Part shown: positions 1-64,000 of the stretch, piece by piece
Layout: every line of letters starts with the position of its first letter
Numbering within the stretch: the first letter of the stretch is position 1
Assembly (NCBI GenBank): GCA_964016885.1
Contig: OZ024740.1
Coordinates: 182,590,001-182,654,000, forward strand
Reading direction: 5' to 3'
DNA length: 64,000 bases
Origin: Eledone cirrhosa
Taxonomy: Eukaryota
Position numbers and translations under genes: made by a program
Notes under the pieces: generated by a model
The model's database searches: none
Seen by the model: only the letters and a program-made list of their open reading frames with translations
What the model was told of the DNA's origin: nothing

Positions 1-1073
1 CATGGAATATTTTTTAACTTAATTAAGTTCTTTTTAATGTTTTAAGCAGAAAATGCTTTAAAATATTTACTTTCTGATTCAATAAGATATTTTACATATT
101 CTCTCAATAGTGAATTGAAATATGCTAGATTCAATTTCGATTTTTACTATGAAATGTAAGTATAGAAGATTTGAGATAGCAAACTATTTATTTTCTATAC
201 AGTCCTCATGTATGTATATAAAGAATTTGGATTGTTTTCTGGTTAGCACATCCAATGGATAATAGTCAGCTTGTTTGTATAGCATATTTACATATATTAT
301 ATGAAGATAATCTCAGTTTCCCCCCAAAATGTACACATAAACACACACACACATAATTTTTGTGACATTTTGTATGCCCAACTCATTCTTCTTTGTCTTT
401 CCCTATGTTGATTTCCAATTGTGACTATCCACTCATTCTTAAAAGTGTTTCAGCTTTGACCATGTCCATTCCTTTTAAATGCCATTCAAACCCTATTCAT
501 CCATCTTCTTTTTAAAGGTGCTCTAAACATGCCCTTCCTTTTTTTAAGGATACTCCAACCATCACCATCTACACTTGTTTTTAATGAAGCTGCCATGCTA
601 GGTCATAGAAAATTGTGCACCTCTTTATATTACCTTTTTTAAATGTTTCCATGCATTTCGTTTTTGAGGATATTGCCACAATTTCTGAAACCTAATGAGA
701 TGTGGTGAGAGAATCTTCAATTCAATCCCCACAGTGCTTCATCTTCAAAACCCCAGCATGAAAGGGACAACTATATTGAAATGATTGAAGGCTTGTCTGA
801 TTTCAAAGAGATGCCTATGTCACAGTTTGTTGTGTCTGTTTCAACAACTCGCAGTGTTAAAAGCAATGTCATGGTATTGATAGGATTTGTAATGGTTTGT
901 CATTGGACTGCAAGTATAGCAGGGAACCAACTTCAAAGCTTTTATTTCAATCTAGTTCTTGGTTTGTCAGATTTTATCTACTTTTAACTTTTGGCATACA
1001 GTGGTGCAATGTGATACCATTTACAACAAACATTATCAAACAAAAATTACCCCCCCCCCCCCCCTACCACCAC

Positions 1074-1106
<33 letters not shown>

Positions 1107-1479
1107 TTTACATCCAAGTTCAATGTTGGTATGGGGTGCATGTTCTGCCACAGTTGAAAAAAAGATGGTTTGGATCGAATACTATTTCTTATATGTTCCA
1201 TATTCAGCATGGTTTTTATAAGTCGATGCTCTTCCTAAAACCATCCATCTTACAAGATGTACTGGATGTGCTTTTTCATGGCCTCCCCACTACCACTTTA
1301 CAGAGTGTACTGAGTGCAATTTTCATGGCACCAAAACTAACACTTTACAGGATGTACTGGGTGAGGGTGAATTTTATTGACTGTATGGGTGAGTATGTAT
1401 ATGTAATGGGATGTCACACACCTCCTGGAAAGTAATTTAATTCAAATGATATTGGTCAACCTGAGGTTACATAAGAATG

Positions 1480-1856
1480 GCCTATGTGCACACACACAGT
1501 GGTATGATGTCTAGAACCACATGGTTGTGAAGTGAACCTCTTAACCATGTAACTATGCTGAACCTCTAATATATAATTTGCATACATCCCCCCATGACCA
1601 CACTGGTGACATGACAAAAAGCACCCAGTCCAACATGTCAGATGGTTGTTTTGTTGCCACAATACAAATCCCTCAGTCCATGCTGTAAATGTGATTGGTG
1701 TTGGGAAGGGCATTCAGCTATAGAAACCAAACCAGAAACAGTTCTGTATGAGCAAGAGATGTTCATCTGATATGACTTTTCTTACAACAGGCAAATCGTC
1801 TAACCCATGCTAGCATGGAAAAATGGATGTTAAACGATGAAGATGATGATGATGAT
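1480..1856 (+). mobile_element. Degenerate SINE with RTE-derived 3' tail
   Basis: Decayed tRNA-like head near 1480-1540 and 3' end ctaacccatgctagcatggaaaaatggatgttaaacgatgaagatgatgatgat, similar to the RTE tails in this window. Confidence 0.5.
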
Positions 1857-2419
1857 ATCCGTACACAGGCTTATATACTTACTTGTGAGTATATACAAAC
1901 TATGTGTGTGAATATTGTAGACATTGAACTATATATTATATACTTAATGATAAATGGTGTTTTTGGCAATATCCAATAAAATGCTAGTGAATGAATAATA
2001 TTGCCTTTTAATAGACGTGGGTAGGAGGTTCAATACTCAACAAACAACAAAAAATGTATATTGTTGTCTACAATGTGCTTGCTGTTTCATTAGTGCTTCA
2101 GAGCGTTTCTTTAAAAATTGTCTTCTACACATGATACAGTATATATATATATATATATGAAAGAAAGAGAAAGAGAAAGAGAGAGAAAAAGAAGGAAAAA
2201 AGTGAAGGGTGGGGATAGAATTTCAAGAAAATAATTCTCAAATTTGAAATAGCTACTTATATTACATACATGTGATATATTGAGAAACATTAATTCCATC
2301 AATTTTATTGTATTCAGCAGAGAATATTTTTATTTGTATATTTTTTGATTTCCATTTGTTTTATTGTCTTACATTTATTGTGTTGGAAACATTTATTTAT
2401 TTGGTTTATAACTCACTTA

Positions 2420-2826
2420 TAACTCACTATATCCCCTTATCTTGTATCCCAAATGTGTTTCTGAGTGTTATTCATCAATAATTAGCTTTTGTTCTTGTTT
2501 GCCATTCTTAACACATTATATTCCAGTAGGTTAGGTTACATTTCTTCTTAGACAATAAATATATTGTTACATCAACTTTAGAATATGTTGTGTTTGAAAA
2601 TTTTTATTTGTGTATTGCTTTCATTTATTGTTAAAAAAAAGACATATTTTGCTTACAACTCAGTATATTCTGCTAATCTTATATCCCAAATGTGTTCCTA
2701 AGTGGAACATACCAATAATTAGCTTTTGTTCTCAATTGCTATTCTTAACAATTTATATTCCACTATGTTAAATTCCATTTCTTCCCAGACAAATATATAT
2801 CAATGTCATCTTCAACATCCTAGAGC
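2420..2826. repeat. Diverged tandem duplication (two ~170-bp copies)
   Basis: aactcactatat..tatcccaaatgtgtt..caataattagcttttgttct..attcttaaca..tatattcca occurs at ~2420 and ~2657. Confidence 0.75.
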
Positions 2827-3849
2827 AGAGCTTTCAAAGCTTTTCACGTTAGTGACATACTTTTTACAAAATAACACTTCTGTGATACATTCATTTTTGT
2901 TAGCAATGTGAAAATGAAGAAAACTAATAATTAAACAATTAAATATAATATCAATATCACCGGTCATATGTCTAATCAAATGTAGAATTGTCATATATTT
3001 TGTATCCTTTATAATCAAATATTTGTAAAAAAAATAGCTCTGATTTCATTTAATTTTACCACACATCTATAAGTTATGGGTCTTATTCTTCTTCACTCAT
3101 TTATTCCTGGGAATGTCCTGGGGTCAGAGTTCTCAAAAATTCCTTCCAGCAGCAGATATCTCCAATTAATCTGGCTGGATTCCCAAGTGATATCAACTGT
3201 ACCCATGGATGTTATCAAACCAACTTGCTTGGGGTCTACCACTGGGTCTCCTGTTCATTTGTGTTGCCCATAAAACCTGTCCAGCAATACTTTCCTGAGA
3301 CATTCTAACCACTTAGTTTTGGAGCTTTGATATCTCAAATCAGAGAATTAGCAGCTCTAATTGAAGCGACTCTCTGATCTCTGAGCTATGCACTCTATCA
3401 AGTAATATTACTCCAAAGACTTTTTGGAGGAACCCTGTGTCATATGCGTGTACATGCAATTGCATTCTTTTGGTCATTAATTAAGATGCATGGCCATCCA
3501 TAAGTTAGGGTTGGCATGAATACCAAACTGAAGATAAGGAGTTATGGATGTCACACAAAATTATGACACACAGTTTCGAAACATCTATCTAAGAGCAAGG
3601 GCTTTGCTCAATTCATTAACCACTATTTAGATAGTATATCACTCTAAGATATCCCAAAACAGCAAATTATCACCTATAAATCAGACAGAAACATTTTCTT
3701 TTGTATTAGTGTTTAATATGATATGTTTGAAAGTAATGCTTTTCCTCCCCATACCAGAATTCTATACTTTTTAATCAAAATTTTGAATAATTGACTTTGG
3801 ATACCAAAGATTGGCTTTTTTATCTAAATCTAAAAAATCTATCTTCAGC

Positions 3850-4109
3850 CTGACGGCTCATAAGGCCAGTGCTTATCCCACTTTCCATGGCAAGAAGTGA
3901 CTGAGAGTACAAGAATTCTAACTGAGTAGGATGCCAGTCCATGACAAGGTTAATCCCCCAGCTATTATTGGAACTTATTTTCATCTGAGTATATTGGATT
4001 AATGTTAAATGACATATTTTGATCAAGAACACAACACACAATCCAGTCCAGGAATCAAACCCACAATTATGATCCTAAGTCCAACACCCTTACCACTAGG
4101 CCATGCACC
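3850..4109 (-). mobile_element. tRNA-derived SINE (degenerate)
   Basis: Minus strand starts aggtgcatggcctagtggtaagggtgttggact..gggtttgattcctgg with Pol III A-box/B-box-like motifs. Confidence 0.65.
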
Positions 4110-5971
4110 TTATAGAACCATAAAAAACTTGAGATCTGATCAAACTCAAGTGGGACTCACATTAGAAGGATACTCACATAAATTACAGGCTGCTCTTAAA
4201 CAACACAATCCACACTCAAACATTAAGTGTCCCATCCAAAGAAAAATTATTGAACTCATTGACAAAGTACTTCACATATTTTTATTCGTCTCTCTGCCCC
4301 TTTTATTACTTCTGCAATGGGTTCTAATCTACCATTCTAGCAGGTTGTTAACCATATCTACCTCACCTCCTATTCACTCACATCATTCATCGACATTTCT
4401 CTTGTCAACTGTATTTTGTCTTTTGTTATAAACTAATCATTCCTCACCAGAGATGTTACTTCAAATTACATATTTTAATAGAAAGTTGAATAACATAATG
4501 TATATATGCTCTCTTCAAATCAATTTTTGTGCACAGATGTTTGTGTATGATGCATGTCTTATTCCCCATAACTGTAAGACACAGTTTGCAAGGGAGGAAA
4601 TTGTGCTTGTGTGTACATATAATGCAAAAATGGATGATAATTATTAGGTGGAGAAGTACAAAGAGTTCTAAGTGAAAAGAAGCTGTGGTAGAGTTAGGTC
4701 AAGGAAGATTTGGGCAGAAGTGAAGGGAGTTGGAAAAAGGAATGTGATAAGTGGAGCAACAATCTATTAAAAAGACTTGTCCAACTCATTCAAGCAAGGA
4801 AAAATTGGTTAGTGATGTTAATAGTGTAGAGACTTAATAGATTTTACATTCTGCATTGTTTGTCATCATTATAAAAGAACTGGATAGTAATGATTAAGTA
4901 GTAAGCTTAAAAGGCGCAATGGGTTACAATTGAATGACAGCAACTCTAAATAAATAGAAGGTGGGTGTTCTGAATGGAAATTAGGAGAAATATCTATTGA
5001 TTTTTGTGAGAAAGTATGAAAAGGGTCAGTAAAAAGGCAGATATTTGCAGGAACTTAATGAGAAAACTAATAAACTGATTATTTACAAAAGAACAAAGAA
5101 GACTGAATTAAGGGAAATGTCTCAACATTAAAGTAGCTTCAAGCAGAAGTAATAATTTCATATGATGTCCATTAATATATACAGAAATAGATCAACTAAA
5201 ATTAGGAAAAACCTTCTATAGTGAAGATATTTTGATACATGAGCTGAATAATTTAGTGGACATTCAATCTGAAAGCTTTCCACAATTTTATATTGAGAGA
5301 GAAAGCGGGATGGGGGAGATAAATTCCTATGTGGTAACAGCCCAATATAAATAAATTACAGATGAACTGGTTGACAAATACATACAATTTAAGACATATA
5401 ATAACTATAATGATAAATTATTGTACTTTTATTTCAGGCAGATCTAGACCAGTGGTTCCCAATCTTATTTTCTAGCAGGACCCTCATATGATGTTCCAAA
5501 AATACATGAACCAGTATCTATATTTTACAAGCAATATGCACCTCCCTAATTCTAGAGAGACGATATATTTATATACAGAAAATACCTCTATAATATTTTT
5601 TTTATTAAATGTTATTATATTTCCTTAACTCAGAGATCCCCAGAGTCTTTTTGCACAGTCAACTTTAGGAAGTATAGATCTAGTCTAAATAAAATTTGAA
5701 AAGAAGAAAATTTGGCCTTGCATAGTAAATGACAACAATTGAGATGAATGGAAGTATGCAGAGAGAAATTGAGATAAACGGAGATCTGCTATATAGCAGA
5801 ATTTGTCCATTTCTATCAAGATTAAAAATTGATGATGCAAAAATGACCCAAACAATATCCACAGAAGAAGCTGAATCATTAGGTGACTGATCTGTCAAAT
5901 GAATTTCAGAAGGCGTTCTTTATCCTCATTAACTTCTTCCATCTGCAATACTGACAGATGCCAGTTGGTCA

Positions 5972-6265
5972 CAATGCTTGCAACAGAGTGGCCTCTCCTA
6001 AAGCTACTCATTGGTCAGGCAATGATACTAAAGGGGACAAGGGATGAAGCCAACCTCCAACCAGTCTAACACCCTGTACCCAATAGCATTCTTTATTTTT
6101 TTTCAGGTGCTACTTAGAATGCTTGCAACAGAGTGGCTCCACTAAAAGTACTCAAGTGTCAGGTTATGGTATTAAACTGGACAATGGATGAAGTCAACCA
6201 CCAAAGAAATCTAACATCCTATGCTCAATATCATTTAACTCATGAGCATCCTTTATTTTTTTTCA
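5972..6265. repeat. Diverged tandem duplication (~145-bp unit x2)
   Basis: aatgcttgcaacagagtggc..ggatgaag.caacc..tctaaca..ctttatttttttca repeated at ~5972 and ~6117. Confidence 0.75.
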
Positions 6266-6419
6266 TATGCAATGTTTCTAATATAACCTTTTTTATTTAA
6301 TATTATGGATTTTGTGATTTAAGATATGATTTCTATCTTCACAAGGTTAGCAGCTGCAAAGATGCTTTCTTTAATGCTCGATGATCTATGTTCTTTTGTT
6401 CAGGCTATTTTGTTAAATA

Positions 6420-7598
6420 TTGGGTTGGACAGCAAGTTCACATCATTTTTCAAAAGGAGGTATTTTCATAACGTTTTCTGGAAATGTAGACGGTTGTGCA
6501 TGTGCACATATATAAGAAGTGACGTTGGATGCACTATGTGCATTTCTTATTTTCTGTTACGATGTCAAAGGGAAAGCAACATGGATTTATCTAAATTGTT
6601 TATTAAAAGCTATTTACTTCATGTCTTCAAATCTGGCCTAAGCGCAGCAGCTTCGAGTTGTCACATTAACAATTCATTTGGGTCACACACCATGTCTGAA
6701 CACAGTGCCAAGGACTGTTTCACACAGTTCTGCTGATTACAGTCTTCAAAATCAACCTCACACAGGACATCCATATGACTTCAATGTTGAGCAACTGCAT
6801 GAGGTGGTGGAAGCCAGACATCATGTCAACTCTCTGAAGGGATCAGAGCATTGAAAACAACTATCCCAATTAATTGCATACAATAGAGAATTTGTCTAAC
6901 TGGATCAATGGGTGCCCCACAATCTGACTGACCATAATTGTGAATGTCAGGTGACAGCTGCAACTTCTCTATTCTCCTATTATCAAATAACCAGCTGGTT
7001 ACATTCCATTGCCACTGGTGATGAAATATGGTGTCCCTACATTAATGTTAAGTGCAAGTGATCATGGGTTGATAAAGAGAGTGCACCAGAATAGCAAGCA
7101 AAGACTGGCCTCCACACTCGCAAGGTCAGGTGCGACTGGAAAGGTGTTATCCATTATGAGCTGCTCCCACTAAACACCAGTATAACCTCTGACCTCTGTT
7201 GCCAACAACTTGACAGATTAGCAGTGAAAGTTACACACTATTGTTCTCTTTGATTCCTTTATGATAGCGCTTGACCTCATCCATCAAGGGTGACCTGTGA
7301 GAAGCTAGGTTGGGAGGTTCTGCCCTGCCCACCATATTTGCCTGACCTTTAACCTACAGATTATCAACGTTTTGTCAATGATCAATGCAATGTAGTGAAA
7401 TACTTTTGTCAATGAAAACCAATTGCATTGAAACCAGAAGAATTTTACAGCGATGGAATCATGTGCCTTTGTAAACATTGGCTGAGAGTAATTGTAAATG
7501 AGGGTGATTATTTTGACTTGTAAAATGATCTTAATGTTAAAAAAAGGCCAGTGTTAATAAAAATTTGAAAAACTACGAGAACTTTCTGATCAACCTAA
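6420..7598 (+). mobile_element. Decayed mariner (Tc1/mariner) DNA transposon
   Basis: Imperfect TIRs (ta)ttgggttggacagcaagttc / gaactttctgatcaacctaa(ta) with TA TSD. Conceptual translation gives IATGDEIWCPYINVK, CDWKGVIHYELLP, LYDSA*PH and GWEVLPCPPYLPDL*PTDY, matching mariner TGDEKW, HDNARPH and YSPDLAPSD motifs; many stops. Confidence 0.9.
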
Positions 7599-10500
7599 TA
7601 GTATAGGAAGCTATTTGCCCCAGTAACATATTTCTATGAAGTCTACAGACATGGTATGGTCTAATTCAGAACTATGGAGCACAAAATTATGAAGCATGTT
7701 AATAAATAGCAAATTTATCTGATGCCCTATTGATTCTGCCAGCACAACCAACAACAACTACAACAACATCATTAGCAACTACAACAGCCACAACAATGAA
7801 ATCTTTACTTAACTGAAAGCACACACTCTTACTGGATGAAATAAAACTATGATATTTGTGTTCCTCTCAAAAATTGCTTTCCTGCCAGCCAATAACTGAC
7901 TCTATGAGATGAATGTAACTCAATATAAAAATGTCATGTAGTCCATAACCACTCAAAACAGTTAATAAGAAAAGTATATCATCAATGAGAATTACAATTT
8001 AATGACTTTATGTTCAGAATACAAACTAATTGTATAATTTAACTTCAATAAAGCAACTAATAGAAGCAGCACTGAGAAAAGTAAATTTTTTCTAACATTT
8101 TGTTTCCTTTAGTTTACTGTATTTTTCAAATATCTTTTTTACAGATGACATCATTAATCAAGTTTAATCCACAGACATCAAAAGAATTGCAGCCACCCAT
8201 GTCAATAAGCTTTTAAAAACTTATTGTAGATATTCATATAATTACAAATCTGTTTATGTAGTAATTAAGATTTTGAATATCGTTGATGGATATAATATTG
8301 TTTTATTTTGTTTTTGTAAAAGGCGTGTGACTTAGTGGTTAGAAATTGGATTCACAATCATGAAGTTGTGAGTTTGATTCCTTGACCAGGTGATGTGCCA
8401 GGATTTGCAGGCAGTAAATAGCATCAGCAATGAAAAGATCAATGGAAACAATGTTTCCTTGATGTGTTGATGAGATCCACCTCATTTGGTAACTGAATGA
8501 GGTCTGAGATATTCTTGATTGTTTAATGCAAATTTCCATTTGATTTTTTAAAACTATATCTTCTATTTGTTGCTGTTTCAACCTAGGTCTGCCTAATTTA
8601 GGCAGACCTATGATCAGGCATATTCCAGAAACCACCATCTCATTTTATACTGAATATGATATATCAAGGACTGCATTATCAAAGGTTTCCTTCCAGGTGG
8701 TAGGATTGAGTTGGCTGCTCTTATTAGTAGATTGGATAAATGTATAGAGGTTTCCTAACTGGCTTATTACTATTTTGATTCAGGTCAAATTTGATTGAGA
8801 AGACCAATGGATAACAGAGTTCCAGCTGTGATCACCCTGTCGTATTTTTCAAGTAAACATTACATGTAGTAGTGAAAATAGTAAATTATTGGAGATTAAT
8901 ACATCCTATCTTTATTAACATAGTAGAGTAGGATGTACTATCATTTTCATTTCTGCCATTTTTTACCCAGAAAATACAAGCATCAAGATGTTAATATTCA
9001 TAAAAATTATCAGAAAAGAACATTTCTAAGTTTTCAATAGTTAGTAAGATACTTTATTTACCAAATACAATCATATCTCATTCAGCAAAATTGAAAACCT
9101 CAATTATCTTGAAATATATATCCACCTTATCACAATAAATAATGTGATGCCTCCCACTAAATATAAATGAGGCAGTGATATGATATGCAAAAGATAGCAC
9201 TGAAATATCTCTAAAATTAACTAAATTATATTTTAAAATGTGAAGACACATTTAATCATATAATCAATCCACTATACCTTTAAAAAGGCAGAGTTGTTAA
9301 CACTAAAGTTCCTCTGATCATAGATATGTCCTCCCCATTTCGAGGCTGCTGTAGTCTTGTTCAGTATGCCAAGTTTGGAAAGGTGGGTTTTTAACAAATT
9401 TGGAAGGTTGGTCATGGGTTTGTTTAGCAGGAGGTATGAATGCAGTTTGACACTCGTTTTAGGGTGTTTACTAAGTGTTTGTAGCCTGATTGCAGCAATA
9501 ACGGTCTTATTTACGTATACAAACATTGCTTCTCTTTCATGATGAACTAATTTATTTTAATTTTAACTGTTGATAGTGATAACTGACATTAGGCCATAAC
9601 TAGTTTCCTGAGATCCTACTCAATCAGAGTTGACTTAAAGCTAAACAAGAGCTGTTACCTTCTTAAAATTCTTTTCTTTCATTATTTCCATCAGAATTTC
9701 ATAAATAATTCATAAAGATTGCTTATTGTTTAAACAGAATCTACTGGATGCATGATGAATACATTTTCTTATTATATTCATGATATTTAAATAACAAAAC
9801 TTTGAAAATAAGCAAAATAATGTCACTGCAAAAATATACATACATTTTCGAAATAAGCAAACAAAATTTAAAATAATTTTAAAAATTCGTGCATTATTTA
9901 CAACTCATTCACATGAACAGCAAAAATACAGTCAATGAGCACACTCTTACCTACTTATTCTCAGCACTTAGAGGCATTTATTAATAAGATCTAAATATTT
10001 ATACATTTAGCAGTATGACATTACAGTGGGAGCTATTGTGCAACTCTGAATAAAAGCTGATACAGTGATGAGAGAAACCTATAGTCCCCTCACCCACCCT
10101 ATATAGTGTTGATGGAATTAGAAATGCCATCAGCTCATGCTGTAAAGTCACTTGCTATATGAAGGGAAAACAGTCGCCAAAACGTACCCCAAATATGGCA
10201 TTCTAAGCAATGAAAATACCAAAATTGCATATAGCAGCGTTATTACTTATCAGGTTAGTATGGTATTTTAGACGAAGTGTATTTGCAAAACTATTCAGAA
10301 GAATACGAATAGCTTGTGCGTGTTTGTACAATCAGCTCCAAGAAAAATGCGTTTCACCGTGATGGCGAGTGACGAAGGTATACCACTAATTAAAACATTG
10401 AGTTTCTGCTCTATTTTAATTCCATTTGCAGCAAAATATGCATCCAGTTGCGCAAACCAGAGCTTGGGCTCACCGGAGGACGCAGGTAAATTAGGACTAC

Positions 10501-10980
10501 TCATCATTAGCATGTAACAGTTCCACATAAAAAATACTAAATGTAAAGAAATGCAACGCGTGTTAGATGTTTGGAACAACGGGAAAACAACACAAATTTC
10601 CCTCAACATCCATGAAGAAAGAAAAAATGCAAAATCCAGAATTGACAAGTCACAATAATTCAAGGCAGAAAAATTAAATGTTTCTTTTTTGTATTGGAGA
10701 AGGAATGGCATCACATGATGCGTCTCAGCCAATCAGATAGCTGCATTTCGGAGAAGAAAGACAATTGGCGGGAAAATTGGCGGACCAGTCAGGCATTGTG
10801 AATTCTTTTTGTGTTAAACGAACAATTTTCAATTTCGTTATTTTCGCATAGTTGCAAGAAATAAAATATTAGTTCCGTCAATTTTCTTTTCTATGTTTCT
10901 CTAGAAGTTTTTAGAAGTCTTTTAGAAGTTTTTCGAAGTTTTTTTAGAAGGCTGTGTAATGCATAATCGGGGTCAACCAC

Positions 10981-11181
10981 TTTAGACGAAGTGTATTTGT
11001 GTATTTATGAGTTGCAAAAATATTCAGAAGAATACGAATGGCTTGTGCGTGTTTGAACAATCATCTCCAAGAAAAATGCGTCTTGTCACTCTGCATCATC
11101 TTTTGCCGGAGTGTCTGTGTTATTTTTATGACGTCCGTTTGTGACGTCAGAATTTCACACCACAGGTGTCGCTTCGCTACA
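10981..11181 (-). repeat. Shared internal LTR (201 bp)
   Basis: Preceded by polypurine tract tctggaggagggctaca (11182-11198) and followed by a second PBS-like TGGTTGACCCCGA (10967-10979, resembling a tRNA-Trp primer site). Confidence 0.88.
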
Positions 11182-11504
11182 TGTAGCCCTCCTCCAGATG
11201 ACCAATCGATGTACAAGTAAACATATGTAGTGAGAAGCAAGGCAAAGATAGGTAATAAACAAAAGAAATGTTTGCACAAGCAGCAAAAAAAAGACAAGGC
11301 ATGCCAATATGTAACAACAGAAACATGCAAAACAATTCCAAAATGCAACAAATCGTAAGAAAGACAAAAGCAAAGGGCTGCAACAAGGGCAGCTTAAATG
11401 TACAGTTTGATACAGTTTGTTTCCAAAAAAGCTCCAGTTGCCAGTTCATATAATAAAAGTTTGGAAGAGTTCCTTGGGCCTGTGGACTCTTCGACCGGAA
11501 CGGG

Positions 11505-13870
11505 TCACGGTCTTGTATCTTGGTGATGGGACCGGGGCAAAGAAACAAGTGTGTGTGCAAAAGAGAAAGATGGGGGTGTATGTGGCTCAGGTGTGTGAGC
11601 ATCTGTGTGGGTCCGTTTAAGTCTATCAACCGCAATGGTCTCTCTGGATCCCTTAATGTCTACAGTGAAATCTTTATCAGAACGAGCCAACACACGGTAG
11701 AGTCAAGAGTACGGTTGTGTGAGAGGTGGTCTCAGAGCATCGTGTTTATGGATTTTCGATTTCTGGCAAGCGATGCAGGAACGGCACCAAACAGTAATAT
11801 CGCACCTCATATTTGAAGAATCTGGCTGTTATGAGCTTTACTGTGGCAGAAGATCCTGGGTGGGAAATGCTGTGTAAAGCAAGAAACACAGTACGACGAT
11901 GGTTTAGCGGGACGAATGGTCTCGGTGAATCCACGGAAACGTCGCAGAGAATCTGTCCGTCTGCGGAGGGCAATGGCAGTTATTTCAAATTACTCGTCGC
12001 AAATTCGGCTGATCCAACGTTTCCAGTGCAGGTTGGTATGCTGCCAAGTGATTTAAATCGATGTTGTGGGATGACGCAATCGAACTGATCGGCAATCGAG
12101 ACAGGGCGTCAGCCGCTGTGTTCAATGAGCCTGGAATGTGTTGGATGTCGTTTGTGAATTGCGAGATAAAGTCGAGATGCCTTGTTTCTCTGGGCGAGTA
12201 CTTGTCGGACTTTGCCCTTAAAGCGAAGGTCAAAGGTTTATGATCAGTATAGATTGTAAAACACCTTCCTTCGAGCATATGTGAAAAATGTTTCACGGAA
12301 AGGTAGATGGCTAACAGCTCCCGGCCAAAGGTGCTGTAGCGAGTTTCTGCAGGCTTCAACTTCCTGGAGAAAAATTCCAATGGTTGTTGGTGATCGTCAC
12401 TACTCTGTTGTAAGACTGCACCCACTGCAGTATCCGACGCATCAACACAAAGCGAAAGCTTGGCATTGGACACTGGGTGGGCCAGAAAAGATGCACTAGC
12501 CAATGCTGATTTGGCTTTTTGAAAATTCTCGAGCTGAGTCTGAGTCAAAGAGATTTCCTTCTTCTTGCGGCAATTTTTCAGAATCTCAGTAAGAGAGAAG
12601 AGTAGATTAGCAAAATGCGGAACAAAACGTCTATAGAAATTTATCAGTCCTAGGAATTGTCGCCACTGACGAAGTGAGTTCGGCGGAGGCAAATCCCCTA
12701 TAGCCTGAACTCGTTGAGCGAGGGGTCGAATACCCTCGGAGTCAATGACATGACCTAAAATATTCAGTGATTCCGCACCGAAAACACATTTTGTGGGATT
12801 TATTTGAACACTATAATCCTTGAGTCGACAAAACAAAAGATTCAATTGACGTATGTGTTCTCTGGAGGAACTAGCAATAAGCAGGTCATCAATATAAGTG
12901 TAGACGAAGTCTAAACCACGAGTGACCTCATCCATGAACCGTTGAAAGGTGCTAGCAGCATTCCTAAGTCCGAAAGGCATGGTAAGAAATTCGAATGATC
13001 CAAATTGAGTCGAAATGGCCGTTTTCGGAATATCTTCTTTCTTGACAGGAATTTGATGATAGGCTCGCACCAAATCGAGCTTCGAGAAAATTTTACATCA
13101 CTGCAACGACGATGCAAAATCTTGCAGGTGTGGAATAGGATATCTATCCGGGACAGTTATAGCATTTAAATTCCTATAATCCCCAGTGGGTCTCCAGTCG
13201 CCAGAAGTCTTGGGTACCATGTGCAACGGAGAAGCCCAAGGGCTCGTAGAAGGGCGAATTGTGCCAAACTGCAGCATGTGGTCGAACTCGGACCGTGCTG
13301 CCTTCAATTTGTCCGCAGGCAAGCGACGAGGACGTGAGAACACTAGGGCGCCAGTTGTAGAGATAAAATGCTCCGTTGTGTGAGTCGGTTCGACAACTCG
13401 AAAATTTCCCTGAGTAAGCTGTGGGAAAGAATTCAACAATGCATGATAGGGATTCCCAGCATTAGCGATGAAAAAGGTCGGGCTAACCGTTGGAAAATTA
13501 GCTTTCTGGCCACGAAAAGAAAAACCCGTAATGCCGTCTACTAGGCGTCGGCCACGGACGTCCACCGTCAATGCAAAATGGTGTATAAAATCCGCTCCCA
13601 AGATCGGATATGGTAGGTCAGCAACCGTAAAAATCTATTTGAATTCTCGAAGATTTCTGAATTGCAGAGGAAGCGAGATTTGTCCAAAAGTCCGTATCGG
13701 CGAATGATTGACAGCTTGTAGATTCATTGATGACTCAGGAGGAGTTTCTTTAACACAGTTCACCGTCCAAATGCTGCAGGAGGCTGCTGTATCTACGAGC
13801 AAAGATCTTCCGGACAGGAGGTCCTCAATAAAGAAGTGGCGGTTTGGGTGTGTAGCACAGAGATCAGCTG
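11505..13870 (-). pseudogene. pol: Gypsy Pol (protease, RT, RNase H, partial integrase), frameshifted, integrase core deleted
   Basis: LLVDTAA protease motif (~13790); [23 protein letters not shown]; YIDDLLI; DASD..ELLAIY..YTDHKPL; LHSISHPG zinc-binding region then an abrupt jump to C-terminal ETIAVDRLK. Confidence 0.9.
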
Positions 13871-14000
13871 CCGCCTCCAGTGACTCTGGTCTGCGTTTCC
13901 TGAAGTTGAATATTTACACGGTGGTCGGCAGTCATTTGCTTTATCAGCGAAGGTGGCATGATATCAGCAAAAAGACGAATTGCTGGCGGACAAGCTGGCG

Positions 14001-14672
14001 TTACGGCGTGATGTCGCGAAGGAACGCGAACGACTTCTTGGCCGCCTGGGAGATGGCCTTACTCTCCCTACATAATTTCGCGACTTGACGCGTCAATGTG
14101 TCAATCGCCTTCAACATGGCATCCTCGTGTGTCGAGACGCGTTGGTTCGGAAAAGTCGAAGAGGCAACAAGCGAGTCCGACGAGGTAGCTTTCCTAGAGA
14201 ATGCCACAATTCGATCGGCAGACGCAGCGATCTGCTCCACCGAGCTCGAGTCCACTATGGTAGCCAATATAATCTGTACATTGTTTGGGAAGCGAGACAA
14301 AAATAGCTTTTTGATAAATGAACTATCCTCATCGGGCGATTCACTGAGGTCCCTAATATGGCGTAAAAATTCGGACGGCGACCTGTCGCCTAAACACTCG
14401 TCCTCCAATAATGCACGAAACCTGCTTTCAACAGAACGGCAGTTTCTCCTTAATATTTCCGTCCTCAATGAATCATACGAAGTACCGGTTGGCTTGTCCG
14501 TTATTAAATCTTTCACCGTGATGGCGAGTGACGAAGGTATACCACTAATCAAAACATTGAGTTTCTGCTCTATTTTAATTCCATTTGCAGCAAAATATGC
14601 ATCCAGTTGCGCAAACCAGAGCTGGGGCTCACCGGAGAACGCAGGTAAATTAGGACTACTCATCATTAGCAT
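14001..14672 (-). CDS. gag: Gypsy Gag-like protein (truncated by frameshift)
   Basis: 223-aa ORF with LPAFSGEPQLWFAQLDAYF and LGDRSPSEFLRHIRDL motifs typical of invertebrate Gypsy Gag. Confidence 0.8.
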   Translation of the reverse strand: MLMMSSPNLPAFSGEPQLWFAQLDAYFAANGIKIEQKLNVLISGIPSSLAITVKDLITDKPTGTSYDSLRTEILRRNCRSVESRFRALLEDECLGDRSPSEFLRHIRDLSESPDEDSSFIKKLFLSRFPNNVQIILATIVDSSSVEQIAASADRIVAFSRKATSSDSLVASSTFPNQRVSTHEDAMLKAIDTLTRQVAKLCRESKAISQAAKKSFAFLRDITP

Positions 14673-15139
14673 GTATCAGTTCCACATAAAAAATACTAAA
14701 TGATATCCAAGTAAAGAAATGCAACGCGTGTTAGATGTTTGGAACAACGGGAAAACAACACAAATTTCCCTCAACATCCATGAAGAAAGAAAAAATGCAA
14801 AATCAGGAATTGACAAGTCACAATAATTCAAGGTAGAAAAATTAAATGTTTTTTTTTTTTTGTATTGGAGAAGGAACGGCATCACATGATGCGTCTCAGC
14901 CAATCAGATAGCTGCATTTCGGAGAAGAAAGACAATTGGCGGACCAGTCAGGCATTGTGAATTCTTTTTGTGTTAAACGAACAATTTTCAATTTCGTTAT
15001 TTTCGCATAGTTGCAAGAAATAAAATATTAGTTCCGTCAACTTTCTTTTCTATGTTTCTCTAGAAGTTTTTAGAAGTCTTTTAGAAGTTTTTCGAAGTTT
15101 TTTTAGAAGGCTGTGTAATGCATAAACAGGGTCAACCAC

Positions 15140-15341
15140 TTTAGACGAAATGTATTTGTGTATTTATGAGTTGCAAAAATATTCAGAAGAATACGAATGG
15201 CTTGTGCGTGTTTGAACAATCATCTTCAAGAAAAATGCGTGTTGTCGCTCTGCATCATCTTTTGCCGGAGTGTCTGTGTTATTTTTATGACGTCCGTTTG
15301 TGACGTCAGAACTATCACACCACAGGTGTCGCTTCGCTACA
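15140..15341 (-). repeat. 5' LTR (202 bp, TGTAGCGAAG...CGTCTAAA)
   Basis: Near-identical to 10981-11181; followed on the minus strand by PBS-like GTGGTTGACCC. Confidence 0.9.
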
Positions 15342-15619
15342 GTATAAAGTAGCGGGGTGTTCAGCTGTTATCAATCAATCACACCTTAACTTTGAGATGC
15401 AAAAATAGACACCAAACAATCCAAACATTTCAGAAACGCTTTTCTCTCTTTCAGGGGAAAAACATATTGGTCTGATGAAAAACATGTCTAGAGAGATGTG
15501 TTAATTATGCCAGAGCAATCGTGAGTAAATGTTATTCATGGTGCTTATGTTTACGGTAAGCGGAATGAAGATAGATCATGCATTACTAACTTCAGAAAAC
15601 CTCTTGCACCAGAGGTTTA

Positions 15620-15850
15620 CTCTTAGCTCATTTGTACCCAAACTTCACAAACATACTACCATTACAAATCCAGCATAATAGGTTCTTCTCATTTCTTTCT
15701 AGCTTGTTCCGGAATACTTGGAGTTCAATACTCCTATTTCACTGCTATGCAATATCACACTCTGTACCCAAGCATTATGCAAGCTCTCCTTCACTTAAAG
15801 AGAGGATCTCTTTTTTGGAAGCAGAGGTAACATCTTCCTGAACCTCTTGT
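15620..15850 (-). mobile_element. Old RTE LINE 3' remnant
   Basis: Minus-strand translation SL*VKESLHNAWVQSVILHSSE resembles the RTE ORF2 C-terminus (LRTKGQLYDACVRSAMLHGSE at 23.4 kb). Confidence 0.55.
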
Positions 15851-18800
15851 TTACTCTGTCATTACTCTTACTTTTATGACTTTGAAGCATCCACCTTCAT
15901 TATTAATTAAGTCACCTAGATAACAGAAAATGCCAACTAATAAGCAGCCCTCCAGACATTTGAAAGAATTAACTTTGTTGCAAATTTTAAAAAGACAAAA
16001 ATCTTGATATATATTTTCCCAAAATACAATTAATGAAAACTAGATTCTATGATTATTGTTTGTGCTCTACTCATGCCACCAGCAAAACACATTACTGCTT
16101 GCTTGACTGAAGAAAATATAGGCTCCACTCATACATGACAATTAACCAGTTAGCAATAAATGAGAGCATCTAACTATAAGAATTATATTCTTACAAATAA
16201 ACCACTGCCTCCAATCGATGCATATAGAACAATGGATACAAAAATGAATAAACAACAGCTTTGTAATTTGGGCAATGACTCAAAATTCATTTATATACTA
16301 AATTAAAGATTGTTTTCTTTTAAATACATGTTTACAATAATCAGAAATAATTTATGCAACAACTCTTCATTTACAAGTTATTCACTGAAGAGAAAATTGA
16401 AGTCATTCCAAATAATAATTGTTTATTAAGTACAGCTGAAGGAACACTAGAATAATAGAGGGTATATAATTGACGATTCTGATTTACAACTAAAACTCGG
16501 ATGTATAAATGACAAAATGTAAATGCTATATAGTAAAATACTTTATGTATATAGAAGGCATATAAAAGTGGGCTCTTAATGGTTTTGAGGTTATTTCTAA
16601 ATATTTTATTATCTTCATTTAAAGATGGTATCTATTTTACTTAATGAATGTTTAGGTTTACATTAAACTGGCTGTTGATATTCTGTCCTGGTTCTATGAT
16701 ACAAACCTGTTTATTTCGAAGTGTATATATTTATCTAAAAATCTACCATAATAATTTTATGTAATAACTTCTGTTAAGTAGGCTCCAAACACAAAATGAA
16801 ACCGATTCCAAACAAGTTCAATCTTAAGGGAGAGTCTGCCTCATGGTCCTGGCTAACAGGAAGGAGATGTTATTGCCCTGGAAGATGATGAGGGAGACAC
16901 GCTGGAACAGCCACTCCAAACTATGATATTATGCAAGATCTAACAGAATTACACAAGATCTAACATATATTTTCTGTCAAATATTTATGCTGGCTGGGTT
17001 GTTTGTTACTTTCTAAATTAGTTCATATTTGGTGTTACTACTTTCTTAGACAGGTACGAAGACTAAATCTTATTTGTATATTTCATTATTACTATTTATC
17101 ATGATGAAGTATTCACTTGCTTTTAATATTTTAAAAATATACTGTTATCTCTATTGTCAGAAATACGCACCAAAACAAAAAGAAAATACAATTTTCTTTA
17201 TGTAAAAGAGCAACTTCTTTAGGCTCAGATTTCACAAATGTTCTTTTAGAAACTAATCTGAAAATTTTTATTATTTTTGTTGAAACAGACCCCAAACAGA
17301 AGTTTATATTTCAAGTTTATAGCTAATATATCTTTGTCTACTATGTATCTTCCACAATAATTTCAATTATAGTATGTCTTTTAACCTTTTTACAACCATA
17401 TTTTTATTGAAATGCAATGGACTAGGGTAGTGTAGTGTCTTTAGTATTGTTGAGGGCATTTTAACCCCTCTAGTTCTGATACCATGGTAAATGGCACCCA
17501 GTAGAGTCAGTAAAATATTTGGCATGCGGAAGTACATCCAATCAAGAATCTATGCCAAAAATTGAAACACACATAAGAAACATGGTCCTCCAACTCATGT
17601 CTGCGTGCACTAACACCCTATAAGAACTGAGTCAGACTATAACAACTAACATGGAAAGCAGGCACAACATGATGATAATCATGATGATGGTGGTATAATG
17701 TCTGAACTCCAGTTAATGTTTAAAACTGAATATAGACTTTTTCATTTATTACTTTGGTAAGTTCAACGTTTCAAATATAACTACTGAAAAAGTCCTTACA
17801 TAAAATTATGCAAGCTGGGAAAAGCGGACATAAAATGATGATGATGAAGTTTTAAATATAAACAAGAACATCTTAAAATAGATGTTTTTTATATCTAAAA
17901 TGTAGAGATGGTCTCAACCCTGTTCGTATCTAAAGGATTATCATAGAGTATACATTTATCCTTCCACACCAAAGAAAATATATACTTTCACATTACTATA
18001 ACATTCATGAGCACACCTTGATAAAGTAATCTATCCATCATAACACAATACTGATATTCACATCAGTAATATATTTACACTGTAACAACTTGAATGACAA
18101 TTTAGCAATGACACATTTTAAACAACTTCTCAATTGTTTCTTATTGAAAACATCTTGGTTGGAAATATTCCTCTTGGAAAAACAAAAGAAAGAGTATTAT
18201 AGGTTTAAATATAAAGAACATTTTAAAATTAGATTAAAAAAGAACTTTGGAGTTCTGAGCCTGAAAAGCTCTTCTGTATGACAAGAATGTAGAAGTTTTC
18301 CTTTTTTTTTCTTTGGGAGGAGGGGGGATTTCGTGCTGTTTTTAACATATCTCTGACTATAGAGATAACAGCATGGTACAAAAATGTTAGAAACAACATT
18401 ATGGGAATTATTTGATATAATGGAATGAATTTAAGCCATTTCTTTAAGAACAATGATTTAAAATATTAATTAAGAGTTTTTCTTAATATATTTATTTAGT
18501 TGATATGTGGATATTGTTTTCTCTTTCATTTTAGTTTTTCTTTCAAAAAAGTATTATGAAGCTATACAACTGTGAATGTAATAAGAAATGATTTGAAATA
18601 TAATACATCACATTGAAATGGGAGGCAAGTTTATCTTAAAGTTTCATAATATTTTCTTTGCATAGCTTCAGTTTGTGAAGACATATTATTCAGGTGACGA
18701 AATGAAAAGAATCTGCATTGAGAGGTGAACTAGTGGCTGTTATTACATTACTAGATAACCTAAACATTGGATTTTCTGCTAGATGAAAGAAATAATTAAC

Positions 18801-19281
18801 AAAATATCATCCATGTGAAAAGCAAATCGGTTTTATCATATTTAATGCCAATCCAATCAAATCCTGGGCCTTCTTACTCTTATTGGAGGAATCTCTATCT
18901 GGTTGACCTCCACCACCTTTTTTGGTTTTGGTCATATTTTGTGGGTGTAGCCGTACTCATCACACTTGGCCAATTGCGGGTTGATGAGTTTATTTAACCC
19001 ATAGTTGGGATGGATGGCCATTTACTCTGAGTTCATTCACTCTTTTAAGAGCTCTTGATTTTTGTGCTACAGGTGTTCCACTTACCCACCTCACCGAAAC
19101 AAAGTCTGGTGGAAGAGCTAGTTTAGTCACCAACCATTTGACCATGAAGCAGGTTGTACTGGGTTACATTATACCATAAGCAGGCAGAAGCCTGACCTGA
19201 CGATATATAATGCAGGAAGGGGTGTAAAAAGCTATATAGAAATAATTATGTGATGAGGAAAAAAGGGTAGTCATAATTAAT

Positions 19282-19489
19282 GGTTTCTTATATAGGCACA
19301 AGGCCAGCAATTTTGAGGGAGGGGAAGTCAATCAAATTGACCCCAGTGCATGACTGGTACTTTATTTTATCGACCTCGTAAGGATGAAAGGCAAGGTTAA
19401 CCTCGGCAGGATTTGAACTCAGATCATAAAGGGATATAACTCTATGCTTCAAAGCATGGTGTCTGACCCTCTACCGATACGGCCAATCC
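19282..19489 (-). mobile_element. tRNA-derived SINE with 19-bp TSD
   Basis: Head tggattggccgtatcggtagag..gagttcaaatcctgcc, core gcctttcatccttacgaggtcgataaaataaagtaccag; TSD AAGGGTAGTCATAATTAAT at 19263-19281 and 19490-19508; related copy at 62430-62615. Confidence 0.85.
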
Positions 19490-20096
19490 AAGGGTAGTCA
19501 TAATTAATATAAGTGAATGTGTTATGTAAATATGCATGAATGGCAAAACATAGATGGGCTTAGAAAAAGACTGGGTATAAGAAGAATCAAATATTGTGTG
19601 CTATACAGAAGAAAGAAGACTGTGTTGGGAGGGCTATGAGATGGCTATAAATGATGATTGTTGGGTGAACAATTGCTAGGAGATCGACAATGGGTTGGCA
19701 TAACTGCTCTAGTTAGCAGGAATATCTATAAGTATACAGGTGTGGGGAGCCGAATATATTCTAACCATTAGAAAAAGCAAACTCAATGCTTCACCAGCGA
19801 TGGTGGGGATATTCAAGAAGAGGAAGTTTGTGGAAGACCAGCAGTCACCCGTACATATCAGTTTTTCCCTCTCCACACCACTGACGTCATCCAGAAGAGG
19901 GACAAAGACCAATACAGCTTAACACAAAGGAACATCGCAACTCATTTCTACAGCTTAGTCATTTAGAGCAATGTAAAATAAAGTGTCTTGGTAAAGGACT
20001 TAACACAGCCCCGGTCTGGGAATTGAACTCACAGCTTTATTAATGTAACCATTAAACTATGTGCCTTCACACACACACACACATACATATATCTAT

Positions 20097-20690
<594 letters not shown>

Positions 20691-20856
20691 TAGATAGATA
20701 AATATACACGGGTGTGTATGATTGTGTATAGAAGATTATATTAATAAAAGGAATTCCAACTTTGTCTGATTTACTCGTTTTATTTACAATCGTTTAAAAT
20801 TTATAATGGTATTAGAATGAAATAGTATGGTAGAATATTAAATGTTAAGTGTTAAT

Positions 20857-20895
20857 TGAACAAGTACTTTCATGCTTTCGCAATCTTCAGGTTCA
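20857..20895 (-). ncRNA. Minimal type I hammerhead ribozyme (PLE pLTR)
   Basis: tgaac-CTGAAGA-ttgc gaaa gcat-GAAA-gtac-TT-gttca; stem I tgaac/gttca and palindromic stem III; mutated copy at 30341-30379. Confidence 0.8.
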
Positions 20896-21269
20896 TAATG
20901 TGTGGTGACAGGCAGGTTTGCAATTTTCAACTGTAATGAGATGGGTAAATTGTGTGCCTTATATACAGTGAAAAGTGGCTCCAGAATGCTGAATCTTGCA
21001 AACTGTATTTCGACCAATCGGTGTGTAGTTTCACTAGATTACTAAAGCTGATTGGTTTAGGCGTCACGGTTGGTTGAGCCTGTTTAACGACTACTAATTG
21101 ACCCTATCCAAAGAATCAGTTGTTTTACTATTTTTAGAAATGATGAAAATAGCATTTTCTAGTAACCATCAACATCACTTTTATTATTATTATTATTGTT
21201 GTTGTTGTTGTTAGTGATCGTAGTCGACATGGTCGTAGTCATAGTCATAGTAGGAGTAATCCCCCATTA

Positions 21270-21650
21270 TTATTGTTCATTTAGCTTGGGTTTGAATTGA
21301 TAAACAACATTCTTTTCTTTGATTTTTCTCTTGATTTCACTTGGGCTGTGTAATTTGTAGAATGGGAATATTATAAACATTCCCTGACCACATGTTGCTA
21401 GATGGTTACTTAGGGGTATCTGACGGACATTTGGGTCTATGATTTGCTGTCGGTGTACCCGTGCACGTTCCAATAGTGCATTTCCAGTTTGACCGACATA
21501 TAGTTCTTCACAATTCGGCCATTTAATGCAGTAAATTAGATTTCTGCTTTTGCAGTTCATATTTGCATTTGGGAATATTTTTCCAGTTTTTGTTTTCATA
21601 TATTGACCGGCGTGTATGGATTGACATGTGCCACATCGACTATCATGCAT
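21270..21650 (-). CDS. PLE GIY-YIG endonuclease domain (fragment)
   Basis: CGTCQSIH..CKSRNLIYCIKWPNCEELYVGQTGNALLERARVHR..HL..C..E..V.QFKPKLN. Confidence 0.85.
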   Translation of the reverse strand: MHDSRCGTCQSIHAGQYMKTKTGKIFPNANMNCKSRNLIYCIKWPNCEELYVGQTGNALLERARVHRQQIIDPNVRQIPLSNHLATCGQGMFIIFPFYKLHSPSEIKRKIKEKNVVYQFKPKLNEQ

Positions 21651-22824
21651 TTAGATACAGTGAATGATTGGTCTTTGTTGTTAAGGTCAAACTTTGCTTT
21701 TGTTAGTAATTGCTTCAAATTGTTCGGCTGTCTTTTACTAAGAGTCAAAGATCGATCTGTGATTAAGCCTTTTACTTCATTACTTTGAACAATGATCGGT
21801 AGGTTTGCTTTGGCAGTGTTGAAGATATTCTGGTGACATGGGTTGTGTGTCATTATAAATGGTATGACCAGTTCTTAGTTTCTTCTTGGGTTGTCCTAAG
21901 TTGTATAGGTATTTTTATAGCCTGCTGTATGCCATTTAAATACCTATACAACATAAAAATACCTATACAACAACTTAGGTCAACCCAAGGAAGAAGAAAC
22001 CAAGAACTGGTCATACCATTTATAATGACACACAACTCATGTCACCAGAATATCTTCAACACTGCCAAAGCAAACCTACCGATCATTGCTCAAAGTAATG
22101 AAGTAAAAGGCTTAATCACAGATCGATCTTTGACTCTTAGTAAAAGACAGCCGAACAATTTGAAGCAATTACTAACAAAAGCAAAGTTTGACCTTAACAA
22201 CAAAGACCAATCATTCACTGTATCTAAATGCATGATAGTCGATGTGGCACATGTCAATCCATACACGCCGGTCAATATATGAAAACAAAAACCCATTGCT
22301 TCTACCCCTGACCCCATATTCATCTAATAAAAAATCACTGATGTATACAGTGTTTGATTTACAAACGACTGCCAGCAATGTAAAGCCTTGCTCAAATTTA
22401 TTATTGCCTTAAATAAATATAATCCCATTAATTCACTATATTTTCAATGGATTCTTTTTAAAAATGCTGATAATCTTTAATTTGTTTGAAAATATTGATT
22501 CACAAAGAATTGCAACATCTCACCCAATAGATGATGAAGTTGAGTTTCCTAAATGTGCACAAACAAAAATATTAGCAAATGTAGCACATAAAAAATTAAA
22601 ACTATTTGCTCTTACATTTTTTGCATAATCTCAGAAAACATTGTTAAATACTGTACTAATTTATATAATCAATTACTTTAAATGAGACACTTTTCTGATT
22701 AATTAATTTTTCAAATATCAGTGGCAGTATTCCTAGTTCTTCTATTTCTGAAAGTCACATAATCTGAATTTTTCAAGGTAAAATTGCAGCTAGATAGATA
22801 CAAAATTGTCACTTACAACTTGGA

Positions 22825-22877
<53 letters not shown>

Positions 22878-22972
22878 TATATTGCCTGCATGCACATGGG
22901 AAGGTGTAGGCTTGTAGGAAAAATTGAGGTGATGTTGAGATAGCTATCATCTGGCATGATAAAGTAAACAGC

Positions 22973-25082
22973 ATCATCATCATCATCATCATCATCATTT
23001 TACGTATGCTTTTCCCTGCTTGCAAGGGTGGGACGGGTCTTATTCAGCACAGCATCTCTCCACTTGTCATCTCCACCATGAGTTTCAGCAATATGAGGTC
23101 TGCTTTCACCACCTCCGCCCATGTTTTTCGTGGTCTACCTCTACCATGTCTTCCTTCAACTGGCATTTCCTGGCACTTCTTCACCCATCGGTCATCCTCC
23201 ATGCGCATCACATGTCCATACCACCGCAGTCTCCTCTCTTGCACACTACATTCTATCCCTCTCAGACACATTTTTTCTCTCAACATATCCATGCTGGGTC
23301 GTTCACGCACATTGACATTGCACATCCAACGGAGCATGCTTGCCTCATTTCTCTCCAGCTGTCGCATGTCTTCTGCAGTTGCTGCACATATCTCACTACC
23401 ATGCAGCATTGCGCTCCTCACACAGGCATCATATAACTGGCCTTTCGTACGCAGGGAGAAACCCTTCTTTGTCAGCAGAGCAAGCAGCTCCCTAAACTTC
23501 TTCCAACTCGTCCTTATTCTAGATTCTATGGCCTCGGAACACCCCCCTCCCATGCTAATCTGATCTCCTAGGTACCGGAAGCTATCCACCTCTTCTATAG
23601 CACCCGCCTGCATTTGAAAAATGTGTCTATCAATGCGACTTCTACTGTCTAATTTCCCTGTACATCTACTGCATACGTATTTCTCTCTACCTGTTAGTTT
23701 GCCTGCTATCCCACTAAGTCTCTTGTGTACCCCGGATCTGCATTGTGTGCATTTTATAGAATTTATGCCAGTTCCTTTTCTGCATATCAAACATGGGCAT
23801 TTCCCTGACAGAATCAGAGTTTTGTCCTCTTTTCTACTTTTCTCTCTCAGTCCTTTGCTTCCAACTGCTGTTTCCATAGCCAGAATTTATTCTCTAGCTC
23901 CTCTACTGATTCTGCTATAAGAACCAGATCGTCAGCATAGAGAAGTTGCCATGGACAGCCAGTCTTAAACTCCTCTGTTATGGCTTGGAGGACTATAATG
24001 AACAAGAGCAGGCTGAGGACCAAACCTTGATGTACTCCTACTTGTATCTGGAATTCCTCACTAATCTCCATTCCTACCCTGACTTTACTGATAGCACCTC
24101 TGTACAAAGTTTGCACTGTCCTCACAAGCCATTCCTCAACACATAGTTTCCTTAGGGATCACCAGATGACAGATTGGGGGACCCTATCAAAGGCCTTCTC
24201 TAGGTCAACAAAGGCTAAGTATAGTGGCTTATTTTTCTCTAAGAACCTCTCTTGTAATTGTCTCACCAAGAAGAGGGAATCTGTTGTACTCTTCCCAGGC
24301 ACAAAACCAAACTGCATCTCATCTAGTTTGAACCTTTCTCCAATTAGTAGTGCTAATATCCTTTCTACCACTTTCATAACCTGATCCATCAGTTTTATAC
24401 CCCTATAATTGCTCCTCTCCAGAGCATCCCCTTTACCTTTTGTAGCAATTTATGAGAATACTGCTGCACCAGTCTTTGGGTATGACACCACCATATATAG
24501 CCTGATTGATGATGCATGCAACCAGTTTAGTGCCTACACCCCCTGATGCCTTCTGCATCTCAACAACTATCCCCGACGGTCCAGCAGCCTTACCATTTTT
24601 CATTTCCTTAATCGCCTCTTTGACCCTATATTCGTCAATCTCAATAGCTGGTCCCTCTGTCGAATCTACTTAGGGTAATTTCTATCTCCCCCATTCGTTC
24701 TCCACATTCATCAATCTCCCATAATGATATTTCCAGGCCTCCTCTTTCTGATCATTCGTGACACTAAGTACACCGGCACCATTCCGGACACATTTATCTC
24801 CAACAACATCCTGATTTGCCTTGACACACTGCCTGCAATGTGGAACACCGCACACCTCTGATCTTTCCATCCCAGAACATTGGCAAACCTCCTTCGCTCA
24901 GCCTCCCTGCGTCCTAGGTACACCTGACGTCTAGCTTTTCTCTTAGTGGCTGTATATTCTTCTCTACTCCAACCCTTTTTCCAAGCCCTCCTTGCTCTAT
25001 TTACTGTGCTGTTCCACCAGCAGTTCACTCTCTGTCTGGTTGGAGTAATGCTCCAGCCACAAGTTTCATCAGTAGCCTACCG
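22973..25082 (-). mobile_element. 5'-truncated, frameshifted RTE LINE
   Basis: RT motifs [32 protein letters not shown]; PHD-like CLIC..CTQC..H..CSRC; RGRPRKTW; (GAT)n tail 22973-22998. Confidence 0.92.
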
Positions 25083-25103
25083 TAAGTTGTCAGCATATAT
25101 ATA

Positions 25104-25166
<63 letters not shown>

Positions 25167-25171
25167 TTATT

Positions 25172-25495
25172 TTTAATATAGAAAAGCTTCTACAGGATTA
25201 GAACTATTTCATTCGAGAAATCATCAGGAAGCTGACTGTCAAAGTAAATGTGGTGGTATTTATATTTTTTCTGGTGGTAGGAGATGGTGGGGATTGGGAT
25301 GAATGAGGTCATTGGTTGAGGGATTTAAAGAAAAATCCCACTCAACAAAATGCTCCCTCCACCTCCTTCCCACCCTACCCCTACCCCCTCTCGACCCAAA
25401 ATACGGCACCATGGTTGTGTAAGTACTTCTTTCCTATCTGCTTTTTCCACATGTAGAGCGTACATCATTTCTATACATGTATATGTGTGTGTATA
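25172..25495. mobile_element. Rearranged Naiad-like pLTR fragment
   Basis: 25172-25325 matches 34154-34312 and includes a hammerhead at 25185-25233 (minus); 25330-25495 is an inverted copy of 31765-31900. Confidence 0.7.
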
Positions 25496-25507
25496 TATAT
25501 GAGTGTA

Positions 25508-28500
25508 TCATCATCATCATCATCATCATCAACGTTTAACGTCCGTGTTCCAAGCTTGCATAGGTTTGGACGGGGGTAGTCCCACTTGAGGCAAGAGTGA
25601 TTGTCTTGCTCGCATAGGACTGTCTGGCAGGTTTTCTACAGTTGGATGCCCTTCCTAACACCAACCACATTTACAGTGTGGGTTTGGGACGTTTTTACCG
25701 TGTTGCCTACACGGCCACATTACAGCGTGGACTGTGTGTTTTTTTGTCGTGAGACCTACACGATCTCATTTGTTTCGGCCTGGATGGTGTGGCACCAACA
25801 CAACTTTACATAGAACGGGGTGGCGTGGATGGGGTGGGGTGGTGGGACGGGGAGGGGGGGGTTACTTTGTTAGAGATGCCTACTGGCTGTAGTAGGTTTT
25901 ACTATGTATTTAGGTAAGGCGGGTATTCTCTGTTACTGAGTACCGCCAAAGGTCTCGGTCCAGTGACATTGTCTTGGAGAGGTGTAAGTGTGTGAGGTCG
26001 GAGTTTATCAGCTCGTCCCAGGTTTTTCTAGGTCTGCCTATTCCGTGGCTACCGTCTATCTTTATTGCCCTGCACTTTGTTATACAGCTATCGACTTTCA
26101 TGCGCATCACGTGTCCATACCAACGTAGCCTTCTCTCGAGTAAACAACATCTGATCCCTCTTATTTCTAATTTTTTCCTTAGTTCGTTTATGCTTTGCCG
26201 TTCACGTATATTACTGTTACACATCCAGCGGAGCATGCAAGCTTCGTTCCTCTCTAGTCTGCGTATATCCTCTGCACACAATGCCCAGGTCTCAGTGCCA
26301 TGCAACATTGCTGTTCGTATGCAGGCATCGTACAACCTGCCTTTCATTTTTAGGGAGAACCTTTTAGCAGCTAATAGTGGTATAAGCTCTCTGAACTTTT
26401 TCCAACCAGTTCTGACTCTAGCTACTGTACTTTTAGAGCACCCTCCCCCACTGCTGATTTTATCACCCAGGTAACGGAAACTGTCCACTATTTCTATAGA
26501 ACCCTCTGCACAATTGAAAGAGCTAGTATTTGTGGGCACTTGCTGCTACTTATTGCACCAGAGCACCGGCCACATGTAAAATCTATGTTCTTAGTTAGCT
26601 TACCTGTGATCCCACTACATCTTTTATGCACCCATACTTTGCATTTAGGACATAAAATGGAGTTTCTACCTACGCCTTTCCTACACACCGAGCACGACCA
26701 TTTCCCAGAAGGGACCGCCGCCTTATTTTCTTTCCTACAAACTAGAACTTTAGTCTTAGCCAGGTTAATTTTAAGGCCTTTTGATTCTAGGCCGTGCTTC
26801 CATGTTTGGAATTTCTTCTCTAGCTCGGCCATTGATTCCGCTATGAGTGTCAGGTCGTCTGCGTATAGGAGTTCCCATGGGCAGCCGGTCTTGAACTCCT
26901 CTGTTATAGCCTGAAGGGCAATAATAAATAGTAGGGGGCTGAGAACAGAGCCCTGATGGACGCCAACTTTTATGCTAAACTCTTCACTATATTCGTTGTT
27001 AATTCTAACCTTGCTGACTGTTTCTTTATACATGGCTTGTATAGCTCTCACAAGCCATTCGTCAACGCCTAGTTTTCTAAGAGCCCACCAGATAATGGAG
27101 CGGGGGACTCTGTCGAAGGCTTTCTCCAAGTCGACAAAAGCTAAGTAGAGGGGTTTACCTTTAGCTAGGTACTTCTCCTGTAGTTGTCGTACAATGAAAA
27201 GAGCGTCTGTGGTACTTTTGCCTGACACAAACCCGAACTGCATTTCATCTAGGTCAATTCTCTCTCTGATTAGTTGTGCTATTACTTTTTCCGTGACCTT
27301 CATGACCTGGTCGATTAATTTAATGCCTCTATAGTTACTCCTATCTAGGGCGTCTCCTTTACCCTTATAACAGTTAACGATGATGCTGCTATGCCAGTCC
27401 TTCGGAACAACCCCATTCTGTACGACTTGGTTAACTATGCGGGTGACCATGGTGTGTCCCACCGTGCCAGATGCCTTCAGCATCTCAGCAACTATTTCCG
27501 AAGGCCCAGCCGCCTTACCCGTCTTCATATCCTTGATTGCCTTACTTATTATACTCCCCTCGACTAACACTGCTGGTCCCTCTATTGGGTCGATATGGGG
27601 GAGACTGTCTTTCTCCCATTTATTCTCCTCATTTAGTAGCCTTTCATAGTGACACTTCCAAGCTACCTTCTTATCAGCGTCGGTGATGGCAAGTGTGCCA
27701 TCGTCGTTTAGTACACACTTCTCCCCGACAATATCACGGTTTTCCTTGACGCATTGCCTAGCAATCCTGAACACCTCACGTTTTTGGTCATCGCGTTGTA
27801 GAACATGCTTGAACTTTCTTTCCTCAGCTTCCCTTCTTGCTAAGTACACTTGTCTCCTAGCTTCCCTCCTGGCCACTTGATAGTCTTCTCTACTTCCCCC
27901 ATCCCGCCATACTTTCCAAGCCTGCTTTTTGGCCTTAATTGACCCCTCCACCTTACTGTTCCACCACCATGTTACTCTCCTCCTTCCTACAGGCCTGCTC
28001 CAGCCACAGACTTCGTCTGTCGCCAACAGCAGGTTTGCTTTCAGAAATTCCCACTCTCCCTCTATATTGTCCGACTCTAAATGTTCTTCCTTACTTTCGA
28101 AAGCATCAAGTAATATGCTTTGAAATTTATTCCTGGCTGTGGGGTCCTTTAGCTTCCATATTTTTCTCCTGAGGATAGTCCTCTTCTGCTGTCGAGTACG
28201 TCTCGTCCTGACTATGAGGTCGCTAATTATCAGTCTATGTTGGGAGGTGCATTCTTCATGGGGGAGGGATTTAGTGTTTACAACAGACACTCTGTCACGT
28301 CTTCTGGTAAGGATATAATCTACCTGGCTTGTGTGTTCCCCGGATCTATAGGTGATCAGGTGATTGTCACGTTTTTTGAAGTTAGTGTTACAGATAGTCA
28401 GGTTATTTGCATCACAGAATTCCAGGATTCTGGAGCCTTCCTCATTTCTAGTACCAAACCCATAGCCTCCATGGATTTCGTCGTAGCCGTCACAATGTTG

Positions 28501-28790
28501 TCCAACGTGACCATTTAGGTCGCCTGCAATAATTATATAGTCACTGTCGGATATTTGGGAGGTAGTTAGCATCAGTGTCTCATAGAATCTGTCTTTTATA
28601 GTGCCGGGCAGTCCGGATTGGGGTGCGTACGCAGATATTACTGTCACCGTAGTTCTATTGAGGACAAGTCGTATTTTAATTATTCTGTCGTTCACTCTAT
28701 TTACGTCTATTATCTTATCTGCCCACTTTTCTGCTACCATGATTCCTACTCCACCCAGCCCATCGTCGTTTCCCACCCAGAAAAGCTTAT
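25508..28790 (-). mobile_element. RTE LINE, near-complete ORF2, 5'-truncated
   Basis: APE + RT + PHD-like finger with a single frameshift near 26530; 3' UTR ending in (GAT)n at 25508-25529. Confidence 0.95.
26494..28776 (-). CDS. RTE ORF2: AP endonuclease + reverse transcriptase + PHD-like finger
   Basis: 760 aa: [34 protein letters not shown]; [35 protein letters not shown]; CSVC..CPKC..VHKRC..CGRC; continues in ORF 25910-26539. Confidence 0.93.
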
Positions 28791-28875
28791 AACATCGTAT
28801 GTATGTACGTATTTGTATGAGTGTATGAGTGGCTGTATGTATGTGTATGTTTGTGTGTATGTGCGTATATATGTA

Positions 28876-28964
<89 letters not shown>

Positions 28965-28975
28965 GTGCATATATG

Positions 28976-29015
<40 letters not shown>

Positions 29016-29583
29016 AATATTTGTGTGTGTATGTTTATATTTGTGTATATGTCTATGTGTACGTATGTATATATGTATGTATGTACGTCTATATGTATAT
29101 ATATGTGTATGTGTGTGTGTATATATATATGTGTATATATATATGTAGCGCTCTCTAAACAAATGGAAGTAGCTAGAGTTATTTCCCGTAGAATTTCTAG
29201 AATATTCCTTTAACTTCCGTTCCAGAGATTATAAAAGAAAGAGCAAAGGGCTATCTCCCTCTCTTTTACCATCAGGCTCTAGAACTGACCGCACCAAGCA
29301 CAGATATGTTAAGCTTTTTTCTAATCCTATCTTGTATATCAAGATCACACCATATCATGGCACAAGGTACGTTTTATTACCAAAATTGTAACAAGCACAC
29401 TTCAATAAATACAAGTCATTATTTATACTCGTTTACGAAATATTCTTCATGCTTCAATTATTATATCCTCATTTCTTTTACATCTTCTAAACAAATTAAA
29501 TTAGTGGTTGGCATGTAGTGGTATTTACTGGAGTAGATGATCCTATGGCCAATTCACTAAATATATATATATATACATATATA

Positions 29584-29696
29584 TAAGTTGAAAAAAAAAT
29601 GAAAACGAAATTTCATTTCTCACTCTTAGTATGGCACTTACTTAAATGTTAGTATGTATACGTACATACATATATGTATACAGACGTACAGTAGCA

Positions 29697-29756
<60 letters not shown>

Positions 29757-30147
29757 CAGGTACACATACATATATGCACGCATCAGTTTAGCGGACGCTT
29801 ATTATAACGCCGCTTTGTTCGTTTGTAAACAAACTGAACAGCCTGAATTTATGCCATACGGTGTTAAGGCAACCACGTCACCTTTTTGTTCAACACTGAC
29901 ACAGGAACGATGTACTAGTTTCAAGCTTGTTAGCTATCATCAGCACCGTATACCCATCTGCCAGATAGTTGAACGTTCAAAGTATATACTTTTCTTATGA
30001 AAATTAACGGCTGAGCAACCTAATTTGCATATTGAGTGAGTTAAATCGGTCAGGCATACCGAAAACGATAAGTTGAAAAAAAATGAAAACGAAATTTCAT
30101 TTCTCACTCTTAGTATGGCACTTACTTAAATGTAAGTGTACCTGTAC

Positions 30148-30148
<1 letters not shown>
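29584..30148 (-). mobile_element. Retrozyme-like repeat, family B (one unit plus terminal redundancy)
   Basis: Direct repeats at 29584-29650 and 30068-30135; hammerhead acggtg-CTGATGA-tagctaacaagctt-GAAA-ctag-TA-catcgt at 29907-29949; homologous to 41220-42160. Confidence 0.75.
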
Positions 30149-30198
<50 letters not shown>

Positions 30199-30201
<3 letters not shown>

Positions 30202-31300
30202 GGGTGTGTATGATTGTGTATAGAAGATTATATTAATAAAAGGAATTCCAACTGTGTCTGATTTACTCGTTTTATTTACAATTCTTTAAAATTATAATGA
30301 TATTATAATGAAATTAGATGGTAGAATGTTAAGTGTTAATTGAACAAGTACTTTCATGCTTTCGCAATCTTTAGGTTCATATTCAGTGGTGACAGGCAAG
30401 TTTGCAATTTTCAACTGTAATCAGATGGGTAAATTCTGTGCCTTATATACAGTAAAAGGGGCTACATAATGCTAAGTTTTGCAAACTATATTTCGACCAA
30501 TCGGTGTGGAGTTTCACTAGATTACTAAAGCTTATTGGTTTAGGCGTCACGGCTGGTTGAGCATGTCTAACGACTTCTATTTGACCCTATACAAAGCAAC
30601 AATTGTTTTGCTATTTTTGGAAATGATGAAAATAGCATTTTCTAGGGTTTTTATTAAAAATATTCAGTAATCATCACTATCAACATCACTTTTATTATTA
30701 TTGTTGTTGTTGTTAGTGTTGGAAGTCGACATGGTCGTAGGTGTAGTCATAGTAGGAGTTATACCCCTAAGCATTATTATTGTTCATTTAGCTTGGGTTG
30801 GAATTTATCAATAAAATTATTTTCTTTAATTTTTTTCTTGATTTCAATTTGGCTGTGTAATTTGTAGAATGGAAATATTATAAATATTTTCTACCCACAG
30901 GTTGCTAGATGGTTACTCAGTGGTATCTGACGGACATTTGGATCTCTGATTCGCTGTCGGTGAACCCGTGCATGTTCCGATAATGCATTTCCAGTTTGAC
31001 CGACACATAGTTCTTCACAATTCGGACACATTGTTTTTGTGTGTGTTGACAACACACACAAAAACAAGATGGCGTAGGACAGAACAATAGGAGAGGCACA
31101 AAACAAAGAAAAGAATCCCTAGTCACTGAAGAGGTCACATAATGTGTGACAAAAGAACTTTGACAATATATGAACAACCGTCCGGTTGTGGAACCAACCA
31201 ACCAACCGGAAATTTATAAATTTATAATAAATTGGTGTGAAAGCAACTGCTGAGCGTGTTTCTTATTGTTGGCAACATGATCCTCCCAAAGTATAACAGT
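30199..31300 (-). mobile_element. Second copy of the Neptune-like PLE 3' end with a joined plus-strand segment
   Basis: Same start as 20708 (cacgggtgtgtatgattg); CPNCEELCVGQTGNALSEHARVHR fragment; degenerate plus-strand hammerhead at 31122-31164. Confidence 0.8.
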
Positions 31301-31326
31301 ATATATATATATATACACACAAATAT

Positions 31327-31409
<83 letters not shown>

Positions 31410-31595
31410 CATACATACACACACACATACACATATATATATATACACATACACGTACATACATACATATACATACGTACACATAGACATATAAACAAAT
31501 ATATATATATACATATACACGCATACATACGTACATACATACATATGTACACACATACATATACACACACATATATATATATACACACACATACG

Positions 31596-31635
<40 letters not shown>

Positions 31636-31764
31636 CATATATACACACATACATATACACATACATATATACGCATATACACACACACATACACATACAT
31701 ACAGACACTCATACAAATACGTACATACATACACTCATATATATACATACATATACACACACAT

Positions 31765-34720
31765 ATACATGTATAAAAATGAAGTACGCTCTACATGGGG
31801 AAAAAGCAGATAGGTAAGAAGTACTTACATAACCATAGTGCCGTGTTTCGGGTCGAGATGGGTTAGGGGTAGGGGGTATTTTGACGAGTGGGTTTAAAAA
31901 AAAAATGAAAATCTCTTTTAGCCATCTGGTATCAACACTGGCTTAAAGTATTTGAAAGTAGCCATGTTTTTGTGCATGCAATTCGGGTAGTGTTCAGAGA
32001 GTTTGTTAAATAGCGGGCCCTTGGCAAATACTATTTCGTAGCTCTCTGATATACAAAGGTCGCAGTACTTGTGTCCTCCTTTATATGAGCACGCTCCTGG
32101 AGTATTTTCCATTTAAACGTGAAGGGGGTAGAGTTCCTTTTGACATAGGAGCCGTGTCTTGTCTGATTTGATTTGTCCGGTCTTCTGAAAGATTGGGTAT
32201 GGGCATACCACCGGGTCTTAAAATTATTGGGAGTCATGCCGATGTAAGTATTTTTGTTGATGCCGTCATCGGTGCCTGAGATTACATCACATTTGTATAC
32301 GATGTCATTTGTCAGGCATTTGTTTTCAATTGGGTCGGATTCCTTATTTAGGCAGTTGCACAAGGCTCCCGGGGATTGGGTTCGGAGGAAGTAGGCTTAT
32401 TTAATTTTTTAGAGTTGAGAATGGCTATATTCCTAGCTAGGTTAGGTGTAGTGGAGTAGGAAAGTCTTATTGTGTTCTTATTGAAGATGGTGTAGTACCT
32501 ATGTTGTATGGGAAGTGTGTGTTCAGCAAAATGAAGAAAGTCCTAACTATAGGTGTAGACACCTCTCTATAGAAGGGGGGATTGTACCAACTAAGCTGCC
32601 TATGCCTATTCCTCCTAGGTGGTCTTGGGGTGCTTTCTAGGTAAGTGATCTTTTCTTTAAATCCGCTGCAGGCGAGGGCGTCTTTGTAGTAGGAGGCAGA
32701 GGCATAAATATATCTTCATTGGCCGAGAGGCCGGAGATTCTAATTGAGACGCTTTTTACTAAGGTATCTGTGATGTTTGGGAGGTGGTTAGAATTAACAT
32801 TAATATATCTAAGGGACTCGTTAGGTTTGTGGTACGGGTGATAGAGGGAAGTATCTAGGTCAAGAGTCAAATCTAAATGTTACCCCTAGTCATATTAGAT
32901 TCTATGGTTATTCTAAATCCTAGATTACGGAAGAACGAGCTTAAGTTTCTCCGAAACCCCTCAGTGGTTCTGGGGTTAGCCTTGTGCAAGGCGAAGAGGC
33001 CGTCGTTTCGGTATAATCCTTCGGTGAGGCCAGTGAAGGGGTTCTTCAGATGATGTAAGACGTACAGTCCTACGGGGTCGCTTATTTCAACCGAGTCACT
33101 CGCTCCCATGCTGACGTCGAAAGGGGTCTGAGACTTCTTGTTGATCCAGTAAGATCCCTCGTGGTGTACAAAGGTCTTACAGGCGTGGAGGGTTACATCT
33201 TGTTCAGCGTCGGTTATGGTGGTAAATTCCTGGCAAAAGCAAGTGCGTCCTTCAGTAGGGGCTCTGAGATAGAAGCATTGTAGTCGTCTATGTCGAGTTG
33301 CAGGAAGGGAGTGTGGCGTTTGTAAAGAAAATATTGGAACCAAGAGATTGCCTTGGATGTTCTGCTCCAAAGTGGGAATGGTGAAGCAGCCCGCAGTAAT
33401 GGTAGAACTCTATCGAGGATCTTTTTGCTGATAGAGCCGATGTCCGAACGTGTGAGGTTGATACGTCTGACTGATGGTTTGTTGAGGAAGTTTCCTATGT
33501 GGTCCTTCAGGATAAAGTGCGGGGTCTTTATCCTTAAATGTTCCATTCGGTCGTATAGTTTAAGGGACTTGACAATTTCTTTTCCGGCCGCATTGGTCTC
33601 AGTCAATGACATCTCGTTCACCTTTTTGTAGGTAGTCGTGATGGCATTTTTTGCCAGCTTATTCTAGGTCGGTGTGTCTACCTGATAAACGTTTTTCGTT
33701 TTATCGGACTAGACATGGAGATTGGGGGAAATTTCAGTTGTTAAGTAGGCCTGGAATGGTGTGTTGGCTTTACGAAATTTGATATCTTTGATCATCTTGA
33801 AGAGGTCTTCCTCAAAAGGTTCAAGTAGATTGTTGGTGGGTGGTGCCTTATTCGTTTTGAAACCGAACTTCTCGTCATTGGTAGATGATACACCAGGGTT
33901 GTCGAGGAAGAAGGCTTTCTATCTAATTCGCTTGATGAACTCGTCTGTACGTATGATGAGTGTTTTTTAGGTAAAGTTTCCTTGAAGGGATCGGGATATT
34001 CTTCATGGAGACATCAATGTCGAGTTTGGTCAGCATAGTTTCTTGGTGATGATTAAGAAAAGCACTATGAGTGCTAAAAGATAAGTTATTCCGGGTTCAA
34101 TCGGGAGCAACCACAGTAAGTAAGGTACTCAATGCATAGTAGAGTATAGATGTTTTAATATAGAAAAGCTTCTACAGGACTAGAACTGCTTCATTCGTGA
34201 GAAATCATCAGAAAGCTGACTGTTCAAGTAAATGTGGTGGTATTTATATCTGTTCTGGTGGTAGGAGAGTGTGGAGATTGGGATGGGGGGGGGGTTCATT
34301 GGTTGATGGATTTACAGAAAGGGGAGTTCAATAAAAGCTAATTCTTTAAAGCTATAATTTATATTAACAAAGGCAGAAAGAATACTGTAAACAGGTTCAA
34401 ATTGGAATACCAATCCTTGTTTATCTCTTAAACTAACAATGCCTGTAAGTCAGGGGTCTACAGGATGGGTGGGGTTCATTGGTTTAAAGAAAAGGGAAAT
34501 TCTTTAGAAGCTAATACTTTAAGGCTTAAATAAGGGTGACAAAGGCAGAAAGGGTTCTATAAACAGATTCAAGTGTTGGGGTGCTTCCCCTTATTGTGCC
34601 GTTTCTCTTAATTTATATTCCAGTAGTCAACACGCACTTTAACACACACGCCCACTAACACACGTACACATACACGGACACAAGCACACACAGACAGGCA
34701 CACAAACAAAACAAACATAC
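31765..34720 (-). mobile_element. Near full-length Naiad-like Penelope element (pseudogenised RT + C-terminal GIY-YIG)
   Basis: ORF start ~34036: SMKNIPIPS..IKRIR*KAFF..FGFKT; SDIGSISKKILDR; FLQLDIDDYNASI; FDVSMGASD; GLYRNDGL; YHPYHKPN; CNC..C....VYKC..YIGMT..FKTRW..H; CDLC..E; stop at 31918; hammerhead at 34167-34217 upstream of the ORF. Confidence 0.88.
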
Positions 34721-34728
34721 ATATAAAT

Positions 34729-34785
<57 letters not shown>

Positions 34786-34833
34786 AAATACACACATACA
34801 TACTTACATACACACATATATATATACACGCAA

Positions 34834-34963
<130 letters not shown>

Positions 34964-34964
34964 C

Positions 34965-35796
34965 AGGCTATATAAATAAGATTAAATACATCGATAACAG
35001 TGATAAGGCAAATAACCTTACTATTAATTATAATTACAATAAAAGATCTAACATAAACTCTAAAACTAACAGAAGAACTAGAACTAGAAATATTATTTGG
35101 TACTCACCCCCATTCTCATTAAGCGTTAAAACACCATTAGCAAAGATATTCTTTAAAGCACGAGATAAATGTTTTCCTAAAGCCCACAGATACCACTCAA
35201 TCTTTAACAGACATACTATAAAACTATCTTACTCTACTACTATGAACATAGCACAGAATGTAAATAGAATCAATAATAGAAATTTAAACCATAACTAAAA
35301 TAGCAGTAGTATCTCTAGCAATATCCAACATAATAGTACCGGTCTGAATAACAACAATTCCGCAAAATGTAACTGTAGAATTAAATTAAACTGTCCTTTA
35401 CAAAATAAGTGTTTAGATAAGGACGTGGTCAATAAATGTACAGTCAAAACCAGTGATAATATATTTAACTATGTAGGTAGAACTTCTACGGAATTTAAAA
35501 GTCGCTGGAATAATCACAAATGCTCTTTCCAAAGATTTGATAAAAAATCTTCAACTTCTCTTTCAAACCTGATATGGAACTTAAAATGCAAGAATATGGA
35601 CTATTCTTTAACTTGGGAAATAGTTTCGAAAGCACCCGCGTACCGAAACATAGCTTTATCTAGATTTTTCAAATTGTGTGTTGAGGAAATTTGTTTCATA
35701 CTTAAATGTAAGAACTCTATTAATATAAGGACGAATTTGTTTAGTTCTTGTAGACATCGCCTGATTTCAACATTTAGAACAATATATAAATTATAA
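34965..35796 (+). pseudogene. Second Naiad-like PLE family, C-terminal linker + GIY-YIG fragment
   Basis: RNIIWYSPPFSLSVKT..FP..HRYHSIFNRHTIKLSYS; CNCRIKLNCPLQNKCL..YVGRTSTEFKSRWNNHK..STSLSNLIWNLK..LCVEE..CRH. Confidence 0.85.
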
Positions 35797-36977
35797 TTAC
35801 ACTTATAATATTTCTACTTATTTCCATAACAATCTTATCCACTTGGTTTTAATATATTGATATCTCTAAATCATATCTATAACATTTGCTATAATTTCAC
35901 TTCTTAAAGTTTCTTAAAATATATACATATATAATTGGAATTTTTTAAATTTTAATTGTAATTTTAATCTTTATAATTTTTAATTATTTCTTTAATTTTT
36001 TATCTATTTTTAAAAATTACTTTTTTTTTTAAATTACTTATCTCTTATAAATTATTTTTGAAAAAAACTTTCCGAAATTTTAAATATTTTTTCAATATCT
36101 TCTATTAGATTCATAACCACTAACTAATTCTGGCTAAATATATCTTTCAACATTTATACTTATTTTGACAAAATAGTCTCATACTAACGAATAAATAAAC
36201 AAAACTGGAATATTTTCCGTATCTTCCCCTTTTAAAATATATATATATAAATATTCTTATTAACTCAGTTAACTTAATTTAATTTAACTTAATATTTACT
36301 TACATTAAATACAAAACCAATATCCCTCATAACTCATTAAAACAATTATCTATAACACGATATACCCATCTATTCATTTATTTATCTATTTATCCATTTA
36401 TTTATTTTTCTTTCTATTCTTCTATCTATTTATTTTTCTATCTACTTATAACAGTAAATATTATATTAGAAAATAATTTTAACAACTAATTAATTGTAAA
36501 TACACGTACCATTAGATATATACTTAGAATATATTCCCCCAAATTACCGTTATATGAGTTTTATTCATCCTCTTGTTAATTTCTTCTCTCAATCTCTCTC
36601 GTAATATTTTTTTTCTCTCTTTCTCCAGTGTCATTTAAATAAACGGTTGTTTTTCAATTATTTACATATTCATTTGCATATTCACACATAAATTTGAATA
36701 ATCCCTAATATATTTCCACTATCCAGTGAATGTCCAACCGATAAGGTATGATTTTCATGGGTATGTCTCTATTTATAAAACAAACTTTGTATTTTATCTG
36801 ATGAAAACGTATCAATGTTGTCTTGGTGGCCCTTGAAATATATATAATAAAATAAATATGGTTTTATAAATATAGTTTCCATTTATTGAATATCATTGCT
36901 CTAAATCAGTTATAAACATTTATATTTGTCGGACTTCCAACAAATTAAATACCACTTCTACTTATATATCTATATAT

Positions 36978-37300
36978 ATATATTAATAAAAGGAATTCCA
37001 ACTTTGTCTGATTTACTCGTTTTATTTACAATCCTTTAAAATTATAATGATATTATAATGAAATAGTATGGTAGAATACAGAATGTGTGACGAACTTTGA
37101 CAATATATGAACAACCGTCTGGTTGTGGAACCAACCAACCGGAAATTTATAAATGTTTATATTTATAATTTGATTTATAATAAATTAGAGTGAAAGCAAA
37201 TGGTACGTGTGTTTCTTATTGGCAACATGAGACTCTCAAAGTATAACAATATCGGTTTCAACACACGTTTTCAGATAAAGAATCTTGCTAAATATATTCA
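36978..37300. mobile_element. Internally deleted derivative of the Neptune-like PLE
   Basis: 36978-37076 matches 20737-20836; 37081-37248 matches 31141-31298. Confidence 0.7.
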
Positions 37301-37444
37301 GAAACGAAATATATATATATATATATATATAGATAATTTAATATATCAACTAACATAAGCGCACAGATGCACGCCCATGCCAGCAAATACACAGGTTATG
37401 TCATAGTACCTAGGTGGTTCAATGCAGGAGAATGCAGAACAATA

Positions 37445-38164
37445 ATATAAAGGACGTAAAATAAGAAAATATTTTTTTAAAAAAATTTAAAAAAAATTTT
37501 TTTCTTACTTAAATTTTCACTCCAACTAATTAGTTTCTGCAATGGGATAAAGACAGTTATGTAATCCAACTGTCGAGAATTCATTGCGTCATCAGGAAGT
37601 CTATTCTCAGTTAAGTCTCCAGGCAATGCGCGGACACTGGCGGCTCATATAAAAATAATAATAATTCGGTAGATCGAACAGCTTGCGAGGACTGGATTCT
37701 ATGTACCGAAATTCTCACTGCTTCAAGTCAAATGGCCGATTCTAAAGAATCAATCACGTGACACAGAGGCTAGTTAGAAGGAATGGGATGGTAAGATGAC
37801 TGACGCCTAGGCGTCAGTCATCTTACCATCCCATTCCTTCTAACTAGCCTCTGTGTCACGTGATTGATTCTTTAGAATCGGCCATTTGACTTGAAGCAGT
37901 GAGAATTTCGGTACATAGAATCCAGTCCTCGCAAGCTGTTCGATCTACCGAATTATTATTATTTTTATATGAGCCGCCAGTGTCCGCGCATTGCCTGGAG
38001 ACTTAACTGAGAATAGACTTCCTGATGACGCAATGAATTCTCGACAGTTGGATTACATAACTGTCTTTATCCCATTGCAGAAACTAATTAGTTGGAGTGA
38101 AAATTTAAGTAAGAAAAAAATTTTTTTTAAATTTTTAAAAAAAAATATTTTCTTATTTTACGTC

Positions 38165-38172
<8 letters not shown>
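37445..38172. repeat. 728-bp spacerless palindrome (foldback-like element)
   Basis: Centre gactgacgcct|aggcgtcagtc at 37808/37809; the only arm differences noticed are 2 nt in a homopolymer run; right end abuts (TA)n. Confidence 0.95.
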
Positions 38173-38242
<70 letters not shown>

Positions 38243-38245
<3 letters not shown>

Positions 38246-39915
38246 CATTACAGAATAATCAAAACTATGTTCAAAACATTTTATTGCTGACAATCGTTTC
38301 TTCCAAACTTTCGTTTGGTCTCATCGGAGCACTGGAAAGGTTTAGACATAATTAATCTCCTATTCCGCAGAACAATCGTAAAGATACGTAGATGTTAGTG
38401 TTGTCATTAACAGTGTCATATTTAAAGAGTGAAGATGATGTGGTCAGTTTCAGTGCATGCGACAAAGATTATAAAATTTAAACAACAATTATACAGGAAT
38501 TAAAGAAGAAAGTTACTCAAAAACGAGGACATTAGCGGTACATATGCAAACGTATAGAAATAGTGTAGAGGTATTAGGTATAAACCACCGAATAAATTAT
38601 GTAACATCTGTATTCTAGAGACTCGCACTATAATCTATTCTAAGCTAAACCTTTTAAATAGAAAATCAGAATGTTTGTCCATGTGCCAGCACTACCACAG
38701 ACACTCTTTCCACAACTTCAAATATAGCTCCTAGTATATAACAATTTCAGATCAGGATTCCTCACCACCGTTAACCTCTAAGTTTTATCAGCATATAATT
38801 ACCCCCACAGCATCACATTCTATGATGAGCTCATTCCTCTACTTACCTCCTATTTATCTCAAATCTTATACTCTACAATAACTATTGGGAATAAACATAA
38901 AGTTACCACCATTTAATATAACTACAATAACTTCCTTACTAATATTGTATTCATTTAATTAATATACGGATACGTAGTGATAAAATGAGACTTTAAGTTA
39001 TTATATGGAAAAAATATAGTGTTTAAAATTAAATATATACATTTTTAAATAAATAGCATTATATAAAAGCATTCACTTATAACATAATATATTGTATATT
39101 AACACATATAATTTAACTAATTGGAGTTGTAAATAACTATACATTTTTCTCTTATATACAAATTAATTGCAAATTACCTTCACATTAGCTCCCCTTAGTA
39201 TAGATCTCTAATCACTTCCTGAAATTAAACCGTTAGACAGATCACACCAGAACACCTCGAACCCTGGATAAGATTGTAATAGGACAAATATACAATCCAT
39301 AGTTGTAGCTACTAATAAACATTTACTAAAATATAACCAATGTAATGGAAAGAAAAACCTTAATATTAATACTCACAACACATACACATTTGAACATTAC
39401 CGGAACAATTATCACATTGCATCCACCATAAACTTCATAGAAACTGTTTATCATAAACACGCATCTCTGTCTGCTTAATATGCTTTTATACCTGTATTGT
39501 ATTATGTGATACCTTGCCATAATGTGATATATATGCTTAGTACCATTGCTTGTTTCTTACCTGGTTATTCTGTACATGCCTAATACCTCTGTACTATTTC
39601 TATACGTTTGCATATGTACCACTAATATCCTCGTTTTGCGAGCAACTTTCTTCTTTAATTCCTCTATAATTGTTGTATTATTCTTGTATAATCTTTGTCG
39701 CATCCACTGATACTGGCGACATCATCTTCACTCTTTAAATATGACACTGTTAATGGCAACACTAAGATCTACGTATCTTTACGATTGTTCTGTAGAAAAG
39801 GAGGTTAATTATATGTCTAAATTTTGCTAGTGCTCCGATGATATCAAACAAAAGTTTGGAAGAAACGATTGTCAACAATAAAATGTTTTGAACATAGTTT
39901 GATTATTCTGGAATT
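38243..39915. mobile_element. Element with ~340-bp inverted terminal repeats, each carrying a variant hammerhead
   Basis: 38243-38582 is a diverged reverse complement of 39577-39915; tgct-CCGATGA-stemII-GAAA-c gatt g-TC-agca at 38285-38331 (-) and 39831-39877 (+). Confidence 0.7.
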
Positions 39916-40504
39916 TATATTCCGGCTCTATAAAACATGTGATGTATTTACATTGAGCTATTTTTCTTACTGGTAATAAGGTGGTAATGAATTACTGATC
40001 TTTCCTGTTTATAATTACATATAGTGTATATATAAGTATAAATAATATTATTATTATTATTATATGCATATATATGTGTGTGTGTGCGTGTGTGTATGTA
40101 TTTATATGTATGTTTGTTTTGTGTGTGTGCCTGCCTGTGTGACCATCTGTGCGTCTATGTGTACGTGTGTTAGTGGACGCATCTGTGAATGTGCTTGTTG
40201 ACACCTGAAATTAAGAGAAACTTCACAATAAGTGGTAGCACCCCAACTCTTGAATCTGTTTATAGAACCCTTTCTGCCTTTGTCACCCTTAAAGAAATAG
40301 CTTCTAAAGAATTTCCTTTTTCTTTAACCCAATGAACCCCACCCATCCTGTAGACACCTGACTTACAGGCATTGTTAGTTTAAGAGATAAACAAGGATTG
40401 GTATTCCAATTTGAACCTGTTTACAGTATTCTTTCTGCCTTTGTTAATATAAATTATAGCTTTAAAGAATTAGCTTTTATTGAACTCCCTTTTCTTTAAA
40501 TCCA

Positions 40505-40590
40505 TCAACCAATGACCTCCCCTATCCCAATCTCCACACTCTCCTACCACCAGAAAAGATATAAATACCACCACATGTACTTGGACAGTC
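40505..40590 (+). promoter_or_regulatory. Putative Pol II promoter in the PLE pLTR
   Basis: CCAAT at 40509 and 40527, TATAAATA at 40560-40567, Inr-like CAGTC at 40586; largely conserved in the copies at 34.2 kb and 25.2 kb. Confidence 0.55.
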
Positions 40591-40641
40591 AGCTTCCTGA
40601 TGATTTCTGACGAAAGAAACAGTTCTAGTCCTGTAGAAGCT
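40591..40641 (+). ncRNA. Type I hammerhead ribozyme with full stem III
   Basis: agcttc-CTGATGA-tttctgacgaaa-GAAA-cag ttctagtc ctg-TA-gaagct; predicted cleavage after GUA at 40635. Confidence 0.85.
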
Positions 40642-41109
40642 TTTCTATATTAAAACATTTATACTCTGCTATGTATTGAGTACCTTACTTACTGTGGTTA
40701 CCCCCCGATTGAACCCGGAATAACTTATATATATACAAAACCAACCACGCATATCTATACTATCTCTAATCCTTCTATAGATTTAGAAAAATAACCAATA
40801 ATATATTCTATAAAAATGTCAAAACAACAATCTAATTACTCACTGCCACCCAAAATTCTCACTGCTATCAAAAAACCACTCCCTCAACTATTCTTCTAAC
40901 AACTTCACCCTCCCTCCTAATATTCTCTATAAAAACCAAACAGGTCCTCAGTAAAATTATTCCGATGAAATGACAGTTGATAATAACATTGAAATATTGA
41001 ATGTCTGCATAACTAATACTTTGTAGATAGCAGCTGTTTTCAGGTTATGTAACTGTTATAGAAACACGTGTCAATAAATTCCTTTTAACTAAACTGTATC
41101 CATTAAAAT

Positions 41110-42160
<1,051 letters not shown>

Positions 42161-43763
42161 ATATATTTATATATATATTTATAATTTTATGTTAGCCTTT
42201 TTTATATTAAGATGAATAAGCTATTTGCAGAAACCAATATATATATATATATATATATATTGATATAGCCAAGTGGATAAGCTATTAGATCACCTGTTGT
42301 AAGCTCAAATCATGAGCAATCATGTTACGTTGTAGTTTTGAACTAAAGGTTCTACACAACATCACATTATATACCTGTAGAGTTAGTTACTTGATTGGGG
42401 AATGTTTACTATGATATAACTCGCTCCTGTTCACGAGGAGATTCATGAATAAACAACTATATACATGTATAAATGCAAACATAGCTACATGATTAAAATA
42501 TTTCTCTCAGACTATGTTGAGCTGAGGTTGTAACACTGTGTTAATGAATGATAGTGGGTGGAGATTGGTAATCAGAATCTATGGAAAAGCAAGCTCTATG
42601 TATATGTGTGCATATCTATACCAGTGTAAAACCTTTTGTCATACACTGTGCAGATGTATCTTCATATGTATATCTATATTTGTATAAGATTGTGTGTCAA
42701 GTAGTTGCATCCCTATACATAAAATTCGATACAGATCAAGAAAATAAGTACTAGACTGAAATAATTACTGAAGTTGATATAATCAAAGTATGAAAGTGAT
42801 GTGCTGGCATGGCTGAAGTTCAATCGCTGAAATTAGTACACTCTATTATTTACTTAAATCTATCCAGGATAATATATACAAGTATACAAGCTCTTAGTTA
42901 TGAAGTATTTATATTACACTACAATGAATTTACTCAGAATTTTAAATAATGTTTCTCATGAAAGGTTGACATTACCATTAATATTAAAATATTTTAGAAT
43001 TCAACATCAAACACAAGAGATTTCAAAAACAAATAAACATAAATTCATTTCACTTTGTCTTATTTTATTTCATTGAAAATACTATCAAAACTCTTTTAAA
43101 TCAAATCTAAGAGGTCAAAATATTGCACAATCATAGGTGGCAAACTTAATCTATTGCTCAGTTAAGCAAAACACTTGGCTATCAGGTTGTTGTTTCAAAT
43201 CACAGCCATTCTATGGTGGTGCATCTCACAGAAGGTTTCTTGTATATTTTGATTATAGAGTCACCAGTAATATCATGTCATCATTTTGTCAGAGACTGGA
43301 GTGAGGATTTGAATTCAGAGTGCAAAATGCTAAAAGAGATACAGGAAGGTAACTTGTCTGATGCATTAAAAATTTCACCAATCCACCTATCTGAATTGTT
43401 CTCTATTGACTTCAGTGGGGTTTGCATTCAGCACAGAGTGTTAGAACAAATACTGCAGCTAATTTGCCTGTCTTTAGGTGCCTTTAACATCCTATTTCGG
43501 TGTAAGCATTCAGATTTTCATGCCTAAAGATAGTGCATTCATTGTGGTTTCTTCCTCACTTTCTCTAATATTGTTAGTTTTCAAATATGATTATAGGTGT
43601 TGCCCTTCTGAATCTTATTTAGCCATTAAAATCAAATCAATAAAATGAAAAGCATCCTGTCATCTATATATAACTAGGTATATTTGAGTTAGTGGTACAA
43701 TGTAATTCTAAATATATAAAAAATGGCATAGTTAAAGTTGGAACACTTTGGAACCTACATTTC

Positions 43764-44164
43764 CTCAATTAAGGCAGCCTGGGGCTAAATAACAGCAACT
43801 AGTTGCATTAAATTTGGAATTCAACAAGTAATGCATATAACAGCTGATGAACCTTATTTGAAATATTAGACACCAACATAACTCACATTTTACTCTTCAT
43901 TAACTTCGCATATTAAGACAGACAGCCAATAATCACCTAAATTTTGAGGGATTAAATTTGGCTACTACTCAATGAAGGCAGCCTGGAGGTAAGCAACAGC
44001 AACTAGTTGCATTAAATTTGGAATTCAACAAGTAGTGCATATAACAGCTGATGAACCCTATTTGAAATATTAGACACAACTCACATTTTACTCTTCATTA
44101 ACTTCGCATATTAAGACAGACAGCCAATAATCACCTAAAATTTGGGGGATTAAATTCGGCTACA
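43764..44164. repeat. Recent tandem duplication (~204-bp unit x2)
   Basis: ctcaat.aaggcagcctgg..acagcaactagttgcattaaatttggaattc.. at 43764 and 43968. Confidence 0.9.
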
Positions 44165-45227
44165 CTAAATTGATTCAACAGAATCAAGGTTGTATATTAT
44201 CTATAAGAATTCACAATCCAAGTAAAGGTGTCTTTATTGATATGATTATCTTAAATTATTGGAATTTATGCCAAGTTCACATGGTTTTAGCCTTTTGATC
44301 CAGTTTAAGTCATTTGGAACAAATAACAGATTGGCAACTTAACAAATAATTTCATCCATATTTATTCACTTCTATTGTAACACACTGCAATTCTGTATTA
44401 TATTAATTTAGTTATATAGTTCTATATCATGAATAAAACTTGTTAACTTCATTGATGTAATTTTGAAAATATTGCTTTGACACATTATAAATTTGAAGAA
44501 CTTGTCATCAGCATCAACACCTCAGTAATTAAAACTACAATGCAAGTAATCACTAATTGCACAACAAAATTAATTAGTACTAGTCTGGATGCCTGCTGTT
44601 TTCAGAAAGCAATGAAATCCAGCATATAAGCCACTGATACAAAGAACATTTTCGTTTAATTATGAATATATATGTTCATGCAAACAAACACATGAGTTTA
44701 TGTATATATATATGTGAGTAAAATTAACAAATATTAAAATAGATATAAAAATATTTTGCTCATAATTTTTCAAGATTTCATCTAGAATTGCCTATAGCTC
44801 TTCATTTATAAACGAAATGTATGAACTAAAATATAAAATACCTGTCCATAACTGTATAATGCTTGATGAAACAAACAACTAAAAGGATCTAAAATTCTGA
44901 TCAGGGCCTGTAAAAGGTAAAAGCGGATGTCTAGCCAATACATTCTTCTGGGGCCCAAGAGCTAAGAAAGCCACTCAGCAACCATGCAAGATCAATTTTG
45001 AGAAAACTATTTGCCTGTTTTGGGCCCCAAAAGGGGTCTTGTAACACCTTGCAAAATTTCTCTTGGAGGGTGTGATTCTGAGTGTCTGGAATCCAAGAAC
45101 ATCACTCATTATCATGAATAACGTTTCTCTATGGCTAGACCAAATATCTTAAACCTTCTGTATTAACATGCTAAGAATTAATTCATATGTGCATATACAA
45201 TTATGAATACTAGAGTGTATCTGTTCA

Positions 45228-45270
<43 letters not shown>

Positions 45271-46557
45271 AGTGTATATGTATATATATACAGGAGAGAA
45301 GACTGTTGGTATGAACATGTGATGCACATGGATGATGATCGACGGATGAAGAAATACCAGTGGAAGGAAGCCGCTGTAGAGGTACATCAAGAAAAACCTG
45401 AGACTCACTGAGGATATAACAAAGGAACATGGTGAGTGGAGAAAAACTGTGCTGAGAAGGACCCATCCAAGCCATACAAAAACATACATAAAATGATGAT
45501 ATATATATAGAGAGAGAGAGAGATAAACAAAATTTATTACTACAACCTCCTATATATCTAAGAATCTAAAGAGGTATTTTATTTTATGCTGACTGAACTT
45601 CTCTCAGATATTAATGTTTTAACTTCAGTTTTTTTTTTCTTAAACAAGTCAATAAATAAATAGGCATATTGATTTTACATCTTATATATCTTTCAATTTC
45701 AATGCCATTATAAGGTTGGATAACACTTTAAATTTATTTGGGAACTTATTCCAGATTCACTAGTTTTAGTAAATAAATTTGTGGTTTTTAATAATTTAAA
45801 GAAATAATCAAGAAATATATAAAAATTTAATTACTAAAATATATCACTTTCAAATACACATTGATATTAAAAAGTTATGATATAGTTGACAATTGTAAAA
45901 TTTATAGATTCCACTCGTATTGAGAATTCCCAACAAAAGATATTTAATAAAACTGATATTAAATCTAAGCAAAAGGATATGATGATGATGTGAATATTTA
46001 CTCATAAAATGAAAAGAATTGCCAAATGCTTTGTCTTGATATATACTGTGTGACATGAGGTCATCTATGTAATATTAGATTCTAAAAATGTTATGGAGTG
46101 TTAAAAGAAGGCCTACTTGAAATTTAGCTGTCAATCAAAACATTTATCTATCATATATCAAGTGATATCTACAAGTTTATATCATCTCCTTCTGATAGCA
46201 TTCTATCTTTACTTGAGAAAAAAGCCAGTAATCTCCAACAGTCTACAACAGTAATAAACAGAAAAAAAATATTATCCTATTATATCTTTCTTTGCAGACA
46301 AAACCTACTAATATTTCTACACGAAGGAAAGCACATTTTTATGAGATACTAAAAAGAATAAGAGTGTTATTATTTAACTCTCAGCAAAGCAACAACATCG
46401 CCAAAAAAAAAAGAAAAAAATTAAATTCAAACAGATACAATAAATATGATGACAAAGGAAAAAGACAATTAAAGGGACACTGTATAGAGCAGATTCATCT
46501 AATCCATGCAAGCATGAAAAAAAAATAACAATGTTAAGATAATTTCATATACATATA

Positions 46558-46828
46558 TATGAAAGACTTGGAACCATGACAACTGAGCACTTGCCGTTTC
46601 AACAGCTAGTTCCAAACTCAATCACAAATGTTTCGGCGGTAGAAAAAACTGTTTTCATGGGCATACACTCTGTACATACAAGTGGTTATAGATTGTATGT
46701 CCATATTTTAACATCAGAACCCCTTGATGGTGACAGTTTTTTCTACCATTAAAACATCTGTTATTCAGTTTGGAGCTAGCTTTTGAAACAGCAAGAGCTC
46801 AGCCATCGGAGGCCTGACTCTTTCATAT
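46558..46828. mobile_element. MITE-like imperfect hairpin
   Basis: ~100-bp imperfect inverted arms (tatgaaaga..ctgagc..gctagttccaaact..gtagaaaaaactgt / acagttttttctac..agtttggagctagc..gctcag..tctttcata). Confidence 0.65.
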
Positions 46829-48246
46829 TACTCCACTCTAATACCCCAAGAATTGAGTAGTCTGGTGAGTAATGGTCTAACAGGTTTTTAATGCATCTCT
46901 TTTGATTTACATATACAGTAGATGAAAGTAGTAGAGGAAGACCATGAAAAAATTAGGCAGAGGTGGTGAGAACAGACCTCAGATCGCTGAAGCTGATGGT
47001 GGAGATGACGAAGGACCATGACAGGTGGAGAGATGCTGTGCTGAATAGGACCCCCTCCCTTTGCAAGCAGTAAAAGCGGACGTAAAATGATGATGATATA
47101 TAATATATTAAATTTAATGAGAAAAATCTATAATTCTGTGAGTATAAACATGATAGACGAAAAAAGTACTCTAACTTTGCTTATATATAGATCTCCTTGC
47201 CATGGTTTTGCATGGGGAAGAATTATTATGGAATCACCAATAATAGAAGAATCTGGCACACACTCCACCTGAAGTGGAGTTTAATTTTTCAAGAGCTAAG
47301 AGAAATTGAACAAGATATAAAACATTCTGTTTCTTTTGTCAAAGCAGTATGGTAAAATAAATTCTCAAAATTTCCTCAGATATTAGGACTATATGATGTC
47401 TAATAATGTCACTAGAAATAGCAGCCTCAACAAATTAAGGAGCAGATTTCTCTCATTGAGATGTTTAAGTATTAGACACTAACCTTTAATTAGTATTAAA
47501 CTGTTCCTTAATCTGTTGAGCTGTACCCCTGATTCATAAAGGGCAGTACCCCTGACTCTGTTAAAAGTCTCTGAGGGAAAGGAGGCAGGAAGGCATCCTT
47601 AAACCAGAAATCTGGTCCAAATACTTACAACAGAGTGAACTCTACTAAAAGAACCCGAATGCCAGTGTTAAACCAGATGATGGATATAGTCTACCAACCC
47701 AGTAGACCACAGATTTGAATCCAGAATGTAAAAAGTCAGAACATATCCAACAAGTTATCTCATCCAATGAACTGCCTTGGACTTGAATTTTATTTTATTG
47801 AAAGGATGAAAAGCAAAGTTAACATTGTGGCCTTTGAACTTAGAATGCAGGGAATTACATAAGTATCACAAAATATGTTTACCCAATGTTCTAATGCCAG
47901 TTATTTTGCCTCATATTCCATACCAATGAAACAAATTTGACTACCATTTCAAATATTTCTAAAGTGCTAGAAACAATTATCAATAATAATACATTACATT
48001 ATTTTCAGGTGCAGACACAGCTGTGTGGTTTAGAAATTAACTTTAGAACCACATGATTTCAGATTCAGTCCCACTGCATAGCAGCTTGCACAAGTCTCTA
48101 CTCTTAGAGCCAAAGAATTTGACCAATAACGTATCAGTCAATTTGAGAGATGAAAACTGTAAGAAGCTTACCTTATGTGTGTGTGTCATCATCATTTCAT
48201 CATCATTTCATTTTACGTCCGCTTTTTCCCTGCTTGCAAGGGTGGG

Positions 48247-48308
<62 letters not shown>

Positions 48309-48311
48309 AAT

Positions 48312-48363
<52 letters not shown>

Positions 48364-48429
48364 GGTAGTATAAATTTGGTATTAATATCCAAAGGCTAGA
48401 GCATTCAGTCCATAGGATGAGGTAAATAT

Positions 48430-49150
48430 GATGAGTTGCAACAGTAACATGTACAGGTACTTAAGTTTCATTGAGCTATTCACCCCAACTCATTCAAACA
48501 GTCATGTAATTAAAAATGGCATCCCCCAAGGAGATTTTAGAAGGTAGAGACAGATTTAAGGGTCAGTAATCCTGAATTTATCTATAAATAGACAAATCTA
48601 GGGAGCTTAACTCTGGCCTTCTGCATAAGCATCCGTAATATTGACGTTATATTGGTTCAAGAGTAGTCTATTTGGTGATTGAATTTGCCAGTATTTATGA
48701 TTTATGGCCTACAGTGAAGGGAAGATCTAGGTGGGTGAGAAATTCTTTACCTACAATAGCCTTCACATTGAGCATGAATAATGTTGTGAACCATACGACA
48801 GCTTTATGTCTAGTTTTTTTTTCTTGCTAGATATGGGGCCGTGATCCTCCTGGAGAGGTAGCTGTTGCTTGAGGCTGAGTTGTAGTAGGGGGCTGACCTG
48901 TCAAAATGGCTTTGCTAGAAGGGAGGTAGGATACACTCTAGCTGATGTTATTAATGTGATTTTAAAAAACTACAAGGGGTGAGTAGAGTCCTTATGAATG
49001 TACTAGGTTTTTCGATGGGTTTGTGGAATGGTCTGTTTGTTCATGTACATAAGTCTAAATTAATGTGTAGGAATTAACACTGGTGAGGTTGGTAGAGATG
49101 GTGTAATTATTAGTCATATGTAGTAATCAGTTTTTTGTAAAAGTGTCGAG
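48430..49150 (-). pseudogene. Highly degenerate Naiad-like PLE remnant
   Basis: Minus-strand fragments RPFHKP, YIHKDSTHP, HFDRSAPYYNS and VVWF resemble the post-RT region of the 32-33 kb Naiad. Confidence 0.5.
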
Positions 49151-49189
49151 GTCATGGCCACTTTTATAGTTTGATGATCTGGCACTAAT

Positions 49190-49227
<38 letters not shown>

Positions 49228-51688
49228 TGTATATATATATATGTATAAATGAAGAAATTCCGTCGGAAAAGTCCAGGAAAAAAGAGTGCTCTATATAAGT
49301 AACAGAGCTTAATAGTTATGTAATAAACAACATAAGGCAATTATTTCATTTACCAGTGGTTTTTTAAAAGCAAACAAATTTTGCTTTCAATCATCAGAAT
49401 GAAAAAGTCCTGGTGTATTTATTGGAATTTGATTTTAAAACAAAAATATATTCAATATGAAAGTGAGGCTGGAAAAGGAAGAAGGAAAGGAAAAATAAAC
49501 ACACAAACAATGTTTATATAAACAATATATCCTACAATGTAGTAGTGCACCAAATATTAGTGGTATATACCAACAGAGAATGGGTTGGCATGCATAGAAA
49601 ATCTGTCTCAAAAAGTCACATCTTAACCTAAGAACCCATGGAAAAAGCAGATGTATAATAATGATGATGGTGATCTTTTCTTTTTATTCTGTTTGTCTCA
49701 TCAATGTATCAATGTAATAGTCATCAGATAGCTGATAGAAAATTATGCTTGCGTTGGCTAAGAGCAGAAGTTCATACACAATTATTGTAGAAAACACAAC
49801 TGTTGTACAGTAATGGTGATTACAGTACCCAATTTTAATGATCTGGAAAGTAACCATGAAGGAACTAAATTACTATAGATTTAGAAATGTTTGTAGTTAC
49901 TAAAAGAATTTCAATTTTAAAATAATATGAGGAAAAATCTATGCGTATAATTTATGGATGAACTATACTTTCATACATATATACATTGAAAATAGTACTT
50001 AATAGTGTATAAACTTTAAGAATATGGGCGGAAGTATTTTGTGTAGAAAATTTTATGAAATGAAGTCAAAAACATTTCCAAATTGCCAATGTAATAATAA
50101 TTCCTGCAGAATTGTAGTTAACAGGAATTTGAATTGAAAAAAATAGGGAAATTATAAAGACACACATTTTAACTAAAAGCAATTTCCTTTTTATTTCTTT
50201 TCTACCACAGATTTGCAAAATAATTAACATACAAAAATGAATGGCTATTGCAACAAATATTGTGGGATTATATTTAGAAATTACCACATATAATGTCAAG
50301 TTATTAATGGATGGTACTATAATAATGATTAAACAAAAAAAGTAGTGTATAAAATAATTCATTAATAAGCTTTGATAAAAGACATTTTAAAGAAAAATTT
50401 AGATGTTAGTGGGACTACATTCTTTTTATTTTATTTGTCTAAAAATACCTAAAGAGAAAATTCTAAAAATGTTATTAAATTGTCCAAGAACAGACCATCA
50501 AAAAGGAATAAAAAATGTCTTAAAATATGCAGATGTTTAGAAACATTATATTTTACTATAAATCTCAAGTGAGGATAATTTCTCAATGCATGTAACCTGA
50601 TTGGTTGCAGCAAGATAGCTACACATTTCATTATAGTTGTTTTTTTCTTCCTCACTTCATTTAATAAAAAAAAATGTGTTTTCTTCTGTCATTAAAGAAA
50701 TATTAAATTCTGAAGAAAAACACAAATTTATTAGCCATTCTTTAATTTGAGTTAATGCTGACAGATTATATAAGAAAATCACATGTGGGACTTATGTTTT
50801 AAGACACTTCCGAAACAGAGTAAACAGTTGGTGGATTCATTAGCATGTCAAATAAATGTCTTGCACTGTTTTGTTCTGAAATTTTACATTCGGTGTTCAA
50901 ATCCTGCTATCAAAGCCTTTCATCCTTCTGGTATCAATTCCTCTCTTTTTGTCTCAGAATCCGATACATTGTTCTGTGAGGACATAGGGAATACTCGCAG
51001 TAATCCTTTCCCCCAACAAACAACCACTTCCAATCTAATGTATAATTGGAATGTGATGGATGTAGATCTGGTTGTGTCTAGCATATGTAAGGCACCACTA
51101 GACAGAATATACATATTTGATCACCATGAATACTAGACATAATCCAATGCTTGGTTTAGCATCACTACATAGACCTTGGGTGTCTTCAGCAGAATACATT
51201 CTGTTGCAAACATTTGATTCAGGTCTCAAGTTTGAGGAGAGATTCCTTTCTCTCTTCCTCTTACTAATCTCAGAGACCACCAAAACATAAATTTCATGGA
51301 CACTGTTCTTCCTCACATGACTAAACAGTAAAAATAATAATATATTAGTATTGTTGATTAGTGCTGGGATTGAAAATATGATCCAGATGGTTAACCAGAA
51401 AATTTTCCACTTGAATTTTGTGAACCACCATCTGAAAAATGTCATGGGTTATATGTTTGTAATGTATTTCTCACCTCTTGTTAATGTTAACAGGAGATTT
51501 TTTAACTTAGTGAAACAAATATAACATGGCATTTTCATTTGAATCCGCTAACCTTTTGATTTCCCCTCCAATGTTTATTGCTGATATAGAGGATCAGATT
51601 TAGACCTTGGCAGTTGGGGCTATTCAGGTTTGGTCGGCCCCTCAACAATACACACACACATACATACATACATACATACATACATACA

Positions 51689-51722
<34 letters not shown>

Positions 51723-51724
<2 letters not shown>

Positions 51725-52065
51725 GCACATGGCTTAGTGGTTAGAGCATTGGCCTTGCAATCGAAAGGTTGTGAGTTCAATTCTCAGATCGGGTGATGTG
51801 TTGTTTCCTTGAGCAAGACACTTTATTTCACATTGCTCCAGTTTACTCAGCTGTAGAAATGAGATTATAGGGACTGGGGTCCATATCATCCAACTGCAAA
51901 GTCGTCGTGGAGGTTCCACTGCAAAAAAGAACCCACCACTCACTGTAAATGAGGTTGGTGTTAGGAAGGACATCCAGCTGTAGAAAGCAAGCCAGAATCA
52001 GTTCCCGTCCCACCCTTGCAAGCAGGGAAAAAGTGGACGTAAAATGGAATGATGATGATGATGAT
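51723..52065 (+). mobile_element. tRNA-derived SINE with RTE tail
   Basis: Head aggcacatggcttagtggttagagcattggccttgcaatcgaaaggttgtgagttcaattctc; tail cccgtcccacccttgcaagcagggaaaa..acgtaaaatg..(GAT)n shared with the RTE at 22973-23040. Confidence 0.85.
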
Positions 52066-52346
52066 ATGAATATTGGTAAAATTTGAGTATTCTCAGCATG
52101 AAAGGTAGCTGTTGCCAGCTGTATACTATTTGCATAGTAAATTTTGGGGTTAAGATATAACCACAAATCAAATGGAGAGCGTGAGAGAAGGAGAAAGAAA
52201 GAGAGATCTCTTTTTCTCTCTCCTTTCGATTTGTGGTATATCTTAACCCCAAAAGATTTTACTATACAAATATTATACAGCTGGTAACAGCTACCTTTCG
52301 CGCTGAGAATACTCATCGCTTTAAAACTTTCCAATTAATATTTTAT

Positions 52347-52380
<34 letters not shown>

Positions 52381-52632
52381 TTTCTTTATTAACCACAAGG
52401 GTTTACATAAAGTAGACATTAATGACAGTGCAGGACAATACAGTGCGGTACAAACGGGCATTTCTGCATGTAAAAAACAAAAACAGAGGATGTAACAAAA
52501 AAAATAACAATGAAAAATTCCCCAATAGGGGGGGAGACTTCGGAGGGACATTTGTGGAGAAAGCCCAGTAAAAATGCCACAGTGACCCTGACCACCAAGG
52601 GAAGTGCTTTCTCCCAGTTTTCCACCTTTAAT

Positions 52633-55600
52633 TTACAGATATATACTCAGAGTAGGCCCATTCATTCGGGCCATTCTTGCTTCTCTCACCCATCTTTCAA
52701 CAAAATGCTGGGAGTAGAGCACTTCCCTCTCTACTCTGATTTTCCTTTTCAAATGAAATTTGAAAAAGTCAATCAGAGCGTCACCGAAGAGGTAAGTGCT
52801 CGTCTTCAGCCCTTTCAAACGTGTCCACCATACTATCTCTTTCGCCATGGCCACCAGACAGATAAAAACTGCCTGCCCTTCCCGGCTAAAGGAGGAGGGC
52901 GGGGCAATCCTCACGATGGACTCAGATGATAGCCGGATCCGTCCTATACGCGACAGTAGGTGTTCGACATAAACCCACAAGTCAGAAATTTTCGGACACT
53001 GGACGAGTGCGTGCAGGACGGTTTCGTCGCCCTGCGCGCATCTCGGACATGCCCGGCTGACGGCACCTCCATGCCTGTAGAGTTTATCCCGAACTGGTAA
53101 GGCTCCTCGGTAGCACTGCAAGGCCAGAGATTTCTGTAAGTTGTCCATAGGCACTGGCCCGAAAGTTCTTCCGAAGAGATTGGCTAGTTGATTTTCGTCG
53201 ACGCCTAGAGTTTCCCCAAGTACGTCGTCGCTCTTCCCCTCCACTAAACCTCTATAGAACGCCGAGGTGGAGTTTCCACCGATCACATGGCCCGATTGGT
53301 CGAGGGCTGTGAGCGCCTGAAGACATTCCAGTCTTCAGGCGCTCCCTCTCGGTCTTCGCTTGACCCAGGACTGCAGCTCCGTCAAGGAAACAAGCTGGGG
53401 AAATACGTGTCTAGCAAACGGCGACCACACCTGATCACCGTCGAGGAAGAGGTGGAGATGTCGTAGCCTGAGCGCGTGACTGTGGATCATCAGCCACGGC
53501 ATGCCCAGCCCTCCACGTAGCGGGTGTTGACAACAGATGGACCGCCTGACCATCGGAGCGCGTCCTTTCCACAAAAAGCGAAAGAGCAAACGCTCCAGCA
53601 CAGTCAGGCGAGGCTGTTGGACGGCATGGACCGGCCTTCCAGGTGCCGACCTGCAGGCCCACTGACTTTTCCTGGTTGATCATTGCTCCTGTCACCGCTT
53701 CGTATTCTCTTAGTGTAGTGCCGATCGCCTCGATGTGTTTGGCGTTCGACACCACTACGGTGATATCGTCCGCATATGCTGACACGGATCTTCCGCATCC
53801 TAGTTCGCGCGGGAACCCCTTCAACGTCACCAGTTTGTGCAGTAATGGCTCGAGAGTCAATACGTACAAGAGGGACGAGAGGGGACATCCTTGGCGGACC
53901 GAGCGCATGATATTGAACGGTTCCGAAAGGTGACCGTTCACTCTCACCACAGAGCAGATCTCGCTGTGCATGCCAGCGATCCAGCCTCTGAAGACGGGCC
54001 CAAAGCCAGCCGCCCTCAGGACTGCCGCTAGGTAACGATGGTCGACCCTATCGAAAGCTTTCGACTGATCTAAATTGATCAAGGACCCACCCTTGCCAGG
54101 TTCCCTAGCTACCGTCTCTACGATGTATCGCATGAGGTGGAGGTTGTCGTGGATGGATCTATCGGGAATGGCGCATATCTGCGCCTCTCCCACCAGACCA
54201 CCAACGAGAAGCGCCAACCTCTTTGCTAGCACCTTGGCCAAAATCTTGAACTCTGTGTTTAGCAGAGTTATGGGCCTGAAATTATCTGTTATCCCCCTTG
54301 TTCGGATCCTTTCTCAGCAGCGCCACAGCTCCTCGGCTCACAGAGCTGGTAATTCTCCCGTTCTGTTGCCAGTTGTAGTAGACGTCCGCCAAGAGGCTTC
54401 CGAACAAGTCTGGTATCTGTACATAAAGTTCATAGGGCAGACCATCCAAACCAGGCGATTTACCCCTTGTGCAGCCAGTCATTGCCTCCCGTACTTCAGC
54501 GGCTGTTATCGGCTTTTCGCAACACTTCGCCTCAGTGGCCGAGAGCCGCGGCAGTCCGTCGAGGTAGACACTAAAGTCCATCCCTCGATTCGGCCCACCG
54601 CTGCCCCCGAACAGCTGTGCGAAGTGTCGCTGGAAAGCTTCACACATTTGCCCGGGATCGAGTAGCATGCGCCCGTCGTGGTCCACCAAAGACCGGATCG
54701 TGGCTTTGTTGCCACGACGCACCTCCGCCACTCGGGCCCATTGAATGGCTTTCGTCCCCTCTGACAAGGTAGCCTTCGTGCTTTGCATTGAAGAATTGAT
54801 CAAGGGCCAATTTCGCCGCAAGTACGTCGGTCGCTATGCCTTTGCTAAGCGCCGCAAGTACGTCGGCCGCTATGCCTTTGCTAAGCGCCTCGTGTAATTT
54901 TCTAACTGCTCTATTTTTCTCTATTACTAAAGCCTTACTAAATCTAATTGACTCTATTCTAATCGCTCTTTTCAGAGCAAACCACCACTTGTTGTTGACG
55001 ATATCCCCCGTTAATGCCCGCTTAACTAGTTCGCTAATCCGGTCTCTGTAGACCTTGCGCGCTGGTAAGGACGCATTTAGCTTCAAGTAGCCGGGTCCTC
55101 GTCTATGAAGCCTATCTAAGTCAAGCACACAGATCACGAATTTTTGGTCCGTGTAGCTGACTATCTTCAATTGTGGACAGCCTATGCTAGACCTATCTAT
55201 TTCTCTACAAAATACTCTATCTAGATATGATCTGGATGTCCCTATGCGATTTGTCCAAGTCCACATTGGCACATTCGGGAAATCCAATCGGTACCTGTCA
55301 GACAGTTCAAAACGCCTGAGCAAGTTCGTGAGGCTCTTGCACCCTCCTCCCCTATCCGCTAATTCCACACAGTCCCAGCGTGCATCTGAGATCCCGTTCC
55401 AGTCGCCCACTAACACTAAAAAGCGGGACGTTCCAAGAAAGGTCTCCAGCCGCCGGAAGAAATCAGGCCGCCCTGCTCCTGCCGGGGCATAGACGGCCAC
55501 TAGCCTGAAATCTTGCCCGTCTCCGCTGGTCACGTCCAGCAACACCAACTTACCTTCTGGGTACAGGAAGATGGCCCGTATGGTGAGATCCAAACCTCTC

Positions 55601-55834
55601 CGAAAAAGCACAGCAACTCCACCCCCCCCCCCCCCCCGATCCAGGATGGCTGGGAGAAGCATACACATCGTAGCCGCCGAAGATCGGTGCGAGGAACCGT
55701 TTTTCAAAGATTCTGGTCTCGCTGATGGCCACTACATCTATGTTTAGTGACCTGAGGTCGTTGAGTAGGTGGCCCTGCTTCCATGACGACGCCAAGCCAC
55801 GCGCTTTTATGCTGTCAATTCTGAGTGAGGTCAT
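52633..55834 (-). pseudogene. Tx1 ORF2 (APE, RT, C-terminal zinc finger), multiple frameshifts
   Basis: IDVVAISETR, VAVYAP, LVGDWN, SYLDRVF, KSPGLDGLPYE, LDQSKAFDRVDH, SVRQGCPLS, AYADDIT, GGLGMP, CPRCAQGDETVLHALVQCP. Confidence 0.92.
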
Positions 55835-55949
55835 GTTGAAATGGAGTGGAAAAGATGGGAAGACCACTTACCTTACTTCTCGTAGAGGAAGGATGGTTTC
55901 TCCATCCTTTTCACTGCTTGTGGCCTCCTCCGGAAGGATGTCCTTATAA

Positions 55950-57744
55950 ATCCACCCGGAGAGTGCTTGTCGGAAGTCTCCGATGTCTTTGGAGAATTTT
56001 TGTTTTAGTGTCGTGTACGTTTCCTATGTGATGCAAGTGATTTGTATGTGTGGAGGTGGTGTGAACTTTTGGGTTGTTGTGTAGTCTTTTTCATTGATGC
56101 TGGTGTTGTGTTGGATGTAGTGTAATAATTGGTTGTTGTTCAAATTTAATGCTGTGTAGTGTGTATCGTTCTGGTTGTTTTGTTTTGTTTGCGTTTGTTG
56201 TGGGTTTGTTTCTGTTTCGCTTTTTGGTGACTTTTGTGGTGTTGGTGATGGTGGTGTTGGGGTTAATGATGGTGTTGGTGTTTGTGGTGATGGGGTTGGT
56301 GATGCTGGTGTGGATGGTGGCATATCTGTCCTAAGTTTTTTGTTTGACAGTTTATTTTTTTCCCTCTGTATTTTGTTTTTGGAGGGGGAGGGAAGAGATT
56401 TTTTTTCTTTTTTGGTTTCTTTTTTCCTGATACCGTTTACCTCTCCATGCCGTCACAATCTGTCTCCAGTTGTGATAGGCCGGGGAGTGGAAAATTCTCC
56501 ACAGGCGTTGGTTTAGGTTGTGGCGTGGTGGATGGTGTAGGCGCTGGTGCTAGTTCTGGCGCGTTCGGTGGTGGTGGTGTTGGTTTTGCTTGTTGTTGAG
56601 GTTGTTGCTGTTACAGTTGCTTCTGTTGTTGCTGCCATCTCTGCTGCTGGTGGTGTTGATGGTTGAGTCACTGGGGTAGGTAAGAGAGGTGGCCTCAACC
56701 TTTTAGCCTGAGGGCAGAAAGCCCTTAGGTGGGTTCCTTCACCACAAACTCACACCTAGGCCTTCAGCCCTCGACGATTACGGTGAGGTGGCTGCCGTCA
56801 GTGAGGTCTATTACCTCTGGGATCTCCTCAATGCTTTTTGGGTCCGCTTGGATCAAGAGCTCCATCCCAGATCCGGACCAGTTCTCCTGCTTTTCTTTCG
56901 CTATTTCGATTATCTTGGTGTTGGCTTCGATGCCGGCGAGGACGGCAGCTATTAGCAAGGGAATTTCGATGGCCGGTGGAACGTGGGTCACCCTGATCTT
57001 CACGAGTCTCTGGCCACAATAGCTTGGGACGAGTGTGAAGTCGTCACTTCTTAATGGGGCCATGGAGTGTTCTCTGGCCTTCTGTAGTGTTTCAAAGAAC
57101 ACGTCCACGGTTCCATATTTCTGCCCACATCTGATATAGGTTTTTTTTGCCCACACATGTCCCAAAGCTTTTTGGATTTGGGACTCGGATGCCGATTCCA
57201 CTCGGCGCGATTTTATGCTAATCATCCGATAAGACACGGTGCATAGGCGCCAATACTCCATTTTAATAGGGAGGGCTGACCCTGTACCCATCTTTCTTTA
57301 CCATTTTTTTGGCTTCTTCTAATTCCCCCTGAGATACCTGGAATGCTTCGCACTGTTTTGCTATTCTGGCAAAACTCAGGGTGGTTTTCTTAATTTCATT
57401 GTTGCTGTTATCGTTATTTTTGTTGTTGTTAATTTTTGTTTCAGTTGTGGTGGTGGCGACATCAGTGGTGTTCGGTGTGGAAGAGTTCATTTTGGTTGAA
57501 TTCATTTCGATATCACGAGTTAATTTTTTTGTTTTGTTTCTGTTGTCGCTGTGGTGGTGATGGGGGTGGCGGCTTTAACACCTGCAGTCATTGGTAATGG
57601 CGGGAAATGAATGTCTGCCTGAGACAAATTTAAAATATTGCTACTGCTTATATTTTTAGTGTTGGCAAATATAGTAATATTTATAATGGTGGTGTCGGTG
57701 TGAGGTGTTAGTTTGTGAGGAAGTTGTGACTTTGAGTCGTCCAT
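55950..57744 (-). pseudogene. Tx1 ORF1 (frameshifted)
   Basis: Low-complexity N-terminus, TLSFARIAK, RRM-like middle region, VIVEG followed by a Cys/His knuckle, Pro/Thr-rich tail. Confidence 0.7.
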
Positions 57745-57958
57745 GGTTTTTCAAAGAAAAATGTTTGTTTCATAATTATAAAAGTTTAAATTTTGGGCTC
57801 AAGGCCCCAATCTTTTTGGGTGTCCTTTTCAGATAACAATGTATGTGCACTTATATACAGTTAACAATAAAACATTTCGATAAATGGCAATTTTAAACAA
57901 CTGAAAATAACAAACCTTTGCGGAGCTCACGATAATACGATTTACTACGTAGGTCGAC

Positions 57959-58013
<55 letters not shown>

Positions 58014-58626
58014 GATACGCACATGATGGATAGAGTGTTATTGAATCGCTCCCGTAAGTTTTTGATTTTTTACGTATTTAAAACCATTGTGATAGAATAA
58101 TTCTTATTACAAATGGAACATAAGATACAAGTTTTAACTCTCAGGAAGTGACAAAGCATCACATTATGACATAGGGCCCCAATATTTAATATTTAATTTT
58201 GGATCAGAAATGTTATCGTCAAAAAAGAAAATGGCTACAAACAACAGCCAAATAATTTCACCACCAACACCAACACCGCCACCACCACCATCACCACTAC
58301 CACAAAAAATCTAGCCAAACAAACCAACGGCTACATCAACACCATCACTATAGTACTACTAACCCAACACCACCACCACTGCATCATCGCTACCACCACT
58401 ATTCTCTCACTACCTCCAGTTAAGAGAGAGGCATGGTAGTAGTCCCACTAAACATGAATAGAAGCGAGGAAAGTATCAAAAGAAATAGACTGATTTAGTG
58501 ACCCGGTCAAACAGCTAACAGCAACAACAACAACACCAACATCATTATTGCTGTTGTACCTCTAAACTCTCTCAAAATGTTTAGTTTATACGATGTCAAA
58601 TCTAAACTATAATATAATAATAGTTG

Positions 58627-61600
58627 ATATAGACATAGAATATTCGAAAATATTCTGTATGTTTATAATAAACATTTTGAAGACCTAATCGCTATAGAAT
58701 AGAATACGTCACGTATTACAATTAGATTCTCGATAAAAGCAAGGGAAGTAATCTACGCGTTTCATTCTTGTTAGAAATCATCAGGACTACATATCCAGTG
58801 CTTTTATCGAGAATGACACAGCTAGAGACTTATAGAATACTTAGCTGTGTACAGGAACTGGTTTGAAAGAGCGGTTTCCGGTCCGGCAGAAATTAGAAAT
58901 TGGAATAAATGCTCTGAAATAGCGATATATATGTGAATATAGACATAGAATATTCGAAAATATTCTGTATGTTTATAATAAACATTTTGAAGACCTAATC
59001 GCTATAGAATAGAATACGCCACGTATTACAATTAGATTCTCGATAAAAGCAAGGGAAGTAATCTACGCGTTTCATTCTTGTTAGAAATCATCAGGACTAC
59101 ATATCCAGTGCTTTTATCGAGAATGACACAGCTAGAGACTTATAGAATACTTAGCTGTGTACAGGAACTGGTTTGAAAGAGCGGTTGCCGGTCCGGCAGA
59201 AATTAGAAATTGGAATAAATGCTCTGAAATAGCGATATATATGTGAATATAGACATAGAATATTCGAAAATATTCTGTATGTTTATAATAAACATTTTGA
59301 AGACCTAATCGCTATAGAATAGAATACGTCACGTATTACAATTAGATTCTCGATAAAAGCAAGGGAAGTAATCTACGCGTTTCATTCTTGTTAGAAATCA
59401 TCAGGACTACATATCCAGTGCTTTTATCGAGAATGACACAGCTAGAGACTTATAGAATACTTAGCTGTGTACAGGAACTGGTTTGAAAGAGCGGTTGCCG
59501 GTCCGGCAGAAATTAGAAATTGGAATAAATGCTCTGAAATAGCGATATATATGTGAATATAGACATAGAATATTCGAAAATATTCTGTATGTTTATAATA
59601 AACATTTTGAAGACCTAATCGCTATAGAATAGAATACGTCACGTATTACAATTAGATTCTCGATAAAAGCAAGGGAAGTAATCTACGCGTTTCATTCTTG
59701 TTAGAAATCATCAGGACTACATATCCAGTGCTTTTATCGAGAATGACACAGCTAGAGACTTATAGAATACTTAGCTGTGTACAGGAACTGGTTTGAAAGA
59801 GCGGTTGCCGGTCCGGCAGAAATTAGAAATTGGAATAAATGCTCTGAAATAGCGATATATATGTGAATATAGATATAGAATATTCGAAAATATTCTGTAT
59901 GTTTATAATAAACATTTTGAAGACCTAATCGCTATAGAATAGAATACGTCACGTATTACAATTAGATTCTCGATAAAAGCAAGGGAAGTAATCTACGCGT
60001 TTCATTCTTGTTAGAAATCATCAGGACTACATATCCAGTGCTTTTATCGAGAATGACACAGCTAGAGACTTATAGAATACTTAGCTGTGTACAGGAACTG
60101 GTTTGAAAGAGCGGTTGCCGGTCCGGCAGAAATTAGAAATTGGAATAAATGCTCTGAAATAGCGATATATATGTGAATATAGACATAGAATATTCGAAAA
60201 TATTCTGTATGTTTATAATAAACATTTTGAAGACCTAATCGCTATAGAATTGAATACGTCACGTATTACAATTAGATTCTCGATAAAAGCAAGGGAAGTA
60301 ATCTACGCGTTTCATTCTTGTTAGAAATCATCAGGACTACATATCCAGTGCTTTTATCGAGAATGACACAGCTAGAGACTTATAGAATACTTAGCTGTGT
60401 ACAGGAACTGGTTTGAAAGAGCGGTTGCAGGTCCGGCAGAAATTAGAAATTGGAATAAATGCTCTGAAATAGCGATTTCTGTCGGACCGGCAACCGCTCT
60501 TTCAAACCAGTTCCTGTACACAGCTAAGTATTCTATAAGTCTCTAGCTGTGTCATTCTCGATAAAAGCACTGGATATGTAGTCCTGATGATTTCTAACAA
60601 GAATGAAACGCGTAGATTACTTCCCTTGCTTTTATCGAGAATCTAATTGTAATACGTGACGTATTCTATTCTATAGCGATTAGGTCTTCAAAATGTTTAT
60701 TATAAACATACAGAATATTTTCGAATATTCTATGTCTATATTCACATATATATCGCTATTTCAGAGCATTTATTCCAATTTCTAATTTCTGCCGGACCGG
60801 CAACCGCTCTTTCAAACCAGTTCCTGTACACAGCTAAGTATTCTATAAGTCTCTAGCTGTGTCATTCTCGATAAAAGCACTGGATATGTAGTCCTGATGA
60901 TTTCTAACAAGAATGAAACGCGTAGATTACTTCCCTTGCTTTTATCGAGAATCTAATTGTAATACGTGACGTATTCTATTCTATAGCGATTAGGTCTTCA
61001 AAATGTTTATTATAAACATACAGAATATTTTCGAATATTCTATGTCTATATTCACATATATATCGCTATTTCAGAGCATTTATTCCAATTTCTAATTTCT
61101 GCCGGACCGGCAACCGCTCTTTCAAACCAGTTCCTGTACACAGCTAAGTATTCTATAAGTCTCTAGCTGTGTCATTCTCGATAAAAGCACTGGATATGTA
61201 GTCCTGATGATTTCTAACAAGAATGAAACGCGTAGATTACTTCCCTTGCTTTTATCGAGAATCTAATTGTAATACGTGACGTATTCTATTCTATAGCGAT
61301 TAGGTCTTCAAAATGTTTATTATAAACATACAGAATATTTTCGAATATTCTATGTCTATATTCACATATATATCGCTATTTCAGAGCATTTATTCCAATT
61401 TCTAATTTCTGCCGGACCGGCAACCGCTCTTTCAAACCAGTTCCTGTACACAGCTAAGTATTCTATAAGTCTCTAGCTGTGTCATTCTCGATAAAAGCAC
61501 TGGATATGTAGTCCTGATGATTTCTAACAAGAACGAAACGCGTAGATTACTTCCCTTGCTTTTATCGAGAATCTAATTGTAATACGTGACGTATTCTATT

Positions 61601-62336
61601 CTATAGCGATTAGGTCTTCAAAATGTTTATTATAAACATACAGAATATTTTCGAATATTCTATGTCTATATTCACATATATATCGCTATTTCAGAGCATT
61701 TATTCCAATTTCTAATTTCTGCCGGACCGGCAACCGCTCTTTCAAACCAGTTCCTGTACACAGCTAAGTATTCTATAAGTCTCTAGCTGTGTCATTCTCG
61801 ATAAAAGCACTGGATATGTAGTCCTGATGATTTCTAACAAGAATGAAACGCGTAGATTACTTCCCTTGCTTTTATCGAGAATCTAATTGTAATACGTGAC
61901 GTATTCTATTCTATAGCGATTAGGTCTTCAAAATGTTTATTATAAACATACAGAATATTTTCGAATATTCTATGTCTATATTCACATATATATCGCTATT
62001 TCAGAGCATTTATTCCAATTTCTAATTTCTGCCGGACCGGCAACCGCTCTTTCAAACCAGTTCCTGTACACAGCTAAGTATTCTATAAGTCTCTAGCTGT
62101 GTCATTCTCGATAAAAGCACTGGATATGTAGTCCTGATGATTTCTAACAAGAATGAAACGCGTAGATTACTTCCCTTGCTTTTATCGAGAATCTAATTGT
62201 AATACGTGACGTATTCTATTCTATAGCGATTAGGTCTTCAAAATGTTTATTATAAACATACAGAATATTTTCGAATATTCTATGTCTATATTCACATATA
62301 TATCGCTATTTCAGAGCATTTATTCCAATTTCTAAT
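58627..62336. repeat. Palindromic tandem array of 310-bp hammerhead-containing monomers (retrozyme), 6 minus + 6 plus
   Basis: Exact 310-bp period (agacatagaa at 58631, 58941, 59251...; g[ct]cggaccgg at 60481, 60791...62031); inversion at 60475-60476; TSD TAATAATAGTTG at 58615-58626 and 62333-62344. Confidence 0.96.
60578..60620 (+). ncRNA. Minimal type I hammerhead ribozyme (representative of 12 copies)
   Basis: gtagtc-CTGATGA-t ttct aaca agaa t-GAAA-cgcg-TA-gattac; plus copies start at 60578, 60888, 61198, 61508, 61818, 62128; minus copies at 58748-58790 + n*310. Confidence 0.92.
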
Positions 62337-62340
62337 AATA

Positions 62341-62615
62341 GTTGTTTCTACTTTTTTGGCGCAGGGCCAGCGATTGCCCAGTGCATTGCTGGTGCTTTGT
62401 TTTATCGACCCCGTATAATATAATAATAATAATTGTTTCTACTTTAGGAACAAGGCCAGCAAATTACCCCGTGCATTACTGGTACTTCATTTTATCGACC
62501 CCGTAAGGATGAAAGGCAAAGTCAACCTCGGCGGGATTTGAAATCAGATCGTAAACGGACGTAACTATGCTGGAAAGCATGGCGTCCGACCTTCTACCGA
62601 TACTGTCAATCCACC
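62341..62615 (-). mobile_element. SINE (same family as 19282-19489) plus an adjacent partial second tail
   Basis: ttatcgaccccgtaaggatgaaaggcaaagtcaacctcggcgggatttgaa; partial duplicate at 62341-62415. Confidence 0.8.
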
Positions 62616-62649
62616 AAGTTTTTATCTATTTATTTGTTTATTTATTTAT

Positions 62650-64000
62650 GTTCGTCTACAGCGTGATGGTGCCACGCTAAAATCACCGGGGGTGATCAAA
62701 TCACTGGGGGTGATGAAATCACAGGTGATTATGTAACCATACATTCACCAATCCTCGATATGAGTGTTTAAATGTCGAAACTAAACAGTTCGAATAATGG
62801 TGAAGAGGAGAGTGGAACGTTATGCGCCAGACTCTCACACAGCTGGTGCTCCCTGGCCCAGCAGCAGGGACCTGGCTGTCATCCAAATACTGCTAGTGTT
62901 GTAGGAAGAAGAAGGAAAGGTACAAGAACCAACTGGACGAAAGAATTGAATAGAAGTGTTATGCAATGTGACCTGAAGAGTAACCCCAAGGAAAAAGGCT
63001 AAAGGAAATTGATGCATAACATCTGGAACGAGATTGGTCTATTTAAATTAGATGAACAAAGATTGGCCGGGCAGGCTCGGGTAATAAGAACTAAATGATA
63101 GATAAGCGAGCTGGAACTGGAGGAACTGAGCAGAGAGATTAGGTTGGAAATGGAGAGTGGAGTATGCAAGGCAAACGAGCCAATGGGAAATGAAGGTGAA
63201 GAGTTTGAGAGAACGGAGAAAGCATCCGAAGCAGACAATGATCTAAATGCTGAAATAAATAATATCTGGAACAAAGATACGGCCATTGAGGATATGAATG
63301 CTGACGGGCTAGGACAAGATTTGGTTGATATCCTAAACTTAGTGGTAGATGAAATGAACAATGATAGTGGGAAACCTATGAACCTAAGATTGAACCTTCA
63401 CCAATGCAACAATATCCTCAAAGCAACAGCAAATGCGGTGAGGAAATTACTTGGCATAAAACGAGAGGAAACAACACAACAAACAAGAAAGATCAGAACC
63501 TTGGTGGAAGAAACGGCTGAGTGGTCAAATGAGGGAAATGAGAAATGACATTGGAAAGCTTGAGTCCCTACTGAATGGGACACTACAAAACATAGACACT
63601 AAAAATAGACTGGAAATAAAGTACAAAACTAGGAGGAAAAAGCTAAATATTATCATAGACGAACTGAAGCAATGCATTGTAGCAAAGGGTGCAAAGATTA
63701 GGCGATATGAAAGCAGAGTCAGTCAGTATAGACAGAACCACATGTTTGACAACAACCAGAAGATGTTGTTTGGACAGCTTGAAGGGAAAGAAAGAGGCAA
63801 CGACTTGATCCCTGAGGCGGAACAGACTAAGACATTCTGGAGAGGAATACGGGAGCAAGATGTTGAACATAATGATCAGGCAGTGTGGATTGAGACAGTA
63901 CAAAAGGAGATTAGTGAACAAGCACACCAACAAACTGATTTGAGTATTACAGTTGAAACTCTTAAAGGGCAGGCCAAAAAACTAAACCAACTGGAAATCA
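62650..64000 (+). mobile_element. 5' part of an R4/Dong-like non-LTR retrotransposon (decayed, runs off window)
   Basis: RTNWTKELNRSVMQC..SNPKEKG*RKLMHNIW..EQRLAGQARVI; EPWWKKRL; ELKQCIVAKGAKIRRYESRVSQYRQNHMF; FWRGI; clade assignment from recalled motifs. Confidence 0.7.

What the first reader, a model, noticed from the sequence alone, without database searches (positions are those of the whole stretch)
58615..62344. A 12-mer hammerhead retrozyme concatemer integrated as one giant palindrome with a 12-bp TSD
Seen: twelve 310-bp monomers, each with an intact hammerhead core (CUGAUGA/GAAA/GUA). The left arm is 58627-60476 (1850 bp, ribozyme on minus) and the right arm is 60477-62336 (exactly 6x310, ribozyme on plus). 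The whole array is bracketed by a perfect direct repeat TAATAATAGTTG. I noticed only about 7 substitutions, none mirrored between arms. Established: metazoan non-LTR retrozymes are short hammerhead repeats expressed as circRNAs and thought to be mobilised by Penelope-like RTs. Inference: this is one recent target-primed insertion in which RT circled a 310-nt circRNA about 6 times per arm, leaving a bidirectional locus that would release monomers if transcribed outward from the centre. I do not recognise this family.
Basis: partly seen in the sequence, partly recalled or inferred. Interest (0 to 1): 0.92.

Follow-up and report, generated by a model that had tools for sequence, protein, structure and literature searches.

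The report
Ribozyme repeat inserted from both ends
This mirror-image array of a 310-base self-cutting-RNA repeat is one of roughly two thousand such insertions in the genome, each apparently written into the chromosome from both sides of one cut using a single RNA template, which makes the family a natural record of how Penelope-type mobile elements insert.

Summary
The array is not a one-off. It belongs to a young type I hammerhead retrozyme family: at least 4,507 core copies and roughly 2,000 insertions.

All 92 complete two-armed insertions examined are head-to-head. In 92 of 92, one arm ends at site A (monomer position about 268) and the other at site B (about 303). This 35-nt offset matches the Penelope-like element (PLE) 'tail'. 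Both arms share one haplotype in 77 of 81 loci (shuffled mean 11.5). A separate run holds contigs with the empty-site junction.

Best reading: a PLE, probably of the Hydra clade, primes both target ends at two fixed sites on one retrozyme RNA. That RNA is probably a monomer circle, but this is not shown: 3 loci point to ordered multimers. Whole-locus variants are enriched for sense A>G, which suggests A-to-I editing of the template. Equal arm length is incidental (1 of 92). The partner PLE, expression and cleavage are unproven. The scan earlier noted palindromic PLE stumps in another genome.

The parts
58615..58626 (+). Left copy of the 12-bp target-site duplication TAATAATAGTTG
   Evidence: contigs of run X2 leave here into TTTCTACTTTT, the right flank
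58627..60476 (-). Left arm, 5.97 monomers, ribozyme sense on minus; outer (RNA 3') end at monomer position 265 = site A class; inner end at 276
60475..60476 (.). Head-to-head junction with a 2-nt overlap (AT)
60477..62336 (+). Right arm, 6.0 monomers, ribozyme sense on plus; outer end at monomer position 306-310 = site B class
60555..60641 (+). 15-bp outer helix (monomer 79-93 with 151-165) enclosing the ribozyme; first plus unit, repeated in every unit; kept with a different sequence in the sister family
60572..60625 (+). Type I hammerhead: stem I UAGUC/GAUUA, CUGAUGA at 60584-60590, stem II with U.U at its base, GAAA at 60605-60608, palindromic stem III ACGCGU, predicted cut after 60614
   Evidence: sequence; cleavage not tested
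62294..62329 (+). Site A (monomer 268) to site B (monomer 303): the 35-nt PLE-type tail, shown in the last unit
   Evidence: 85 of 92 A ends at 268 or 277, 69 of 92 B ends at 303
62333..62344 (+). Right copy of the target-site duplication; first 4 nt shared with the arm end
62333..62512 (.). Target: TAA-rich end of a SINE-like repeat present as a 90-bp tandem duplication; TATAATATAATAATA at 58608 and 62414 brackets the first copy once the array is removed
   Evidence: the SINE label is recalled, from no call

Best explanation
The array is one insertion of a non-autonomous hammerhead retroelement (non-LTR retrozyme) made in trans by a Penelope-like RT-endonuclease, probably of the Hydra clade. 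Steps: (1) an array is transcribed and the hammerheads, probably as dimers through the palindromic stem III, release monomers that are ligated into circles [inferred from other retrozymes]; (2) the PLE protein cuts both strands of an AT-rich target with a stagger, giving the TSD [TSD and target shown, enzyme inferred]; (3) both 3' ends prime cDNA on the same ribozyme-sense RNA, one at site B and the other at site A 35 nt upstream, never twice at the same site [end pairing and shared haplotype shown, priming inferred]; (4) each RT runs for an independent number of units and stops at random [shown]; (5) the two cDNA ends are joined by 0-16 nt of microhomology, giving the head-to-head array [junctions shown, repair route inferred]. 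I put 0.85 on PLE-type two-ended priming on one template and about 0.6 on a monomer circle as the usual template.
For: 92 of 92 complete two-armed insertions are minus-then-plus with one A and one B end, 49 A/B and 43 B/A; this includes 8 of 8 found without selecting on ends. Same fixed haplotype in both arms in 77 of 81, shuffled mean 11.5, maximum 21 of 81 in 1000 shuffles; 33 haplotypes. Inner ends are spread over the monomer, 3 of 184 near the ribozyme cut versus 6.5 expected. (TA)n on both flanks in 83 of 91. Simple fold-back cannot give 14 of 92, including this locus. A young PLE in this genome with Hydra-clade motifs (RWR, DKT, CxCX5C) shares 26 of 28 nt of the hammerhead core and stem II, and its pLTR ends at (TA)n also fall in two clusters about 70 nt apart (14 and 5 ends). 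PMC11167929: a purified PLE cuts and extends both strands, prefers AT-rich DNA and starts RT at two internal sites that bound the tail. PMC8557442 and PMC3846280: an inverted 5'-truncated copy, a TSD and a 30-40 bp tail at one end are the PLE hallmark. For a circle: 37 variants fixed across whole loci; 104G, 158G and 87G recur on 4, 4 and 3 backgrounds, nearly always all-or-none; only 4 mirrored non-fixed substitutions in 3 loci against 67 unmirrored, about 33 expected if templates were multimers from donors of average age.
Against: No PLE with the retrozyme's own A-B region was found; similarity to the Hydra-like family is confined to the hammerhead. L076, L086 and L105 have non-fixed variants at the same depth in both arms, so their templates were ordered multimers or both RTs switched template together. 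The expectation of 33 fails if donors were much younger than today's loci. L063 and L067 are mixed within a locus. Five long arms show repeated private variants, a sign of later DNA-level duplication. Four loci have both arms ending within 12 nt of the same depth (0.9 expected, p=0.011), which fits fold-back or a linear 5' end in a minority. Nine of 101 complete insertions have one arm only. 100 of the 110 loci were picked by one end type and all are on contig C1.
Confidence: 0.75

Rival explanations
1. Same two-ended PLE priming, but on uncleaved linear multimer transcripts of donor arrays; circles or DNA-level expansion only occasionally restore length and fix new variants.
For: Mirrored non-fixed variants in L076, L086, L105; 4 loci with both arms ending at the same depth; PMC11167929 found unprocessed RNA to be the dominant in vitro substrate; the stem II U.U and 2-bp stem III suggest a weak ribozyme (PMC7229834 reports low monomer cleavage for such a form).
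Against: Needs a separate monomer-to-multimer step for each of 37 fixed variants; recurrent A>G is all-or-none in arrays of up to 14 units; 67 unmirrored against 4 mirrored.
Confidence: 0.28
2. One primed cDNA folds back on itself (self-priming) and the second end is set by endonuclease cleavage, as proposed for PLE palindromes in PMC3846280.
For: Same polarity; shared haplotype follows automatically; 7 of the 80 loci join with 11-16 nt overlaps at the internal 15-bp stem; 4 loci have a near-zero loop.
Against: 14 of 92, including the window, have a second arm that reaches outside the first in both directions; in L046, L048 and L054 the would-be copy is longer than its template; in most other loci the loop would be hundreds to thousands of nt with 0-5 nt of homology.
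Confidence: 0.07
3. Short PLE-type palindromic insertions later expanded in place by unequal exchange or slippage (satellite-like growth).
For: Repeated private variants in five long arms (L036, L037, L050, L080, L098); proposed for retrozymes in bioRxiv 10.64898/2026.07.22.740005.
Against: Most private variants occur once; arm lengths fall off smoothly from 19 bp to about 6 kb; the window's 7 changes are all singletons; both arms would have to expand independently at nearly every locus.
Confidence: 0.08
4. Assembly artefact (fold-back reads or misjoined arrays).
For: Some arrays abut N gaps (L033, L103, L174); no read set spanning this locus was laid.
Against: Different flanks with a TSD; 92 different junctions obeying one end rule; locus-specific haplotypes; contigs of run X2 show A and B ends on (TA)n, stem-type joins and the empty-site junction.
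Confidence: 0.01

Closest known systems
Metazoan non-LTR retrozymes (Cervera and de la Pena 2020, PMC7229834; Li et al. 2026, bioRxiv 10.64898/2026.07.22.740005)
   Same: Tandem 150-450 bp units, one type I hammerhead each, low GC (34% here), no coding capacity, TSD longer than 4 bp, PLEs in the same genome; U.U at the base of stem II as in axolotl HHR_Amex2.
   Different: Described as plain tandems. In the parts read, no head-to-head arms, tail or fixed ends are reported, and the PLE link rests on co-occurrence and pLTR similarity. Here the link is read from the insertion ends themselves. The PMC7229834 supplement (its model, Fig. S9) could not be read.
Endonuclease-containing Penelope-like elements, inverted pLTR plus tail (PMC3846280, PMC8557442); Hydra clade
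   Same: Head-to-head 5'-truncated inverted copy, TSD, 30-40 nt tail at one end only, (TA)n targets, hammerhead.
   Different: No ORF; both arms are multimers (75 of 92 have both arms longer than one unit), so arm origin and template can be read unit by unit. No pLTR matching the tail region was found.
Poseidon element PAc in vitro (Frangieh et al. 2024, PMC11167929)
   Same: Two internal RT start sites bounding the tail, both strands cut and extended, AT-rich targets, predicted dimer; site B here has no target homology beyond 1-2 nt.
   Different: In the parts read, that study saw no difference in start site between strands. Here each insertion uses each site exactly once. Site A has (UA)n homology to the target.
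LINE-1 twin priming (5' inversion); recalled, seen only as search listings
   Same: Two target ends prime the same RNA; head-to-head product with TSD and junction microhomology.
   Different: In L1 the two arms copy different parts of the RNA and the inversion is a minority class. Here the arms copy the same sequence repeatedly, both start sites are fixed, and two arms are the rule (92 of 101).

Membership tests
non-LTR retrozyme | Type I hammerhead in every unit | tested here: met
   12 of 12 cores intact; 0 of 37 fixed variants hit the core versus 6 of 165 private; sister family has the U3-A8 core in 37 of 37 copies matched, a covariation reported in PMC4209133
non-LTR retrozyme | Tandem units of 150-450 bp, GC under 50% | tested here: met
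   310 bp, 106 of 310 G+C
non-LTR retrozyme | No protein coding, no LTR | tested here: met
   only a 30-codon ORF on the circularised monomer; ends are the A/B sites, not terminal repeats; PBS and PPT were not searched for separately
non-LTR retrozyme | TSD longer than 4 bp when present | tested here: met
   12 bp here, 15 bp in L034, 34 bp in L032; most others unreadable inside (TA)n
non-LTR retrozyme | Self-cleavage | not testable with these tools
   needs in vitro transcription
non-LTR retrozyme | Expressed as circular RNA | not testable with these tools
   no run on record as RNA was available
PLE-type insertion | Inverted 5'-truncated copy, head-to-head | tested here: met
   92 of 101 complete insertions; no tail-to-tail insertion seen
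PLE-type insertion | 30-40 nt tail at one end only | tested here: met
   A/B in 92 of 92; modal offset 268 to 303 = 35 nt
PLE-type insertion | AT-rich or (TA)n target | tested here: met
   83 of 91
non-autonomous derivative of a specific PLE | Similarity to the pLTR of an autonomous element | tested here: inconclusive
   26 of 28 nt at the hammerhead only, one family examined in depth; other PLE families seen in flanks gave no match
L1-type twin priming product | Arms from non-overlapping parts of one RNA | tested here: not met
   77,656 bp of template depth covered by both arms
satellite DNA | Few large blocks without TSD or fixed ends | tested here: not met
   dispersed arrays, median 7.9 and maximum 22 units among the 92 complete ones; longer ones were cut by the fetch size

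The most novel reading that the evidence does not exclude
A PLE RT pair loads asymmetrically on one small circular ribozyme RNA, primes the two target ends at sites A and B, and rolls round it, so each insertion is a two-track tape of one RNA molecule. A-to-I edits on that circle are written into the germline genome as whole-locus A>G changes (12 of 34 fixed versus 12 of 137 private substitutions, p=3e-4). L063, where the B arm switches from A to G at position 104 after four units while the A arm is G throughout, would record an edit made during copying and show that B primes first.
Probability: 0.35. Interest if true: 0.88.

Novelty: new variant of a known kind. Interest (0 to 1): 0.68.

Why it matters
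Two questions are stated as open in the papers read: how PLEs make head-to-head repeats with a one-sided tail (PMC3846280, PMC8557442, PMC11167929), and whether animal retrozymes are really inserted by PLE enzymes from circular RNA (PMC7229834; bioRxiv 10.64898/2026.07.22.740005). This family has about 2,000 near-identical insertions with multimer arms and unit-level markers, so both questions can be tested by counting. The sample here already gives a strict one-A-one-B rule, one template per insertion and a limit on fold-back. It also offers a 310-nt substrate and a young PLE in the same genome for an in vitro test of circular versus linear templates. If the A>G signal is editing, it is a route from RNA editing to inherited DNA change. 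Each locus is also a long inverted repeat, so read-through would give kilobase dsRNA (inference, untested).

Tried and rejected
Rfam at gathering score: no hit. DNA search of the own genome with the monomer returned nothing because common words are skipped, so it shows nothing. Two end-scanning patterns with N runs gave no answer, so the planned genome-wide count of 3' ends at control positions was not obtained.

Sequencing runs: no RNA holder listed, which is no evidence on expression. Raw-read run X21 laid 0 reads, so no test.

Donor-unit test with variant 226T: 46 matches in 5 loci; fixed in L111/L175, L172 and L174 on the 123G background, fixed in L173 on another background, and 1 of 8 left-arm units in L171. 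A single private copy is expected by chance at the family's mutation load, so I do not count it as a donor.

'Selection keeps base pairs' (6 of 6 fixed versus 3 of 18 private, p=6e-4) is confounded: 5 of the 6 are A>G, which keep a G.U pair automatically.

Apparent odd ends in L053, L057 and L116 were mis-extensions into neighbouring sequence. Pfam and PDB searches did not recognise the PLE ORF; its clade call rests on motifs compared with PMC8557442 section 11. Intact PLE loci and a second PLE family were not examined (searches returned nothing). The 30-codon ORF is not kept in frame in the sister family and was dropped. Equal arm length as a mechanism clue was rejected (1 of 92). PMC5785218 is not held.
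Full report
1. Observation. The sequence is as described: left arm 58627-60476 on minus, right arm 60477-62336 on plus, 7 private substitutions, and a 12-bp direct repeat found only at 58615 and 62333. Positions below are numbered on the unit 60787-61096. Each unit has a type I hammerhead: stem I 103-107 with 139-143, CUGAUGA 108-114, stem II 116-119 with 124-127 on a U.U base, GAAA 129-132, palindromic stem III ACGCGU, cut after 138. A 15-bp helix encloses it. Rfam support is weak (E 0.04; none at gathering score). A 321-bp sister family aligns along the whole unit, keeps the outer helix with a different sequence, and has the core UUGAUAA in 37 of 37 copies matched. PMC4209133 reports this U3-A8 covariation in PLE hammerheads.

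2. Family. An exact 32-nt core pattern has 4,507 matches in the 3.0-Gb own genome, reversed control 0. Junction patterns give 1,107 B ends and 1,274 A-type matches, some of them internal variants. A capture-recapture estimate is about 2,000 insertions (rough). I fetched 10 loci from the first core matches and the first 100 of 121 end-defined regions on contig C1. With the window these hold 112 insertions: 92 complete two-armed, 9 complete one-armed, 11 cut by the fetch or by N. Dropped before counting: duplicates of neighbouring loci, two sister-family hits in L115, a 23-nt hit in L085 and the inner pieces of the four-part L041; the left end of L053 was set by hand.

3. The end rule. All 92 are minus-then-plus, that is head-to-head in ribozyme sense. 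Outer ends fall in two clusters: A at 264-277 (63 at 268, 22 at 277) and B at 303-310 (69 at 303). Every one has one A and one B end (49 and 43; binomial p 4e-28). Selection on one end would have found A/A or B/B loci equally well, and 8 of 8 loci found by the core alone obey the rule. Inner ends are spread across the monomer, with no excess at the ribozyme cut (3 of 184 versus 6.5). Of 91 junctions, 45 overlap by 1-16 nt, 15 are blunt and 31 have extra or unassigned bases. Both flanks are (TA)n in 83 of 91. The window is one of the few with a readable TSD. In the sister family, 13 of 18 two-armed loci among 30 show the same A/B pairing and 5 have one end elsewhere (read by eye).

4. Reality of the insertion. 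In run X2, two contigs leave the left flank exactly at 58626 and continue TTTCTACTTTT, the sequence after the right TSD. Other contigs show A and B ends on (TA)n. Caveats: the left flank is itself repeated in X2, so orthology is not proven, and X2 could be related to the assembly's source. Removing the array also restores a 90-bp duplication bracketed by a 15-mer.

5. One template. Both arms carry the same fixed haplotype in 77 of 81 loci with both arms at least one unit long; shuffled pairing gives 11.5 on average, at most 21. There are 33 haplotypes, 23 seen once in this sample. The four exceptions are L063 and L067 (partial 104G), and L099 and L115 (probably alignment edges). Arm lengths are only weakly correlated (Spearman 0.25, p 0.018); the window is the only locus with arms within 1%. 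Simple fold-back cannot produce 14 of 92, including the window, unless the nascent strand slips register.

6. Circle or multimer. For a monomer bottleneck: 37 variants fixed across whole loci; recurrent variants are all-or-none; no run-off at the cut; 4 mirrored against 67 unmirrored non-fixed substitutions, with about 33 mirrored expected from donors of average load. Against: L076, L086 and L105 need ordered multimers or a joint template switch; the expectation depends on donor age; five long arms show later block duplication; and a purified PLE preferred unprocessed RNA (PMC11167929). I put the circle at about 0.6.

7. A>G bias. Sense A>G makes up 12 of 34 fixed substitutions but 12 of 137 private ones (p 3e-4). 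A>G against T>C is 12:5 versus 12:25 (p 0.017). The most recurrent variants, 158G, 104G and 87G, are A>G in helices after a U. A-to-I editing of the template is the simplest reading (inference). Tolerance of G.U pairs and the arbitrary reference are alternatives. This bias confounds the pair-keeping test. The core test alone (0 of 37 versus 6 of 165) is too small to be decisive.

8. Mobiliser. The window holds decayed PLEs and several PLE-type hammerheads. One family has 22,726 first-look candidates, 150 scored, many with identical scores and frames of about 758 codons. Its ORF has RWR, DKT and CxCX5C motifs, matching the Hydra description in PMC8557442 section 11 (short, hammerhead-bearing, (TA)n-targeting). 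It shares 26 of 28 nt of hammerhead with the retrozyme and shows two end clusters and small head-to-head insertions. It has no similarity in the tail region and its offset is about 70 nt, so it is a candidate and a parallel, not a proven partner.

9. Literature. Read: bioRxiv 10.64898/2026.07.22.740005 parts 1-3 of 5 plus a term search (supplements closed); PMC7229834 passages and parts 3-4 of 6 (supplement unreadable, and it may bear on insertion structure); PMC11167929 parts 1-2 of 4; PMC3846280 passages; PMC8557442 passages and section 11; PMC4209133 passages; PMC8490949 passages. Other papers were seen as listings only. The PLE signature and the retrozyme-PLE-circle hypothesis are both in print. 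Searches listed no paper whose title or abstract reports head-to-head retrozyme arrays with tail ends, a strict A/B pairing or this family; subscription journals are not covered. The scan's notes hold no look-alike sequence and one parallel case of palindromic PLE stumps in another genome.

10. Verdict. A real, new retrozyme family whose insertions carry the full PLE signature. The single locus is ordinary for its family; the family-level rules are the finding. Shown: anatomy, TSD, end rule, shared haplotype, target. Inferred: enzyme, circle, editing, order of priming. The host looks like an octopod from its flanking repeats (recalled, not tested).

Noticed in passing
The look-up of sequencing runs; read laying: 20 runs under 17 coded organisms and 16 studies hold 76-100% of the monomer's words. 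In X1 and X3 the unit appears as one 340-nt contig at depth 10-12 with no matching unique flank, and in X1 it loops back by 310. Close relatives, carry-over of a high-copy repeat, a circular RNA or horizontal spread cannot be told apart here.
   Followed up: partly
L115:2525-3327 and L176-L205: Sister retrozyme family, 321-bp unit, about 5% diverged among copies, U3-A8 hammerhead core, longer palindromic stem III, same A and B ends and head-to-head arrangement.
   Followed up: partly
window 31830-34300 (-), hammerhead at 34211; relatives L141-L170: Decayed copy of a very large, young Hydra-like PLE family with intact frames elsewhere; its pLTR also makes miniature head-to-head insertions (L069, L087, L106, L125).
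   Followed up: partly
window 34960-35900 (+): 3' fragment of a second Hydra-like PLE (CxCX5C linker, weak GIY-YIG hit E 0.009).
   Followed up: no
window 25227 (-), 29943 (-), 40597 (+), 41380 (+), 41858 (+), 43844 (+), 44048 (+): Further hammerhead-like motifs of at least three families within 64 kb; flanks of fetched loci hold more, including a tandem array in L103.
   Followed up: no
L063, L067, L105: Mixed haplotypes inside one insertion: L063 switches 104A to G after four units in one arm only; L105 has the same two outer units of another haplotype in both arms.
   Followed up: partly
L041:1868-2045: Four-part junction (minus, plus, minus, plus) with the same two monomer breakpoints used twice.
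   Followed up: no
L042:2000-6300: Another Hydra-like PLE in head-to-head form with a long 3' region and a hammerhead with palindromic stem III.
   Followed up: no
window 10900-15110: Decayed LTR retrotransposon on minus (RT and RNase H hits) with matching repeats at 10902 and 15061.
   Followed up: no
window 25910-29034 (-), 23044-23886 (-), 52633-57297 (-): LINE fragments: an 846-codon endonuclease-RT-PHD frame and pieces of a second, GC-rich LINE.
   Followed up: no
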